From contig CAXXLQ010000004.1 in the NCBI GenBank assembly GCA_963668695.2, positions 2,688,001 to 2,752,000 of the forward strand: a stretch of DNA of 64,000 nucleotides, given 5' to 3'. Origin of the DNA: Vicinamibacteria bacterium (GTDB lineage: Bacteria > Acidobacteriota > Vicinamibacteria > Marinacidobacterales > Marinacidobacteraceae). Both the position numbers and the translations under genes were made by a program. The notes under the pieces were generated by a model. It ran no database searches, was not told the origin of the DNA, and was given only the letters and a program-made list of their open reading frames with translations. Positions 1-64,000 of this stretch are shown piece after piece. Each line of letters starts with the position of its first letter. Position 1 is the stretch's first letter.

Positions 1-115
1 GAACGCGGTGGTGGACGCCCTCTGGCATCTCGGGGTGCGCCACGTCGAGATCCCCATGACCCCGGCGCGCGTCTGGAACATTCTGAACGAACACGGCGCC
101 GCCGCGACCCGGTAG
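1..115 (+). CDS. 3' end of molybdopterin-binding large subunit (CoxL/xanthine dehydrogenase family), partial
   Basis: Frame from nt 2 reads NAVVDALWHLGVRHVEIPMTPARVW...TAG(113-115), typical of the family C-terminus; followed by xdhC-like gene. Confidence 0.8.
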   Translation, partial: NAVVDALWHLGVRHVEIPMTPARVWNILNEHGAAATR

Positions 116-136
116 CCACCCGAAGCGGCTGCCAGC

Positions 137-1090
137 GTGAGCGGCGGGCCGACGGATGTCCTCGCCGCGGCAGCCCGTCTTCATCGCGACGGTGTGCCGT
201 TCGTGCTGGCGACGGTGGTCCGGGCGGAACGACCGACTTCGGCGCGGCCGGGAGCGAAAGCGATCGTTACCGGCGACGGGCAGTTTCAGGGTTTCGTCGG
301 GGGTACATGCGTCAAACCGGCGGTTCGCCGGGAATCCCTGCGGGCGCTCGCCGACGGAGCTCCCCGGCTGCTGCGCATCTCGCCCGATAGCCCTCCGGAA
401 GGCGCCGAAGCCGAGGAGGGGGTACTCGAGGAACACATGGCCTGTGTGAGCGGGGGCGCGCTCGACATCCATCTGGAGCCCTACCTGCCTTCGCGCCGGC
501 TCGTGCTCGCGGGCAATTCGCCCATCGTGGAAGCGCTGGCGGCGCTCGGTGAGACGCTTGGTATGGACGTGCGAACCGCCGGAGCGGACGAGGACCTGGC
601 AGCAGCCGCGGAGGGAGCCTTCGTGGTGGTTGCCGGCCACGGGGAAGGGGAATGGCAGGCGCTGAAGGCCGGACTCGCTGGTGGACGCGCCCGCTACGTG
701 GGTCTCGTGGCCAGTCCCCGCCGGGCGGCAGCCGTGCGCGAGCGTCTCATGGGAATGGGCGTTTCCGCCGAGGACGCCGCACGACTCCGTTCTCCCGCCG
801 GCCTCGACATCGGCGCTGAAACTCCGGGAGAGATCGCCCTCAGCATCCTCGCGCAGATCGTCGAGGACCGCCGCTCGGCTGACGAGGCGCAAGTGGCCCC
901 GGAAGAGCACGCCCCGTCCCCCGCGGTCGGTATCTCGCTGGAACTTCCGGCGAACGACCTCGCGGTGGACCCGATCTGCGGAATGACCGTGTCCCGGGAC
1001 TCGCCCCACCGCGTGGAGTCCGGAGGGCAGACCTACTGGTTCTGCTGCGCCGGCTGCGCCGAGACTTTCGCCGCTCAGGCCGGAGGGTGA
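137..1090 (+). CDS. XdhC/CoxF family Mo-cofactor maturation protein with C-terminal YHS domain
   Basis: GFVGGTC, ACVSGG, SPAGLDIGAETPGEIALSILAQ motifs; C-terminal DPICGM...YWFCCAGC. Confidence 0.9.
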   Translation: MSGGPTDVLAAAARLHRDGVPFVLATVVRAERPTSARPGAKAIVTGDGQFQGFVGGTCVKPAVRRESLRALADGAPRLLRISPDSPPEGAEAEEGVLEEHMACVSGGALDIHLEPYLPSRRLVLAGNSPIVEALAALGETLGMDVRTAGADEDLAAAAEGAFVVVAGHGEGEWQALKAGLAGGRARYVGLVASPRRAAAVRERLMGMGVSAEDAARLRSPAGLDIGAETPGEIALSILAQIVEDRRSADEAQVAPEEHAPSPAVGISLELPANDLAVDPICGMTVSRDSPHRVESGGQTYWFCCAGCAETFAAQAGG

Positions 1091-1191
1091 GGGACCGCCG
1101 GCCTCGGCTGGCGCCGCCCGCCGCAGGAGGCTCGTTAGTTGGAGCCAAATCGGGCGAAACGCGCGCTGTTTCCCGCTTTCGCGGCGCTTAG

Positions 1192-1370
1192 CAGCCTGTG
1201 GTGGAACCCGGGTGAGCGCCGAGGCCGGTGAGGCGCCCGGCTGACAAGGCGCGTGAGGGAGGAATACCGGGTGTATTTCGACCGAAACGCAACGCAGAAC
1301 GCAGCGAAGCGGAGTGGTTCAGCCGGGATGGATCGCCGGCCGAACGCCGCCTGGGTTTCACCACCGGCTG
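1192..1370 (+). mobile_element. 179-bp MITE copy 1
   Basis: Ends CAGCCTGTGG / CCACCGGCTG; TTAG at 1188-1191 and 1371-1374; homologous to the other copies. Confidence 0.9.
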
Positions 1371-1380
1371 TTAGGACGGC

Positions 1381-1857
1381 CTACTGGACGTCCGACCCCG
1401 CCATCCAGCCAAGGAACGCTCGAACCTGCTCCTGGACCGTATCCAGTGTTTCGGGTAGTCGCTCTTCGAGAGCCCGGATGCGTTCCGCGTCCATCAGGTA
1501 TCCGTAGACATTCCGAAACGCGTGTCGAAAAGCGAGATATTCCTGAAGCCGGGCCGCGAGATCCGCAGTGATCAGGGCCCGACGAACTCCCGGGATTTCG
1601 AGGGCCATGTCTGTCACGAGCTGCCTGTGCCACTGCTCGCCCCGGGGCACTCCGCCGTCCACTTCGTCCGCGATCCGTCGAAACACCCGTTCGATTCCGC
1701 TGTAGAAGTCATGGAGGATCGAACCCCGGGCGCGCAAGCCGTACGTGACGTCGTCGCGTGGCGCCGCTGCCGCCTCTTCGCGCAGGGCGGCGAGATGATC
1801 GAGTTCGTTCTCGATCTCGACGATCAGACGCCGGGTGATCCTCTCCTCGGGGGTCAC
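1381..1857 (-). CDS. HEPN (HepT-like) ribonuclease toxin
   Basis: LHDFYSGIERVF, P.GEQWH, FRHAFRNVY motifs; overlaps upstream MNT gene. Confidence 0.8.
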   Translation of the reverse strand: MTPEERITRRLIVEIENELDHLAALREEAAAAPRDDVTYGLRARGSILHDFYSGIERVFRRIADEVDGGVPRGEQWHRQLVTDMALEIPGVRRALITADLAARLQEYLAFRHAFRNVYGYLMDAERIRALEERLPETLDTVQEQVRAFLGWMAGSDVQ

Positions 1858-2189
1858 AGCGGAACGCCTTCCTCCCGGATCGTTCGCTGCAGGAACTCGG
1901 AGGCCGTTTCGATGGGTACCAGGTCGAGCCGGAAGTCGGTCATCGCCTGAGCGCGCGCGAACACCGAGAAGAACCGCTCAGGACGGAGGCCGCCGACCGC
2001 GAGATCCAGATCCGAGCGCGCGGTGAACCGCTTCTCGGGGAGGAAGGCCGAGCCGAAACCGACAACCCGGTCCGCGCCCTGGGTCAGGAGGAACTCTCCG
2101 ATCCGGCGGGCGTCGCTCCGCGCCTGCTCTCCGCCATCCGACGCGAAGCGGGTCTTGCGGATGTGTTCCAGCAGCACCTGACGGTCCAT
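1854..2189 (-). CDS. Minimal nucleotidyltransferase (MNT) antitoxin
   Basis: FGS...SDLDLAV.GL motif; 4-bp overlap with HEPN gene. Confidence 0.85.
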   Translation of the reverse strand: MDRQVLLEHIRKTRFASDGGEQARSDARRIGEFLLTQGADRVVGFGSAFLPEKRFTARSDLDLAVGGLRPERFFSVFARAQAMTDFRLDLVPIETASEFLQRTIREEGVPL

Positions 2190-2276
2190 GCTCGCCACTC
2201 TAAACCGCTTTCGCGGTCCCGTCAGCGGCGGTGCAGCCGCCGGGAACCAGACGATCCGTAGCGTAGGTCCATCTCA

Positions 2277-3527
2277 ATGCTTCACCAACGGCGCCTGGAA
2301 CCCACGCTAGCCTTGGCGGAAATGCAGGACAGATCCTGTCCGGCTCTGGTTCTGGCCCGGGCGGCCGCCTGCGGCGGCGGTTTGCTGGCGATGCTGGCCG
2401 GCGCCCTGTGGGTCGTTGGCTGCGGCGACTCGACGTCGCCCACGAGTCCTCCGCTGGGACCGATCCCCACCGCCATCCAGATCCGCGGCCTCCCGGAGGA
2501 GCCGTTCGAGGTGGGAGCGGTCGTCCAGCTCACCGCCTGGGCGACCTTCAGCGACGGCGCCAGTCAGCAGGTGGATCCGGTCTGGAGTTCGAGCACCCCG
2601 GCGGTGGCGAGCGTGGACCAGAACGGTTTCGTGTTTGCCCACGCCGGGGGCGAGACCCGCATCACCGCCGTCCTGGGGCCCGCCACTACCGAGGCGGGAG
2701 TCACGGTTGCGCCGGCGAATCCGGACATCTACGACCTGAGCGGGCAGGTGTTCAACCACAACGGCCGCCCGGTTGCGGGAGTGCTGGTCGTTGCGCTGGA
2801 CGGACCCGCGGCCGGCCGGGGGACGGTGACCGCTGGGGACGGCTGGTACACCCTGCACGAGCTGGAGGGGGATACCTCCGTTGCGGCGCGGAAGGACGGT
2901 TACGAGGAGGAGATCGGGCTCGCGACCAGGCAGTCGGGGCGGCTCCACTTCATGCTGGCCGGCGGTGACCCGCGGGAGGCGTTCGGCCACGGGCAGTGGA
3001 TCGTGGGTGACGAAATCCTGCCCGGCAGGTACTTCACCGATCCCGACCCCGGGTGCTTCTGGCAGCGGCGTGCGGGGTTCTCGGTTGGAGCGCTGGCCGG
3101 CGCGGCCGCGCTCTTGCCGTTCGACACCGAGCCGGATCACGATTTCATCGCCGGCAGGGAACTCCGTTTCGATTCCCGGCAGGAGATCGTGGACATCAGC
3201 CCAGGTGACGCGGCATTCCGGTCCACGTCGGAGTGTGGCGAGTGGCGGACGGAGCCCCCGCACGTCGCCTCGCAGGAGCCCATCCGTCGCGGGACCTGGC
3301 TGGTGGGCGCCCAGGTTCTCTCCGGCACCTATCGCGCGAGCGCGCGGAGGCTGTGCTACTGGGCGCGACTCGCCGGATTCGGGGCCACGCAGGACGACGT
3401 CGTCGAGGAAGGCCTCGTCGAGGCGGACGCGGGCGCGGAACTCACGGTCACGATCGAGGATTCCGACGCCGGCTTTACCACCGACGATGACTGCGGTCCC
3501 TGGACCCGCGTCGAAGACCCGCCGTAA
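2277..3527 (+). CDS. Secreted lipoprotein with Big_2 Ig-like and carboxypeptidase-regulatory-like domains; start uncertain
   Basis: Lipobox VVGC; WSSSTPAVASVDQNG Ig-like motif; duplicated W.VG..I.PG.Y...C.W.R C-terminal module. Confidence 0.65.
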   Translation: MLHQRRLEPTLALAEMQDRSCPALVLARAAACGGGLLAMLAGALWVVGCGDSTSPTSPPLGPIPTAIQIRGLPEEPFEVGAVVQLTAWATFSDGASQQVDPVWSSSTPAVASVDQNGFVFAHAGGETRITAVLGPATTEAGVTVAPANPDIYDLSGQVFNHNGRPVAGVLVVALDGPAAGRGTVTAGDGWYTLHELEGDTSVAARKDGYEEEIGLATRQSGRLHFMLAGGDPREAFGHGQWIVGDEILPGRYFTDPDPGCFWQRRAGFSVGALAGAAALLPFDTEPDHDFIAGRELRFDSRQEIVDISPGDAAFRSTSECGEWRTEPPHVASQEPIRRGTWLVGAQVLSGTYRASARRLCYWARLAGFGATQDDVVEEGLVEADAGAELTVTIEDSDAGFTTDDDCGPWTRVEDPP

Positions 3528-3569
3528 CGGAAGTCGGGTTCCGGCCGGGTCGGCCCGAACGGCGGACCG

Positions 3570-5969
3570 TCAGAAACTGACGTCCAGTTCGATGCCGATG
3601 GTCCGCGGCTCTCCGGCGCGCCCGAAGGCGCTGAAGAGCGGAACGCTCGACTGCCAGGCCCTGAGGAGATAGGCCTCGTCGAGCAGGTTCCGCCCGAACG
3701 CGAACACTCCGAGGGATCCCCGCCGATAGCCGAACCGGGCATTGACGAGCGTCCGTCCCCCGGCGCGGAAGCGCGAGTCGTTGTCGCGGTCCGAGAACGC
3801 ATCCGCCTGGGCCGCGATCTCGGCGTTCCCCGACCAGGAGTCGCCGAGGTGGAGCGAGAGCCCGGTGAGCCAGGACCACGCCGGCGCGTGCGGAAACTCG
3901 TTCCCCGTGAAGTCCCGCTCCCCGTCGCGGAAGTCGTCAAACCGGGTGCTCAGCAGTCCCGCGGACCCGTAGAGCTGCACCCGCGCATCCACCCAGTAGC
4001 CAGCCTGGGCTTCCAGCCCGCTGACCGTGGACTCTCCGGCATTGACGGTGACGGTGTCCACCGGGAGGCCCAGGTCCGTCATGACCCGCACCTGCTGGTT
4101 GGTCCAGTCGGTGTAGAAGACGTTCCCGTTGAAGAACCAGCGCCGGTCGGGCGCCGCCGCGCGCAGCGCGAACTCGACGTTGCTCGTGAACTCCGGATCG
4201 AAATCGCTCACCCGTTGGCTGAGGACCGCGATCGAGCGTCCGCCCGCCCGGTAGCCGCGCTGCCAACCGACCGAGGTGGAAAGTTCATCGCTCCAGTCGC
4301 GGGTGAGGGTCGCCTTGGGGAGGAAAGCGCGGTAGGACGCCTCCAATTGCTGCGGGGGGCTTCCCCCGGGAGGGAAGTGCGGCAGCGGCGGATCGGAGAC
4401 CACACCCTGGGTGTTGATGGTTTCCCGGCTCTCGTTGTCGTAGCGCGCGCCGAGCGTGAGGGTCCAGGTCTCGGCCAGCCCCAGGTCGAACTCGCCGAAG
4501 AGGGCCGCGTTGCGCGTCGCTTCTTCGGTGTTGAAGAACGAAGTCAGCACGAACCCCGGGGGAAGGCCGGCCAGTTCCCCGGGGCCCGCGGCATCTGCCT
4601 GCAAGGTATCGGTCAGGTCGGCGAAATAGAGGCCGACCACCCCGCGCCGCCGGCCCGGCCCCGAGTAACGGAGGAGGAGTTCCTGCGTGATCCACTCGTC
4701 ATCGGTCGTGTAGTCCAGGACCCCGGCGGAGGCGGGAGTCTGGTCCAGATCCTCGGCGCGGCGGTAGTCGTGCTGGTAGATGCTGGAGATGGATTCGAGG
4801 GACAGCGAGTGGCTGAGGTCGTAAGCGAGGTCCAGGGTCACCGCGTGGTGTTTTGAACCATCCTCGGCGGCGTGATCCGAGATGTTCACGCGCTCTTCCG
4901 GGAACCGGTCCACGTTGATGACTCCGTCGCCTCCGCGGCTCTCGGTCGCCTGATAGCTGAACATGCCCCGGAACCGCGCGGTCGGGTCGAAGCGCAGCTT
5001 CATCCGGACCGTGAGGGCGTCCCGGAAGTCATAGGAATCCTCGCCGCGCGTCGGGTTCGCGACGAAGCCGTCGCTCTTGCGATTGTCCACGGCAAGGCGG
5101 AACGCGGCCTTGCCGGCCACGATGGGAAGGTTCAGGACCGCCGAGGCGTGCGTCGCACCCAGGTTCCCGAGCCGGGCGCGCGCCCGCACCGAGGTCCGGT
5201 ACTCGGGATCGGCGCTCTTCATGACGATGGCACCGGCGAGCGCGTTCCTCCCCTGCTGGGTGGACTGCGGTCCCCGGAAGATCTCGACCCGGTCCATGTC
5301 CCAGGTGCTGAAGGGACCGAAGAAGGTGCCCTGATAGCCCTGGACGGTGGCGCCGTCCACCTTCACGCTCAGGAGGAGGCCGCCTTCCGCTCCGAAACCC
5401 TGCTGGCTGATCCCGCGGATCGAGAAGCCGCGGTTGTCCGAAGAGGAGTTCACGTTCGGCGTCATTGCCACCAGCCGGTAGAGGTCGGTGTCGGTGCCCG
5501 CGTCGAGTTGCGCTCCACTCACCAGCGCCACGCTGGTCGGCTCCTCCTGGAGGCTCCGTTCCTGCTGCTGTCCGGTCACCGTGACGCGCTCCGCAAAGGA
5601 CATCTCGAGAGGGATGCTGATGCGGACTTCGCCCGCGCTGCCCACCGTGATCTCGATCGTCCGGTCCGTAAACCCGCGGCCGAGCACCGTCAGCCGGTGG
5701 AGACCTTCCGGCAGCGTGTCGAAGCGGAAAGAACCCGCCGCATCGCTGGTGGTTTCCCGGATCTCGCCGCTCGCCAGGGTGAGGATCACGTCGGCGCCGG
5801 GAACGCGAAGGCCCTGGGGGTCCGTGACCTCGCCCACGATCTCGGCGTTCGCGGCGGCGAAGGCGGTCTCCGACGATGGTGCGACGCGTGCTTCCGGTGA
5901 CGCGGGCAGCAGGAGGGCTCCGAGCGCGGCGGCGCCGATTGAAAGGCAGCGCGGGACAAAGCGGAACAT
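3570..5969 (-). CDS. TonB-dependent receptor
   Basis: Signal peptide, carboxypeptidase-like domain, plug RVEIFRGPQST..GRNALAGAI, C-terminal Phe. Confidence 0.92.
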   Translation of the reverse strand: MFRFVPRCLSIGAAALGALLLPASPEARVAPSSETAFAAANAEIVGEVTDPQGLRVPGADVILTLASGEIRETTSDAAGSFRFDTLPEGLHRLTVLGRGFTDRTIEITVGSAGEVRISIPLEMSFAERVTVTGQQQERSLQEEPTSVALVSGAQLDAGTDTDLYRLVAMTPNVNSSSDNRGFSIRGISQQGFGAEGGLLLSVKVDGATVQGYQGTFFGPFSTWDMDRVEIFRGPQSTQQGRNALAGAIVMKSADPEYRTSVRARARLGNLGATHASAVLNLPIVAGKAAFRLAVDNRKSDGFVANPTRGEDSYDFRDALTVRMKLRFDPTARFRGMFSYQATESRGGDGVINVDRFPEERVNISDHAAEDGSKHHAVTLDLAYDLSHSLSLESISSIYQHDYRRAEDLDQTPASAGVLDYTTDDEWITQELLLRYSGPGRRRGVVGLYFADLTDTLQADAAGPGELAGLPPGFVLTSFFNTEEATRNAALFGEFDLGLAETWTLTLGARYDNESRETINTQGVVSDPPLPHFPPGGSPPQQLEASYRAFLPKATLTRDWSDELSTSVGWQRGYRAGGRSIAVLSQRVSDFDPEFTSNVEFALRAAAPDRRWFFNGNVFYTDWTNQQVRVMTDLGLPVDTVTVNAGESTVSGLEAQAGYWVDARVQLYGSAGLLSTRFDDFRDGERDFTGNEFPHAPAWSWLTGLSLHLGDSWSGNAEIAAQADAFSDRDNDSRFRAGGRTLVNARFGYRRGSLGVFAFGRNLLDEAYLLRAWQSSVPLFSAFGRAGEPRTIGIELDVSF

Positions 5970-6259
5970 GGCGGAACCTCAGCCGGGAAGACTACGCCAC
6001 GCCGGCTTCCTCAGAGGGCTTGGCAGGACGCCTGCAGGAAGCTACGGACGGTGCGGAGGTTCCCGCGGCTCTGGGCGGTGCGACGCCATTCGCAGCGACA
6101 TCGAAGGACGGCGAAACCGCCGGCGGCCAGCTGCCTCTCCCGGGGGTTCCGCCACGCCAAACACCATGGGTGTCTTGACGTTAGCCCCGTTGCCGAGAAA
6201 CCCCACTGACACAGTCGGGTTTCTCGTTTCTTGTCTTTCTGCCTCCGGGAGGTATTCGT

Positions 6260-9200
6260 ATGTCGAATCCACGGATCCGGCGTGGCGCCGGCTTTGCCGC
6301 TCTCGCCCTTGCCGCCGGGACGCTCCTCGGAGTCCCGGCTGCCGACGCCCAGTTTGCGCGCGCCAGTCTTGCCGGTACGGTCACCGACGCGGGCGGGCTC
6401 GCGCTTCCCGGCGTCACGGTCACCGCGACCAACGCCGATACCGGCGCCACCCGGGTGGTTACCACTTCGGGCAACGGGCGCTACGTCCTGAACGGGCTGA
6501 CTCCCGGCCCCTACAACCTGAGCTTCGAACTCTCGGCATTCCGTCCGGTCAGGCAGGACGGGCTCCAACTCGTGGTGGGGCAGGAGGCCAGTCTGAACGT
6601 CACCCTGGAACTCGGGGGCATCGAGGAGACGGTGGTGGTCACCGCCGAGGCGCCGGTGGTGGACGTGACCTCGAAGGAGGTTGGCGCCACGGTGACTACC
6701 GAAACCATGGAGTCGCTCCCGACCCAGTCCCGCAGCTTCATCGACTTTGCCGGCCTGATCCCCGGTGTGGTGCCCAACGTGGCCACCGCCTCCACCGCCG
6801 CCGACTCCATCTTCGTGAACGGCCAGGACAACAACAACAACTCGTTCAACGTGGACGGGGCGAACAACGACGACGACGTCATCGGTGGGAGCGCCGGAGC
6901 GCAGACGCGTACCGCGATCGAGGCGGTCCAGGAGTTCCAGATCCTCACCACCCAGTTCGACGCCGAGTTCGGACGTACCCAGGGCGGCGTGATCAACGCC
7001 GTCACGAAGAGCGGAACGAACAGTGTCCGCGGCACCGTTTTCTACTACCTGCAGAACGCGGGCCTCAACGCGAAGAACTTCTTCACCGAGCGCAACAATC
7101 AGGACCAGCCGGACCTGAGCTTCCAATCCGTCGGCGGCGTGATCGGCGGACCGATCATCCGGGACCGGTTCCACTTCTTCACCAGCGTGGAACGGCTGAC
7201 CCCGCAAGAGGGAATCGCCCGCACCTTCGAGACCCGCCCGGACCTCTCGTTCGTGACCACCGAGGACAACCTGCTCCGTAACCTGCTGCTGAAGTTCGAT
7301 TTCCAGATCAACGACAGCCACAAGGCGGCCATCCGCGGCCTCCAGGAATACTCCCCGCAGTACAACCAGATCATCGGCGATGCCACGACCCTGGAAGCGT
7401 CCCGCGAAGAGCAGGACACCGACACCAGCGTGATCGCCTCCCTCGACAGTGTGGTGGGCGACCGGGGCTTCAACAACCTGCGGGTGTCCTTCACCGAAGA
7501 GGACGTGGCGTTCGCCAACCCCGGGTTCAACAACAACGGCCAGACTTTCGAGGCGCAGCGCGCCCGCGCTGTCAGCCTTTCGCGGGACACCGTCGTCGAG
7601 GGGGCGAGCACCGTGGCCTCCCACCGTCTCAACCAGTCCTACCAGGTGGACGACACCTTTTCGATCTTCGTGCCCGATTGGGGAGGCGACCACAACATCC
7701 GCATGGGATTCAACTTCTCGCGGCGGTCGGTGGCGCGCAACAACTCTTCCACCGCGAACGGCCAGTTCGGTTTCGACACCGACACTTCCTGGAATCGGGA
7801 GGATCTCGCCACCTATCCGAACTGGTTCTCGGTACGCGTCGGGGGCTCCTCCGGCGAGAACGCCACGGTCCCCGACAACAACGTGTGGGGTCTTTTCTTC
7901 CAGGATGACTGGCAGCCCGCCGAGAATCTGACGTTGAACCTCGGCGTCCGGTGGGACAAGGAAGACCTGACCGACGACAACAACAACATCGGTCCACGGC
8001 TCGGCCTCACCTGGGATCCGACCGGAGAGGGACGGACCGCGGTCAAGGCAGGCTTCGGGCGCTTTTTCGAGCGGTTCCAGCTCGGCTTCTATGAGGACTA
8101 CTTCTTCGACGCCGCCCAGCTTCCCTTCGGGTTCACCACCCGGGTGCCGGGCGGGGGCAACGATCCCCAGATGTTCTGGGACATCGTCCACGGGAACGGG
8201 ATTACCTCGCTCAACGGCCTCCGGGACTTCGTCGCAAGCGATCTCGAGGCCAACAACACCGGAAGCCTCAACAGCCAGCCGACGGTGCCCTATCCGGGCC
8301 GGGTGACTCCCTACGCCGACACCCTGAGTATCGGCGTTCAGCACGAAATCCTCGCCGGCACCTCGTTCGGCATGGACTTCATCCACACCCGCAACCGCAA
8401 CGTGAACGTGGGGGCGGATCTGAATCCGTTCTCGCGCAGCCTCGGCGCGCGCCCGAACATCTCCATCCTGAACGGACAGCAGGTGAACCTCGGTTCGATC
8501 CGCACCTACCTGAACGCGGGCGAGAGCGACTACAACGGGCTGCAGTTCTCCCTGAGGCGCCGGTTCAGCGATTCCCCGATCGGGCGGATGAGCCTCACCG
8601 CTTCCTATACCGCCGCGTCCCAGAAGGGGAACGTGAACGCCGGCGGAGTGCCGGGTGCCCGCTTCCAGGCGTACCAGCCTGTGGTGGAACCCGGGTGAGC
8701 GCCGAGAGCAGCGAGGCGCCCGCCTGACAAGGCGCGTGAGGGAGGAATACCGCGTGTATTCCGACCGAAACGCAACGATGAGCGGCGCGAAGCGACGCGG
8801 TTCAGGCGGGATGGATCGCCGCTCGAACGCCGCCTGGGTTTCGCCACAGGCTGGTACACCCGGACGGGATACAACTTCGACACCGGCGAAGTCATCGGGG
8901 AGGCGCTCCAACTCAACATGGACGATCCGGCCAACACCGACCGCCCCTCTCCGTGGTTCCGCACCCACAACTTCGTAACCTCGTAGAGCTGGCTGGTGCC
9001 GGGAACTTCCTGGTCGGACAGCGCCGGGCTCTATGTGACCGGCATCTTCCGGTACCTCTCGGGCTCCCGTGACACTCTCGAGACGAACGACCGCGAGGAC
9101 AACAACCAGCGGATGGTCGCTCCGGCAGGGTCCTATAGCGCCAACCGCGACGCGGACATCGCCCGCAGCACCGACTTCGACGGCAAGATCAATGGGCTCG

Positions 9201-9418
9201 AAGAGCCGGACTTCGCCAAGCTCGACATCAGCTTCCGCTACGCGCTGCCTTTCGGCGACCGTTTCGAGGCCACGCTGCTCGCCGACTTCTTCAACGTCAC
9301 GAACCGCACGAACTTCAACCAGATGGGAAGCGACATCATCACCTCGGGCAGTTTCCTGATCCCGAGCGCCGCGCACCCGCCGCGTGAGATCCAGCTCGGG
9401 GCACGGTTCACCTTCTGA
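6260..9418 (+). pseudogene. Oar-like TonB-dependent receptor disrupted by MITE and an in-frame TAG
   Basis: ORFs 6260-8698 and 8996-9418 share a frame; removing MITE plus one GTAC restores FQAYTRTGYNFD...; TAG at 8984-8986; ends REIQLGARFTF. Confidence 0.88.
8675..8853 (+). mobile_element. 179-bp MITE copy 2, intragenic
   Basis: Perfect 10-bp TIR CAGCCTGTGG/CCACAGGCTG; GTAC at 8671-8674 and 8854-8857. Confidence 0.95.
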
Positions 9419-10371
9419 GTCTTTCCGGAATCCGGTTCGGCCGGCGCTCCTCCGCCGGCCGGACCGCCTCGTGGCTGCTCATCGCCGGATTCGCGGCGGC
9501 CCCGGTGTCGGCGCAGAACGGAGGTATCCGCGGGCGGGTGATCGATCCTGCGGGGAACCCGCTCGCCGGGGTGGAGGTCACTCTTGCGTTCCTTGGGGGA
9601 GTGAACCGGACCGTTTCCCTCGAATCCGATGAGCAGGGAAACTTCGTGCGCATGGGGGTCCGTCTCGGGGAGTACCGCCTGGAACTGAGGCGGGAGGGCT
9701 TCGGGCCGTACGACGAAACGGTCCGCATTCGGCCGGGGGCTCCGACCCGCGTCGGGGACATCACGCTGCATCCGGAGACTCCGACTGCGGTGGCGGCGGC
9801 GCCGTCTTCGGGCCGCGAGAGCTTGCGGGCCGGTCAGGAGGCGCTCGCGAGCGCAAACTACGAGGCCGCCGCCGCCGCATTCCGGGCCGAGACCGCGGAA
9901 CGGCCGGAGAGCGCGGAGGCGCACCGCCTGCTCGGCATCGCCCTTCGGCGTCTCGGGCAGGCGGACGAGGCGCGTGCGGCCCTCGAGCGGGCCACCGAAC
10001 TGGACCCGGCGTCGGCAGCGGCGTGGACCGCGGTCGCCGATCTGGAGGCGGGGCTTCAGCGCTGGGAGGCGACGGTGGCGGCGCTCGAGAGGGCTCTCAC
10101 CCTCGATTCGGAGTCTCGGGATCTCCGCTTCCGGCTGGGCGGCGCGCTGATGAACGCCGGCGATCTCGACGGGGCGGAACGGGCGTTCGGCGAACTGCTG
10201 GAGATCGTGGCCGACGATGCCGCCGCGCACTACCAGCTTGGGATGATCGCGCTGAACCGCGGCCGCAACGAGGACGCGATCGCGCACCTGGAGCGGGTCC
10301 TGGAACTGGACCCCGAAGGACCGAACGCCGAACTTGCCCGGGGAATGCTCGCGGTGCTCCGGCCGGGCTGA
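9415..10371 (+). CDS. Secreted TPR protein with carboxypeptidase-regulatory-like domain; CTG 9415 or GTG 9505 start
   Basis: GRVIDPAGNPLAGVEV domain then TPR repeats; signal-peptide-like frame extends upstream to 9415. Confidence 0.8.
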   Translation: MSLSGIRFGRRSSAGRTASWLLIAGFAAAPVSAQNGGIRGRVIDPAGNPLAGVEVTLAFLGGVNRTVSLESDEQGNFVRMGVRLGEYRLELRREGFGPYDETVRIRPGAPTRVGDITLHPETPTAVAAAPSSGRESLRAGQEALASANYEAAAAAFRAETAERPESAEAHRLLGIALRRLGQADEARAALERATELDPASAAAWTAVADLEAGLQRWEATVAALERALTLDSESRDLRFRLGGALMNAGDLDGAERAFGELLEIVADDAAAHYQLGMIALNRGRNEDAIAHLERVLELDPEGPNAELARGMLAVLRPG

Positions 10372-10456
10372 GCGGGGACCACGCGCCCGAGAGATCGGCA
10401 GAGCCGCAGCACCGAGGGGTGGGCGGAGGGCGCCACCGCGGCTGGGCGGGTGGGAT

Positions 10457-10479
10457 TTGTGTCGTGACATCCGACACAA
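10457..10479. promoter_or_regulatory. Inverted-repeat operator upstream of vapBC
   Basis: TTGTGTCG-N7-CGACACAA, followed by TTGACA at about 10499. Confidence 0.55.
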
Positions 10480-10533
10480 CAAGTTCTACACAACCTCCTT
10501 GACATCACGATCGCGCCACGGGAGACTCCCTCG

Positions 10534-10842
10534 ATGGCGCGGAGTCACAAGGTGCAGATAACCCTGAACGAGGTGGAGTACGCCGCGATCCGGCGGAGGG
10601 CCGAAGCCGAGGGCCTCAAGCATGCTGCCGTGGTCCGGGAGGCGATCCAGCAGTACTGCGTCGAGCCTGATCGGCGTCTGCGGAAGCGTGAGGCGCTCGA
10701 GGCGCTCCGCGCCCTGCCTCCCTCGCCGGTGCCTTCGTCGTTGTCGGAGTGGAAGCGGGAGTACAGCCGGCTGAAGACGGCCTTCCGCGAGGCGGATTGG
10801 CCGCGCGCCGACTCCCCAGCGGACACCAAACCGAATGACTGA
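10534..10842 (+). CDS. RHH/CopG-type antitoxin (VapB-like)
   Basis: KVQITL...AAVVREAI RHH pattern; overlaps PIN gene. Confidence 0.7.
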   Translation: MARSHKVQITLNEVEYAAIRRRAEAEGLKHAAVVREAIQQYCVEPDRRLRKREALEALRALPPSPVPSSLSEWKREYSRLKTAFREADWPRADSPADTKPND

Positions 10843-11302
10843 GTTGCCGGCCAGCCCGGGGACGCCGCCGATGCAGTCTGCCGCCGTGATCTTTCTGGAC
10901 GCGAACGTCTTCATGTACGCCGTGGGTATGGATGCAGGGTGGCGGGAGAGCTGCGAGGCGGCAGTGGAACGTCTTCAGGAGAGCAACGTGTGGGTGGTAA
11001 CGAACGCGGAAGTCCTTCAGGAGATCCTGCACAGGTACTTCTCGCTGGATCGTCCGGGCGACGCCCAAACCGTCCACCGCGCCGTTTTGGAACTCTGCGA
11101 CGAAATCATTCCGGTAACGGAGCATCACACGACGCGCGCGCTCGCCCTGCTCCTTGAGCACCAGCGGCTCTCGCCCCGCGACGCCGTTCATATCGCGACG
11201 ATGGAGGAGCGGGGCATCCGTACTATCCTTTCGGCGGACCAGGACTTCGATCGGGTACCCGGCGTGGATCGCCTCGACCCTAGGGGTTTCGTCTCCGGCT
11301 AG
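10835..11302 (+). CDS. vapC: PIN-domain toxin VapC
   Basis: FLDANVFMYAVG, EVLQEILHRY, RDAVHIAT, SADQDFD. Confidence 0.9.
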   Translation: MTELPASPGTPPMQSAAVIFLDANVFMYAVGMDAGWRESCEAAVERLQESNVWVVTNAEVLQEILHRYFSLDRPGDAQTVHRAVLELCDEIIPVTEHHTTRALALLLEHQRLSPRDAVHIATMEERGIRTILSADQDFDRVPGVDRLDPRGFVSG

Positions 11303-11382
11303 CCCGTTCGGGACGAACTTCCGGGAAGAGCAGCAACCGCCGCACCTCCAGACAGTTGGCGGCCCTCCCGTAGAATCCGGCG

Positions 11383-11874
11383 ATGGACTTCGAAGGCACC
11401 GAGATCATCAGCGCGCCCCGGGAGAAAGTCTGGGCATTCGTGACGGATGCCGAATCGATGGCCTCGTGCACCCCGGGGATGAAGTCGTTCCGCATTCTGG
11501 AACCCGGTAAGCGCTTCGAAGCGACGGGCGGCGTCAAGCTGGGGACCGTCGGGCTGAACGCAAAGACGGTCATCGAGTGGACCCACCTGGTGGAACTGGA
11601 AGAAGCGAATATGAAGATCCGGGGCAGGGGACCGGGGACGACGATTGACGGTATCGCCGAGCTTCGTCTGAGGGATGACGACGCCGGTACCGCCATGGAC
11701 TGGAAGGGCACGGTGCAGGTGCGGGGAACGTTGGCGGCGCTCGCCTCCCGGCTGCTGAAGCCGGTCACCGAAAAGGTGTTGCGTGAGATGTTCGCCGAGA
11801 TGAAATCCAAGATCGAGGCCCAAGGGTCCGGTAGCGCCCCGGAGAGGGGCCAAGCAGGAGACAAAACCAAATGA
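11383..11874 (+). CDS. coxG: CoxG-like SRPBCC protein
   Basis: APREKVWAFVTD...CTPG; VRGTLAALASRLL. Confidence 0.8.
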   Translation: MDFEGTEIISAPREKVWAFVTDAESMASCTPGMKSFRILEPGKRFEATGGVKLGTVGLNAKTVIEWTHLVELEEANMKIRGRGPGTTIDGIAELRLRDDDAGTAMDWKGTVQVRGTLAALASRLLKPVTEKVLREMFAEMKSKIEAQGSGSAPERGQAGDKTK

Positions 11875-13061
11875 GACGTGGAAACGGCCTTGCGCCGGTG
11901 GCGGGCGTATTCGTCCTTGGACTGCTTGCGGCGAGCTTCGCCGCGGGACAGTCTCCCTACTTCCCGGAGCGCCACGACTGGCAGACGAAGACCCCCGAGG
12001 AGGCCGGGTTCGATGCGGCGCTACTCGAGGAAGCCGTGGAGCTCGCGGTGGCCTCGGAATCGGGCGCGCCCCGCGACCTGGCGCTCAACCATGAGTTGAC
12101 CTTCGGGAGCGAGCCCTTCGGGAGCCGCGTCGGACCGACCACCGTACGGGGCGCGCTGAGCGGCATCGTGGTGAAGGACGGCTACATCGTGCGCGAGTGG
12201 GGTCCCTCGGAGAAGGTGGACATGACTTTCAGCGTGTCGAAGACCTTCCTTTCGACAACGGTCGGCCTCCTCTACGACGCGGGGCTGATCGCCTCGGTCG
12301 ACGACCTGGTCGGTCCCTACATGCCGGACGACGAGCTCTTCGGCTCGGACCACAACGACTCCATCACCTGGGACCACTTGCTCCGCCAGACAAGCGACTG
12401 GCAGGGCACGCTGTGGGACAAGCCGGACTGGGCAGACCGCCCGGTGGGTGATCACCCCTTCGAGTACCCCGACCGGCCCATGTACGAGCCGGGAACTCAT
12501 TACAAATACAACGATGTTCGGGTGAACCTGCTTGGCCTGGCGGCGCTCCACGTGGTGCGCGATTCGCTCCCGGTGGTGCTCCGCGAGGGGATCATGGAGC
12601 CCATCGGCGCCTCGAATCGCTGGCGCTGGCACGGCTACGAGAACTCCTGGGTGATGATCGACGGGCGTCAGGTCCAGTCGGTGAGCGGCGGCGGCCACTG
12701 GGGCGGCGGCATGCACATCAGCGGCCGCGACCTCGCCCGTTTCGGCTACCTGTTCCTGCGGATGGGGAACTGGAAGGGCAAACAGCTCATCTCGGAGGAG
12801 TGGATCGGGATGGCCCGCACCCCCGGTGAAGTGAACCCGACCTACGGGTTCATGAACTGGTTCCTGAACGGTCCGGTCGAGCGGGACGGGGAGATGGTCA
12901 AGTCCATCCCCGACGCCCCGGACACCGCGGTGACTTTCCGCGGCGCCGGCAGCAATATCGTCTATGTGGACTGGGAGAACGACCTGGTGGTGGTCGTCCG
13001 CTGGATCGAGGGCGGCGCGGTGTCGCCGTTCATCGGGAAGGTGCTGGCGGCGCTTCGCTGA
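11871..13061 (+). CDS. Serine hydrolase, beta-lactamase class C-like
   Basis: SVSK (SxxK), HLLRQTS, YKYND, signal peptide. Confidence 0.88.
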   Translation: MRRGNGLAPVAGVFVLGLLAASFAAGQSPYFPERHDWQTKTPEEAGFDAALLEEAVELAVASESGAPRDLALNHELTFGSEPFGSRVGPTTVRGALSGIVVKDGYIVREWGPSEKVDMTFSVSKTFLSTTVGLLYDAGLIASVDDLVGPYMPDDELFGSDHNDSITWDHLLRQTSDWQGTLWDKPDWADRPVGDHPFEYPDRPMYEPGTHYKYNDVRVNLLGLAALHVVRDSLPVVLREGIMEPIGASNRWRWHGYENSWVMIDGRQVQSVSGGGHWGGGMHISGRDLARFGYLFLRMGNWKGKQLISEEWIGMARTPGEVNPTYGFMNWFLNGPVERDGEMVKSIPDAPDTAVTFRGAGSNIVYVDWENDLVVVVRWIEGGAVSPFIGKVLAALR

Positions 13062-13092
13062 GCGAGTTCCGCCCGCCCCTTCCGTGGGTTAA

Positions 13093-13271
13093 CAGCCTGT
13101 GGTGAAACCCGCGCGGCGTTCGAGCGGCGATCCATCCCGCCTGAACCGCGCCGCTTTGCGGCGCTCTGCGTTGCGTTTCGGTCGAAATACACTCGGTATT
13201 CCTCCCTCACGCGCCTTGTCAGCCGGGCGCCTCACCGCTCTCGGCGCTCACCCGGGTTCCACCACAGGCTG
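13093..13271 (-). mobile_element. 179-bp MITE copy 3 (inverted)
   Basis: TIRs; TTAA at 13089-13092 and 13272-13275. Confidence 0.92.
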
Positions 13272-13275
13272 TTAA

Positions 13276-13741
13276 CAGCCTATGGAAAAGTCACGCGGCA
13301 TTCCCGAGCCAAGAGGGATGGGGGCCGGGTGAGCCCGTCCCCCGTCCCTCTCGCTCCGGGGTCTCCGCGGTGCTGGCGCCCCGCTCCGGAAGCCCGAGCT
13401 ACGAAGGATGGACGTCGGCTAGCGCCGCCTCCCACCCCTCGTGCTCCGGGGTCTCCGCGGTGCTCACGCCCCGCTCCGGAAGCCCGAGCCAAGAGGGATG
13501 GGGGCCGGCTGAGCCCGTCCCCCGTCCCTCTCGCTCCGGGGTCTCCGCGGTGCTGGCGCCCCGCTCCGGAAGCGAACGGCGATGCATCCCGGCTGAACCG
13601 GGCAGCTACGCGGCCCTCATCGTTGCGTTTCGGTCGGAATACATCCGGGCCAGTTCTCCCGGTGGGGGCTCCTCCCTCACGCGCCTTGTCAGCCGGGCGC
13701 CTCGCCGTTCTCGGTGCTCACGTCACTTTCTCCACAGGCTG
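13276..13741 (-). mobile_element. MITE copy 4 (variant ends) with nested 3x90-bp repeat and one 19-bp motif
   Basis: CAGCCTATGG...CCACAGGCTG; flanks TTAA/TTGA; abuts copy 3. Confidence 0.85.
13303..13572. repeat. Three tandem 90-bp hairpin-rich units
   Basis: CCCGAGC at 13303, 13393, 13483; units 1 and 3 nearly identical. Confidence 0.9.
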
Positions 13742-13744
13742 TTG

Positions 13745-13925
13745 AGCGCCGACGTCGTAGAGGGGAATCCGCATCGCCTGGGCGGCCGTCACCATGCGGC
13801 GGTCCTAACTGGCGAGCCGGGCCGGCTGACGGCTATCCCACAAGTGGACCAGCGAAGCAATCTGCAACGCGACCAGTGTGCGGAGAGGCCCCGGAAACGG
13901 GTTGCGGCACGCCGGACACGCTCGC
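13745..13925 (-). pseudogene. PIN toxin C-terminal remnant, paralog of 18542-18943
   Basis: PFPGPLRTLVALQIASLVHL...RLAS*DRRMVTAAQAMRIPLYDVGAQ aligns with the intact VapC. Confidence 0.75.
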
Positions 13926-14027
13926 CGACCGCTCCGGGAAGCCGATGCCACGCAAGAGACGCTGCGCTGTAGAACCATGGGTCTCGTTGAAACCGCAGGA
14001 ATCCAGCCCTCCGTGTTCGGGAAAGTC

Positions 14028-16613
14028 CTACCTGCCACCCCCACTGCCCCGCAGCTCATCCACCTGCGCCTGGTACAACTGCCGCCCCTTCTCGAATGTC
14101 GCCAGCACCTCCGCCTTGTGCGCGGGATCATCCCAGCGGTCCATCGCCCGCAGTTCGTCCAGCACCTGGTCGATCCAGCGGACGAAGAACGCCGCGTCGT
14201 CCCGCGAGCGGATCGGCTCGCCGTCGGCGATCACGAAGACGGGATTCGTGTGCGCGAACAGGTAGCTGTCCATCGCGCCGTGCTGCGCCGGCCCAAGCAC
14301 CCGCGCCGCGATCCACCCGCTCCCCTCGATCGGGATCTCCAGCTCGGCGTCGATCGACTTCAGGTCGCCCGTGGCGTCGATCCGGTGCACGATGCGGCCG
14401 TTCTGCACGATCTCCAGGCCGTGCATCGTGAAGAGCGACCGTGCCGTCCCGCGCACCGTGACCACATCGCCGCGAGACACCGCCAGTTCCTCGCCCATGC
14501 CCTTCCCGGAAGCGTCTCCGGGCCCGGAAACGTCCAGCGTCATGATCGGCCCACTGGTCACAAACGCGCGACCCGCCGCCATCGCGTCGGCCCAAGCGTC
14601 GTAGTGGACGTGGTCCTCGCCGGTGTAAACGTAGGTGCGCGTCGTCCCGACCGCGGGATGCCGCCAAATGTCGGACATGACGTCCGTTCCGGCGGTCCCC
14701 GGGATGCGCGAACCCGTGTTGAGGAGGCGGTACCAGACCTCAGCCGTCCCGAGTTCGTCGCTCCAGATACACGCCACATCCACAAAGTTGGCCAGGCCGA
14801 GGACCGCGTCGACGGGCAGCTCTCTCGCTGATCCCGCCCCCGCCGCGTCGGGGTCCCGATGCCGGAGCCCGAAGGGGTGGACGTATCCGCCAATTCCGCC
14901 CTGCTCATGCACACGACGAAGCACCGACGCGTTGTCAGGGTAGAGGGCCTGGTGCGCGGTCCCCACCGAGCCGATGTAAAAGGGCGTGATCAGCTCGGTC
15001 AGGTTGAGCAGCGAGAGGTGCGCGAAGAAGCTGGGCCGGTACTCCTCGTTGTAGTAGACGATGGTGCGCGGGCCGGTGTGCGGGTGCGGGTGCCCGAGAA
15101 AGTGCTCGAGGTCCTCGACCCGGCTGTTGCCCCAGTAGTTGGCGATCATGCCGTTTGCGACGTTGAGGTCCTCCGAGTGGGCCTTGTTCCGCAGGTCCTC
15201 GGGGGTGACGAAGTAGTGGCCGCCGTAGTTGGGGTGGATGTGGTTGTCGCCGGAGTACCAGCCACTCGCGGCCATGTCGATCCAGCGGTCCAGCTGGAGT
15301 TCGACGGTGGTGTGCTCGCCGGCGCGGAGTTCGACGGTGCGCGAGACGGGCTCGTATTCGAAACCCCGCCAAGCCTCGACGGTGGCCTCGCCGACGGGGA
15401 GGGTCACGGAGAAGCTGCCGTCCGTGTGGAAGTAGTAGTCCTCGGTCACGCTGACGACGCGGGGGTAGCTGCTGTGCGGGAAGTAGGCGCGCCCGTCGGA
15501 GCCGGTCAGATAGATGCGCGACGGCAGGAGTTCGCCGTCCGAATCACTGATGCGAACGCGGAGCCGGCCGGTGGGCTCGGACCATGCGTAGCCGTCGATT
15601 CGCACGGGTTTGGGCGTGCCACCCCCTCGCGTAACCGTGTAGAGCGCGAACCCCATCCCGTTGTCGATTGTGCGCGGCTGGTCCGCGGTGCCGCCGTTGC
15701 GAGCGTACACAAGGCGTTGGCCATCAGGTGACCACGAGGGGAAATACTCATCCGTGCGGCTGTGCGTGAGGCGCACGGGCTGGATTCCGCGGGGCGACTT
15801 CTCGCTGGGGACGACGTAGAGGTCGTTGTTGCCCGAGGAGTCTGTGACGTAGGCGACGATGCCCCCATGCGGCGCGACGACCGGTGCCGCCTGATAGTTG
15901 GTCTCGACGCGAATGAGGAGTTCCACCGCTCCGGTCGCGCCGCGATACCGCCAGAGGGAACCCGAGCCGAGCGCGGCCTCGCCCCGCCTGGAAACGAACA
16001 CGATGTCGCCGGTGTCGCCGATCCAATCCCCGGCCATATCGTTGGCCTGCCGGTCGGCGATGACGGCTTCGGCCATGCCGGTTTCCATACCGTGGACCCA
16101 GAGGTCGAAGGTGCCGTTGCGCTCCGTCGTGAAGAGGATGCGAGACCCGTCCGGCGACCAGCGCGGCCGCAGGTCGAGGAAGGGGTGGGTGGTGAGGCGG
16201 CGCGATTGTCCTGTCGCGAGCTCGGTGACGAAGATGTCGAAGTTGCGGTTGATGTCGGCCGCGTAGGCGATTTGGCTGCCGTCGGGGGACCAGCTGGGCT
16301 GGGAGTGGTAGCCGGGGCCGCTGGTGACCTGGTGGGCCGTGCCGCCCTCGATGGGGACGACCCAGATGCGGCCCTGGTAGGCGAAGGCGATGGACTCGCC
16401 ATCGGGCGACCAGGCCGGGTAGGTGGGCGAGGCGGTGACGGGGGGCGGGAAATAGCTCTCCATGTACATCCGGCCCGCGCCGCTGACGCCCGCGAGGGAG
16501 GGGTAGCCGCCCGGGAAGGGGTCGGGGTATTCGTGTTGTTGGGCGGAGGCAGTGCGAGCAGAGAGTGCTGTCAACGCTGCCACCGCCAAGACTGCGACGG
16601 CGGGGATGTTCAT
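14028..16613 (-). CDS. TolB-like PD40 beta-propeller fused to CehA/McbA family metallohydrolase
   Basis: Repeated P.WSPDG; GWYSGDNHIH, EEYR, WYRLLNTG, GTD, AHTNPV; start MNIPAV after GGAGAGG. Confidence 0.88.
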   Translation of the reverse strand: MNIPAVAVLAVAALTALSARTASAQQHEYPDPFPGGYPSLAGVSGAGRMYMESYFPPPVTASPTYPAWSPDGESIAFAYQGRIWVVPIEGGTAHQVTSGPGYHSQPSWSPDGSQIAYAADINRNFDIFVTELATGQSRRLTTHPFLDLRPRWSPDGSRILFTTERNGTFDLWVHGMETGMAEAVIADRQANDMAGDWIGDTGDIVFVSRRGEAALGSGSLWRYRGATGAVELLIRVETNYQAAPVVAPHGGIVAYVTDSSGNNDLYVVPSEKSPRGIQPVRLTHSRTDEYFPSWSPDGQRLVYARNGGTADQPRTIDNGMGFALYTVTRGGGTPKPVRIDGYAWSEPTGRLRVRISDSDGELLPSRIYLTGSDGRAYFPHSSYPRVVSVTEDYYFHTDGSFSVTLPVGEATVEAWRGFEYEPVSRTVELRAGEHTTVELQLDRWIDMAASGWYSGDNHIHPNYGGHYFVTPEDLRNKAHSEDLNVANGMIANYWGNSRVEDLEHFLGHPHPHTGPRTIVYYNEEYRPSFFAHLSLLNLTELITPFYIGSVGTAHQALYPDNASVLRRVHEQGGIGGYVHPFGLRHRDPDAAGAGSARELPVDAVLGLANFVDVACIWSDELGTAEVWYRLLNTGSRIPGTAGTDVMSDIWRHPAVGTTRTYVYTGEDHVHYDAWADAMAAGRAFVTSGPIMTLDVSGPGDASGKGMGEELAVSRGDVVTVRGTARSLFTMHGLEIVQNGRIVHRIDATGDLKSIDAELEIPIEGSGWIAARVLGPAQHGAMDSYLFAHTNPVFVIADGEPIRSRDDAAFFVRWIDQVLDELRAMDRWDDPAHKAEVLATFEKGRQLYQAQVDELRGSGGGR

Positions 16614-16699
16614 CGGCGGCGGTCCTCTCCTGGAGCGAAGGGTTGACGCTCGGGCGAATCGGTAGATCCTCATAGTGGACGATGTACGGCGACACCGCA

Positions 16700-17490
16700 A
16701 GCGGGTGACGGCATGATCGGGCGGCGGCGCGGGTTTCGGTATCGTCGGCTGGAATGCCGTCGGTGAATCTGACGCCCTGGATGACCCGGGGCAACTTCTC
16801 GTAGCCGTTAACAGCCTGTGGTAAAACCCAAGCGGCGTTCGGCCGGCGATCCATCCCGGCTGAACCACTCCGCTTCGCTCCGTTCTGCGTTGCGTTTCGG
16901 TCGAAATACACCAGGTATTCCTCCCTCACGCGCCTTGTCAGCCGGGCCCCCACCGGGAGAACTGGCCCCACCGGGAGAACTGGGCCTCGCCCCCACCGGG
17001 AGAACTGGCCAACCTCGGCGCTCACCCGGGTTTCACCACAGGCTGTTCAGACGGCGCCAGGTCCCGCTGGCCGCGGTGACCAGCTTGCCCGATCTTTTCC
17101 CCGCTCGCCCCCCGGTCCCGTGCCTTCGGCCGCCGCACCCGAACCGGTCCAATCCCCGTCAGGATCGCCCGCTCCGGGCCATGCCCGTGGTGCCCCAGAC
17201 GCCGACGGCCGCTCTCGGTCCGATGATCGCCATGGGCCGCCAGCAACGCCACCACCTCCGCTTCCACGGCTTGCCTCACCAACTGCCGCGCCCCGCTCGC
17301 TGAACCTCCGTCAGCGGATCCTCAACTCCCTCTGGTGGGGAAAGAAAAACAACGGTCTTTCCGTCATGGCGTATCACTCCTCCCTGGCGATGTGGAAGGT
17401 TGGTACCTCCCACGATACGCCACCCGCTTTCGGCCGTAGCCCACGAGGAAGACCACCCGAGAAACCTCATCTCTCCTTGGGTTACAGCTG
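16700..17490 (-). mobile_element. Internally deleted, frameshifted IS256-family remnant
   Basis: N-terminal EDPLTE...QAVEAEV...TGIGPVRVRRPKARDR joined to C-terminal KLVTAASGTWRRLN|GYEKLPRVIQGVRFTDG; catalytic core absent; ends approximate. Confidence 0.78.
16812..17045 (-). mobile_element. MITE copy 5 inside IS256 remnant, with three 18-19-bp motif insertions
   Basis: TIRs; flanks TTAA/TTCA; splits codons RRLN/GYEK. Confidence 0.9.
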
Positions 17491-17499
17491 GTTGGAGAG

Positions 17500-18085
17500 T
17501 CACCTGGGACCACTTGCTCCGCCAGACAAGCGACTGGCAGGGCACGCTGTGGGACAAGCCGGACTGGGCAGACCGCCCGGTGGGTGATCACCCCTTCGAG
17601 TACCCCGACCGGCCCATGTACGAGCCGGGAACTCATTACAAATACAACGATGTTCGGGTGAACCTGCTTGGCCTGGCGGCGCTCCACGTGGTGCGCGATT
17701 CGCTCCCGGTGGTGCTCCGCGAGGGGATCATGGAGCCCATCGGCGCCTCGAATCGCTGGCGCTGGCACGGCTACGAGAACTCCTGGGTGATGATCGACGG
17801 GCGTCAGGTCCAGTCGGTGAGCGGCGGCGGCGACTGGGGCGGCGGCATGCACATCAGCGGCCGCGACCTCGCCCGTTTCGGCTACCTGTTCCTGCGGATG
17901 GGGAACTGGAAGGGCAAACAGCTCATCTCGGAGGAGTGGATCGGGATGGCCCGCACCCCCGGTGAAGTGAACCCGACCTACGGATACATGAACTGGTTCC
18001 TGAACGGGCCGGTCGAGCGGGACGGGGAGATGGTCAAGTCCATCCCCGACGCCCCGGACACCGCGGCGACTTTCCGCGGCGCCGG
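17500..18085 (+). pseudogene. 586-bp near-identical duplicate of serine hydrolase interior (12364-12949)
   Basis: Direct repeat with about 5 substitutions; lacks SxxK and C-terminus. Confidence 0.92.
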
Positions 18086-18496
18086 GAGTTCGTAGCCTCC
18101 CTTGACCCTCAACAACCCCACAACGCGCGTTTCTTCCGCCAAGACATGTGTGACCAGGAAACCGGTCCCGAACCGACCGGTAGTGTGTTCTGAATCGAGC
18201 TCTTTGCTGGAACCGCCGGAGAGCAGAGCGGCGAGTTCCTGTGATGAAAACGCGGCGCCGTCGTGTTCGAAGCGCACGTGGTTAGGTTCCTGGTGAAGGC
18301 GAACGGCGACAGCTGACCGACCTTCGCGCGGACCCGCGTCGAGCGCGTTTTGAAGCAACTCAAAGGGCCAGCGAATGCTGGCGGTATGTGGGTCGCGTCG
18401 AGCGTGGTCCACGCGATTGCGAATGCGGCGCGCGTCGTTCGAGTCGCGCTGTTTGTCCACAGCGGCTTTGAAGGCAGCAAGTGCTTCTTGACTCAT
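18086..18496 (-). pseudogene. Truncated sacsin-like GHKL ATPase N-terminus
   Basis: RWPFELLQNALDA, FEHDG..F, TTGRFGTGFLVTHVL; cut by the duplicated segment. Confidence 0.75.
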
Positions 18497-18541
18497 AGGA
18501 GAATGTGCTGGGTTTCGGTCTCGACTCCTATAGCGGACCTT

Positions 18542-18943
18542 CTATGTCGCTTGCGCTCCCAGGTCGTAAACCGGGATTCCCAGCCCTTGGGCCGCCGCCA
18601 CCATGCGCCGGTCGTAGCTGGCGAGCCGGACGTTCTGGCCGTTGTCGCGCAGGTACACGATGGTAGCGACGTGCAGTGCATCGAGGGTGCGCAACGTTGC
18701 GGGAAACGGATCGAGGGCGCGGGCCAACACGGTCGGCAACAAGTCCACGAGTGATATCCGGCCAAGGAGTTGGCGTGCGGGCTCTGCGTTGACCTCGGCG
18801 AGCCCGCGTGCGTGGAGGCGGACCCAGACTTCGTACTCGATAAGCCGGCTGGCAATGAGATCGTCATTCCAGAGGGCTGCGGGCGGCACCCGGTCTTCAG
18901 CCAGGATCTCGGCTATCGCGACCGAGGAGTCAAGGTAGATCAC
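18542..18943 (-). CDS. vapC: PIN-domain toxin VapC
   Basis: IYLDSS, LRTLDALHVAT, ASYDRRM. Confidence 0.88.
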   Translation of the reverse strand: MIYLDSSVAIAEILAEDRVPPAALWNDDLIASRLIEYEVWVRLHARGLAEVNAEPARQLLGRISLVDLLPTVLARALDPFPATLRTLDALHVATIVYLRDNGQNVRLASYDRRMVAAAQGLGIPVYDLGAQAT

Positions 18944-19232
18944 GATCGGCCCGGTCGTCATCAAGCTCACGGAGGAGTTGTGCGAGAGTCGCGACGCGTT
19001 TTCCCGAAGGTGGCCGGCCCTTCAAGGGCAGAGCGGGAGGGGTGATCACGCCCTGGCGCACCATCTCGGCGAGGCGGGCATCCGCGATGTGCGGGCTTCT
19101 GGTCTCACATGGAGGACCCATCTCGGCGACGACGCGGCTTCGGTCGGTGATAAGCACCGTTTCGCCCGAGGCTGCAAGACGTACGTACTCGCTAAGGCGG
19201 CTGTTCAACACCTTGATCCCGACGGCTCGCAT
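18930..19232 (-). CDS. Phd/YefM family antitoxin
   Basis: MRAVGIKVLNSRLSEYVR...GETVLITDR..VVAE. Confidence 0.85.
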   Translation of the reverse strand: MRAVGIKVLNSRLSEYVRLAASGETVLITDRSRVVAEMGPPCETRSPHIADARLAEMVRQGVITPPALPLKGRPPSGKRVATLAQLLRELDDDRADRDLP

Positions 19233-19310
19233 AACCCTATGGTAGCCACTAGTAGCGACTTTGGCCAACCGGATGCGCGAGCGGACCGGAGCCGGGCGCG
19301 GTGTCCTGTT

Positions 19311-20336
19311 TCAGTCCACGCAGAAGATCGACTTCGGCATGTGCATGCTCACCAGCATGTTGGGGACGTCCACCGTTTCCGAGATCTTGAGGTCCCCCGC
19401 GAGCGAGCACAGGACGTATGCCTCTTCGGGGGTGAGTCCGTGCTCCGCCACCAGGTAGGCGATCATGTGGCGGGTCGCCTTCTTCGCCGCTTCGCCGATT
19501 GATGGGTCGAATCCGGTGACTGCGTAGTACTCGTCGGTCTCGTACTCGGGCTCGGTGATCCCCCGCGGATTAGGCATCACCTCGAGCGTGACGACGAGCC
19601 GCATCGGGACTTCGATGGCGGTCCCGGAAACCTCGCCGTCCGCCTGTACCGCATGGGTGTCCCCGATCGAGAAGTTCGCCCCCGGGACCTGGACGGGGAT
19701 GTACACGGTGGTCCCGACGCGCATGTGGCGGTTGTCCATGTTTCCGCCGTTCTCGCGGGGCGGAATGGTCACCAGCATCTCGTCGGTTGCCGGAGCCACG
19801 CCGAGAACGCCCGGGAACGGGGAAAGGGGAATGGTGATCCGGTCGTTGAAGCGGGCCTCACTGGAGCCGGGCCCCATGTCGAAACTCCGGATCCAGGGCT
19901 CCGTGAACTCGTCGGCGAGGAAGCCGAACCCGGGGAAAATCCCGGCCCAGCCGGGGCCCTGAACGTCGGCTTCGTGGATCGTGACCGCAAGCAAATCGCC
20001 CGGTTCCGCCCCTTCGACCGCGATGGGCCCGGTGAGCGCGTGGATCAGTCCGAAGTCCACCTGTCGAAGGTCTTCGGCCGTGGTTTCCGGGGTGATCTGC
20101 CCATCCGACGCTTCCTTCGTGAAGATCTCCACGACCGCGCCCGATGGCACGGTCAGGACCGGCGGAATCGTCGCGCTCCAGCGGTTGTGGGTGTTGTCCG
20201 CGGCGAGGGTGTAGTCCGCCGTCAGCGCTGGTTCCGGTTCAGGTGCGGGCGGGGATGCGGGTTCCGGCGACCCGCAGGCGGCGGTGAAGGCGAGGGCGGC
20301 GAGGTAGGCAGCGGTTCTCACGGCGGACTGGTTCAT
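19311..20336 (-). CDS. Acetamidase/formamidase family lipoprotein
   Basis: HALTGPIAVEGAEPGD, NGGNMD, GDTHAVQADGEV. Confidence 0.9.
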   Translation of the reverse strand: MNQSAVRTAAYLAALAFTAACGSPEPASPPAPEPEPALTADYTLAADNTHNRWSATIPPVLTVPSGAVVEIFTKEASDGQITPETTAEDLRQVDFGLIHALTGPIAVEGAEPGDLLAVTIHEADVQGPGWAGIFPGFGFLADEFTEPWIRSFDMGPGSSEARFNDRITIPLSPFPGVLGVAPATDEMLVTIPPRENGGNMDNRHMRVGTTVYIPVQVPGANFSIGDTHAVQADGEVSGTAIEVPMRLVVTLEVMPNPRGITEPEYETDEYYAVTGFDPSIGEAAKKATRHMIAYLVAEHGLTPEEAYVLCSLAGDLKISETVDVPNMLVSMHMPKSIFCVD

Positions 20337-20596
20337 CGGGGAACTCCTTGCGCGGAGGCGCGGAGCCGATTATCCGCGTTGTGGCCGGGGGCTGGGCTGG
20401 GGTGTTCTTCCTGCCGGTGCCCAAAGCGCGCTGCTTCTCAGGAGTCGGCGTATCGCCGTGTGCGAAAAGGACTGATGGCAGCGAACTCTGTTCGCTACCC
20501 GCGGGTTCGGGGGGAAAGCGTGAAAGGGGGGCTACTGCCCCCTTTCACAAAAAAACAACGACGAATCGGAACTCGCCGCAGCGCGCCAACGGCGGG

Positions 20597-20644
20597 CAAG
20601 GGAGTTGCCAAGGGAGTTGCCAAGGGAGTTGCCAAGGGAGTTGC
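20597..20644. repeat. 12-bp tandem repeat (CAAGGGAGTTGC)x4
   Basis: Four perfect copies in intergenic DNA. Confidence 0.9.
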
Positions 20645-20696
20645 GATGTCCGGCGCGCAGCGCCGGGCGGACCGGTCGGGGGGTGCCGGAACCAGT

Positions 20697-21722
20697 TCAA
20701 CGTGAGGGAGTGCCGCGGTTCCCTGACTGCGCCCCCCGACCGGTCTGCTCGACCTCGGGAGCCGCGTAGTAGCCCTTGCGAGTCCTTGCGATGAGGTCAT
20801 CGCGGCCCTTGATCTTGACATCGATGCTCCGCCAGCCGCCTTCCTTGCGGTCCTTGGAAGGGAGGTAGGCGATCTGGTACTGCCGGTGCAATTCGTACTG
20901 GATCTGCCGGAAATGGCGCGAGAGGTCTTCGATCTCGTCGGGGTAATAGGAACGTCCTCCGCTTTGTTCCGCCACCGCGTCCAGAAAATCGCGGTTGAGC
21001 CGCCCGCCGCCCTCGGGACTCCATCCCGTGTAACCCACCGTGTAGATCGCGCCTTCGGAGAGTCGTGCGCCCTCGAGTGCGTGCTCCCGGGTGCTGACGC
21101 TTCCCTTGGCGTCGGGCCCGGAATCCTCGCCGTCCGAAACCAGGATCAGCGCCTTCCGCTCTTCCACCCGGGAGAGTTCCTGGAGGCTCGTCAGGATCGC
21201 GTCATAGAGCGCCGTTCTTCCGAAGGGCCGCATGGCGCGGATCGTGGGGATCTGGTCCCAGATGTCCGATGCGTAGGGAGGCCCGAATCGGACGCCTTCA
21301 CTGAAGGTGGCGACCCGTCCCTGATCGGCGGTCGCCATGTTGCGGAGGAAGAGATAGGCCGCGGTCTGGATAGCCGACAGACTCGAGCGCACGGAGGCGG
21401 ATGAGTCGAGCAGCAGCAGGCTGGTCACGGGAGTCAGGTCGGCCGTGAAGTAACGGATCTCCTGGGGAACGCCGTCCTCGAGGACCTCGAAATCGTCGGC
21501 CGCGAGACCAGTGACGAAACGGCCCCGGTCATCGGCGACCACCACGTCGAGGGTGACGCTCGGAACGCGGACCATAAAACTGAAGCGCTCTCCGAGCATC
21601 GTTTCACGCTCGATCGTGGCCGGCCTGTCCGGCACCGGTGGCTGGGTCGGAGGCTGTCCCGGCGCGAACGACCCGAACGCCAGCAGGGTCACAATGGCGG
21701 TTGGAAACAGGACGGTTCGCAT
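20697..21722 (-). CDS. VWA domain protein (acidobacterial VWFA-related type)
   Basis: FVTGL..DDFEVLEDG, DSSAS MIDAS, TALYDAI, SDGED, RTRKGYYA. Confidence 0.88.
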   Translation of the reverse strand: MRTVLFPTAIVTLLAFGSFAPGQPPTQPPVPDRPATIERETMLGERFSFMVRVPSVTLDVVVADDRGRFVTGLAADDFEVLEDGVPQEIRYFTADLTPVTSLLLLDSSASVRSSLSAIQTAAYLFLRNMATADQGRVATFSEGVRFGPPYASDIWDQIPTIRAMRPFGRTALYDAILTSLQELSRVEERKALILVSDGEDSGPDAKGSVSTREHALEGARLSEGAIYTVGYTGWSPEGGGRLNRDFLDAVAEQSGGRSYYPDEIEDLSRHFRQIQYELHRQYQIAYLPSKDRKEGGWRSIDVKIKGRDDLIARTRKGYYAAPEVEQTGRGAQSGNRGTPSR

Positions 21723-21859
21723 GACGTTGGGAACGGTCGTAGTCTAGGTTGCTCAGGAGCCTCGCGCCGGATGCGGCCCCCGTACTCTTGCGGTCTCCCG
21801 GCGTTCCCGGTTACTCTCGCGGCTCGGATGATTCGATCCCGGCGAGGAGGAGCCTCCCC

Positions 21860-22330
21860 ATGAGCTATTGCGTTCGCATCAGCGTCAACGGAAAAGCCGA
21901 AGAACACAGCGTCGAAGCCCGGTTGCTGCTGTGCCATCTGCTCCGTGATCGTCTGGGTCTCACCGGGACGAACATCGGCTGTGACACCTCGCAGTGCGGT
22001 TCCTGCACGGTCCTGATGGACGGCAAGGCTGTCAAGTCGTGCACGGTGCTCGCGGTCCAGGCCGACGGGTTCGAGGTCACGACCATCGAGGGCCTGGCCG
22101 GCGATGACGGGCTCCACCCCGTTCAGCAGGCATTTTGGGACAACCACGGCCTGCAGTGCGGGTTCTGCACACCGGGGATGATCCTGACCGCGGTCGAGAT
22201 CCTGAACCGGAATCCCGAGGCCACGGGCGCCGAAGTGCGCCACGGTCTCGAAGGCAACATCTGCCGCTGTACCGGCTACGAGAACATCGTCAAGTCGGTG
22301 GTGGCGGCCGGCGCGCGTGGATCGAGCTAG
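21860..22330 (+). CDS. coxS: [2Fe-2S] small subunit, CoxS-like
   Basis: [24 protein letters not shown]; RBS GAGGAGG. Confidence 0.92.
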
Positions 22331-22372
22331 GCGGAGCCGGCACCCTTTCACCAGAGGATCGGGAGGAGAACG

Positions 22373-24733
22373 ATGGGCCGTTACGTAGGAGCTTCCATAA
22401 AGCGGCGGGAAGATCCCCGCTTCATTCAGGGGCAGGGGCGCTACGTCGCCAACCTCCAGCTTCGGGACATGGTGCACGTTGCCATCAAGCGCAGCCCCTA
22501 CGCCCACGCCCGGATCACCGGGATGGACACTTCGGCGGCGAGCGCCATGGAGGGAGTGTTGGCCGTATTCACCGGCCAGGATTTCAAGGACGGGGGCTGC
22601 GGCTTCCTGCCGTGCGGTTGGCTGGTGCCGGATACCAAGGTTCCCGACCGGCCGATCGTGGTGATCGACCGCGTCTGCCACGTCGGCGATTCGGTTGCGG
22701 TGGTGGTCGCCGAGGATCCCTATATCGCCGCCGATGCGGTCGAGGCGATCGAGGTGGACTACGACCCGCTCCCGACCGTGGTGGACGCCCGCGGCGCGAC
22801 GGACGAGGGGGCGCCTCTCGTCCATGACGAGATCGAAGGCAACGTTTCCTACCACTGGGAACTCGGGGACCAGGAGGCGCGCGACAAGGCATTTGCCGAG
22901 GCCGACGAGATCGTGGACCTCGAGCTCGTGAACCAGCGGCTGATCCCTACCGCCATGGAGCCCCGCGCGGCGGCGGCGCAGTGGGACGCGGCATCCGAAG
23001 AGATGACGCTCTGGACCACCAGCCAGAACCCGCACCCGATCCGGCTGTTGCTTTCCGCCTTCACGCTGAAAATCCCGGAGAGCAGGCTGCGCGTCATCTC
23101 CCCCGATGTCGGTGGCGGGTTCGGCAGCAAGATCTTCCACTACCCCGAAGAGGTCATCGTGCCGTGGGTGGCGCGCGAGGTCGGTCGCCCGGTGCGGTGG
23201 GTCGCAACCCGGACCGAGAGCCAGATGACCGACTCCCAGGGACGCGACCACGTCACGGTCGCCCGGCTCGCCGTGAAGAGCGACGGCACGTTTACCGGGC
23301 TCGACGTGGAGACCTGGGCGAACCAGGGCGCCTATCTGTCCACGTTCGCTCCGCTCATTCCGACCGCGCTCTACATCACCCTGCTGTCCGGGAACTACAA
23401 GATGCCCGGCGTGTTCGGCAAGGTGCACGGCACGCTGACCCACACCGTGCCGGTGGACGCCTACCGTGGCGCGGGGCGGCCGGAAGCCGCCTACCTCGTC
23501 GAGCGCCTGGTGGATCTGGCGGCCGCTCGCTTGGGCCGGGATCCGCTGGAACTCCGGCGGCAGAACGCGATTCCCAAGGAGGACTTCCCCTACCAGACCC
23601 CCGTCGCCTTCCAGTACGACAGCGGCGATTACGACCGGCTGATGCAGACGGCCGCCGATCGGGCGGACTACGCCGGCATGCGGCAGGCGCAGGCTGAAGC
23701 GCGCGCCGAAGGCAAGCTGCGCGGGGTTGGCGTGGTGTGCTGCATCGAAGCCAGCGGTCCGGCGCCCTCGGCGGTGGCCGGGGCGCTCGGTGCGGCAGTG
23801 GGATTTTGGGAGAGCGGTGAGATACGCGTCCATCCCACCGGGCAGATCAGCGTCTTCACCGGCTCCCACTCCCATGGCCAGGGGCATGAGACCACCTTCG
23901 CGCAGGTGGCTGCGGACGAGCTGGGGGTGCCCATGGAGAGCGTGGAGGTTGTCCACGGAGACACCGGCCGCGTGAACTTCGGCATGGGAACCTACGGGAG
24001 CCGGAGCGCCTGCGTGGGCGGCTCGGCACTCGTCCGGAGCGCCGAGAAAGTGCGGGCCAAGGTCCTCAAGCTCGGCGCCCATCTGCTCGAGGCGGCGGAA
24101 GAAGACGTGGTGTACGACCGAGAAGCCGGCCGGGTCCACGTGAAGGGCTCACCCGACCGCGGAAAGGAGTTCGGCGAACTTGCCTTTGCCGCTTACACCG
24201 CCCACAACCTGCCCGAGGGCATGGAGCCGGGCCTCAACTTCGTGAGCTTCTACGACCCCGCGAACTTCACCTTCCCGGCGAGTTCGCACATCTGCGAGGT
24301 CGAGGTCTGCCCCGAGAGCTGGGAGGTCTCGATCCTCCGCTACGTGGCGGTGGACGACGTGGGCAAGGTGATCAACCCGATGATCGTGGAGGGCCAGATC
24401 CACGGCGGCGTCGTCCAGGGTGTTGGCCAGGCGCTCACCGAGATTGGCGTTTACTCCGACGACGGCCAGCTTCTTTCCGGCACGCTGCTCGAGTACGCCG
24501 TGCCCCGGGCCGACCTGCTGCCGGGAATCGAGGTAGACCGCATCGAGACCCCGTCCCCGCACAACCCGCTCGGGGTCAAGGGCGCCGGAGAGATGGGGAC
24601 CATCGCGGCCACGCCGGTGGTCGCGAACGCGGTGATGGATGCGCTCGCTCCCCTGGGAGTCACCCACATGGAGTTGCCGCTCACCCCGGAGAAAATCTGG
24701 CGGGCCGTCCAGGCGGCCCAAGGCGCCGCCTGA
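22373..24733 (+). CDS. coxL: Mo-hydroxylase large subunit, form II CoxL-like
   Basis: GGGFGSK, AYRGAGR (form II, not AYxCSFR), HGQGHETT. Confidence 0.92.
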   Translation: MGRYVGASIKRREDPRFIQGQGRYVANLQLRDMVHVAIKRSPYAHARITGMDTSAASAMEGVLAVFTGQDFKDGGCGFLPCGWLVPDTKVPDRPIVVIDRVCHVGDSVAVVVAEDPYIAADAVEAIEVDYDPLPTVVDARGATDEGAPLVHDEIEGNVSYHWELGDQEARDKAFAEADEIVDLELVNQRLIPTAMEPRAAAAQWDAASEEMTLWTTSQNPHPIRLLLSAFTLKIPESRLRVISPDVGGGFGSKIFHYPEEVIVPWVAREVGRPVRWVATRTESQMTDSQGRDHVTVARLAVKSDGTFTGLDVETWANQGAYLSTFAPLIPTALYITLLSGNYKMPGVFGKVHGTLTHTVPVDAYRGAGRPEAAYLVERLVDLAAARLGRDPLELRRQNAIPKEDFPYQTPVAFQYDSGDYDRLMQTAADRADYAGMRQAQAEARAEGKLRGVGVVCCIEASGPAPSAVAGALGAAVGFWESGEIRVHPTGQISVFTGSHSHGQGHETTFAQVAADELGVPMESVEVVHGDTGRVNFGMGTYGSRSACVGGSALVRSAEKVRAKVLKLGAHLLEAAEEDVVYDREAGRVHVKGSPDRGKEFGELAFAAYTAHNLPEGMEPGLNFVSFYDPANFTFPASSHICEVEVCPESWEVSILRYVAVDDVGKVINPMIVEGQIHGGVVQGVGQALTEIGVYSDDGQLLSGTLLEYAVPRADLLPGIEVDRIETPSPHNPLGVKGAGEMGTIAATPVVANAVMDALAPLGVTHMELPLTPEKIWRAVQAAQGAA

Positions 24734-24781
24734 GCGATGCCGCTTGCGCGACGCCGCCTGAGAAGCGAATAGGAGATTTCG

Positions 24782-25639
24782 ATGTTTCCGCAGCAGTTCG
24801 ATTACCACCGCGCCGCTTCGGTCGCCGAGGCGGTGGACCTTCTCGCCTCGCTTCCGGATGCCAAGCTGGTCGCGGGTGGGCACAGTCTCATCCCGGCGAT
24901 GAAACTGCGCGCCGCGCAGCCGGCTGCGGTCGTGGACATCGGGCGGATTCCCGGTTTGTCCGGAATCACCGCCGACGGTGACAGCCTCGTTATCGGCGCG
25001 CTCGCCACGCATGCCGCGGTGGCCGACTCGGCGGCCGTGCAGGACGCTTGTCCCATGCTGGCGGAGACCGCGGCGGCGATCGGGGACATCCAGGTCCGGA
25101 ACCGGGGCACGCTGGGAGGCAGTCTGGCTCATGCGGATCCGGGCGCCGACTATCCGGCGGCGATGCTCGCGCTCGGCGCGGAGGTCACCGCGGTCGGAAA
25201 GGAAGGGGAACGCACCATCTCCGCGTCCGACTTCTTCGTGGACATCCTCACCACGGCCCTTTCGGAAACCGAGGTCATCACCTCGGTTCGGGTTCCCAGT
25301 GCCGCGGGCGGGGCGTATCTGAAGCACCGCCATCCGGCCTCGAGCTACGCCGTGGTCGGGGTGGCTGCCCGAGTCGCCCTCGGCGGCGGCCAGGTCACGA
25401 GTTGCGCGATCGGCATCAATGGGGTCGCCGGCAAGGCGGCCCTCGCGGACGCGGCCGCGGAGGCGCTCTGCGGCGGTCCGGCGAGTGCCGACCGGATTGC
25501 GGCGGCGGCAGCCTTGGTCGCCGGCGCCTTCGACGAGCCGCTCGGCGATCTCTATGCCTCCGGAGAGTTCCGGATCCACCTGGCCGGGGTGTACACCAAG
25601 CGGGCCCTGACGATCGCCGCCGAGCGCGCGGCCGGCTAG
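24782..25639 (+). CDS. coxM: FAD-binding medium subunit, CoxM-like
   Basis: AGGHSLIP, QVRNRGTLGGSLAHADP. Confidence 0.92.
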   Translation: MFPQQFDYHRAASVAEAVDLLASLPDAKLVAGGHSLIPAMKLRAAQPAAVVDIGRIPGLSGITADGDSLVIGALATHAAVADSAAVQDACPMLAETAAAIGDIQVRNRGTLGGSLAHADPGADYPAAMLALGAEVTAVGKEGERTISASDFFVDILTTALSETEVITSVRVPSAAGGAYLKHRHPASSYAVVGVAARVALGGGQVTSCAIGINGVAGKAALADAAAEALCGGPASADRIAAAAALVAGAFDEPLGDLYASGEFRIHLAGVYTKRALTIAAERAAG

Positions 25640-25818
25640 CAGCCTGTGGACAGAGTCACGCGGCGTTCGACCGGCGATGCATCCCCGCTGAACCGCGTCG
25701 CTGCGCGCCGCTCATCGTTGCGTTTCGGTCGAAATACACCCGGTATTCCTTCCTCACGCGCCTTGTCAGCCGGGCGCCTCGCCGGTCTCGGCGCTCACGT
25801 CACTCTGCCCAAAGGCGG
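25640..25818 (-). mobile_element. 179-bp MITE copy 6 (variant ends) at coxM stop codon
   Basis: Flanks CTAG (includes the coxM TAG) / CTAA; eroded TIR. Confidence 0.85.
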
Positions 25819-25826
25819 CTAACCGC

Positions 25827-26738
25827 TTGTCCGCGACCGGGACGGCGACTTTTTCCTCGGTCCCCGAACTCGCGGGGGCGCTCGCGGGGGACGGGTACGT
25901 CGCCGACGCCGGGCTGGCGACGGCGCTGTTTTTGGCCCTCCGGCTCGAGCGTCCGCTCTTTCTGGAGGGCGAGGCCGGGGTGGGGAAGACCGAACTCGCC
26001 AAGGTAACCGCCGCCGTGCTTGACGCTCCGTTGATCCGGTTGCAGTGCTACGAAGGGCTGGACATTGCCCAGGCGGCGTACGAGTGGAACTACACCCGGC
26101 AGATGCTGGCGATCCGGCTGGCGGAGAGCGGCGGGGTGGCCATGGAGCAACACGACCTCTTCGGGCCGGAGTTCCTGCTTCGGCGGCCTCTGCTGCACGC
26201 CATCGAAACGTCGTCGCCCGACCGCCGGCCGGTGCTGCTCATCGACGAAGTGGATCGCAGCGACGAAGAGTTCGAGGCGTACCTGCTCGAGGTGCTTTCC
26301 GACTTCCAGATCACGATCCCCGAGATCGGAACCATTCGGGCGGACGCTCCGCCAGTGGTGGTCCTCACTTCGAACCGGACCCGGGAGGTGCACGACGCGC
26401 TCAAGCGGCGCTGCCTCTACCACTGGATCCCGTATCCCAGCTACGAGCGCGAGCTCGAGATCGTGCGCGGGCGGGTGCCACAGGCGGCGGCCCAACTGGC
26501 CTCCGAAGCCACCCGGTTCGCGCAGGAACTTCGCGAGTTGGATCTCTTCAAGCGTCCGGGGGTCTCGGAAACGCTTGATTGGACCATGGCGCTCGCATCC
26601 CTGGGGCAGACCGCTCTTGATGAGGCTGCGGTGGATCGGACGCTCGGGGCGCTGCTCAAGTATCGCGACGATCTGGAAATGGTGCGCGGGGAGCGGGCGG
26701 GGGCCATCCTCACCCGGATGGCCGCCGGCGCCCCTTGA
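25827..26738 (+). CDS. coxD: MoxR-type AAA+ ATPase, CoxD-like
   Basis: GEAGVGKT, LQCYEGLD, LLIDEVDR, DALKRRC. Confidence 0.9.
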   Translation: MSATGTATFSSVPELAGALAGDGYVADAGLATALFLALRLERPLFLEGEAGVGKTELAKVTAAVLDAPLIRLQCYEGLDIAQAAYEWNYTRQMLAIRLAESGGVAMEQHDLFGPEFLLRRPLLHAIETSSPDRRPVLLIDEVDRSDEEFEAYLLEVLSDFQITIPEIGTIRADAPPVVVLTSNRTREVHDALKRRCLYHWIPYPSYERELEIVRGRVPQAAAQLASEATRFAQELRELDLFKRPGVSETLDWTMALASLGQTALDEAAVDRTLGALLKYRDDLEMVRGERAGAILTRMAAGAP

Positions 26739-27994
26739 GCGCCGCGGCCGCGGGTCGGGAGCAGGTCTCTGCGCCGCAGCTTCCGCCGCTCCTTCAGAAC
26801 CTCACCCTCTTCGGGCGCCTCCTGCGGGGGATCGGACTCCCGGTCTCGACGGCCCGGATGCTCGACCTGGCGCAGGCGCTCCCGCTCATCGAGGTGTTCC
26901 GGCGGGAGGAATTCCACGCGGCCGCCCGCGCCCTCCTGATCCATCGGCGGGAGGATCTGGAACTCTTCGATGCGGCGTTTTCACTCTTCTGGGAGACGCC
27001 GCCCGAGCGGTGGACGCGGGCGCGGCTTCCGGGAATGACGCTCCGGCGACAGCGCTCGCCTCTCACCCAGGCGACCTTCCGGCCGGCCGCCAGCGGGGGT
27101 TCCGGCGATTCCGACGAGCAGCCGCCGCGGCCGCTTGCCCGGCGTACCTGGAGCGACCGGGAGGCTCTCGAGCACCGGGACTTCTCGGACCTCGACGATG
27201 ACGAACTGCGCGAGGTGCGCGCCCTCATCCGGGATGCCGGCTGGCAGGCGGCCCGGCGCCGGGTGGTGCGTTTTCGGCCGGGAGGGAACCGCAATCTGGA
27301 TCTCCGCCGGACGCTCCGCAGGGGACTCAGGTCGGGCGGGGAGTGGGTGCGGCTCGAACGCCGCCGGCGCCGGGAGAAACCGCGGCCCCTCATCGTGCTG
27401 GCCGACGTGAGCGGTTCGATGGAACAAACGGCCCGGGTTCTCCTCCACTTCCTCTATGGACTCTCCCATGGCTCGCCCGGCCGGGTGGAGGCATTCGTCT
27501 TCGCCACCCGACTCACCCGGATCACCAGGAAACTGGCTGACCGGCGAGTGGACCGCGCGCTCCGCGAGGCCTCGGAAGCGGTGCGCGACTGGTCCGGGGG
27601 AACCCGCATCGGGGAAGCACTCCTAAGGTTCAATCTGGAATGGGCGCGGCGCCTCCCGACTTCCTCCGCGGTAGTGCTGCTCGTGAGCGACGGGTGGGAC
27701 CGCGGCGATCCGGCGCTGGTCGCCAAGGAAATGGAGCGGCTCCAGAGACTCGCCTGGCGGATCGTCTGGCTCAATCCGCTGCTCTCGGATGAGGGCTATG
27801 AACCGCTCACCCGCGGGATGGCGGCGGCGCTTCCCCACATCCATGACTTCCTCCCGGTGAACAACCTCGCGAGCGTCCGCTCGTTGGCCGACCATCTGGG
27901 GAAGCTGGATCCCGTGGGACGCGCTACGGCCCCCCGTCTCGCCGCCTGGCGGCGGGCCCTCGCACCCGCGGCTCCGGCCCCCTCCGCACGATAA
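26735..27994 (+). CDS. coxE: CoxE-like VWA protein
   Basis: DVSGSM, WSGGTRIG, SDGWDRG, WLNPL. Confidence 0.9.
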   Translation: MSAAAAGREQVSAPQLPPLLQNLTLFGRLLRGIGLPVSTARMLDLAQALPLIEVFRREEFHAAARALLIHRREDLELFDAAFSLFWETPPERWTRARLPGMTLRRQRSPLTQATFRPAASGGSGDSDEQPPRPLARRTWSDREALEHRDFSDLDDDELREVRALIRDAGWQAARRRVVRFRPGGNRNLDLRRTLRRGLRSGGEWVRLERRRRREKPRPLIVLADVSGSMEQTARVLLHFLYGLSHGSPGRVEAFVFATRLTRITRKLADRRVDRALREASEAVRDWSGGTRIGEALLRFNLEWARRLPTSSAVVLLVSDGWDRGDPALVAKEMERLQRLAWRIVWLNPLLSDEGYEPLTRGMAAALPHIHDFLPVNNLASVRSLADHLGKLDPVGRATAPRLAAWRRALAPAAPAPSAR

Positions 27995-28009
27995 TCCGGT
28001 AGCCCCACC

Positions 28010-29023
28010 ATGCGCGACATCGCTCCGGTGCTCGACTCCTGGCTTTGTCGAGAAGGGCCGCTCGCGCTGTCCACCGTGGTCCATACCTGGGGTTCGGGAC
28101 CTCGCCGGCCGGGCGCCCGGATGACCGTCGATTCGAGCGGCGGGATCGCCGGCTCGGTGAGCGGGGGCTGCGTGGAGTCGAGCGTGGTGCAAGCCGCGCG
28201 CGAGGTGATCGAAACCGGCACGCCCAGGCTCCTCCGGTTCGCAGTTTCGGACGAACTGGCGTGGGGCGTCGGGCTTGCCTGCGGGGGTGCACTCTCGGTG
28301 TTCGTGGAACGCGCGGACCGGGAGCTGCTCACCCAGGTGCGGGAGGGGATGCGGCGCCGGCTTCCGGTGGCGCTGGCGGTGGTCACCTCGGGACCGAATC
28401 TCGGGGAGAGCCTGGTCCTGGCTCCGGGTTCGTCGGGCTCCGGGTCTCCGGAACTCGCCGAGGTTGCCGAGACGGCACTCGCGTCGGGACGGCCGCTCTC
28501 GACCGAAACCGCCCGCGGCCCGGTGTTTTGCGACGTGATCCTCCCCTCCGAATCACTGGTGATCGTCGGCGGCGTCCACATCGCGCAGGCGCTCTGCGGT
28601 CTCGCGCAGCGCGTCGGCTACCGCCCGGTGATCTGCGATCCGCGCCCGGTGTTCGCCTCCGCCGAGCGCTTCCCGGGCGTCGAGATCGTGAACGACTGGC
28701 CCGAAGAGGGTTTCCGCCGGATCGGGCTGGACGCCAGCACCGCCGTCGCCACGCTGACGCACGACCCGAAACTGGATGACCCGGCGCTTGCCCTGGCCCT
28801 CGAGAGCCCCGCCTTCTATGTGGGGGCGCTCGGAAGCCGGAAGACTCACGAACGCCGGCTGGGCCGCCTTCGGGAGCGCGGCGTTTCGGAAGCCGCCCTC
28901 GCGCGGATTGCGGCGCCTATCGGACTGCCGATCGGTGCGCGCTCTCCGGACCAGATCGCGCTCGCGGTGATGGCCGAGGTGGTGGCCGCCCGGAACGGGG
29001 TGCGCGGCATTCGGGCCGGATGA
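28010..29023 (+). CDS. XdhC/CoxI family protein
   Basis: GSVSGGCVE, GLACGG, THDPKLDD, YVGALGSR. Confidence 0.9.
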   Translation: MRDIAPVLDSWLCREGPLALSTVVHTWGSGPRRPGARMTVDSSGGIAGSVSGGCVESSVVQAAREVIETGTPRLLRFAVSDELAWGVGLACGGALSVFVERADRELLTQVREGMRRRLPVALAVVTSGPNLGESLVLAPGSSGSGSPELAEVAETALASGRPLSTETARGPVFCDVILPSESLVIVGGVHIAQALCGLAQRVGYRPVICDPRPVFASAERFPGVEIVNDWPEEGFRRIGLDASTAVATLTHDPKLDDPALALALESPAFYVGALGSRKTHERRLGRLRERGVSEAALARIAAPIGLPIGARSPDQIALAVMAEVVAARNGVRGIRAG

Positions 29024-29751
29024 GCCCGGTCCTGGAACTCGACCGGATCGTAAGGCGCTACCCCCAGGCGGACGGGTCGGAACTGACCGTCCTCGATTCC
29101 GTCAGTCTGAAGATCGAGTCCGGCGAAACCGTTTCTGTCGCCGGCCGTTCGGGCAGCGGGAAGAGCACCCTGCTCCACATTGCCGCCGGCATCGAAGCTC
29201 CGAGCGAAGGGACGGTGCGCCTGGGGGGACAGGACCTCGCCGGCCTTCGGGACCCGGAGCGCAGCCGGCTCCGGGGACGCTTTGTGGGCCTGGTCTTCCA
29301 GTTCTTCCATCTCGTGCCGTACCTGACCGTCCGGGAGAACGTCCTGCTGCCAGCGCGCATTGCTGGCGTCCGAAGCGTGCCGGACGATGAAGGGGTCCTT
29401 CGGGAAGTTGGCGCCGGCGCGGATCGCTTGTTGGGCGCGGTGGGACTCGAAAACCGCGCCCGCGAGCCGGCGCGACGGCTCTCCGGCGGGGAGATGCAGC
29501 GCACCGCGATCGCCCGGGCGCTTCTCCTCGGGCCGGCGCTCCTGTTGGCCGACGAGCCGACCGGAAACCTCGACGCCCGCGGGGCTCAGGCGGTGACGGA
29601 TCTGCTCTTCCGCATGGTTCGCCAGCGCGGCGCGGCGTTGCTGCTCGCGACCCATGATCCCGAGCTCGCGGCCCGGGCGGAGACCCGCCTCCGATTGCGC
29701 GGCGGTCGTCTTTCCTCGGGCGAGGCGGCGCATCCCGCCGGACCGGAGTGA
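29020..29751 (+). CDS. ABC ATP-binding protein (LolD/AttE-like)
   Basis: GRSGSGKST, LSGGE, LLADEPTGNLD. Confidence 0.92.
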   Translation: MSPVLELDRIVRRYPQADGSELTVLDSVSLKIESGETVSVAGRSGSGKSTLLHIAAGIEAPSEGTVRLGGQDLAGLRDPERSRLRGRFVGLVFQFFHLVPYLTVRENVLLPARIAGVRSVPDDEGVLREVGAGADRLLGAVGLENRAREPARRLSGGEMQRTAIARALLLGPALLLADEPTGNLDARGAQAVTDLLFRMVRQRGAALLLATHDPELAARAETRLRLRGGRLSSGEAAHPAGPE

Positions 29752-32318
29752 TCCGGCTGCTCCTCCGCGCCGCGCCGGCGCGCTTTCGGGCGGCGCCCGC
29801 GCTCGGCGCGCTGCCCATCGCGGTAATCGCCCTCGGCGCCGGTGCGGTGCTCTCGGTAGGGCTCCTGAACCGCGCGGCGCTCGAGACCCTCGACGCCAGT
29901 CTCGAGGTCCTTTCCGGCAGCGCCGACCTCGTCGTTACCGGGCTCCTGGAGGAAGCCGGCAGCGTCCCCGACGACGCGTGGCCGGCCGTCCTTGCGACTC
30001 CAGGTGTTCGGCGCGCCGCGCCCGTGATTCGTCTGGCCGGGTTGTGGGTAGGAACCCGGGAGCGCGAGGCGTCGGTTCCCGGGTGGGGCGTGGACATCGC
30101 TTCCGCATCCTTCAGTTTCACCGGTCCACAGGAGGCGGGCACGCGCCTTTCGCCGGGCGTGTTCTTCGCGGGCGGCATTGTCTTGCCGGGGCCGGTCGCC
30201 GACCGGCTCGGCGTCGGGGTTGGCGATCCGGTCTGGATCGGCGGAGTCCCGGATCAGGGGCGGCGGCGCCCAACGCTGGTGGCGGGGACTTTCGCCGCAG
30301 AAGATGCGCGCGCCGCCGCGTTCCTGGACCTCGCCTACGCCCAGGCGCTCCGCGGAAAGGCCGGCTTCGACCGGATCGAGGTGTCGGTGGCGGAGGGATT
30401 CGACGTCGAGGCCGTCCGAAGTGCGCTGTCGGCCCGGATTCCGGGAGTGCGGGTCGAGGAGAGCGGCACCCTGCGCGCCGAGGGTGCGGAACTCTTCTCG
30501 GCTTTCCGGCTGAACCTCCTGGCGCTCTCCGCGGTGAGCCTGCTGGTGGCCGCGTTCCTGGTGTACGCGAGCGTTCGCGCGGCACTCGCCGCCCGCCGCC
30601 AGGAGATCGGGCTCTACCGGGCGCTCGGGGCCTCGGCGCGGCGGGTGGGGGCGTTGCTCTTCGGCGAGGTGTTCCTCATGGCGCTGGTCGGCGCCGCCCT
30701 CGGCATTCCGGTAGGAGCGCTGGCGGCCGGAGCTTCGCTGGATCGGGTGAGCGCCACGATCTCGAACCTGTACCTGCTCGAGCGGATCGAGAGCCTCACG
30801 ATCGATCCGCAGGCCGTGTTCGTCGCGGTGCTGGTGGCGGTGCTGGCCGCGCTCCTCGGTGCGGCGCCGGAGGTGTTTCGGGAGGCGTCACGCCCGCCGG
30901 TGGCGCTGCTCGCGCCCGGACGGGTGTCCGCGTCCCCGGCGCGGCGCCGGTGGTGGCGCCTTTGGCCGCCGGTCGCCGGGACGGCGTTGATCGGGGTGGC
31001 GGCGTGGGCGCTTTTTGACCCCGGAAGCTGGCCGGCCCGCCTGGGAAGCGGTTTCGGGGCGGCCGGAGCCCTTCTCGTGGGCGCCGCGCTGCTCCCGGAC
31101 TCGGTCCTTCGACTGGGCGCGAGGTTCCGGGCGGGGCAGGGCTCCGCGGTCGGCCGCGGCGTTCTCGCCGCCCTCCGGGAGCCGGGCTCCACGGGACCGC
31201 CGGCGGCGGCGCTGGTGGTGGCGGTCGCGATGCTGGTCGGGGTCAGTTCCCTGATCGGGAGCTTCCGGGCCACCCTGGACGCCTGGCTCGGCGAGACCCT
31301 GGCCGCGGACGTCTACGTGTCCCGGGCGGGAGGCCCGGGGCGGATCGCGGCGGAACGCCGGGCCTTGTCCCCTGAAGTGTTGTCGGTTACCGCCGCGGAT
31401 CCCGACGTCCGGGACCGCGATCTGCTGCGTGCGCTCAGGATTCGTCTCGCCGGACGTCCGGTGTCGGTGCTCGGAGTGGATGCCGCACTGCCGGACGGCG
31501 GGGAACGGTTCTCGATTCTGGGGGATCGCGAGACCGCCCTCGCCGGATTCCGGGCGGGAGATGTCCTGGTGTCCGAACCGCTCTCCCGGCGGCTCGACCT
31601 CGCGGCCGGCGACCGTTTGCTGCTCCCGACGGGTGATACGTCCGGCGCCGAGGGCCACCCGCTGCGGGTCGCCGGCGTCTATCGAGATTACGGGAACGAG
31701 ATGGGGGCTTTCTTTCTGGACCGGGGCCTCATGAACCGCCTTTACCCTCCGGAACCGGGAACGGATGCGCCGGTCCACGGGACAGCTCTCTACCTTCGGG
31801 AGGGGGCGGATCGCGCGGAGGTGGTCACCCGCCTGGAACGAACTCTCGGGCCGAGCGCGAATGTCATCGACAACGCCACGCTCCGGGCGCGGGCGCTTCG
31901 GGTCTTCGACCAGACGATGGCGGTGACCGGATTGCTGCGCGTCTTCGCTCTGGTGATCGCGGCGCTTGGGATGGGGCTCTTCCTGTGGACGCTGGTGCGG
32001 GAGCGGCTCCCCGAGATCGCGCTCAACCGGGCGCTCGGAGCGAGCCCGGCCCAGGTGGCCTACGCCTTCCTCGGCCGGGCGTTCGTGATCGTGGGGCTCT
32101 CCCTGCTGATCGGGGGCGGCGCGGGCGCGCTTCTCACCCTGGTGCTGGTAAACGTGGTGAATCCCGGGTGGTTCGGCTGGACCCTTGAACTGCACTGGCC
32201 GGTGGGGACCCTGCTGGCGCAGTCAGCCGCGGTGCTGATCGCGGGACTGCTGGCGGCCGTGCTCCCCGCCCGTCTCGCTTCCCGGGTGGACGGGGCGGCG
32301 CTCCGCCAGGAAATCTGA
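29748..32318 (+). CDS. FtsX-like double ABC permease (AttF/G-like)
   Basis: Two ..EIG/ALxRALGAS permease halves; VNPGWFGWTL. Confidence 0.88.
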   Translation: MIRLLLRAAPARFRAAPALGALPIAVIALGAGAVLSVGLLNRAALETLDASLEVLSGSADLVVTGLLEEAGSVPDDAWPAVLATPGVRRAAPVIRLAGLWVGTREREASVPGWGVDIASASFSFTGPQEAGTRLSPGVFFAGGIVLPGPVADRLGVGVGDPVWIGGVPDQGRRRPTLVAGTFAAEDARAAAFLDLAYAQALRGKAGFDRIEVSVAEGFDVEAVRSALSARIPGVRVEESGTLRAEGAELFSAFRLNLLALSAVSLLVAAFLVYASVRAALAARRQEIGLYRALGASARRVGALLFGEVFLMALVGAALGIPVGALAAGASLDRVSATISNLYLLERIESLTIDPQAVFVAVLVAVLAALLGAAPEVFREASRPPVALLAPGRVSASPARRRWWRLWPPVAGTALIGVAAWALFDPGSWPARLGSGFGAAGALLVGAALLPDSVLRLGARFRAGQGSAVGRGVLAALREPGSTGPPAAALVVAVAMLVGVSSLIGSFRATLDAWLGETLAADVYVSRAGGPGRIAAERRALSPEVLSVTAADPDVRDRDLLRALRIRLAGRPVSVLGVDAALPDGGERFSILGDRETALAGFRAGDVLVSEPLSRRLDLAAGDRLLLPTGDTSGAEGHPLRVAGVYRDYGNEMGAFFLDRGLMNRLYPPEPGTDAPVHGTALYLREGADRAEVVTRLERTLGPSANVIDNATLRARALRVFDQTMAVTGLLRVFALVIAALGMGLFLWTLVRERLPEIALNRALGASPAQVAYAFLGRAFVIVGLSLLIGGGAGALLTLVLVNVVNPGWFGWTLELHWPVGTLLAQSAAVLIAGLLAAVLPARLASRVDGAALRQEI

Positions 32319-33640
32319 TGCCGTGGAGCGCCGGTGTTCACACCGGCATCGCTGCCCGGAGGGCAGCGAAACTCCCCTCGGCCACTCCCCGTGGTGCGCG
32401 GCCCGGGCATTCCGTTGTCGACCGCCCATTGTTGTCGGTGGCGTTTTTTTTGGTGCTCCTCGGGGTGCTCCTCGGGGCGCTCCTCGCGCCGGCCCCCATC
32501 GCGGCGCAGGAGTGGCAGCCGGCGACCCCGGGTTATCCCTGGGAGTTCCCCGACGATCACTGGGCTCACGTCGGATACCAGACCGAGTGGTGGTACTTCG
32601 TGGGCTTCGCCGAAAGCGCGGACGGGTCTGAGCGCTTCGCCTGGCAGTTCACGCTCTTTCGGACCGGGCTGACGCTGGTGGCGCCCCCCGCCGCGCCCTC
32701 TCCCTGGCGTGCCCGGCACGTAGCGATGGGGCACGCGGCGGTGGCCGATCTCGGGAGCGGGGAGCGGGTCTTCACCCAGACCATCCACCGGGAGGCCCCC
32801 GGACTCGCCCGCTTCGGGGTCTTTCCGGACCCGGAGATCGCCTGGATGCACGGCCCTCCCGGGACGGCCGCGCCCTGGTTCCTTGCCTACCGGGACGGTG
32901 CGTTCGCGTTCGGCGCCGCCGATGCCGAACGGGGACTCCGGCTGGAACTCGCCGCCGTTCCGACGCGGGAGCCCCTGCTGCACGGCGAGGGCGGGCACTC
33001 GCCCAAGTCGGAAGGGGGGGCGGCCAGCTACTACTACAGCCACCCGCGGCTGGAGGTGACGGGCTCGCTCGGGCTCGGCGAGAAGAGGGTTGAGGTCACC
33101 GGCACCGCCTGGATGGACCGGGAATTCGGTTCGGCGTGGCTTGCCCCCGATCAGACCGGATGGGATTGGTTCGGTCTGAACCTCGGGGACGGCCGTGACC
33201 TGATGCTCTACCTGCTTCGCCGCCGCGACGGGTCCTTGTCGTACCTCGACGGGATGCTCCGCGGTCCGGGTCCCGATGCCGGCCTCCGGCTGACGGATGC
33301 GGAGGTCGAAGTCCTCGGCACCTGGATGCCGCCCGATCTCGAATCGAATCCGGGCCACTCCCGCGCCTATCCGGCAGGCTGGCGCCTGCGCCTCCCCGGC
33401 GAAGGGCTCGATCTTGAGGTGTACCCGCTGCTGGCGGCCCAGGAAAACCGCCGGCCGCCAGGACAATCCGGCCCGGACATCCCCTATTGGGAGGGCGCGG
33501 TGCGGATCGAGGCCGCCGGGGCCCCGTTTGGTCGCGGCTTCGTGGAGCTCACCGGGTACCGGGAAGATGTCGGGTTCGGGGGGCTGGCCCCGGATACAAT
33601 CGGAACTCCGCCCAGTGCGCGGCAAGGGAGCGAAAACACC
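32318..33640 (+). CDS. AttH/CrtC-like lipocalin domain; no stop codon, reads into puuD
   Basis: EWWYF, SYYYS, AWMDREF, GWDWF, YWEG, GFVELTGY. Confidence 0.82.
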
Positions 33641-34411
33641 ATGATGGACGGCCTGCAGTTCATTTTCCGATGGCTCCATGTGTTCGTAGGGGTCATCTGG
33701 ATCGGCCACCTCTACTTCTTCAACTTCGTCAACGCTCAGATGACCGCCAAGCTCGACGGGGCCACGAAGGCGAAGGTCGTGCCGGAGTTGATGCCGCGCG
33801 CCCTCTACTGGTTCCGTTGGGGCGCCGCCTGGACCTGGATTACGGGAGTCGTGCTGCTCCTGCTCGTCTTCTACCACGGAGGCCTCACCGAACTCGGGAG
33901 CGGCGGCGCCATCGCGATGGTGGCGGTTACCTTCCTCGCGGTCTTCGTCTACGACGCCCTCTGGAACAGCGGGCTGAAGTCCAACGTGCGGGCGGCCGCG
34001 ATCGTGTCGTTCCTGCTGCTCTCGGTTTCCGTCTGGGCGTTCGTGACCATCGGCGGCTTCGATCCGCGCTCGGTTCTCATCCACACCGGGGCCATGTTCG
34101 GGACCATGATGGCGTTCAACGTCTGGTTCCGCATCTGGCCGGCGCAACAGCGCATCATCGCCGCGGTCAAGGCCGGCGACGCTCCGGCGGCTGCCGACCC
34201 GGCGCTGGCCGGGCTGCGCTCGAAGCACAACACCTACATGTCCCTGCCGCTCTTGTGGGCAATGCTCAACGAGCACGCCACTCCCTTCTTCGGCGGGAAC
34301 TTCGGGATTCCGGGGGACTACTACTGGGTTGCCTGGCTGGTGATCGTGGCGATTGGCTGGCACGTGATCTTCCACTGCTACCGGATCGCCGGCCGCGTCT
34401 CCGGGATGTAG
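33641..34411 (+). CDS. puuD: Urate hydroxylase PuuD-like membrane protein
   Basis: RWLHV..G..WIG, WFRWGAA.TW.TG, M.FNVW..IWPAQ, RSKHNTY; own RBS AAGGGAG. Confidence 0.85.
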   Translation: MMDGLQFIFRWLHVFVGVIWIGHLYFFNFVNAQMTAKLDGATKAKVVPELMPRALYWFRWGAAWTWITGVVLLLLVFYHGGLTELGSGGAIAMVAVTFLAVFVYDALWNSGLKSNVRAAAIVSFLLLSVSVWAFVTIGGFDPRSVLIHTGAMFGTMMAFNVWFRIWPAQQRIIAAVKAGDAPAAADPALAGLRSKHNTYMSLPLLWAMLNEHATPFFGGNFGIPGDYYWVAWLVIVAIGWHVIFHCYRIAGRVSGM

Positions 34412-34476
34412 ACGGAGAACGGCCCCGATCGTCCGCTACGGCACAGTGACGAGGCGGTAGGGGATCGTCAGGGCTG

Positions 34477-35490
34477 GTGCGAATCACCGCCAAGGGACCG
34501 GGGACCGGTGTACGGGCTGCGGCCCGCCGGATCGCCCTACTGCCGCTTGCGCTCGGCATCCCTCTCGGCGCCTGTAGGTCCTCCCCGGAGGAATCCGAAT
34601 TCCCAACCGGTCCTATCGAGATCGTTTCCTGGGCAACCGTTGGCGGTCCGAGCGACCTGCTTGCGCGAGCGCTGGCGCAGGCGGCGCCGGACTACTTCGG
34701 TGGCCGGCGGGTGAGCGTGCTCACCCGGCAGGGAGGGGCGGGCGCCGCCGGGATGCAGTACGTCAAGAGCCGTGCCGGGAATCCCCACGTGCTCGGAGTG
34801 TTCACCGCGAGCGGCACCGTGAACATGGCCACGGGACGGATTCCGTTCACGCCCGGTGATTTCACTCCGATCCTCAGGATCCAGGTGGACCCGTTCCTGA
34901 TTGCGGTGCGGGAGGACAGCCCGTTCCGGACGCTCGACGATCTCTTCGGCGCGGCGCGGGCTCGGCCGGGAGAGGTTTCGGTGTCCGGCTTCGGGGCCGC
35001 TTCCGCGCACTTTTTGGGTTTCCAGCGCCTCCGGGCGGCTGCCGGCGACCCGGATGTGCGCTGGATCGCCTACGAGGGTTCCGGCGATGCGGCGGTGGCG
35101 GCACTCGGCGGCCACACCGACGCTACCCACAACAACTACAACGTCATCCGCGAGCATGTGCGCGCCGGGACGATGCGGGTGCTGGCCGTGGCCCTGCCGC
35201 TGACGGCGCTGCGGGACGTTCCGACCTATCAGGAGGAAGGCTACGACCTGGCGCCGGTTCATTGGCGGGGGGTGGTGGGGCCGCCGGGACTCTCGCCCGA
35301 GGTGCAGGCGGATCTGAGGGACCGGCTGCTCGCGACGATCCGGACGGCCGGCTTTCAGGAGTACATGGCCCGGGCCGCCATGGAGTACGCGGTCATGGAA
35401 GATTCGGATGCTTTCGGGGACTGGATTCGAGAGGAAGTCGGGACCAACCGGTCGCTGCTCGAGCGGCTCGGACTCCTCATGAATGAGTGA
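34477..35490 (+). CDS. tctC: Tripartite tricarboxylate transporter substrate-binding protein
   Basis: GGPSDLLAR, GGAGAAG, YEGSG..ALGGH, WRGVVGP. Confidence 0.85.
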   Translation: MRITAKGPGTGVRAAARRIALLPLALGIPLGACRSSPEESEFPTGPIEIVSWATVGGPSDLLARALAQAAPDYFGGRRVSVLTRQGGAGAAGMQYVKSRAGNPHVLGVFTASGTVNMATGRIPFTPGDFTPILRIQVDPFLIAVREDSPFRTLDDLFGAARARPGEVSVSGFGAASAHFLGFQRLRAAAGDPDVRWIAYEGSGDAAVAALGGHTDATHNNYNVIREHVRAGTMRVLAVALPLTALRDVPTYQEEGYDLAPVHWRGVVGPPGLSPEVQADLRDRLLATIRTAGFQEYMARAAMEYAVMEDSDAFGDWIREEVGTNRSLLERLGLLMNE

Positions 35491-35926
35491 AGTCAGCCGC
35501 CGTTCGGGGTCCTTGGTGGAGGCCGGGCTGCTTGCCCTTCTCGGGGCAGGGGTCCTCTTCGACGCCCACGGCTATCCGCTGGCGCTTGGCCAGGGGTCAC
35601 CGGGTCCGGCCTTCTTCCCCCGCCTCCTCGCCGTCCTCCTGATCGGGTGCGCCGCGGGGCTGGCGGTCCGGGCGTCGCGACGGCGCGAAACCTCCGCTCA
35701 ACCGGGTGGCGGGGCGTTCCGGCTCGCCGGGGCCGCCGCCTGGGTCGCCAGCTTCCTCCTCGCCCTGCCGCTCCTCGGGCACCTCCTGGCGCTTCCTCCA
35801 TTGGTCGCGGGGCTCATGTGGCTCTTCGGAGAGCGCTCGCCGCGAACCCTGGTTGCCGTGCCCGTGACCTTTGCCGGCTTCGTCCATCTGCTGTTCGTCG
35901 TGACCCTGGGCGTGCGCCTCCCGTGA
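35483..35926 (+). CDS. tctB: TctB family membrane protein
   Basis: PGPAFFP; four TM segments; LGVRLP end. Confidence 0.85.
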   Translation: MSEVSRRSGSLVEAGLLALLGAGVLFDAHGYPLALGQGSPGPAFFPRLLAVLLIGCAAGLAVRASRRRETSAQPGGGAFRLAGAAAWVASFLLALPLLGHLLALPPLVAGLMWLFGERSPRTLVAVPVTFAGFVHLLFVVTLGVRLP

Positions 35927-35927
35927 G

Positions 35928-37412
35928 ATGACTTTGTTTCTGGAAGGCCTCCTCACCGCCCTGCAGCCGCAGAACCTGGCGGTCCTGCTCGGCGGCAGCG
36001 TGCTTGGCGTCTTCGCCGGCGCCGTGCCCGGCCTCAGTTCCACCGTCGGTCTGGCGCTCGTGCTTCCGGTCACCTTCGCTCTGGAGCCCGTACCGGCGCT
36101 CCTCATGATGATCTCCATCTACATGGCGGCAGAGTACGGCGGGTCGATCACCGCGATCGCGATCGGGGTTCCGGGGAGTTCCCCGGCGCTGGCCACGACC
36201 TTCGACGGCTACGCGATGACCCGCCGCGGAGAAGCCGGACGCGCCTTCGGGATTTCGCTCTTTGCGTCCATGAGCGGCGGAATTCTCGGAACGCTCTTGC
36301 TGGTGGTGGCGCTCGGCCCCCTATCCCGCGCCGCCATCGCCTTTGGGCCCCCCGAGTACTTCGGTCTCGGGGTGTTCGGTCTGGCGATCATCGCCAACCT
36401 GGTGGGCAGCGATCCGCTGAAGGGGGTCATCAGCGCGCTACTAGGCCTCATCGCCTTCATCGTCGGCCTCGACGTTCTCACGGGGGCGCCCCGCCTGACG
36501 CTGGGAACGACGGTCCTGATGGACGGACTCGGGCTCGTGCCCATGCTGATCGGTTTCTTCGCGATCGCGGAGGCGCTGGACGCGATCGCCCGGCGCCGTC
36601 CGCGAGTCGAGGCCGCCAGCGGAATGGGGGGCGCGCTGCCGAAGCTGGGAGAACTCCTCCGCCTTTGGCGGCCCATCCTCCGGGGCTCGGCGATCGGCGG
36701 AATCATCGGCGCGATTCCGGGGGCCGGTGCGACGATCGCGTCCATCGTCGCGTGGAACGAGGAGCGCCGCCTCTCCCGAACCCCGGAACGCTTTGGCACG
36801 GGAGCGCCCGAGGGTATCGCGGCCCCCGAGGCAGCCAACAACGCCTGTGTGGGTGCGGCCATGATCCCACTGCTGGCCCTCGGCATCCCCGGTTCGGCGA
36901 GCGCCGCGGTACTCCTCGGCGGACTTACGGTGCAGGGCGTAGCGCCGGGGCCGCTCCTGATGACCGAGCAGGCGCCCCTGGTTTACGCGCTCTATGCCGG
37001 ATTCATGGTGGCGGTGGCGTTCATGATGGTTGTGGGCCGGCTCGGAATCCCGCTCTGGGTGAGGGTGGTGAGCATCCGTCCTCAGATCCTCATGCCGCTC
37101 GTCGTCGCTATCTCCCTGGTCGGCGCCTTCGTGCTGCGGGGCAATCTGGCGGATGCGTGGTTCGCGCTCTTCTTCGGGCTCGTCGGTTTCGCGATGCTGC
37201 GGCGCGGGTATCCGCTCGCTCCGGCCGTGCTCGGCCTGATTCTGGGGCCGATGGTGGAGACGAACTACCGCCGGGCGCTGGCGCTGTCTTCCAGCTCGCA
37301 CACGGTCTTTCTGGAGAGTCCCATCAGCCTGGTTCTGCTGCTGCTGGCCGTGGCCAGCTTCGCGGCCCCGGCCCTCCGCGGGCGGTTCCGGCTCGGGAGC
37401 CGGCCGCACTGA
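35928..37412 (+). CDS. tctA: TctA family permease
   Basis: YGGSITAI, TFDGY, GIAAPEAANNA, LGIPGS. Confidence 0.92.
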   Translation: MTLFLEGLLTALQPQNLAVLLGGSVLGVFAGAVPGLSSTVGLALVLPVTFALEPVPALLMMISIYMAAEYGGSITAIAIGVPGSSPALATTFDGYAMTRRGEAGRAFGISLFASMSGGILGTLLLVVALGPLSRAAIAFGPPEYFGLGVFGLAIIANLVGSDPLKGVISALLGLIAFIVGLDVLTGAPRLTLGTTVLMDGLGLVPMLIGFFAIAEALDAIARRRPRVEAASGMGGALPKLGELLRLWRPILRGSAIGGIIGAIPGAGATIASIVAWNEERRLSRTPERFGTGAPEGIAAPEAANNACVGAAMIPLLALGIPGSASAAVLLGGLTVQGVAPGPLLMTEQAPLVYALYAGFMVAVAFMMVVGRLGIPLWVRVVSIRPQILMPLVVAISLVGAFVLRGNLADAWFALFFGLVGFAMLRRGYPLAPAVLGLILGPMVETNYRRALALSSSSHTVFLESPISLVLLLLAVASFAAPALRGRFRLGSRPH

Positions 37413-37566
37413 GGGTTGTTCTCGCCGGGGAACGCGCATCCAGTTCGGCGACGCGATCGGTCAGGGGGCACCACCGGGAGAACTGGCGCCGGCCTCCAGG
37501 CCGTCTTCGCCCGCCGGCGGCGGGCGAGAACGCGTACTGCCCCGCGCCCTTAGCTGAACGGCAGTC

Positions 37567-38586
37567 TCAGCAGTCGTTCGCCCTTCGTTCGAGGTCGGCG
37601 CAGGCGTCCATGAGTTCGTCGAAGGACTCCGCGTCCTCGGGGAGCATGCCGGCCTGCACCATGGCACGGTAGTCCTCGGCCAGCGTCTCCCGGCCGGCAC
37701 CGGAGGGCACGAGTTGCAGGCCGCCCGACACGGCGTCCTCGTATGAAATCCAATGATCCGCGACATCCTTCTCTCGGAAGAAGATGGCCTTGTGGCGCGC
37801 GACGCTCGAAGCGAGCGTGCGGTCGGCCAGCGCCTTCTCCGCAAAGCCGGCGCGGTCCAGTCGAACGAGGTCATGCCAGTGCCGGGTCAGGCGGTCTCCC
37901 CGGCCGCGCGCTCGCTTGCAGAAGACGTGCATCGCGGTCGCCTTCTCCCAGAACGTTCGCTCGGCCAGCATCACCGAGGGCCGGGCCTCGGGAAACGAGA
38001 TCTCCGGCAGAAACGGTGCCGCCTCACACCGCACCGGTCGGACTTCGCAGGGCTCGCCGGTCGAGCGTGCTCCGAATTCCACGACGACTGTGGGTTTGAC
38101 GAATTCGTAGCCCCGAAAAAGAGGTTCGTATTTCACCAGAATCCGGTCTCCCGAGGTGTCCGCGCGGGCGTCAAATCCGGCGCGCGCGAGACCGTCCGCG
38201 ACCGCGGCCCGCCCCTCGTTCCGGACCCAGGAGGCGAGCCTCTTCCGGACCTCTCTCGTCCACCGCTGCTCCTGACTTCGCGTAGGCGGCAACGCCTCCG
38301 GACCCGCGTCTCCGACCAGGTCCGGAGCGATGGCTCGAATGTCGTAGGTCACGTCCACGTCCTCCGAGAAGCGCTGGATCGCCCCCCAGGCCTTCGATAG
38401 CGAAGTTCCGCCTTTGAAGACGAGATCCCCCGCGAAGGGCGCGCCAAACAGGGCTTCGATGGTGGCTACCACCCAGATGTCTTTTTCCAGCAAGTACTCC
38501 GCGCCGCTCGGTCCGGACCGAAGGGCGGTTCTGAGCGCCTCGGTCCGCTCGTTCGACGAAAGGGACGCAAACCGGACGTCAGCCAT
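37567..38586 (-). CDS. AbiEii/AbiGii nucleotidyltransferase toxin (type IV TA)
   Basis: LEKDIWV, VFKGGTSLSK, RFSEDVD, ERTFWEK, RHWHDL. Confidence 0.9.
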   Translation of the reverse strand: MADVRFASLSSNERTEALRTALRSGPSGAEYLLEKDIWVVATIEALFGAPFAGDLVFKGGTSLSKAWGAIQRFSEDVDVTYDIRAIAPDLVGDAGPEALPPTRSQEQRWTREVRKRLASWVRNEGRAAVADGLARAGFDARADTSGDRILVKYEPLFRGYEFVKPTVVVEFGARSTGEPCEVRPVRCEAAPFLPEISFPEARPSVMLAERTFWEKATAMHVFCKRARGRGDRLTRHWHDLVRLDRAGFAEKALADRTLASSVARHKAIFFREKDVADHWISYEDAVSGGLQLVPSGAGRETLAEDYRAMVQAGMLPEDAESFDELMDACADLERRANDC

Positions 38587-39175
38587 CGGCCATTTCCGTG
38601 GTGATCGCTGCCGCCATCCAGGTCGGCAGGATCGGGCGCGCCCCGAGGAGTTCGGCGCGGTCCTCGGCCGCGAGTTGAGGCAGGACCCGCCCGAGGTTCT
38701 CCCGGACCTCCTCCCGGCCAAGCCAGTGCAGAGCCCGAATGACCTTGCCGGCCGGGCGATGCGGCAGGGTGAGTTGCCAGCGCGGCGCGTGAACCAGTCG
38801 GACTCTTCGGGCGCCAAAGTACAGCTTACGGCCCGGCCCGGAGGTGAGGCAGGTCGGGACTACCTGGTTCTGGGTCGTGAGCCCCAGAACATTGGCCGAG
38901 GCTCCGCCGTGCGGGACGATGGCCTCCCCCCAGAGTCTTGCGAGGGCGTCGAGCGATTTCGCAAGATCGGGGGAAGCGATTCCGAACCGAGTCCGGATCG
39001 TGCGCATATAGATCCCAGGGAAGATTCGGTCGAGCCGCTCCTCCCGGGCCAGCCGTGAAAGTGCCTGGTCGACTGCGGCTCGGCTTCCGAGGTCCAGAAG
39101 CGCCTTCGCGCAGATCGGCGTCGCTTCGGGCAGGGCTTCCGCCCGTTCCATGATGCGTTTCGCGATGCTCGGCAT
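38579..39175 (-). CDS. AbiEi-like (DUF6088) antitoxin
   Basis: RAAVDQALSRL, SANVLGLTTQ; overlaps the toxin start. Confidence 0.85.
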   Translation of the reverse strand: MPSIAKRIMERAEALPEATPICAKALLDLGSRAAVDQALSRLAREERLDRIFPGIYMRTIRTRFGIASPDLAKSLDALARLWGEAIVPHGGASANVLGLTTQNQVVPTCLTSGPGRKLYFGARRVRLVHAPRWQLTLPHRPAGKVIRALHWLGREEVRENLGRVLPQLAAEDRAELLGARPILPTWMAAAITTEMADG

Positions 39176-39186
39176 TTCGTCAGTCG

Positions 39187-39220
39187 GTTTGTCAGAAATA
39201 ATAGTAGATATCTGACGAAC
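39187..39220. promoter_or_regulatory. Inverted-repeat operator of the AbiE-like operon
   Basis: GTTTGTCAGA...TCTGACGAAC with AT-rich spacer just upstream of the antitoxin. Confidence 0.65.
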
Positions 39221-39347
39221 ACCCCCCGCTGTGACGCCGACGACCGGCGACTTCGGCCCGCTGCGTCCTTTTGCTATCCTGCGACGCGCTTTCCCGCTGG
39301 CGCCGGCGCTGCGCGGCCGCCTCCAACCCCCGAAGAAAGGAACTGCC

Positions 39348-40745
39348 GTGAGTGCGACCGCCGCCGTAACCGATTTCATCCTCGACACGACGATCGAGGA
39401 CTTTTCCGACGCGCTGCTCGACGAAGGCCGCCGGTGCGTGACTGACGGAGTGGGCGTGATCCTCGCCGGCTCCACCGATACCTGTTCGCGCATCGTCCAG
39501 GAACAGATTGCCGCCCAGGGCGGGCGTCCCGAGGCGGCCATCCTCGGCCCCGCGGGACTCCGCGCGCCGGCATCCCTCGCCGCCCGGGCGAACGGGACCG
39601 CCGGCCACGCGCTGGACTTCGACGACACGCAGCTCTCGAACGCCCCCGACCGGATCTTCGGGCTGCTGACGCACCCCACGGTGGCGCCGCTCGCCGCGGG
39701 ACTCGCGATGGCGGAGCGGGAGGGCGCGAGCGGCGCCGGCCTGCTGGAGGCGTTCCTGGTCGGTTTCGAGGTGGAATGCAAGATCTCGGAAGCCATTGAT
39801 CCCCGCCACTACATGGAGGGTTTCCACTCCACCGCGACCGTTGGGGCTCTGGGAGCCACGGCGACCGCGGCCAAGCTGGCCGGTCTGGACCGTGAGGAGC
39901 TGGCCATGGCGCTGGGAATCGCGGCGAGCCTCGCTTCGGGCATCCGGCTCGGCTTCGGCACGATGACGAAGCCGCTCCACGCTGGGCGGGCGGCCGAAAA
40001 CGGAATCCTGGCGGTGGAGCTGGCGGCGCGCGGTTACACCTCGGGGCGCGACGCACTGGAAGCGACGTGGGGTTTCTTCCGGGTTTTCGGAGGCGGCTTC
40101 GATCCGGACCGGCTGAACCTCGGCAATCCCTACACCCTGCTCGATCCGGGCGTTTCGGTGAAGATGTTTCCCTGCGGCAGCCTCAGCCACCCGAGTCTCG
40201 CCGCGCTTCTGGAACTGATTCAGACGCACGACCTCGCGCCGGGAGATGTGGAGCGGATCACCTTCCGGGCGGGGCGCAACATCCTGAATCCGCTCCGGTA
40301 TCTCGATCCGCAAAACGCCCTTGAGGCCAAGTTCTCCATCCCGTTTCTGCTCTCGAGCGCCGTGCTCCGGCGGCGGGTGGGGATTCCCGAGTTCGCGGAC
40401 GATTTCGTTCGTTCTCCCGAGGTGGTGGCCATGATGCGGCGGGTCGCCGTGCAGTTCGATCCCGAGATCGACGCGCGCGGCTACGACCGCATGCGGAGCG
40501 CCATGGACGTAATCCTGAAGGACGGTTCGCAGCTCACAGTCGAGGCCGACGTCTATCCGGGCGGTCCCGAGCGGCCCCTGACGCGCGAGGAACTGCGGCA
40601 GAAGTTCCGCGACTGCGCGGTTGACGCCCTTCCCCCCGACCGGATCGAGGAAGCGCTCGCGCAGGTCGAAGCGGTGGACGAGGCGCCCCGGCTCGCGGAC
40701 CTGGCGGCCGCCCTCTCCGGGGCGGCGGCGGGGGTCGCGGCATGA
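39348..40745 (+). CDS. MmgE/PrpD family protein
   Basis: HALDFDD, GFHST, TMTKPLHAG, FPCG; GTG after AAAGGA. Confidence 0.9.
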   Translation: MSATAAVTDFILDTTIEDFSDALLDEGRRCVTDGVGVILAGSTDTCSRIVQEQIAAQGGRPEAAILGPAGLRAPASLAARANGTAGHALDFDDTQLSNAPDRIFGLLTHPTVAPLAAGLAMAEREGASGAGLLEAFLVGFEVECKISEAIDPRHYMEGFHSTATVGALGATATAAKLAGLDREELAMALGIAASLASGIRLGFGTMTKPLHAGRAAENGILAVELAARGYTSGRDALEATWGFFRVFGGGFDPDRLNLGNPYTLLDPGVSVKMFPCGSLSHPSLAALLELIQTHDLAPGDVERITFRAGRNILNPLRYLDPQNALEAKFSIPFLLSSAVLRRRVGIPEFADDFVRSPEVVAMMRRVAVQFDPEIDARGYDRMRSAMDVILKDGSQLTVEADVYPGGPERPLTREELRQKFRDCAVDALPPDRIEEALAQVEAVDEAPRLADLAAALSGAAAGVAA

Positions 40746-42688
40746 GGGTCTTCCGCCTCTTCCTGCTGTTTCCCGTCGCCCTCGCGGCATGCGGGTCGGA
40801 CCCCGGGGAGGCTCCCGATGCGGCCCGGAGCGTCGCGCCTCCCTACGAGGCGGTGCAGGTCGAAGAGAACCTCATGCTCCCGATGCGCGACGGCGTGCGG
40901 CTCGCTACCGACGTCTATCGCCCCGGTCGCGACGGCGAGCCGGTGGACGAGTCGTTCCCGGTGCTGCTCCACCGCACTCCGTACAACAAGGCCGGCGAAC
41001 GCCTCGCCGAGCAGGCGCGCTGGTTCGCCTACCACGGCTACGTGGTGGTGGTGCAGGACATGCGGGGCCTCTACTTCTCCGAGGGCGTCTTCCAGAAGTA
41101 CCACGAATTCGACGCCCCCGACGGGTTCGACACCATCGAGTGGGTCGTCGGCCTCGACTACACCCTGCCGTCGGTGGGCATGTGGGGCACCTCCTATGGG
41201 GCCCACACCCAGGCCGACGCGGCAAAGCTGAGTCCCCCCGGCCTCGACACCCTGGTGCTGACGATGGGCGGCCTTTCGGACGGCTGGACGCACAAGGTGC
41301 GCAACCACGGCGCCTTCGAGCTGGGCCAGCAGCTCGGCTGGGCGCACAGCCAGCTCGCCGCGGTGACCGACGAGCCGAGCATCCGGGCGCGGCTCGAGCA
41401 GGAGGGTCCGGCCGACTGGTTTCCCGCCACCCCATTCCAGAAAGGTGAGAACCCGCTGTCCGCCGCCCCCAATTTCGAGGACTACTACCTCGAGATGCAA
41501 AACCACGGTGACTACGACGACTACTTCCGGGGCATCGGCCGCAACTGGGCCGAGTACTACGAGCAGAGTTCGGACATCCCCATGCTGCACGTCGGCGGCT
41601 GGTACGACTCCTACGCTCCGGGCACCATCCAGAGCTTTCTCGAGCTGTCCCGCGTCAAGTCCTCTCCCATGATGCTCGTCATGGGACCGTGGACCCACGC
41701 CGGCAACAACCGGTCCACCGCCGGCGACATCGAGTTCGGGGAGGCCGCCGCCATCGAAGACTTCGCCCGCGACTTCCATCTGCGCTGGTTCGACGCGCGC
41801 CTGAAGGGGCAGGGGACCTTCGCGCCGTTCGGGGACGAACGGATTGAGGGGGAGTCAACCGGCCCGGTGACCCTCTTCGTGATGGGCGGGGGCGACGGCC
41901 GCCGGGACGAAAACGGCCGCCTGTTCCACGGCGGCGAGTGGCGGACGGCTGCCTCCTGGCCCCTCGAGGGGACCGAGATGACTCCCTTCCACCTGCGTGC
42001 CGGGGGCGGGTTGACCCCCGAGTCACCGGAGGAGGACGAAGGTTCCTCGCCGTACACCTACGATCCGGAGCACCCGGTCCCCACGATCGGCGGCGCCTTC
42101 TCGGGCGCTCTCAAGCGGGGCGGTTACGACCAGCGGGAACGGACGTTCCAGTCGCTTTCCGGAGGATCCGAGAACGGATTCTTCGGTTCCGAGGTGGACG
42201 ACCGCCGGACGGCCGACCGGGAAGACGTCGTCGTCTTCGAGACGGAACCGCTGGAGGAAGACCTGGAAGTCGTCGGGCCGGTATCGGCGCGGCTCTGGGT
42301 CTCATCGAGCGCACCCGATACCGACTTCACCGCGAAGCTGGTGGACGTGTATCCCGCGAGCGACGACTATCCGGAAGGCTTCGATCTCAACATCACCGAC
42401 GGCATCCTGCGGGCTCGCTACCGGGACTCGCGGGAGCTTGAGTCGCCGATGAATCCCGGGGAAATCTACGAACTGGAGGTCACCCTCTTTCCTACCGCCA
42501 ACCGGTTCCAGGCCGGCCACCGGATCCGTCTGGAGATCTCCAGCTCGAACTTCCCGCGCTTCGATCCGAACCCCAACACCGGCGAACCCCTCGGGCGTCA
42601 TACCCGCATGGTCCCGGCGGACAACGTGATCCATCACTCCGCGGATCGCCCCTCGGCACTGATCCTTCCGGTCCAGCCGGCCCGGTAG
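40742..42688 (+). CDS. CocE/NonD family hydrolase, lipoprotein
   Basis: MRDGVRLATDVY, RTPY, GTSY, GWYD, GPWTH, SSNFPRF. Confidence 0.92.
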   Translation: MRVFRLFLLFPVALAACGSDPGEAPDAARSVAPPYEAVQVEENLMLPMRDGVRLATDVYRPGRDGEPVDESFPVLLHRTPYNKAGERLAEQARWFAYHGYVVVVQDMRGLYFSEGVFQKYHEFDAPDGFDTIEWVVGLDYTLPSVGMWGTSYGAHTQADAAKLSPPGLDTLVLTMGGLSDGWTHKVRNHGAFELGQQLGWAHSQLAAVTDEPSIRARLEQEGPADWFPATPFQKGENPLSAAPNFEDYYLEMQNHGDYDDYFRGIGRNWAEYYEQSSDIPMLHVGGWYDSYAPGTIQSFLELSRVKSSPMMLVMGPWTHAGNNRSTAGDIEFGEAAAIEDFARDFHLRWFDARLKGQGTFAPFGDERIEGESTGPVTLFVMGGGDGRRDENGRLFHGGEWRTAASWPLEGTEMTPFHLRAGGGLTPESPEEDEGSSPYTYDPEHPVPTIGGAFSGALKRGGYDQRERTFQSLSGGSENGFFGSEVDDRRTADREDVVVFETEPLEEDLEVVGPVSARLWVSSSAPDTDFTAKLVDVYPASDDYPEGFDLNITDGILRARYRDSRELESPMNPGEIYELEVTLFPTANRFQAGHRIRLEISSSNFPRFDPNPNTGEPLGRHTRMVPADNVIHHSADRPSALILPVQPAR

Positions 42689-42707
42689 GCGGCCGGCCGG
42701 CGGCGGC

Positions 42708-44162
42708 TCAGTTCGCGGATCGGCGGAGGACGAGAGATCCGACCACCGCGACGGTTGCGTTCAGGAAAGCACCCAACAGGCCGGCGTGGATGCCGGCGAC
42801 CTTCCCGTAGCCGGCGAGCGTGAGCCCGGCGGCGAGGAGCGTGCCGCAGACGACGCCGGCGAGCGCCGCGCGGGCCGAGAGCCGCGGCCAGGTCAACCCC
42901 AGCACGAAGACGGGCGCCGCCTGCACCAGCAGTTCCATCTTGAGTTCCAGAAGTCCCCAAAGGCTGATCCGCGGGGTGAGGGCGATCGCCACCAGCACCC
43001 CCATGATGGCGAGCGAAAAGCCCTTCCCGATGCGGGTGATGCGGGCTTCTTCCACCGCGGCGCCGGCGCGGCGGCCCAGCACCGGGGCCACGAAGTCCTT
43101 GGCCAGCATCGAGGAAAGCGTCAGCAGCACCGAGTCGGCGGTGGACATGATGGCCGCGACGACTCCCACCACGGTCACGATGCACATCCAGAACATCCAC
43201 TCGGACTCGGCCGCCCAGCCGCGAAGGAGCGCCGGGAGCACCTGATCGGCCGCGATCCCCGTCAGCCCGCTGAGCCGCGGGAGCGCCAGGATGCCGACCA
43301 GGAAGACCGGCAGAGTGGTGAGGAAGGGGAGGAACGCCAGGACCGAGAGCGCCTTCCGGAGCGAGGTGCTGCTCCGGGCGGCGAAGATCCGCTGGATCGC
43401 CTGGGGATACACGGCGCCCGAAAAACCGATCAGCAGGATGGTGCTCGCCCAGGTGGCCTGCGTGGTGGCGTCGGGACGGAAGCCCTTCGCGGGCTGGTTC
43501 TCGAGAACCCAGGCGGTGGCCTCCCCGATGCCCTCGCCGGAGAACATGGTGGCGGCGAGCAGGCCGAAGAGCCCGATCGCGAGCAGGATTCCCTGCAGAC
43601 AATCGGTCCACGCGACCGCCCGGAGTCCGCCCAGGAGTTCGTAGCCGAGGATCGCGGCGGTGAGCACCAGGACCCCGGCCGCGTAGGGGATCGCCCCGTC
43701 GGAAAGGCCCGCGACCACGTGCCCCATCGCCATGAGCTGGGCGAGCAGGTAGTTGGCGATGGCCACCGCCATCAGCAGGTTCGTGACCCGGGTCAGCGCC
43801 GGATTCCCGAACCGCTGGTCGAGCCAGTCCGCCGGGGTCACGAACCGGTGGCGCTCGGAAGCGGCGCGGAGCCGGGGCGCGACCACCAGATAGACGACCA
43901 CGATGGCCAGCATGAAGCCGACGCTCATCACCCACGGGAACCCCACCCGATACGCCTCTCCGGGATAGCCAACCAGGGTGTTCCCGCTGTACTGGGTGGC
44001 GTAGAGCGTGAAGAGGAGCACCACGCCGCCGAGCCCGCGTCCGGCAAGATAGAAATCGGCGAGCGATTCCGAGGCGCGGGCGGCGCGCGCCCGGATGCCG
44101 AGGAAGGCCAGCACCGCGATGTAGACGGCGAGAGCGGCGACCACCGCTGGTCCGAAACCCAC
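42708..44162 (-). CDS. Sodium:solute symporter
   Basis: DFYLAGR, GGLRAVAWTD, AIMSTADS. Confidence 0.92.
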   Translation of the reverse strand: MGFGPAVVAALAVYIAVLAFLGIRARAARASESLADFYLAGRGLGGVVLLFTLYATQYSGNTLVGYPGEAYRVGFPWVMSVGFMLAIVVVYLVVAPRLRAASERHRFVTPADWLDQRFGNPALTRVTNLLMAVAIANYLLAQLMAMGHVVAGLSDGAIPYAAGVLVLTAAILGYELLGGLRAVAWTDCLQGILLAIGLFGLLAATMFSGEGIGEATAWVLENQPAKGFRPDATTQATWASTILLIGFSGAVYPQAIQRIFAARSSTSLRKALSVLAFLPFLTTLPVFLVGILALPRLSGLTGIAADQVLPALLRGWAAESEWMFWMCIVTVVGVVAAIMSTADSVLLTLSSMLAKDFVAPVLGRRAGAAVEEARITRIGKGFSLAIMGVLVAIALTPRISLWGLLELKMELLVQAAPVFVLGLTWPRLSARAALAGVVCGTLLAAGLTLAGYGKVAGIHAGLLGAFLNATVAVVGSLVLRRSAN

Positions 44163-44165
44163 GGA

Positions 44166-44405
44166 TCAGTTCTCCCGGTGGTCCTCGTGGCCGTCCTCGT
44201 GGCCGTCCCAGAGCCGGAGCGCCGCGTACGACACGAGGCAGCTCACGCCGAAGGTGCAGAGGAGGGAAACCACCGCCCAGGAAGGGAGCCCGAGAACGAT
44301 GGAGGGCCTCCCGTCCCCGAACCACCAGGGAATCGAAAACGCGTAGAGCGCGCCGATCGCCGCGAAGAGCCACGGGTGGCGGAGCGGATCGCGCCGGAGC
44401 TTCAT
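44166..44405 (-). CDS. Small two-TM symporter-associated membrane protein
   Basis: SIPWW...LGLPSW; directly upstream of the SSS gene. Confidence 0.7.
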   Translation of the reverse strand: MKLRRDPLRHPWLFAAIGALYAFSIPWWFGDGRPSIVLGLPSWAVVSLLCTFGVSCLVSYAALRLWDGHEDGHEDHREN

Positions 44406-44521
44406 GGATGGCGACGATATGGCAGTTTGGGCTTCGGGAAAACGGCGACGGGAAAACGCCGTGACCGCAGAGGCGCCACCCGCCAGATCGGCGGGCTACG
44501 CCTCCGGGTTGCGAGTCGGTG

Positions 44522-44944
44522 TCAGCGCGCTCCCAAGCGCTCGAGCAAGGCCGCCGGAGTGAGGATCGGGACGGCGGGAAGACCGGTCACCTCCAAGAGG
44601 TCCAGATCACCGGTTGCCAACGCGTCCGCTTCGCCCAGCAGTGCCGTCTCGGTGAGTTTGTCGTCATCCGGGTCGCGGCATCCCAGTCTGGCGCCCGTGA
44701 TCCAGACCCATTCCGACACCGCGCGGAGGCGGGCCCGATAGACGGCGCTGGTCCTCCGGCTGGCGTAAGGATCGAACTTGGCCTTCATGACACGTGTCTG
44801 ACGTTCATCGAACGTCTGATCGGAGAACAACAAGAGGCCGCCCGCGCGTCCCACTGCCTCCAGGGCCTCACGGGGCGCGTCCGCCGGCCAGAAGGCAGCG
44901 CTGATCAGTACATTCGTGTCCAGGACAACCCGCTCAGCTCTCAT
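44522..44944 (-). CDS. PIN family toxin
   Basis: VVLDTNVLISA, CRDPDDDK, TGDLDLL. Confidence 0.85.
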   Translation of the reverse strand: MRAERVVLDTNVLISAAFWPADAPREALEAVGRAGGLLLFSDQTFDERQTRVMKAKFDPYASRRTSAVYRARLRAVSEWVWITGARLGCRDPDDDKLTETALLGEADALATGDLDLLEVTGLPAVPILTPAALLERLGAR

Positions 44945-45185
44945 CCGCGAGGAGTGTGCCGAGAGCCGACGCGGTCAGCCCCTTGGCAGAGGCTTCCGCG
45001 CCGAGGGCATCCATCGTCGCCGTAAGACGTTCCCAGGCAGCGCCGCGGAGACGTTCGTGCTGCTCCACCGACATCACCACGCTCACACCGCGACCCTTCC
45101 GGGTGAGGAGCACGGGAGCTGTCTGGGAGGCGTCAAGCAGATGACCGAAGCGGTTTCTGGCGTCCCGGGCCGGGATCTCTCTCAT
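44934..45185 (-). CDS. Phd/YefM family antitoxin
   Basis: ARDARNRFGHLLD..Q.APVLLTRKGR. Confidence 0.85.
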   Translation of the reverse strand: MREIPARDARNRFGHLLDASQTAPVLLTRKGRGVSVVMSVEQHERLRGAAWERLTATMDALGAEASAKGLTASALGTLLADES

Positions 45186-45203
45186 GGGAGCCATTATGGC
45201 TAA

Positions 45204-45382
45204 CAGCCTGTGGTGGAACTCGCGTGAGCGCCGAGAGCGGTGAGGCGCCCGGCTGACAAGGCGCGTGAGGGAGGAATACCGGGTGTATTTCGACCGAAAC
45301 GCAACGCAGAGCGCCGCAAAGCGGCGCGGTTCAGGCGGGATGGATCGCCGCTCGAACGCCGCGTGGGTTTCACCACAGGCTG
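45204..45382 (+). mobile_element. 179-bp MITE copy 7
   Basis: Perfect TIRs; flanks CTAA/TTAA. Confidence 0.92.
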
Positions 45383-45561
45383 TTAACAGAGCCACTCCTG
45401 ATTGAAGGTCCTCCGGTCAGCACCTGAGCCAGGTGGAGTACCGGTTACGGCCGGCCCGGTTCGACGGGCGGAGGCTCGCCGGCCGCAGGTCAGCATCCGG
45501 TCCCATCTCGGGCGCGCCGCTGGACCCGGAACGCGGGATACTTTTCCGCCGAGGTATTCCC

Positions 45562-46778
45562 ATGACTGTCCGTCTGCTTGCTCTTTGCGCGCTTGCCGCG
45601 ATGTTTGCCCGCCCGCCACCGCTCAGGAGCCCGACCTGGCAATCGTCGGCGGTTCGGTGCTGGATGTGCGCGCCGGGACCATGTCCCGCGCCAACGTCCT
45701 GATCGGGGACGGGCGGATCCTGTCGGTGGGGCCGGAAGCTCCACCGGCGGGGATCGAGACGCTGGACGTCACCGGGAAGTTCGTGCTGCCCGGGTTCATC
45801 GACGCCCATACCCACGCCGACCAGCTCTCCCAGGTTCGGCGGGCGCTGGAATCGGGCGTCACCACCCTCCGGAGCGCGAGCGTCGGCTCCTACCGGGATG
45901 TGGCCATCGGGCGGATGGTCGCGGCCGGCCACCTCGCGGGCCCCGACTATGTGGGCTCGGGCATCTTCGTCACCACGAACATCGGGGACGCCCGGCTCGC
46001 TTCCGAGAGCCTGTTCGGGATTTCCGACGAAATCGGCAGCGAAGCCGACTTGAGGATGCTCGTGCGGGTGAACGCCGAGAACGGGGTCCGGGCGATCAAG
46101 ACCCGGGCTACCGAGCGGGCCGGGCTCCCCAACACCGATCCGAGGAAGCAGGTGTACTCCGAAGCGCAGCTTCGGGCGGTCGTCGAGGAGGCCACCGCCC
46201 TCGGCATTCCCGTGCTCTGCCACGCCCATGGCGACGAGGGCGCGCGCGCCGCGGTGCTCGCCGGGGTGGCGAGCATCGAGCACGGAACCTTCCTCACCCG
46301 GGAGACGCTCGAGCTCATGAAGGAACGCGGTACCGTGCTCGTCCCCACCTACACCACCCTCATCGACCTCGACGAGCCGGGCGGGGACTACGAGCACCCG
46401 GTCCTGACGCTGCGCGCCGACTTCATGTTGCCCCGGATGGAGCGGACGATGCGGATGGCCCAGGAGATCGGAGTCCGGCTGATCGCCGGCGGCGACACCA
46501 GCTACGGCCCCGAGAGCGTCAGCCGGATCGGCGTCGAGGTGGCGAACTTCGTGAAGGTCGGTCTACCCCCCATGGAAGCCATCCGGGGCGCCACCCTCTA
46601 CAGCGCCGAACTGCTCGGAATTGCCGAGGACACGGGGGCGATCGAGCCGGGGAAGGAAGCGGACCTGATCGTGGTGGTGGAGGATCCGCTCGAGCACATC
46701 GCGGCGATCCAGGACGTGGTGGCGGTGGTGTCGAACGGCCGCTTGGCGGTGAACCGGCTGCCGTTCGGAGTCCAGTAG
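45562..46778 (+). pseudogene. Secreted amidohydrolase frameshifted in its signal peptide
   Basis: PGFIDAHTH, CHAHG, SIEHG, GGD; GAGG-ATG 45562 (MTVRLLALCALAAMF) is out of frame with ATAQEPDLAI. Confidence 0.7.
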
Positions 46779-46788
46779 CCGCGGGCCC

Positions 46789-46975
46789 GGCGGCGCCGGT
46801 TTCAACTACCCCGAGTCTGCGGTTCTGATCGAGGAACCGGAGCGCGCCGGCGCCTCGGTGGCGATCACCGCGGCCGCCCAGGTGTTGCGCGCGGCAAACC
46901 AACACCTACGAGCAGGGGACCGCGAGCAGGGGACCGAAGGACACCAGGCGACGGTACGCGCTCCCCTGGCTTCCG
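46789..46975 (+). pseudogene. Diverged fragment of the acyl-CoA dehydrogenase gene (homologous to 49650-49822)
   Basis: GGCGGCGCCGGTTTCAACTA...TCGGTGGCGATCACCG...CTGGCTTCCGG collinear with the intact gene. Confidence 0.8.
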
Positions 46976-46984
46976 GGCCCCCAC

Positions 46985-47572
46985 TCAGTCCTTCCGGTAC
47001 GCCCTCTCGATCCGCACCGGCGGCGTCAACTGCTGAGCTTCATACGGCGCCAGGTGAATCGCCCGCACCACCTCCATCCCCTCGACCACTCTGCCGAACG
47101 CGGCAAAACCCTGCCCGTCAGGGTTCCGCATGCCTCCGAAATCGAGCGACGGCTGATCGCCGATGCAGATGAAGAAGCTGTCCGTGGCCGTGTCCGGGCC
47201 GGTACGCCCCATCGAGACCGCGCTGTCAACATGCAGGATCCCCGTATCGGTGGTCCGCTCCAGCGCGATCGCCGGGAAGGCGTCCGCCGCCGTCTCGGGA
47301 TTTCGGCCGCCCTGGATGACCGCGATCCGGATGGAGTCGTTGGGCTGGTTTTGTGCGTGCACGGTGCGGAAGAAGGTGCCACCGTCGTAGTGCCCACCGT
47401 CCACGTAGCGGAGGAAGTTGTGGGCGGTCACGGGGGCCCGGTCGATATCGACCTCCAGTTCGAAGGCGCCCATTTCGGTTTCGATGACGACCCGCACGGG
47501 ATCGTCGGGTGCTGGTGGGGCGAGCGCGAAGCCGCCGGTCACGAACGCCAGTAGGGGCAGGAGAGCGATCAT
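46985..47572 (-). CDS. Cyclophilin-type peptidyl-prolyl isomerase
   Basis: APVTAHNF, IQGG, DSFFIC, FAAFGRVVEGMEVV. Confidence 0.92.
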   Translation of the reverse strand: MIALLPLLAFVTGGFALAPPAPDDPVRVVIETEMGAFELEVDIDRAPVTAHNFLRYVDGGHYDGGTFFRTVHAQNQPNDSIRIAVIQGGRNPETAADAFPAIALERTTDTGILHVDSAVSMGRTGPDTATDSFFICIGDQPSLDFGGMRNPDGQGFAAFGRVVEGMEVVRAIHLAPYEAQQLTPPVRIERAYRKD

Positions 47573-47727
47573 CGTCCGTCGAGGTGCGGCGTGAAGGGGT
47601 CTGCGCCGAGGTGTTCCGCAGTATGTCAGACCTCCGCGCTCTGTCCCCTTCCTTTGCCGGCGTGATCGGCATGCTGCGGTTCGAAGTCCAGTAGCCCCGG
47701 GCCCGGCATGAGCGTCGGGCTCCTGGA

Positions 47728-47779
47728 ATGACCGATCGATCGGTCGGTTGATACTAATATGACTTGTTCATCGGTCATT
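47728..47779. promoter_or_regulatory. hipBA operator palindromes
   Basis: ATGACCGATCGATCGGTC and ATGAC..ATCGGTCAT upstream of the HTH gene. Confidence 0.55.
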
Positions 47780-47789
47780 TCATAGCATC

Positions 47790-48125
47790 ATGTCGATCTC
47801 GCCACCCATCAATTCCCGCCTCTCCCGGCAAGCTCTCGGTCTGCTGGGCAAGCGGATCCAACTCGCCCGCAAGGGACGGCGGATGTCCGAGAAGGATTTG
47901 GCGGCTCGTATCGGCATCGCCCGGAGCACCTTGCAGCGGATCGAGAGGGGTGACCCCGCGGTCGCCATCGGCCGAGTGTTTGAAGCGGCGGTCATCACCG
48001 GGGTGGATCTGTTCGTCCCGGAAGCGACCTCGCTGGCGCCCGAGATTCGGCGGACCGAGGAGCGGCTCGCCCTGATGCCGGGCTCGGTGCGCAGAACCCG
48101 GCGCGAGGTGGACGATGACTTCTGA
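47790..48125 (+). CDS. HipB-like XRE HTH antitoxin
   Basis: LAARIGIARSTLQRIERGDP; overlaps hipA. Confidence 0.85.
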   Translation: MSISPPINSRLSRQALGLLGKRIQLARKGRRMSEKDLAARIGIARSTLQRIERGDPAVAIGRVFEAAVITGVDLFVPEATSLAPEIRRTEERLALMPGSVRRTRREVDDDF

Positions 48126-49461
48126 CGGCTCGTCGCCCCGCGAAGCCTTCGTGTGGATTTGGCTGCCCGGGCGGACGGCGCCGGTAGTGGCTGGACGCCT
48201 CCAGGCGGAAGCCGAGCGGTTGGTCTTCACCTACGGACGCTCCTATCTCGCACGGGATGACGCGATTCCTGTCCATTTGCCAGAACTACCGCTTCGGAGG
48301 GGCATCATCGAGCCCGAGCCGCCGCTTCCGGTCGCAAACGCCCTGCGCGACGCGTCGCCCGACGCCTGGGGGCGGCGGGTGATCGCCTATCGGCTCTCAA
48401 GCCGCTCCGACAACTCGGCCGATGCCGACGTGGATGAACTGACGTTCATGCTGGAGTCAGGGTCGAACCGGAGCGGCGCTCTCGACTTCCAGGCATCCCC
48501 CAAGTACTACGTTCCTCGAGAGACTCCGACCGCCACCGTCGATGACCTCCTGACGGCCGCGGAGTGCCTGGAGCGGGGTGAGTCAATCCCGTCCGAGTTG
48601 GCGGAACCGCTCCAACATGGCTCGTCCATCGGGGGCGCGCGGCCAAAGGCGGTCCTGAAACAAGGTGACCAGCAACTGGTTGCCAAGTTCTCCTCTTCGA
48701 ACGACACCTTCAATGTGGTCAAGGCCGAGTTCATCGCCATGCGCCTGGCGCATCTGGCCGGGCTCGAAGCTGCTCCGGTCTTGCTCGTGCAGGCGATGGG
48801 CCGGGATGTGCTCCTCGTTCGGCGTTTCGACCGCGAGCTCACGGAGCGAGGCTGGACACGGCGCGCCATGGTTTCCGGCCTGACCCTGCTGGGTCTTGGC
48901 GAGCGGTTCGCTGCCCACGCCTCTTACGAGGATCTGGCCGATATTGTCCGGGCGCGCTTCACGGCGCCCCTTCCGACTCTGCGGGAACTCTTCGCCCGGA
49001 TGACCTTCAACATTCTCGTGGGGAACACGGACGACCACGCGCGAAACCACGCAGCCTTCTGGGACGGCGCTTGGCACACGCTGACTCCGGCCTACGACAT
49101 CTGCCCGCAGTCGAGAACGGGACGGGAGGCGTCGCAAGCCATGCAGATTCACGGCAGCGGGCGGAGGAGCCAGCTCTCGCTGTGTCTGGCGGCCGCCCCG
49201 AGATTCCGGCTGGCAGGCGAGGAGGCCCTCGCGATCATGAAACGCCAGATCACGACGATACGCGAGCGCTGGGACCAAGTCTCTGCGGAGGCCCGGCTCG
49301 GTCCCGCTGACCGGCGACTCCTCTGGCGCCGTCAGTTCCTGAACGAGCTGGCGTTCGAGGGGCTGGAGGATCGGCTGGGTGATGTCGTCCGGGACCTGTT
49401 GGACCGGGTGCGCCCAGAAGCAGTTTCGGCACCTGCTGCAAGTAGAATTCGGACGTCTTGA
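48115..49461 (+). CDS. hipA: HipA family kinase toxin
   Basis: [37 protein letters not shown]. Confidence 0.92.
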
Positions 49462-50624
49462 CACCGCCGTCCATTCCCATCCGGGATACCGAAACCCAGG
49501 CTGAAATCCGACGGGCCGTCCGGGAGTTCGCGGCCACCGAGATCCTTCCCCACGCCTCGCGCTGGGACGACGAGGAGTCCTTCCCGGGGGAAACGGTTCG
49601 GAAGCTGGGCGAGCTCGGTTTTCTGGGCCCCATCTTTCCGGAGGAGTACGGCGGCGCCGGTTTCAACTATGGCGAGTACGCGGTACTCATCGAGGAATTG
49701 GCCCGCGCCGACGCTTCGGTGGCGATCACCGTGGCGGCCCACGTTTCGCTCGCCGCGAACCACATCTACGAACAGGGAACCGAGGAGCAGAAGGCGAAAT
49801 ACCTCACTCCGCTGGCTTCCGGCGAAGCGCTCGGTGCGTGGAGCCTGACCGAGCCGGGCGCCGGAAGCGACGCGGGCGGAACCCGCGCTACCGCAGTCCG
49901 CGACGAGAACGGGTGGGTCCTGAACGGGAGCAAGACGTTCACCACGAACGGTTCGCAGGCGGACATCGCGATCTGCATGGCTTCCACGGATCTGGCCCTC
50001 CGCACCGGCGGGATTTCGGCCTTCATCGTCGAGCGGGGGACTCCGGGTTTCCGCTCGGGAAGAAAGGAAAGGAAGCTTGGGCACCGGGCATCGGACACCT
50101 CCGAAATGGTCTTCGAGGACTGCCGGGTACCGGCCGAGAACCTGCTCGGACCGGTGGGGGCCGGCTTCAAGGGCGCGATGAAGGTGCTCGACGGTGGCCG
50201 GATCAGCATCGCGGCGCTCTCCCTCGGCATCGCCCGCGCCGCCTTCGAGTGCGCGGCCGCCTACGCGCAGGAGCGCCGTCAGTTCGACCGGCGGATCAGC
50301 GACTTCCAGGGAGTGCGGTTCCCGCTCGCGGATTCCAAACTGGAGATCGATGCGTCACATCTCCTCATCCAGCGCGCCGCCGCCCTCAAGGACTCCGGAG
50401 TCACGACGACCTCCGAATCGGCGATGGCCAAGCTCTTCGCGAGCGAGACGGCGGTCCGGGTGACGAACCGCGCGGTCCAGGTGCTCGGGGGTTACGGATA
50501 CACCCGGGAGTATCCGGCCGAGCGCTACCTTCGGGATGCGAAGCTCATGACCATCGGGGAGGGAACCTCGGAGATCCAGCGGCTGATCATCGCCCGGCCC
50601 ATTCTCGGGCGGATCGGCGGTTGA
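49458..50624 (+). CDS. Acyl-CoA dehydrogenase
   Basis: [31 protein letters not shown]. Confidence 0.95.
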
Positions 50625-50637
50625 TCACCCGCATCAG

Positions 50638-50834
50638 CAGCCGGTGGTGAAACCCATGCGGCGTTCGGCCGGCGATCCATCCCGGCTGAACCGCGTCGCT
50701 TCGCGCCGCTCATCGTTGCGTTTCGGTCGAAATACACCCGGGCCAGTTCTCCCGGTGGGGGCTCCTCCCTCACGCGCCTTGTCAGCCGGGCGCCTCGCCG
50801 GCCTCGGCGCTCACCCGGGTTCCACGACAGGCTG
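50638..50834 (-). mobile_element. MITE copy 8 (197 bp, one motif insertion)
   Basis: TIRs; flanks TCAG/CTAG; TAT replaced by 21-bp motif. Confidence 0.88.
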
Positions 50835-50851
50835 CTAGCGGGGAGCGCGCC

Positions 50852-52090
50852 TTGGCATCGGACGCGGATCGCGACGCCGGATTGCTTCGCGCCGGATTGT
50901 TTCGCAAGGTCGCGGCCGGCGACCGCCGCGCGCTGGCCCGCGCCATCACCCTGGTGGAGGGTGGCGCGGAGGGGGCGCGCCGGGCGGCCCTGACCCTCGG
51001 CTGGCCGGACCGGGCCCGGGTGATTGGCCTGACCGGTCCGCCGGGGGTTGGGAAGAGCGAACTGGCGAATCACCTCGCTGCGGGATTTGCCGCAGAAGGG
51101 CGCCCGGTGGCGGTGCTCGCGGTGGATCCCTCCAGCCCCCGGACCGGAGGGGCGCTCCTCGGCGATCGGGTGCGGTTCACCGGCGATCCGAACGCGATTT
51201 TCTTCCGGAGCATGGCGGCTCGCGACGGCGATGGAGGCCTGGCTCCCGAGGTGCCGGCGGTTTTGCGGCTCCTGGCCGCGGGCGGCGCGGAGCGCATCCT
51301 GTTGGAGACGGTGGGCGTGGGGCAGGGGGACGTGTCGGTCCTGGAGCTCGCCGATCTCGGGGTGGCGGTGACGGCTCCCGGCCTGGGCGACGCGGTGCAG
51401 GCGGCGAAGGCTGGACTCTTCGAGGTGGCCGACTTCGTGGTGGTGAATCAGGCGGATCGTTCCGGGGCCGAGGCGATGGCGGCTGCATTCCGCGCCCTCC
51501 GGTCCGGACCGGTGCTGTTGACCTCCGCAGTTGAGGGAACCGGCGTGAAGGAACTCCGGGCGGCTCTGGAGGCGGACCTTGCGGCCCGCGCTCCGCTCAA
51601 TCGTCCCGGCTCTTCCGGTGACGTCGGGCCCAACCCGGAGGAAGCGAACCCGGAGGAAGCGGGCCCGGAGGTCCGTCTGCACCATGTGGGGATTGCGGTA
51701 CGGGACGGCGGAGCGGCCGCCGAGCTTTGGCGCACGCTGTTGGGGCTTCGGGAAGCGGGCCGCTATCCGGTGGAAGAGTTCGGCGTTTTGGCCCTCTTCC
51801 TGGCGCCGGAGCGACCGCCCACCCCGGCCGGCGGCGGTCTTCTGGAACTCCTCGAGCCCATGGCTCCGGACAGCCCGGTCGCCCGTTTCCTGTCCCGGCG
51901 AGGCGAAGGGCTCCATCACGTCTGCTTCGAGGTCGAGGACATCCACCGGACGCTGGCCGCCCTCGAATCACGGGGCGTTCGCCTGGTGGACCGGGAGCCA
52001 CGCCGCGGCGCCGGAGGCCATTTGGTCGCCTTCATCCACCCGGCGAGTGCGGGGGGTGTACTGCTGGAGCTGAAACAGGCCGATCCGTGA
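50852..52090 (+). CDS. MeaB/ArgK GTPase fused to methylmalonyl-CoA epimerase
   Basis: GPPGVGKS, VDPSSP..GGALLGDR, ETVGVGQ; then HHVGIAV, ELLEP, GEGLHHVCFEV, GGVLLEL. Confidence 0.88.
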   Translation: MASDADRDAGLLRAGLFRKVAAGDRRALARAITLVEGGAEGARRAALTLGWPDRARVIGLTGPPGVGKSELANHLAAGFAAEGRPVAVLAVDPSSPRTGGALLGDRVRFTGDPNAIFFRSMAARDGDGGLAPEVPAVLRLLAAGGAERILLETVGVGQGDVSVLELADLGVAVTAPGLGDAVQAAKAGLFEVADFVVVNQADRSGAEAMAAAFRALRSGPVLLTSAVEGTGVKELRAALEADLAARAPLNRPGSSGDVGPNPEEANPEEAGPEVRLHHVGIAVRDGGAAAELWRTLLGLREAGRYPVEEFGVLALFLAPERPPTPAGGGLLELLEPMAPDSPVARFLSRRGEGLHHVCFEVEDIHRTLAALESRGVRLVDREPRRGAGGHLVAFIHPASAGGVLLELKQADP

Positions 52091-52172
52091 CGTCCGGGTG
52101 GTTCGCAGCTTCCCGGAGTTCGGCCGCTCGGCACTGGGCCACCACGCTGGACCCGGATAGGCTTTCGGAGTC

Positions 52173-52913
52173 ATGAAACCCGCTCTCTCTTTCCGCCGCG
52201 ACTTGCTGATGCTGGCGGGCGGCGTCCCGGCCGCCTACGCCCTGGGACTCTGGTTGGGTTCCATGGGCGTGGGCTTCGCCCGCTGGCTGCTGCCGCTCCT
52301 GCTCGCGGCCCCGGCGATCCACGCTCTCTGGCGCACCCTGGGGGAAGGGCGGCGCTCCGAGGCAGTCCGGTTGATGCTCGGCTGGGCGCTCGCGCTCGCT
52401 GTCTTCGGACCGATCGCGATGGCGATCGCGCCCGAGGCCGCCGAGGCGTCGGTCCTTCGCGGTGCGGACTACCGCGAAGAGATGATGTCCTGGCTCGCGA
52501 CGGGAGAGGGCGCGGAGGGAGACATCCGGATGTTCCTCCCGCTCCATCTGCAGCGGCTCCTCCTCTTCGTCCCGCTCTCGCTGGTGAGCGGCGGCGCGCT
52601 CGGGCTCCTGATGGGCGCGGTGATGATGAACTTCATGGACTTTTTCGTCGCTTCCTACGCGGCGGCCGCGAGCGGAGTCCCGGCGGCGCTGGCCTGGTTC
52701 CCCTGGGCCCTGTGTCGGGTGGTGGCGTTCGTCATCCTCGGGGTAGTGACCGCCGAACCACTCGTCCGGCGACTCGCCAAAGTCACGGCGCCGCTCCAAC
52801 CCGGACGCGGCCGCCTGCTCTACCTGGCCGGCGCGCTCCTGGTCGCCGATGTGGTGCTCAAGGCGGCGCTCGCCCCGATGTGGGGCCGGTTCCTCGCCGG
52901 CTTTCTCAACTGA
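52173..52913 (+). CDS. Integral membrane protein
   Basis: Multiple hydrophobic segments; GGAG RBS; no recognised motif. Confidence 0.7.
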   Translation: MKPALSFRRDLLMLAGGVPAAYALGLWLGSMGVGFARWLLPLLLAAPAIHALWRTLGEGRRSEAVRLMLGWALALAVFGPIAMAIAPEAAEASVLRGADYREEMMSWLATGEGAEGDIRMFLPLHLQRLLLFVPLSLVSGGALGLLMGAVMMNFMDFFVASYAAAASGVPAALAWFPWALCRVVAFVILGVVTAEPLVRRLAKVTAPLQPGRGRLLYLAGALLVADVVLKAALAPMWGRFLAGFLN

Positions 52914-53000
52914 CGCCGTAGGCGGAGGCGTCGGACCAGCGTCAAGCGCGCGCGACCGCGGGAGTACGTCCAGCCGACCAACGCGACGACGCGCGACGGC

Positions 53001-53038
53001 GGAACGCCGGCCAGTTCTCCCGGCGGGGGCCTCCGGCC
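53001..53038. repeat. 38-bp repeat, inverted partner of 53895-53932
   Basis: 33 of 38 positions match the reverse complement of 53895-53932. Confidence 0.75.
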
Positions 53039-53077
53039 TACACACGGAATTTCTGACAGTCCTGGTTCCGCGGCTCC

Positions 53078-53579
53078 AGCGTGGAGTTCCACCCGCTACA
53101 GCGTGGAGTTCCCGCCAACAGACCCCGCCAGAGCGTGGAGTTCTCGCCAACAGACCCCGCCAGAGCGTGGAGTCTCGCCAACAGCGGCCAGCGTGGAGTT
53201 CTCGCCAACAGACCCCGCTACAGCGTGGAGTTCGCGGCCAGCGTGGAGTTCTCGCCAACAGACCCCGCTACAGCGTGGAGTTCCGCGGCTCCAGCGTGGA
53301 GTTCTCGCCAACAGACCCCGCCAGAGCGTGGAGTTCCGCGGCTCCAGCGTGGAGTTCCGCCAACAGACCCCGCTACAGCGTGGAGTTCGGCGGCTCCAGC
53401 GTGGAGTTCCCGCCAGCAGACCCCGCCAGAGCGTGGAGTTCGGCGGCTCCAGCGTGGAGTTCCCGCCAACAGACCCCGCCAGAGCGTGGAGTTCGGCGGC
53501 TCCAGCGTGGAGTTCCCGCCAGCAGACGCCGCTACAGCGTGGAGTTTCCGCCAACAGGCCCTACCACAGCGTGGAGTTC
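53078..53579. repeat. 19-copy AGCGTGGAGTTC array with a 53-bp higher-order unit
   Basis: Cores spaced mostly 21 and 32 bp alternately. Confidence 0.92.
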
Positions 53580-53604
53580 GGCAAAAAAGCGCCGGATTCC
53601 GCGG

Positions 53605-53679
53605 TGGTGGGCGATGCAGGATTTGAACCTGCGACTTCTACCGTGTGAAGGTAGCACTCTTCCGCTGAGTTAATCGCCC
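53605..53679 (-). tRNA. tRNA-Val (anticodon CAC)
   Basis: GGGCGAT acceptor stem, CTACC-TTCACAC-GGTAG anticodon arm, GGTTCAAATCC T-loop, encoded CCA. Confidence 0.97.
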
Positions 53680-53740
53680 GTTGCCGGGTGCTGCCGGGGC
53701 GATGCGGACTGACGTCGCGCCCCGGCGGCCGAGGGCTGGG

Positions 53741-53769
53741 ACGCTAGCAATCCGCCCGGTTTCCGTCAA
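53741..53769 (-). promoter_or_regulatory. Sigma70-type promoter of tRNA-Val
   Basis: TTGACG-17 bp-TAGCGT on the minus strand. Confidence 0.7.
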
Positions 53770-53894
53770 CCCGTCACGAGAGGACGACCGTGCGCGCTCG
53801 CCCGCCGGCGGCCAGCGGCCGGCCTTCCAGGCCGTCCCCGCGCTTCTTCTCGATCAACCGTACGCGGTTTCGCGGCCCTCCGGGCCGCGGTGCC

Positions 53895-53932
53895 GGTCTG
53901 AAGCCCCCACCGGGAGGACTGGCCGGCGTTCC
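53895..53932. repeat. 38-bp repeat, inverted partner of 53001-53038
   Basis: Contains CCCCCACCGGGAGGACTGGCC. Confidence 0.75.
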
Positions 53933-53948
53933 CTCGCCCTACCGCTTC

Positions 53949-55364
53949 CTAGGAGATCTCCACCTTCATCATGTTCGTGGCGCCACTCAGTTGGTGGGTG
54001 CCGCAGACGAGCACGAGGCGGTCGCCGGAGGCGATATAGCGTTCTGATCGGAGCTGGTCCAAGGCCTTTTTGAGCATTTGATCGGTGGTTCGGAACCGCC
54101 GGTTGCGCATGGGGCGGACGCCCCAACGGAGCGCCAGGCGTCGAAATACGTGCTCGGAAGTCGTGAATCCGAAGATCCCGCACCGCGGCCGCATCCGGCT
54201 GACCTGACGGACGGTGGCTCCGGAATCGGTGAAGGCGACGATGTAGGACGCGTCGATCGTGGCGGCGGCCTCGCGCGCCGCGGCGGCGATGGCGTGTTCT
54301 ACGCGGCTCCGGTCGATCAGGGCCTGGTAGTGGGGCCGTTCGCCGAAGTCCGCATGCTGCTCGGTATAGGTGGCGAGGCGGTCCAGCGTGCGTACGGCCT
54401 CGATGGGGTACTCCCCGACGGACGTTTCGCCGGAGAGCATTACGGCGTCGCTTCCGTCGAGGATCGCGTTTGCGACATCGGAGGCCTCGGCCCGGGTAGG
54501 CATCGGATGCGAAATCATGGAGTCCAGCATCTGGGTGGCCGTAATCGCGATCTTGCCCCGCGAATTCGCCTCGCGAATGATCCATTTCTGGACGATGGGA
54601 ACCCGCTCCGAGGAGGTTTCCACTCCGAGGTCACCACGAGCGACCATCACCCCGTCCGAGACCTTGAGAATCTCGTCGAGGTTCTCGAGAGCTTCGGGCC
54701 TCTCGATCTTGGCGATCAGCGGTATGTCCTCCCGATCCATCCGGGCGAGCAACCCGCGGACAGTCTCGACGTCCCGCGCGCGCTGCACGAAAGACACCGC
54801 GAGATAGTCCACTCCCGCGGCAACCGCCGCCTGCAGGTCGGCGCGGTCCTTGACGGTGAGCGAGGGACCGGAAAGGGGTACCCCGGGCAAGTTGAGGCCC
54901 TTCCGGGAAGACAGGATGCCTCCCACCACCACTTCGGTCTGCACGTCCCCGTCTGCTGCCTTGAGAACCCGGAGTTTGAGGAGGCCATCGTCGATCAGGA
55001 TGAAATCCCCGGGGCGCACGTCGCGGGCGAGCTGGGGGTACGTTGTCGAAACGGTATCCGCAGTTCCCTCGATGGCCCGGGAGGTGATTACGAACCTGGT
55101 TCCCGGCTTCAGTTCGACTCCTCCTGCCGGCACCTCGCCGGTCCTCATTTTGGGACCAGCGAGATCCGCGAGCGTGGCCACCGCGCGACCGGCCTTGCGA
55201 GCGGCGCGGCGCACGATTCGCACGCGTCTCTGCAGGCTCCCCGCGGTCTCGTGTGCGCAGTTGAGACGGGCCGCGTCCATTCCGGCGTCGACGAGCGCCT
55301 CCACGGCGGCTGCGGAGCGCGTTACCGGACCCAGGGTGGCGATGATCTTCGTTCGGCGAAACAT
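53949..55364 (-). CDS. pyk: Pyruvate kinase
   Basis: RRTKIIATLGP, IAKIE, MVARGDLG, ATQMLDSM, PTRAEASD. Confidence 0.97.
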   Translation of the reverse strand: MFRRTKIIATLGPVTRSAAAVEALVDAGMDAARLNCAHETAGSLQRRVRIVRRAARKAGRAVATLADLAGPKMRTGEVPAGGVELKPGTRFVITSRAIEGTADTVSTTYPQLARDVRPGDFILIDDGLLKLRVLKAADGDVQTEVVVGGILSSRKGLNLPGVPLSGPSLTVKDRADLQAAVAAGVDYLAVSFVQRARDVETVRGLLARMDREDIPLIAKIERPEALENLDEILKVSDGVMVARGDLGVETSSERVPIVQKWIIREANSRGKIAITATQMLDSMISHPMPTRAEASDVANAILDGSDAVMLSGETSVGEYPIEAVRTLDRLATYTEQHADFGERPHYQALIDRSRVEHAIAAAAREAAATIDASYIVAFTDSGATVRQVSRMRPRCGIFGFTTSEHVFRRLALRWGVRPMRNRRFRTTDQMLKKALDQLRSERYIASGDRLVLVCGTHQLSGATNMMKVEIS

Positions 55365-55369
55365 GGAGG

Positions 55370-56077
55370 CTAACCGGGTTCCGGGGTGGTGGATGAACCC
55401 GTCGCCCGCGGTTGCAGCACCGTCAGCAGGACCTTCACACTCGCGAGGAAAGAGCCGGTGAGCGTTTCAACCCGCCCGGTTGCCCCGCGCGCTCGCCGGC
55501 TGGAAACCGGAACTTCCACCGAAGGGATTCGGGCTCGGGCGGCATTCACCTGCATCTCGGCGAGCCAGCCGAAATCCGGGTCCGACAGTCCCAATCGGGG
55601 AATCACCTGCCAACGAACCGCCCGGAAGGGGCCGAGGTCGGTGAAGCGATATCCGTACAGGAGCAGGATGAGGCGGGTCGCGATCCAGTGTCCGACCCGA
55701 ACCAGGCTCGGGTAGGCGCCGGGGTCGGGTTCACCCCGGCTGCGGGACCCCATCACGAAGTCCACGGCCGGAGAAAAAAGTGGAGACAGCACGGCGGGAA
55801 GTTCCTCGGCATCGTCGGCGCCGTCGCCCCGAAGGAACACGACGACATCGGGAGGCTCGGCGGCGAGGTGGACCATCCCCGCGAGGCAGGCGCGCCCGTA
55901 TCCCGGGCGTGGTTCCTCCACGGGCGTCGCCCCGTACTGGCGCGCCGGCTCGACGATATCGGCGCCCGGGCCCCCGACGACCACGATCCGCTCGAGATGG
56001 CCGTGGGGAAGCGCCGCCAGCACGCGGGAGAGTTCCGGCCCGCCGGCAGGTGCGGGAATGATCGCCGCCGTTCGCAA
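55370..56077 (-). CDS. GT2-fold glycosyltransferase-like protein with degenerate motifs
   Basis: GYGRAC, VMGSR, FTDLGPFRA, EMQV, EVPV; TTG start inferred. Confidence 0.8.
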   Translation of the reverse strand: MRTAAIIPAPAGGPELSRVLAALPHGHLERIVVVGGPGADIVEPARQYGATPVEEPRPGYGRACLAGMVHLAAEPPDVVVFLRGDGADDAEELPAVLSPLFSPAVDFVMGSRSRGEPDPGAYPSLVRVGHWIATRLILLLYGYRFTDLGPFRAVRWQVIPRLGLSDPDFGWLAEMQVNAARARIPSVEVPVSSRRARGATGRVETLTGSFLASVKVLLTVLQPRATGSSTTPEPG

Positions 56078-56129
56078 TGGCTCTTCAGTCTCGTTTCGCG
56101 GGGGCAGTATACGAGGCTGTTCCCGTAGG

Positions 56130-57773
56130 ATGGACGCCGTGAACGACCTGCCGATCCGATTCCGATTCCTCCTGGTCGCCGCGGCGGCGCTCGCTGCCGC
56201 CTGTTCGAACGGCCCGCCACCGGAGGGTGAAGCGGGACCGGCGGTCCTCTTCCGGGACGGCCGGATCCTCGATGGGACCGGAAACCCCTGGTATCTGGGG
56301 GATGTGCTGGTGGTGGGTGACCGCATCGCCCGCGTTGGCGTCATTCCCGCCGAAGAGGTTCCGGCCGGCGCGCGCGAGGTTGAGGCTGCCGGGCTCACCA
56401 TCATGCCCGGCTTCATCGATCCGCACTCGCACGCGGGCCCGGGGCTTGCCACTCCGGAACTGCGGGCCGGGGAACCGGTGATCCGGCAGGGGATCACCAC
56501 GGTCATGGTGAATCCGGACGGCGGCGGCGAGGTGGACTTGGCGGAGCAGGGCCGCAGTCTCCGCGAAGGCGGGATCGGGGTCAATGTCGCGCTCATGATC
56601 GGCCATGGGGCGGTACGGCGCGAGGTGCTCGGCATGGAGGACCGGCCGCCGACCGAGGAGGAACTCGAGCGGATGGCCGGGCTCGTGCGTTCGGGAATGG
56701 AGGCCGGAGCCTTCGGGATGACCGGAGGCCTCTACTACGCCCCGGGCAGCTATGCGGCGAACGACGAAGTGGTGCGGCTCGCCGCCGAGATCGCGCCGTT
56801 CGGCGCCTTCATCAGCCATATCCGGGATGAAAGCGATTACAACATCGGTCTGGTCGCCGCCGTCGAGGAAGTGATCGAGGTGGCGGAGACCCACGGCATC
56901 CGCGGCGTGGTGACCCACTTCAAGGCGCTCGGTCCGACGGTCTGGGGTCTCAGCCGGGAGGCGACGGCCGCCATCGATGCGGCGCGGGCCCGCGGGGTGG
57001 AGGTCTTCGCCGACCAGTACCCCTACGAGGCGTCCGGAACCAGCATTGTCGGAGCGCTCGTTCCGCGTTGGGCGCTCGCGGGCGAAACGATGCCGGGGAT
57101 GCCTTCTCCGCTCGAGAATCGGCTACACAGTCCACCGGAGCGCGCGCGCCTGAGGGCCGAGATGCTGGTCGCCCTGGAGCGGCGGGGCGGCGCTGACACG
57201 CTGCTCCTCTCCCGCCACCGGGCCGATACCGCGCTCGAAGGGCGATATCTGAGCGACCTCGCGGAGGAGTGGGACCTCGAGCCCATTGATGCGGCTCTCC
57301 GCCTGCTCGACGCGGGCGGCGCGGGGCTGGTGTCCTTCAACATGTCGGAAGAGGACATCGCCCACATCATGACCCGCGAGTGGACGATGGGTTCCTCGGA
57401 CGGCGGCCTCGTTCCCGCGGGCGAGGGACGGCCGCACCCGCGCTACTACGGCGCGTTTCCACGGCGGATAGCCCGTTACGTCCGGGAGCGGGGCGTGCTC
57501 ACGCTCGCGGAAGCAGTGCGCGGGATGACGAGTCTGCCGGCGACGGTGTTCCGTATGCCCGACCGGGGACAGGTGGCGCCGGGGCGGATCGCCGATCTGC
57601 TCATCGTGGACGTGGGCGGGTTTCGGGACGTTGCCACCTACGAAGACCCCCACGCTCTCGCCGAGGGGATCGTGCACGCGTTGGTGGCCGGCGTCTTCGC
57701 AATCGAGGACGGCGAGGCAACCGGAGCGCTGGCCGGACAGGTGCTGACCCCTCACTGGATGGACAGCGAATGA
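56130..57773 (+). CDS. N-acyl-D-amino-acid deacylase family lipoprotein
   Basis: PGFIDPHSH, SHIRDE, DQYPY, SSDG, HPRYYGAFPR. Confidence 0.92.
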   Translation: MDAVNDLPIRFRFLLVAAAALAAACSNGPPPEGEAGPAVLFRDGRILDGTGNPWYLGDVLVVGDRIARVGVIPAEEVPAGAREVEAAGLTIMPGFIDPHSHAGPGLATPELRAGEPVIRQGITTVMVNPDGGGEVDLAEQGRSLREGGIGVNVALMIGHGAVRREVLGMEDRPPTEEELERMAGLVRSGMEAGAFGMTGGLYYAPGSYAANDEVVRLAAEIAPFGAFISHIRDESDYNIGLVAAVEEVIEVAETHGIRGVVTHFKALGPTVWGLSREATAAIDAARARGVEVFADQYPYEASGTSIVGALVPRWALAGETMPGMPSPLENRLHSPPERARLRAEMLVALERRGGADTLLLSRHRADTALEGRYLSDLAEEWDLEPIDAALRLLDAGGAGLVSFNMSEEDIAHIMTREWTMGSSDGGLVPAGEGRPHPRYYGAFPRRIARYVRERGVLTLAEAVRGMTSLPATVFRMPDRGQVAPGRIADLLIVDVGGFRDVATYEDPHALAEGIVHALVAGVFAIEDGEATGALAGQVLTPHWMDSE

Positions 57774-57791
57774 CGACGAAAGGAGAACCCC

Positions 57792-59177
57792 GTGAACCGT
57801 GAATCCGCGATCGCCGAGACGATCCTTGAAACGGTAGGAGAAACACCGCTCGTCGGCCTCCGGCGCATTGGCCGGGGGCTCCCCGGGCGGGTCGCCGTGA
57901 AGATGGAGTCCTTCAATCCCGGCGGATCCGTCAAGGACCGCATCGCCATCACCATCGTTGAGGACGCGGAGCGCAGCGGTGCGCTCAAACCCGGAGGAAC
58001 GATCATCGAGGGCACCTCGGGAAACACCGGCATGGGTCTCGCGCTGGTCGCGGCGGTGAAGGGCTACCGGTCGATCTTCGTGATGCCGGACAAGATGAGC
58101 GACGAGAAGATCCGGGCGCTCCGGGCGCTCGGCGCCGAGGTGGTGGTGACGCCGACGGCGGTGGAGCCCGAAGATCCGCGCAGCTACTACAGCGTGGCGA
58201 AGCGCCTCGTGGAAGAAACCGAAGGAGCTCTCTACGCGAACCAGTACCACAATCCCGTGAACCCGGAGACCCACTACCGCACGACCGGGCCCGAACTCTG
58301 GCGGCAGGTAGGGCCCGAGATCCACACCCTGGTCTGCGGTCTCGGGACCGGGGGCACCGTCAGCGGGATCGGCCGCTACCTGAAGGAGCAGAACCCGGAG
58401 ATCCGGGTCGTGGGCGCCGACCCCGTGGGTTCGCTCTACGAGGAATACTTTCGCACCGGGAAGGTGGGTGAGGCCCGGAGCTACAAGGTGGAGGGAATCG
58501 GCGAGGACTTCATCCCGTCCACCATCGACTTCGCGGTCATCGACGAGGTAATCCAGGTCACCGACCGGGACTCCTTCCTGATGACCCGCCGGCTCGCGCG
58601 GGAGGAGGGGCTCTTCGTGGGTGGCTCCGCGGGGACGGCGGTAGTGGCGGCGCTCGAGGCGGCGTCGCGAGTTCCTCCCGGGGCGCTCGTGGTGGTCCTC
58701 GCTCCCGATTCCGGCGGGCGGTACCTCTCCAAGATCTTCAGCGACGACTGGATGCGCCAGAACGGCTTCCTGGAACCCGCGCGCGAAGACGCGAGGGTCG
58801 GCGACGTGCTCGCCGCCAAGGGCGGCCAGGAGATCCTGAGCGTTCCCCAGACGGCGGGAGTCCGCGAAGCCGTGACGCTGATGCGGAAGCACGACGTGTC
58901 GCAGCTTCCGGTCCGGGACGAGGACGGTTTCGTCGGGGTCGTTACCGAGGCTTCGCTCCTCGAGGGCCTCTTCTTCGGCGGCGCCAGCCGGGGCGAGGAT
59001 CAGGTCCGCGCGTTTATGAAGACGGACAAGATCGCGTCGGTGGACGTGGACAGTCCCCTCGACGAGTTGGCGCAGATCTTCGCCGGGGGCAGGATCACGG
59101 TGGTGACCGAAGAAGGCCAAGCCGTCGGCTTGCTCACCCCGATCGATCTGCTCGACTACCTCTCGCGGGAAAGCTAA
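57792..59177 (+). CDS. Cystathionine beta-synthase with C-terminal CBS domains
   Basis: NPGGSVKDR, TSGNTG, GTGGT, YKVEGIGEDF; CBS pair. Confidence 0.92.
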   Translation: MNRESAIAETILETVGETPLVGLRRIGRGLPGRVAVKMESFNPGGSVKDRIAITIVEDAERSGALKPGGTIIEGTSGNTGMGLALVAAVKGYRSIFVMPDKMSDEKIRALRALGAEVVVTPTAVEPEDPRSYYSVAKRLVEETEGALYANQYHNPVNPETHYRTTGPELWRQVGPEIHTLVCGLGTGGTVSGIGRYLKEQNPEIRVVGADPVGSLYEEYFRTGKVGEARSYKVEGIGEDFIPSTIDFAVIDEVIQVTDRDSFLMTRRLAREEGLFVGGSAGTAVVAALEAASRVPPGALVVVLAPDSGGRYLSKIFSDDWMRQNGFLEPAREDARVGDVLAAKGGQEILSVPQTAGVREAVTLMRKHDVSQLPVRDEDGFVGVVTEASLLEGLFFGGASRGEDQVRAFMKTDKIASVDVDSPLDELAQIFAGGRITVVTEEGQAVGLLTPIDLLDYLSRES

Positions 59178-59799
59178 CAGCCGGTGGTGGAACCCGGGTG
59201 AGCGCCGAGGCTGGCCAGTTCTCCCGGTGGGGGCGAGGCCCAGTTCTCCCGGTGGGGGTCCGGGTGACAAGGCGGGTGAGGGAGGAGCCCCCACCGGGAG
59301 AACTGGCCCGGGTGTATTCCGACCGAAACGCAACGATGAGCGGCGCGCAGCGACGCGGGTAACAGCCGGTGGTGGAACCCGCGTGAGCGCCGAGGCCGGC
59401 CAGTTCTCCCGGTGGGGGCGAGGCCCAGTTCTCCCGGTGGGGGTCCGGCTGACAAGGCGGGTGAGGGAGGAGCCCCCACCGGGAGAACTGGCCCGAGTGT
59501 ATTTCGACCGAAACGCAACGCAGAGCGGCGCGCAGCGACGCGGGTAACAGCCGGTGGTGGAACCCACGTGAGCGCCGAGGTTGGCCAGTTCTCCCGGTGG
59601 GGGCGAGGCCCAGTTCTCCCGGTGGGGGTCCGGCTGACAAGGCGCGTGAGGGAGGAGCCCCCACCGGGAGAACTGGCCCGAGTGTATTCCGACCGAAACG
59701 CAACGCAGAGCGCCGCAACACGGCGCGGTTCAGCCGGGATGCATCGCCGCTCGAGCCCCCACCGGGAGAACTGGGCCGCCTGGGTTCCACGACAGGCTG
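59178..59799 (+). mobile_element. Tandem MITE array (two truncated 185-bp units plus one full unit) at the CBS stop codon
   Basis: CAGCCGGTGG starts at 59178, 59363, 59548; one right TIR; flanks CTAA/TTAA; 10 motif insertions. Confidence 0.9.
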
Positions 59800-59812
59800 T
59801 TAAGAACGGCGA

Positions 59813-61420
59813 TTACATTCGCCGCCAGCGGGTACCCACGCCGCCCTCGCGCGGGGTCCAGCGGGGGCCGAAGACGTCGGCCGCGCGGCAGTCCACGCAG
59901 TTCGAGGGGTTGACCGTCAGCCCGTCGTCACGGGCCTCGTACACCCCCGCCGGACAGATCCGTTCCCAAAGCGCCGCGGTTTCGGGCGGCACCCGGTCCG
60001 GAACCACGAGATGCGAGGGGATGTCGTCCCGCGTGTTGTTTCCGGAACGAAAGACCCCGTCGAGCTTCGAAAAGGGCAGGGGAGCGGCGGGTTCGGCCGC
60101 CTCCCGGGGGGCCGCCACATCTTCCTCCACCTTGAGGGTGCCGCCGGGAAGGGCTCCCGCGGTCAGGGTGGCGAGTACGGAGACGAAAGCTCCGCGGTAG
60201 AACCCGCGCTGGAATGCCGGCCGCATGTTCCGGTTGCGGTTCAGGTCGGCGAGGATCTCGCTGTCCTGCAGCGAAGCGTCGTAGAGCGACAGCGGCACGC
60301 CGGCGCGCAGATGCGCGACTGCCGCATCGGCGGCCAGGATGCCCGACAGCATGGCGTAGTGGATGCCTTTCAGCGACGGGACGTCCACGAATCCGGCGGT
60401 GTCTCCGACGAGCAGGAGTCCATCGCCCGAGAGCCGCTCCGGGAGCGAGCCGATTCCGCCTTCCGGTATCAGCCGGGCTCCCCACTCGAGGCATTCGCCG
60501 CCCTCCAGATGACGCCCGATCCGGGGGTGCGCCTTGAGCAGTTGGAGCGCCCGATGCGCATCGAGCGCCTCCGTGGGCGCATCGAGCCCGACCACCATTC
60601 CCACCGCCGAGAGGTCTTCGCCCATCGGATAGAGGAAGCCACCCCCGAACGCGGACCGGGGCAGGGGGTAACCCATCGTATGGATCACCCGGTCCGGTGG
60701 GTTCTCCGACCGCCAGAGCTCCTTCACCCCCAGCGCGAAAATGGGTGGGTTGGGCGACGAAATGCCGAGCCGTTCGCGCCACGCCTGACCCAGCGGGCCG
60801 CGGGCTCCCTCGGCGAGGATGACGACCCGGGCCGCCACTTCGGTCGGAGGTTCGAAGCCTGACCCGGGAGACCCGTCCTTTCGCAATCCGGCGGGCACCG
60901 TTTCGAATCCGAGTACCCGGTTTTCCCGCATGAGCAGCGAGCCGATCGCGAAACCGGGAAACACCTCGACCCCGAGATCCTCCGCCTGCTCCCCCAGCCA
61001 CCGGGCGATCTCCGAGAGCGAGGCCGTGAAGAAGCCGTGGTTCCGCATGGTGGGGGGAGTCGGCACCCGGATCCCGCGTCTGACGGTCAGGAAATGAACG
61101 CTCTCGCGGTTCACCCGCGTCCGGAACGGGAACTCCTGGTCCTCCATCGCGGGGAAGAGCTGCCGGAACGCGACCGGATTGACCACCGCCCCCGAAAGGC
61201 AGTGCCCACCGAGTTCCGCCGCTTTTTCGAAGACCGAGATCGAGAACTCCTCGCCGGCCGCCCTCGCCGTCTGGGCCAAACGGATCGCGGCGGCCAGCCC
61301 GGCGGGTCCACCACCCACGATCGCCACGTCGAAGGGCAGGGCGTCGGGGCCCGGAACACGGTCGGCCAGCAGCCGGTCCACCGGAAGCGGTGGCCGGGTC
61401 TCGCGGAGGTTGATGCTCAT
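59813..61420 (-). CDS. Electron transfer flavoprotein-ubiquinone oxidoreductase
   Basis: GGGPAGL, HCLSGA, IPEGG, LKGIHYAM, CPAGVYE, NCVDC. Confidence 0.9.
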   Translation of the reverse strand: MSINLRETRPPLPVDRLLADRVPGPDALPFDVAIVGGGPAGLAAAIRLAQTARAAGEEFSISVFEKAAELGGHCLSGAVVNPVAFRQLFPAMEDQEFPFRTRVNRESVHFLTVRRGIRVPTPPTMRNHGFFTASLSEIARWLGEQAEDLGVEVFPGFAIGSLLMRENRVLGFETVPAGLRKDGSPGSGFEPPTEVAARVVILAEGARGPLGQAWRERLGISSPNPPIFALGVKELWRSENPPDRVIHTMGYPLPRSAFGGGFLYPMGEDLSAVGMVVGLDAPTEALDAHRALQLLKAHPRIGRHLEGGECLEWGARLIPEGGIGSLPERLSGDGLLLVGDTAGFVDVPSLKGIHYAMLSGILAADAAVAHLRAGVPLSLYDASLQDSEILADLNRNRNMRPAFQRGFYRGAFVSVLATLTAGALPGGTLKVEEDVAAPREAAEPAAPLPFSKLDGVFRSGNNTRDDIPSHLVVPDRVPPETAALWERICPAGVYEARDDGLTVNPSNCVDCRAADVFGPRWTPREGGVGTRWRRM

Positions 61421-61522
61421 CCGCCGGTGCCGGGGTCCTCTCCTGGACGACGGCGATGATTCGGGCGAGATAGATGAAGTGATGCCTGATGCGCCGCATC
61501 ATTTCCTGCTACGCTGCCGTCC

Positions 61523-61762
61523 ATGAGGACGACCCTGAACCTTGCTCCCGAAGCCGCGGCCAAGGTGCGCCAGCTCGCCGAGCAGCGTTCCCAGACCCTG
61601 GGCGCCATCGCCTCGGAGCTGATCCTGCTGGCGCTCGAACCAAAGGAGGCGCCGCGCGTCAGGAACGGAGTGCCGATCTTCAACGAACGTGTTCCGGGTG
61701 CTGAGGCGCGTCCCGCCACCACGCTCGAATTGGTCAACCGACTCCGCGACGAGGAGCCGTGA
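61523..61762 (+). CDS. VapB-like antitoxin
   Basis: MRTTLNL...LGAIASEL...RNGVP..VNRLRDE; overlaps vapC. Confidence 0.85.
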   Translation: MRTTLNLAPEAAAKVRQLAEQRSQTLGAIASELILLALEPKEAPRVRNGVPIFNERVPGAEARPATTLELVNRLRDEEP

Positions 61763-62196
61763 GCCACCTGCTCGACGTCAACTTTCTGGTGGCCCTGTTC
61801 GACCGCTGGCACGTGAACCACGGCGCGGCGCACCGGTGGTTCGAGGAAGACTGCCGGTCCGATTGGGCGACATGTTCGATAACGGAACTCGGGTGTGTCC
61901 GGGTGCTGTCGAATCCCGCCCTGGCGCTCGCGTGGGCTACCCCACCCGAGGTATCGAAGCGCCTCGAGAGCCTGTGCGGATCGGGAGGCCATGTCTTCTG
62001 GCCTGACGACCTCCCGCCGCGGAGTTCGCTGGACGATGACCTTGGCGGGCGTCTCCGGGGACACAAGCAGGTGACCGACTTCCATCTGGCCGCTCTCGCG
62101 CTTCGCCATGGTGGGCGGCTGGTGACGTTCGATGGCCGGTTGGCGCGGTCGCTGGCTGGTAGCCGACTCGCTTCTGCGGTGATGCTGGTCCGGTAG
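61759..62196 (+). CDS. vapC: VapC PIN toxin
   Basis: LLDVNFLVAL, TELG..R..SNP, QVTD.HL.ALA, LVTFD. Confidence 0.9.
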   Translation: MSHLLDVNFLVALFDRWHVNHGAAHRWFEEDCRSDWATCSITELGCVRVLSNPALALAWATPPEVSKRLESLCGSGGHVFWPDDLPPRSSLDDDLGGRLRGHKQVTDFHLAALALRHGGRLVTFDGRLARSLAGSRLASAVMLVR

Positions 62197-62231
62197 GGGC
62201 GGCCCGGTGCCGGCCCACCGCGTTGCCTGCC

Positions 62232-64000
62232 TCATCCGCCGAACCGTTCTGGGTCCCATTGCAGGCCGAGCTCCGAGGGCGGCGCGATGTAGCCGAGAAG
62301 CGCGGAAGCGGCAACCACCGCCGGGCTCGCCAGATAGCCCTCCCCGCCGCGGCCCATGCGGTTTTCCCAGTTCCGGTTGAAGGAGGTGATCGCCCGCATC
62401 CCCGGTTGGAGGGCGTCCTCGCCCTGTCCGAAGCAGGGGCCGCACCAGGAGGCGCGGATTTCGCCGCCCACGGAGCGGAGGACGGAAGCGATCGGCTCCC
62501 CCCCGAGTCGCGGTTCGCCCTGCTCGATCTGCTTGCGAACGCCTCCCGATCCCGGAAAGATGACGAACTTCTCCCGCGCCCGGTCGTGCCCCTGGTCGCG
62601 GGCGGCGCGGACGACCTGGGCGGCGGACAACAGATCTTCGTAACTGCCGTTCGTGCACGAGCCGATGTAGGCGCGGTCGAAGCCGAGGCGACTCTCCGCC
62701 ACCCGGGTCGCCGGGTGCGCATTCCCGGGCGCCGCCGGGAGCGCCACCAGCGGTTCGGCGGTTGCGAGGTCGAAGACTTCTTCCTCGGCGAACCGCGCGG
62801 AGGGGCCGCTCGCGAGGCGGGGGTAGGGAAGGTCCCGGATCCCGCGGCTTTCGTAGAAGCCGGAAGTCACCTCGTCGAAGGCGAAGATCCCGTTCCAGGC
62901 CTCCGCTTCGGCCATCATGTTGCAGATCGTGTTGCGCCACGCGATCGGCAGGGCGCCAGCCGGATCGACGAATTCCACGGAGGCGCCGGCGGCGGCCCCG
63001 TTCCACCTCGAGATGAGCGCCAGCACGATGTCCTTGCCCGAGGACCACGGAGGGAGTTCCCCGCTCAGCACCACCCGGCGGGCCGGTGCCGGAGTCAGAA
63101 AAACGCTGCCGGTGGCCCAGCCGAAGCCGAGTGCGGTCGATCCGATGCCGATGCCGAGCGCGCCGTAGGCGCCGTAGGCGCGGCTGTGGCTGTCGGCCCC
63201 CGGAATCACGGCGCCCGGCATGACGAGTCCCTGCTCGGGGAAGTAGAAGTGGAAGATCCCGTCGCCGGGAGTCGCGAACCAGGGAGGGCGAAGTTCCTCG
63301 GCAGCAGCGAATTTCCGGCTGATTGCGGTCTGCCGATCGTCGGCTTGGCGCCCCGTGAAGACGAAGTGGTCGTTCGCGATGGCGGCTTGGCGCGGATAGC
63401 TGGCGCCCCCGGTTATTTTCCGGAAGGTGTGGATCGCGAAAGGCGCGGTGCCGTCGGAAGCGGGCAGGAGGTCCGCCGCTACCAGGATGCTTTCTCCCAC
63501 CGAGACCGGAACCCGGGGATCCACCCGGTGGGCCCAGAGGATCTGCTCGGTCACGGTGAGCCGGCGCTGCTCTTCGGGGCCGGGCCATTCGATCCGCGGC
63601 TCGCTGGCCAGGGAGGCGAGGAACTCCCGGCGTCCGGCGGCGAAGATGCCACCCGTCGCCCGGAGTTCGGCTTCTTGCCGGTTGAGTGGCTTCGGCTCGT
63701 AGGTGCGGCCGAGCGATTCGTTGGTGAGTCGCCGGGTCGCCGGGTCGAAGCTGAAGCGGTGGCCATCCCGGGCGTCCTCGGCCGCGGCGGGACACTCGAG
63801 AACTTCGAGGCCGAGGTTCAGGGCATTCCGGCGGAAGATGTCGCCGATCCCGCGTCCGAGGACCAGCACCAGGGTGGTGCCCGCATCCCGTGCGATCCCG
63901 AGGAGTCCTGCCGGGCTCATCTCCCGCGAGGACCCGATACCGAACCGTTCGCCCGCGACCACGAAGTTCGCTCCGGCCCGTACCCGGGCGGCGAAATCAG
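62232..64000 (-). CDS. Aconitase-family protein, LeuD-like domain fused N-terminal to LeuC-like domain (5' partial)
   Basis: AGERFGIGSSRE, IFRRNALNLG; then NDH, GADSH, GSCTNG, CGPCFG, NRNWENRMG, ASP. Confidence 0.85.
   Translation of the reverse strand, partial: DFAARVRAGANFVVAGERFGIGSSREMSPAGLLGIARDAGTTLVLVLGRGIGDIFRRNALNLGLEVLECPAAAEDARDGHRFSFDPATRRLTNESLGRTYEPKPLNRQEAELRATGGIFAAGRREFLASLASEPRIEWPGPEEQRRLTVTEQILWAHRVDPRVPVSVGESILVAADLLPASDGTAPFAIHTFRKITGGASYPRQAAIANDHFVFTGRQADDRQTAISRKFAAAEELRPPWFATPGDGIFHFYFPEQGLVMPGAVIPGADSHSRAYGAYGALGIGIGSTALGFGWATGSVFLTPAPARRVVLSGELPPWSSGKDIVLALISRWNGAAAGASVEFVDPAGALPIAWRNTICNMMAEAEAWNGIFAFDEVTSGFYESRGIRDLPYPRLASGPSARFAEEEVFDLATAEPLVALPAAPGNAHPATRVAESRLGFDRAYIGSCTNGSYEDLLSAAQVVRAARDQGHDRAREKFVIFPGSGGVRKQIEQGEPRLGGEPIASVLRSVGGEIRASWCGPCFGQGEDALQPGMRAITSFNRNWENRMGRGGEGYLASPAVVAASALLGYIAPPSELGLQWDPERFGG

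Follow-up and report, generated by a model that had tools for sequence, protein, structure and literature searches.

The window, the whole stretch of 64,000 nt analysed here, comes from a sponge-associated Vicinamibacteria bacterium (genome G000) and contains 18 matches, at up to two mismatches, to an 18-nt sequence, CCCCACCGGGAGAACTGG, referred to below as M. Fifteen matches are exact, both strands are represented, and 0.01 matches would be expected by chance (100 shuffles). The main host of M is an IS5-type MITE of ~ 190 bp (TIR CAGCCTGTGGTGG…) with 4-bp flanking repeats (TTAG, GTAC, TTAA), and further copies lie in REP-like palindromes (Table 1). Ten copies fall within 59215–59774, in an array whose tandem part spans 59175–59716 and carries three M copies per 185-bp unit, in which M fills sites A and B in - orientation and site C in + orientation; site D is filled once, at 59757–59774. 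Because the 185-bp MITE segment is itself tandemly repeated, the ten M copies of the array do not represent ten separate events. An Rfam scan of the window returned only a tRNA.

Table 1 M copies and host elements in the window, and insertion positions of M (host bases for which M stands in are set between slashes)
Feature	Position	Strand	Remarks
MITE, all M sites empty	1192..1385	+	TIRs CAGCCTGTGGTGGAACCC…; TTAG on both flanks
Empty MITE	8672..8857	+	GTAC on both flanks
Empty MITE, reverse orientation	13088..13282	-	flanked by TTAA
MITE fragment with M at site C	13650..13667	-
Two M head to tail, no spacer, MITE site B	16948..16983	+	exact; starts 16948 and 16966
M at MITE site A	16991..17008	+	7 nt (GCCTCGC) past the tandem pair
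Decaying M (CACCACC...)	37469..37486	+	REP-like context, …GGTCAGGGGG/M/CGCCGGCCTCCAGGCCG
Empty MITE	45204..45392	+
Complete MITE	50632..50840		one M (50743–50760, - strand, site C)
M, one mismatch	53011..53028	-	REP-like context, adjoins GGAACGCCGG
M variant A13G	53905..53922	+	loop–stem junction of REP-like palindrome GCCGGTCTGAAG/M/CCGGCGTTCC
MITE array	59175..59800		intergenic; 185-bp MITE segment x2.9 plus MITE right end; 10 M copies
M, exact, MITE site A, first of ten in array	59215..59232	-	
Other nine M of the array	59240, 59289(+), 59400, 59425, 59474(+), 59585, 59610, 59659(+), 59757(+)
MITE site A			GCCTC/A/CCGGCC; M follows GGCCGG
MITE site B			CCGGGC//GCCTC; M between GAGGC and GCCCGG
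MITE site C			GGGAGGA/ATA/CCGGG; M replaces ATA
MITE site D			GGCCGA/AC/GCCGC; M replaces AC
REP-like palindrome site			GAAG/A/CCGGCG
New site in G019			GGCGGG/AT/GCATCG; 20 of 25 sampled copies
New site in G018			GCGCC/TT/GTCAGC

These positions agree to within 1–2 nt with the list of about 18 copies given in the initial annotation, and its other structural observations also hold: the head-to-tail pair is exact, motif-free MITEs are real at ~ 1192, 8672, 13088 and 45204, the four MITE positions that it had named are sites A to D of Table 1, both orientations occur, TIRs and a TSD are absent, and 0–3 nt are lost.

The window was also aligned with related genomes. At the place orthologous to the array, G004 has a single MITE, in which M occupies site D alone, and G001 has a pair of MITEs running the opposite way from those of the window; in most other members of the genus (e.g. 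G005 and G010), the aligned pieces on either side come close to touching, which suggests that the array is absent there. G000 and G001 differ by whole MITEs: the entire element at 50632–50840 and the empty MITE at 8672–8857 are missing from the orthologous sites of G001, as is the complete repeat cluster 13055–13993, which holds the M copy at 13650. Single M copies decay. The copy at 37469, between convergent genes, has a canonical orthologue in G001, and the one at 53905, immediately downstream of a gene on the - strand, has an exact counterpart in G004 and counterparts with 3–4 substitutions in G014 and G011; G007 carries the palindrome without M. Among the matches listed for sequencing runs, 20 of 24 cover part of 54000–59100, all as contigs, and M transcription was not seen in the RNA contigs. 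The four runs aligned to 53580–59180 are uninformative on M because the REP-like stretch draws contigs from many copies; loose contig ends past 53903 read ACCGGCGTTCCC, the empty form of the palindrome, originating elsewhere.

Genome-wide, M is the commonest 14-mer of the non-redundant chromosome, with 1,198 exact copies and 1,525 at up to two mismatches after removal of redundant haplotigs (1,288 and 1,631, respectively, in the full assembly with haplotigs). The unit is ~ 20–23 bp long, GC-CCCCACCGGGAGAACTGG-SC, and conservation drops steeply beyond GC-M-SCC. Its ends, as read from the sequence, are not inverted copies of each other, and the flanks show replacement of host bases in place of a TSD. 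With its flanks, M has no fold of its own (-2.9 kcal/mol, z -0.30), and within a REP-like host z was +1.0 and +1.7. The copies form 601 clusters of at most 15 copies each, with quantised spacings of 18, 25, 49, 56, 71 and 98 nt, and 1,149 of the 1,631 lie outside crude ORFs, which cover 83% of the genome (gene and MITE-site calls were made with crude custom scripts). Intergenic regions bearing M are too numerous for the genes flanked by M to single out any one gene.

Single-strand transposition is expected to leave a replication-orientation bias. With origin and terminus placed by GC skew, none was found in G000, either for the non-MITE copies (118 vs 123) or for the MITE copies (661 vs 623), and orientation relative to transcription shows little bias. 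A replichore polarity of M considered for G018 was likewise rejected (108 forward vs 112 reverse copies). The 5' 14 nt of M also begin a ~ 200-nt repeat that has no long ORF and found nothing in Rfam; the idea that M is the end of an IS was discarded, since the far end of this repeat is a REP-like palindrome and not the 3' end of M.

M occurs almost only inside other repeats, namely the MITE, several REP-like palindromes and, in other genera, different positions again. MITE-associated copies account for 1,371 of 1,631 (84%), and 241 non-MITE copies are spread over several REP-like families. Both near flanks were free of repeated 16-mers in just 35 of 1,630 copies, most of them REP-like by eye (12-mers are uninformative in DNA of 67% GC). 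Within the MITE of this genome, M was found at no fewer than six positions, A to D plus E and F. It usually stands in for 0–3 host nucleotides, most commonly for the A before CCGG, which becomes GC plus M; this A is replaced in two loop types of REP-like palindromes, at sites A and C of the MITE, and within another copy of M. Such nesting, CCCC-GC.M-CCGGGAGAACYGG, was seen in six of 37 sampled contexts of G018, where it may reflect one amplified event or a slipped duplication, and was not found in G000.

The ends of M are base-identical in at least 12 contexts, and the right flanks share little (CCGG, GCCG, CGCT, GCAT, GTCA). Some likeness exists between flanks: GTCAGCCGGGC/M of site B resembles the REP-type GACAGCGGGC/M, the flank ...GGAGC/M is common to site C and REP-types, and the nested copy, REP-types and sites A and C all have CCGG immediately after M. 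Filling changes the length by 18, 19 or 20 nt, and filled and empty alleles are not always alike in the bases adjoining M (GGGC vs GGAC, GCCC vs GTCC). At site C, all 81 empty copies are of the GGA-ATAC type and at least 228 filled copies share the junction AGGGAGGAGC/M/CCCG. An empty GGAGC-CC allele does not exist, and conservative insertion of a fixed circle is therefore rejected for site C.

How stable is the filled state? In the non-redundant genome, the empty/filled counts are 259/281 at site C, 168/303 at D, 112/170 at A, 296/195 at B and 41/45 at F. Among 376 MITE cores, all 16 combinations of A, B, C and D occupancy occur, with r2 of 0.002–0.15. Site B holds a single M in 70 cases, a double in 124 and a triple in one, and 124 of the 131 double copies of the genome sit there. 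Haplotypes that are ~ 98–99% identical differ by M-only indels with near-identical flanks (~ 8 distinct differences in 276,878 aligned columns), one of which, 19 nt long, lies in a REP-like palindrome outside any MITE. Between G000 and G001, M overlaps 11 of the 31 gaps that are 18 nt long and seven of the 14 that are 36 nt long, in both directions. Filled and empty states thus flip often, and the four sites within a MITE, each occupied in about half of the copies, are nearly independent of one another. At 41 sites, orthologous M does not change faster than its flanks (0.015 changes per site vs 0.041 and 0.057), a comparison that is biased because near-canonical copies in G000 were picked.

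M is restricted to a single vicinamibacterial family (Acidobacteriota); the carriers that have names are metagenome-assembled genomes. Twenty of 24 other family members carry it, and all 16 sister-family genomes have 0 copies; copy number ranges from 1 to 1,566 among the 21 carriers and is 0 in four family members (G017, G021, G022 and G024). The clade rich in copies comprises G000, G001, G004, G008 and G018. Among the matches listed, 76 of 80 loci belong to Acidobacteriota or Vicinamibacteria records, the other four being single matches. The exact 18-mer is conserved over five genera with few shared dialects, and it recurs together with minor variants (A13G; C4T+T16C) across genera whose MITEs have visibly diverged. 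In viral contigs, M is essentially absent; the single stretch in the collection gives no sign of a phage source. The empty MITE matches all 15 other genomes of the genus, including those low in M (G010 has 178 first-look MITE candidates vs 15 M copies), and matches weakly in seven of the 16 sister-family genomes, where M is 0. The MITE is thus older and more widespread than M, which makes the filled state the derived one. Most of the ~ 1,500 M copies were carried along passively, either when a MITE transposed or when a segment of one was duplicated in tandem.

A further finding concerns what reads M. In G014, a 1.7-kb element of the IS110 family interrupts M at the same position in all five copies aligned, with CC on both sides (...GAGC CCCC/IS/CC ACCGGGAGAACTGG). 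Junctions between an IS end and M were also found in G009 (5), G004 (3), G001 (1), G006 (1) and G000 (one plus its haplotig, RE–M-like at three mismatches); in all, such junctions occur in six of the 41 genomes searched, G000 included, all within the genus. M is thus specifically targeted by an insertion sequence of the IS110 family, a finding reported here for the first time. The element ends in TATACG… and …GGAAAGT, and its left non-coding end, examined at the level of sequence alone, contains CCGCCGGGAG and GAGCCCC and repeats the right-end terminus CCGTGGAAAGT exactly. Stretches like M and like its own end, as in bridge RNAs, make this region a candidate of that kind; Rfam gave no meaningful match to it (one chance match, E 0.36). 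The presence of IS110 does not correlate with M number: G000 has one IS110 domain match, and that copy sits in a REP-like palindrome and not in M, while G003 and G011, both fragmented assemblies, have 65 and 87 M copies and no IS110 match.

Searches for genes that might move M in G000 returned no reverse transcriptase (RVT_1: no match, 0 first-look candidates), no RAYT (Y1_Tnp, PF01797: 0 matches, two candidates scored; the control search was positive in six of 14 known genomes), one TnpB match below the cut-off, and no transposase-like ORF family with at least three copies at 70% identity, the multi-copy families seen being paralogues in tandem or duplicates from haplotigs. Adjacent matches to Ku and to an ATP-dependent ligase were found (C4:290988-291521 and C4:291902-292435).

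In its behaviour, M resembles a mobile DNA unit, one that would rank among the smallest known. The reading that we favour, at a little under an even chance, is that M is a module of the small-dispersed-repeat kind, whose amplification is in part passive and in part due to copying from one repeat copy to another. From the patterns of occupancy, we infer that the flips may be short-tract ectopic gene conversion among hundreds of repeat copies; they are read as copying because the same junction recurs every time. Rare entry into a new context could start from a stalled fork or a break in a hairpin-prone repeat, which would then be repaired from an M-bearing copy via a few bases of flank similarity, and neither a free oligo nor a reverse transcriptase would be required. 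Three observations pull the other way: base-identical ends across contexts count against microhomology template switching, which should leave ragged ends or donor flank; the sharing of the exact 18-mer and its variants across genera points to a conserved M-recognising factor or to recent transfer between lineages; and orthologous M, in the biased comparison of 41 sites, does not outpace its flanks in change. The first two would suit a true nano-transposon, a ~ 20-nt unit of constant size moved in trans by a sequence-specific enzyme (an IS110 bridge recombinase with a tiny single-stranded circle, or an unknown enzyme) that prefers hairpin-prone repeats and A/CCGG. The recurring replacement of A before CCGG in palindromes, at sites A and C and in M itself agrees with this, and the IS110 elements of the genus recognise M precisely and, like M, have neither TIRs nor TSDs. 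Pointing the same way are IS621, reported to excise mainly a single-stranded circle and to insert off-target at half-matches, and ISPpu10, described as trans-acting. We nevertheless regard such a transposon as a serious but unlikely possibility: the IS110 elements found use M as a target and do not end in it, the genome richest in M (G000) has one IS110 domain match, and a net change of 18–20 nt with replaced host bases is not what conservative site-specific recombination produces. Near-50% occupancy and free assortment, moreover, favour exchange over one-way insertion, replication-strand bias is absent, and no Y1/RAYT gene was found in G000. Distinctly unlikely is the bolder claim that M is the smallest mobile DNA yet seen, a single-stranded ~ 20-nt piece that a trans-acting sequence-specific recombinase, possibly of the IS110 bridge kind, would insert at A/CCGG of hairpin-prone repeats, seeding landing pads for a partner IS.

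Could selection or drive instead maintain M as a recognition site, for a host protein or for DNA uptake, with its contexts reflecting repeated recruitment and not mobility? We consider this very unlikely. The exact 18-mer is indeed kept across five genera, most copies are intergenic, and one sequence-specific system, the IS110 elements, reads M, which preserves that part of the binding-site alternative offered in the initial annotation; the thousandfold-scale copy range (1 to 1,566, and 0 in four family members), the strong clustering, mostly in one MITE, the gain, loss and unchecked decay of orthologous copies, and the lack of orientation bias to replication, with little to transcription, speak against selection as a recognition site. 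An insertion or copying step would be needed in any case, since a word of 18–23 nt cannot come from point mutation. The same annotation had proposed a fixed oligo repeatedly inserted at different sites, templated by a reverse transcriptase or retron or captured during end joining. A discrete ~ 20-nt module at many positions is what we found, but most copies are not separate insertions, having spread with the MITE, by tandem duplication and by exchange. The reverse transcriptase or retron source finds no support in a genome with no candidate enzyme. Capture at double-strand breaks, of such an oligo or of a released fragment, fits the loss of 0–3 target nt without a TSD, the neighbouring Ku and ligase genes (C4:290988-292435) and the occasional allelic differences beside M; it would predict variable junctions, however, and site C has one type of empty allele and one filled junction. 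With M almost never in unique DNA (35 of 1,630), essentially absent from viral contigs, and no source of a free 20-mer found, we hold end-joining capture to be extremely unlikely. Almost no credence is left for simple amplification of one M-bearing MITE variant. The 84% share of the MITE would suit it, and the tandem pair at site B does look like a single amplified event, but the occupancy combinations are complete and weakly linked (r2 <=0.15), near-identical haplotypes differ by M only, and M also sits in REP-like palindromes (the 241 non-MITE copies) and at different positions in other genera, so that its independence from a single MITE variant, as first proposed, stands.

Sequences of this size tend to be written off as motifs. 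In the present case, an 18-mer is the most frequent word in a genome and is optional at many defined positions. It is read by a family of RNA-guided recombinases now in use in genome engineering, and it offers a natural case in which the IS110 landing pad is itself a spreading repeat, which bears on how such elements find safe sites. As complete genomes with 1 to 1,566 copies exist within one family, gain, loss and accompanying genes are directly comparable.

Among the papers listed on Marinacidobacterium, on MITEs of sponge symbionts or Acidobacteria, or on the smallest mobile units, we found no description of the M repeat. To our knowledge, the only described parallel is the small dispersed repeats SDR1–8 of Nostoc and its relatives, reportedly presented by Elhai and colleagues in 2008, and we know of no mechanism proposed for them since. 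The SDRs are said to be 21–27 nt long, to lie in other repeats including mini-transposons, to be self-nested in some cases, to be limited to one coherent taxon and to have been judged mobile, and SDR4–6 are said to share a secondary structure. M is like them in its non-coding size (~ 20–23 nt), its 1,525 copies, its embedding in other repeats including a mini-transposon (the MITE), and its limitation to one coherent taxon. It is unlike them in coming from Acidobacteriota and not cyanobacteria, in its unrelated sequence, in having no predicted fold (in contrast to SDR4–6), in replacing 0–3 host bases, in being flipped by apparent exchange between host repeats, and in serving as an IS110 landing site. 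Later literature describes SDRs with the words 'some 20 bp long ... which might be mobile' and reports no SDR-like repeat outside the Nostocaceae among HIP1-rich cyanobacteria.

Unlike its ~ 190-bp host MITE, which has both, M has neither TIR nor TSD. Known IS110-family targets include the REP sequences used by IS621 and, for ISPpu10, a conserved repeat between genes that forms a stem-loop; M differs in not being palindromic itself, and it is no IS end. IS110 targeting explains what reads M, not how M multiplies. REP and REPIN elements are moved by RAYT (Y1 HUH) transposases, according to one study (PMC3116915). M shares with them a high copy number, short length, mostly extragenic location, family specificity and use as an IS target, but it is not a palindrome, no Y1_Tnp gene accompanies it and it has no replication-strand bias. 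Resemblance extends to mosaic intergenic clusters built of few short modules with fixed spacings and alternating orientation, as in the BIMEs of E. coli, which Gilson et al. reportedly described as REP/PU palindromes with short non-palindromic linker motifs; BIME linkers, however, lie between palindromes, whereas M lies inside the loop–stem junction of a palindrome and in the MITE, also occurs alone, and is optional everywhere. DNA uptake sequences, i.e. the DUS of Neisseriaceae and the USS of Pasteurellaceae, are a last point of comparison. M is similar to them as a short exact word in ~ 1,000–2,000 copies on both strands, with family-wide dialects and often in inverted pairs after genes, and is unlike them in a copy number that varies 1,000-fold among relatives, in its clustering in a MITE, in its greater length (18–23 nt) and in its arrival by insertion or copying, not by point mutation.

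In the window, the 18-mer M (CCCCACCGGGAGAACTGG) was matched 18 times with up to two mismatches (15 matches exact) on both strands, against 0.01 in shuffled sequences. The positions are the same as those in the initial annotation, and the head-to-tail doublet, the host-element copies lacking M and the four positions of M reported there are all real. The assembly of the source genome (G000; 4,095,246 bases, 4 contigs, 67.5% GC) is partly redundant: the start of its contig C4 (first ~148 kb; 13.6-148 kb) is ~99% identical to the last ~130 kb of C4 (3.78-3.91 Mb), and contigs C1 (144 kb) and C3 (31 kb) match C4:304-421 kb and C4:3.505-3.538 Mb, respectively, with 97-99.6% identity. The redundant parts seem to be haplotigs from a mixed population, not plasmids, which would account for the 9.3% 'contamination' and makes raw repeat counts ~7% too high. 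Nonredundant copies of M were therefore counted on C4 positions 1-3,780,405, yielding 1,198 exact matches, 1,463 with at most one mismatch and 1,525 with at most two (0.40 per kb). The commonest 14-mers of the genome are those of M (1,366), and the next commonest (551, 472, 399 …) are parts of the host element, a miniature inverted-repeat element (MITE).

Both strands carry M equally, its orientation shows little bias relative to neighboring genes, and no replichore bias was found among either non-MITE copies (118 vs 123) or MITE copies (661 vs 623). All 18 nucleotides are fully conserved; to the left, GC is kept at 87% for each base, and to the right, S-C-C follows, beyond which the contexts are a mixture. 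The copies group into 601 clusters, including 259 singles, with quantized spacings of 18, 25, 49, 56, 71 and 98 nt, each with its own conserved spacer. Our crude ORF calls span 83% of the genome, and 1,149 of the 1,631 copies in the whole redundant assembly (up to two mismatches) fall outside them. A double variant, CCCTACCGGGAGAACCGG (C4T + T16C), recurs in G000, G018, G019-type contexts and G023, and it looks like a second subfamily of M common to several genera.

Most copies (1,371 of 1,631) are associated with the MITE, which is ~190 bp long, has inverted ends CAGCCTGTGGTGGAACCC… and is flanked by 4-bp repeats (TTAG, GTAC, TTAA), a pattern that we take to be that of the IS5 family; seven DDE_Tnp_1 genes are present in G000. 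M also occurs in REP-like palindromes such as GCCGG-TCTGAAGA-CCGGC followed by GTTCC, or the equivalent form with TGTGAACA; for the two main loops, 44 and 34 empty copies and about 45 copies with M were found, and several further related REP-like contexts also bear M. The initial 14 nt of M (CCCCACCGGGAGAA ACCCTCATGATCGGG…) also open a separate ~200-nt repeat, which closes in a REP-like palindrome. Neither a long ORF nor an Rfam match was found in it, and dozens of copies exist in G001, G004 and G008, with pieces in low-M genomes.

Coordinates and junction forms of M, its host repeats and associated features (junctions read on the strand of M, empty form -> filled form; slashes mark boundaries)
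Feature	Location	Characteristics
M doublet	window 16948-16983	head-to-tail, exact
M cluster	window 59175-59716	185-bp unit x 2.9
MITE copies without M	window about 1192, 8672, 13088, 45204	
MITEs, whole	window 8672-8857; 50632-50840	present/absent between G000 and relative G001 (95% identical)
M	window 37469	decayed in G000, canonical in G001
M	window 53905	G004 ortholog exact; G014 and G011 orthologs decayed; palindrome without M in G007
90-nt tandem repeat	window 13303-13573	3.0 copies, between MITE and MITE fragment bearing M
Block	window 13055-13993	entirely missing in G001
Tandem array	window 53132-53551	53-nt (or 105/158-nt) unit built on AGCGTGGAGTTC…; unit number in arrays of this family unequal between haplotigs
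tRNA gene	window 53608-53679, - strand	adjoined by the 53-nt-type array
Intergenic spot	window 59150-59830	G000 and G004: MITE in one orientation; G001: two MITEs, reversed; implies independent insertions recurring at a single target, or inversion
~200-nt repeat	G000:C4:327.5k, 383.6k, 605.1k, 2362.1k	starts like M
Ku and ATP-dependent DNA ligase domain	G000:C4:290988-292435	adjoin each other
IS110-family hit	G000:C4:480899-484372	single, 428-aa frame
IS110-family copies	G014:C1 around 1243k, 1347k, 1517k, 2616k, 2705k	
Site A	MITE	GCCTC/A/CCGGCC -> GCCTC/GC.M/CCGGCC; empty/filled 112/170
Site B	MITE	CCGGGC//GCCTC receives M or doublet (first copy mostly A13G); 296/195
Site C	MITE	GGGAGGA/ATA/CCGGG -> GGGAGGA/GC.M.C/CCGGG; 259/281
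Site D	MITE	GGCCGA/AC/GCCGC -> GA/GC.M/GCCGC; 168/303
Sites E and F	MITE	TG and GC -> CC.M; E 26/1, F 41/45
Palindrome sites	REP-like	GAAG/A/CCGGCG -> GAAG/GC.M/CCGGCG; likewise GAAC loop and GCCG/A/CCGGAGG type

Comparison of empty and filled junctions defines the unit as SC+M, sometimes with an additional C, about 20 nt in all. It stands for 0-3 host nucleotides, most commonly for the A preceding CCGG. M has neither inverted ends nor a flank duplication and shows no fold alone (z -0.30), folding being seen only for inverted M pairs (z -5.9). Membership tests ruled out a MITE on the first two features and a REP/REPIN on the missing fold and on the lack of any Y1/RAYT gene in the G000 gene search, and they spoke against an uptake sequence.

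M is a discrete module specific to the family and occupies many contexts. With at most one mismatch, it was present in all 15 other genus members and in 20 of 24 family members, representing 5 of 7 genera. The two sister families had no copy in 16 genomes, a count that takes in G033, flagged as unpublished. Carriers possess from 1 to 1,566 copies: 1,566 in G000, 776 in G004, 747 in G001 and 692 in G008, down to 259 in G018, … 8 in G012 and 1 in G020 (at most one mismatch), the last occupying site C in a diverged MITE. Both main variants of M also exist in G014, a genome with genes about 80% identical to those of G000. Among the M loci listed, 76 of 80 belong to metagenome-assembled genomes (Candidatus Marinacidobacterium sp., Vicinamibacteria bacterium, Acidobacteria bacterium); the other 4 are single matches in unrelated taxa, which is roughly what our own arithmetic predicts by chance for an 18-mer among 596 billion bases. 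Contigs from sponge-metagenome runs match neighboring genes at about 98-99% identity. In G019, from another genus, 20 of 25 sampled copies lie at GGCGGG/AT/GCATCG of a diverged MITE; in G018, from another genus as well, M lies at GCGCC/TT/GTCAGC and in the palindrome GCCGGACTCCAGTCCGGC of that genus. Moreover, 6 of 37 sampled G018 contexts have the form CCCC-GC.M-CCGGGAGAACYGG, which reads as M inserted at A/CCGG within another M; a search of G000 revealed no such nested form. The empty MITE is distributed more widely than M, occurring in all 15 genus genomes, M-poor ones included, and as weak matches in 7 of 16 sister-family genomes. Thus, M is the younger of the two, and filled sites derive from empty ones.

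The filled and empty states of M sites switch often. Alignment of G000 with 856 kb of G001 (199 alignments of at least 1.5 kb) gave 532 gaps of at least 8 nt, 77 of which M overlaps, with some rows counted twice owing to the redundant contig ends. M overlaps 11 of 31 gaps of exactly 18 nt and 7 of 14 of 36 nt, in both directions and within orthologous MITE copies. Between haplotype pairs (276,878 aligned columns), M overlaps 12 of 75 gaps of at least 5 nt; about 8 distinct differences consist of M only, one of them being 19 nt long in a REP-like palindrome directly after a gene rather than in a MITE. Where a second gap is not nearby, the flanks have 0-4 differences per 120 positions. The 41 orthologous ungapped copies of M have 0.015 differences per site vs 0.041 and 0.057 in the flanks, a value lowered by the selection of near-canonical G000 copies. 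Of 646 MITE cores, 376 were callable at all of sites A-D, and all 16 combinations were present (r2 0.002-0.15). All 81 empty copies of site C identified with a gapped pattern were of the GGA-ATAC-CGGG type, 76 exactly, and the GGAGC-CC empty allele was absent among them. Free assortment together with this uniformity indicates that the same allele pair was exchanged repeatedly, which we read as copying between MITE copies.

A further link, newly drawn here, is that IS110-family elements use M as a landing site. In G014, a 1,724-nt element exists in five identical copies, each at the same position within M (four in REP-like contexts, one in MITE site D), with the junction …GAGC CCCC/TATACGATCGG … CGTGGAAAGT/CC ACCGGGAGAACTGG… and CC at either side. 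Junctions between the IS end and M (up to 3 mismatches) numbered 5 exact and 2 variants in G014, 5 in G009, 3 in G004, 1 each in G001 and G006, and 1 plus its haplotig in G000; none were found in 25 genomes outside the genus. Within the left noncoding end of the G014 element are CCGCCGGGAG, GAGCCCC and a perfect repeat of the element's right terminus; such stretches, resembling the target and the element's own end, suggest a putative bridge RNA. These features fit the traits that PMC11208160 gives for IS110 elements: no terminal inverted repeats, targeting of repeats such as REP, recombination at a short core sequence and a left end that carries a guide RNA. Two preprints report that IS621 chiefly excises a circle of single-stranded DNA, with off-target insertions at half matches, and that all ISPpu10 insertions lie within one conserved stem-loop repeat. 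The G000 copy sits in a REP-like palindrome, not in M (…GGAGGTC/TATACCC … AGAAGGTC/CGGCGTTCC), with two M copies 400-500 nt upstream. Across genomes, IS110 presence showed no correspondence with the number of M copies.

M spreads passively, both through movement of the MITE that carries it and through tandem duplication. For the flips and rare new entries, our tentative preference, held with a little less than even confidence, is repair copied from another copy in hairpin-prone repeats; such repair would draw on long stretches of homology inside MITEs and, between contexts, on short similarity of the flanks. The identical ends of M in all contexts, the A/CCGG rule and the identity of M across genera would suit the main rival, movement as a unit by a dedicated enzyme, which nevertheless appears rather unlikely, as host bases are replaced, net length varies and the sites are half filled and assort freely. 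The G000 gene search revealed no TnpB above the cut-off and no multicopy family of transposase-like ORFs.

Selection on M as a binding or uptake site is improbable. The initial annotation had also proposed an oligonucleotide captured by end joining or made by a reverse transcriptase. Ku beside an ATP-dependent ligase does provide an end-joining pair, and no reverse transcriptase was found in the G000 gene search; we give this origin only a slight chance. That a single MITE variant was amplified is scarcely credible.

The nearest described kind of repeat, as citing papers present it, is the small dispersed repeats of Nostoc, which M resembles in size, embedding in other repeats, taxon restriction and possible self-nesting. 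It differs from them, as so presented, in belonging to another phylum, lacking a fold, replacing host bases and serving as an IS110 target. We file M as a further variant of this known yet little-understood kind of repeat.
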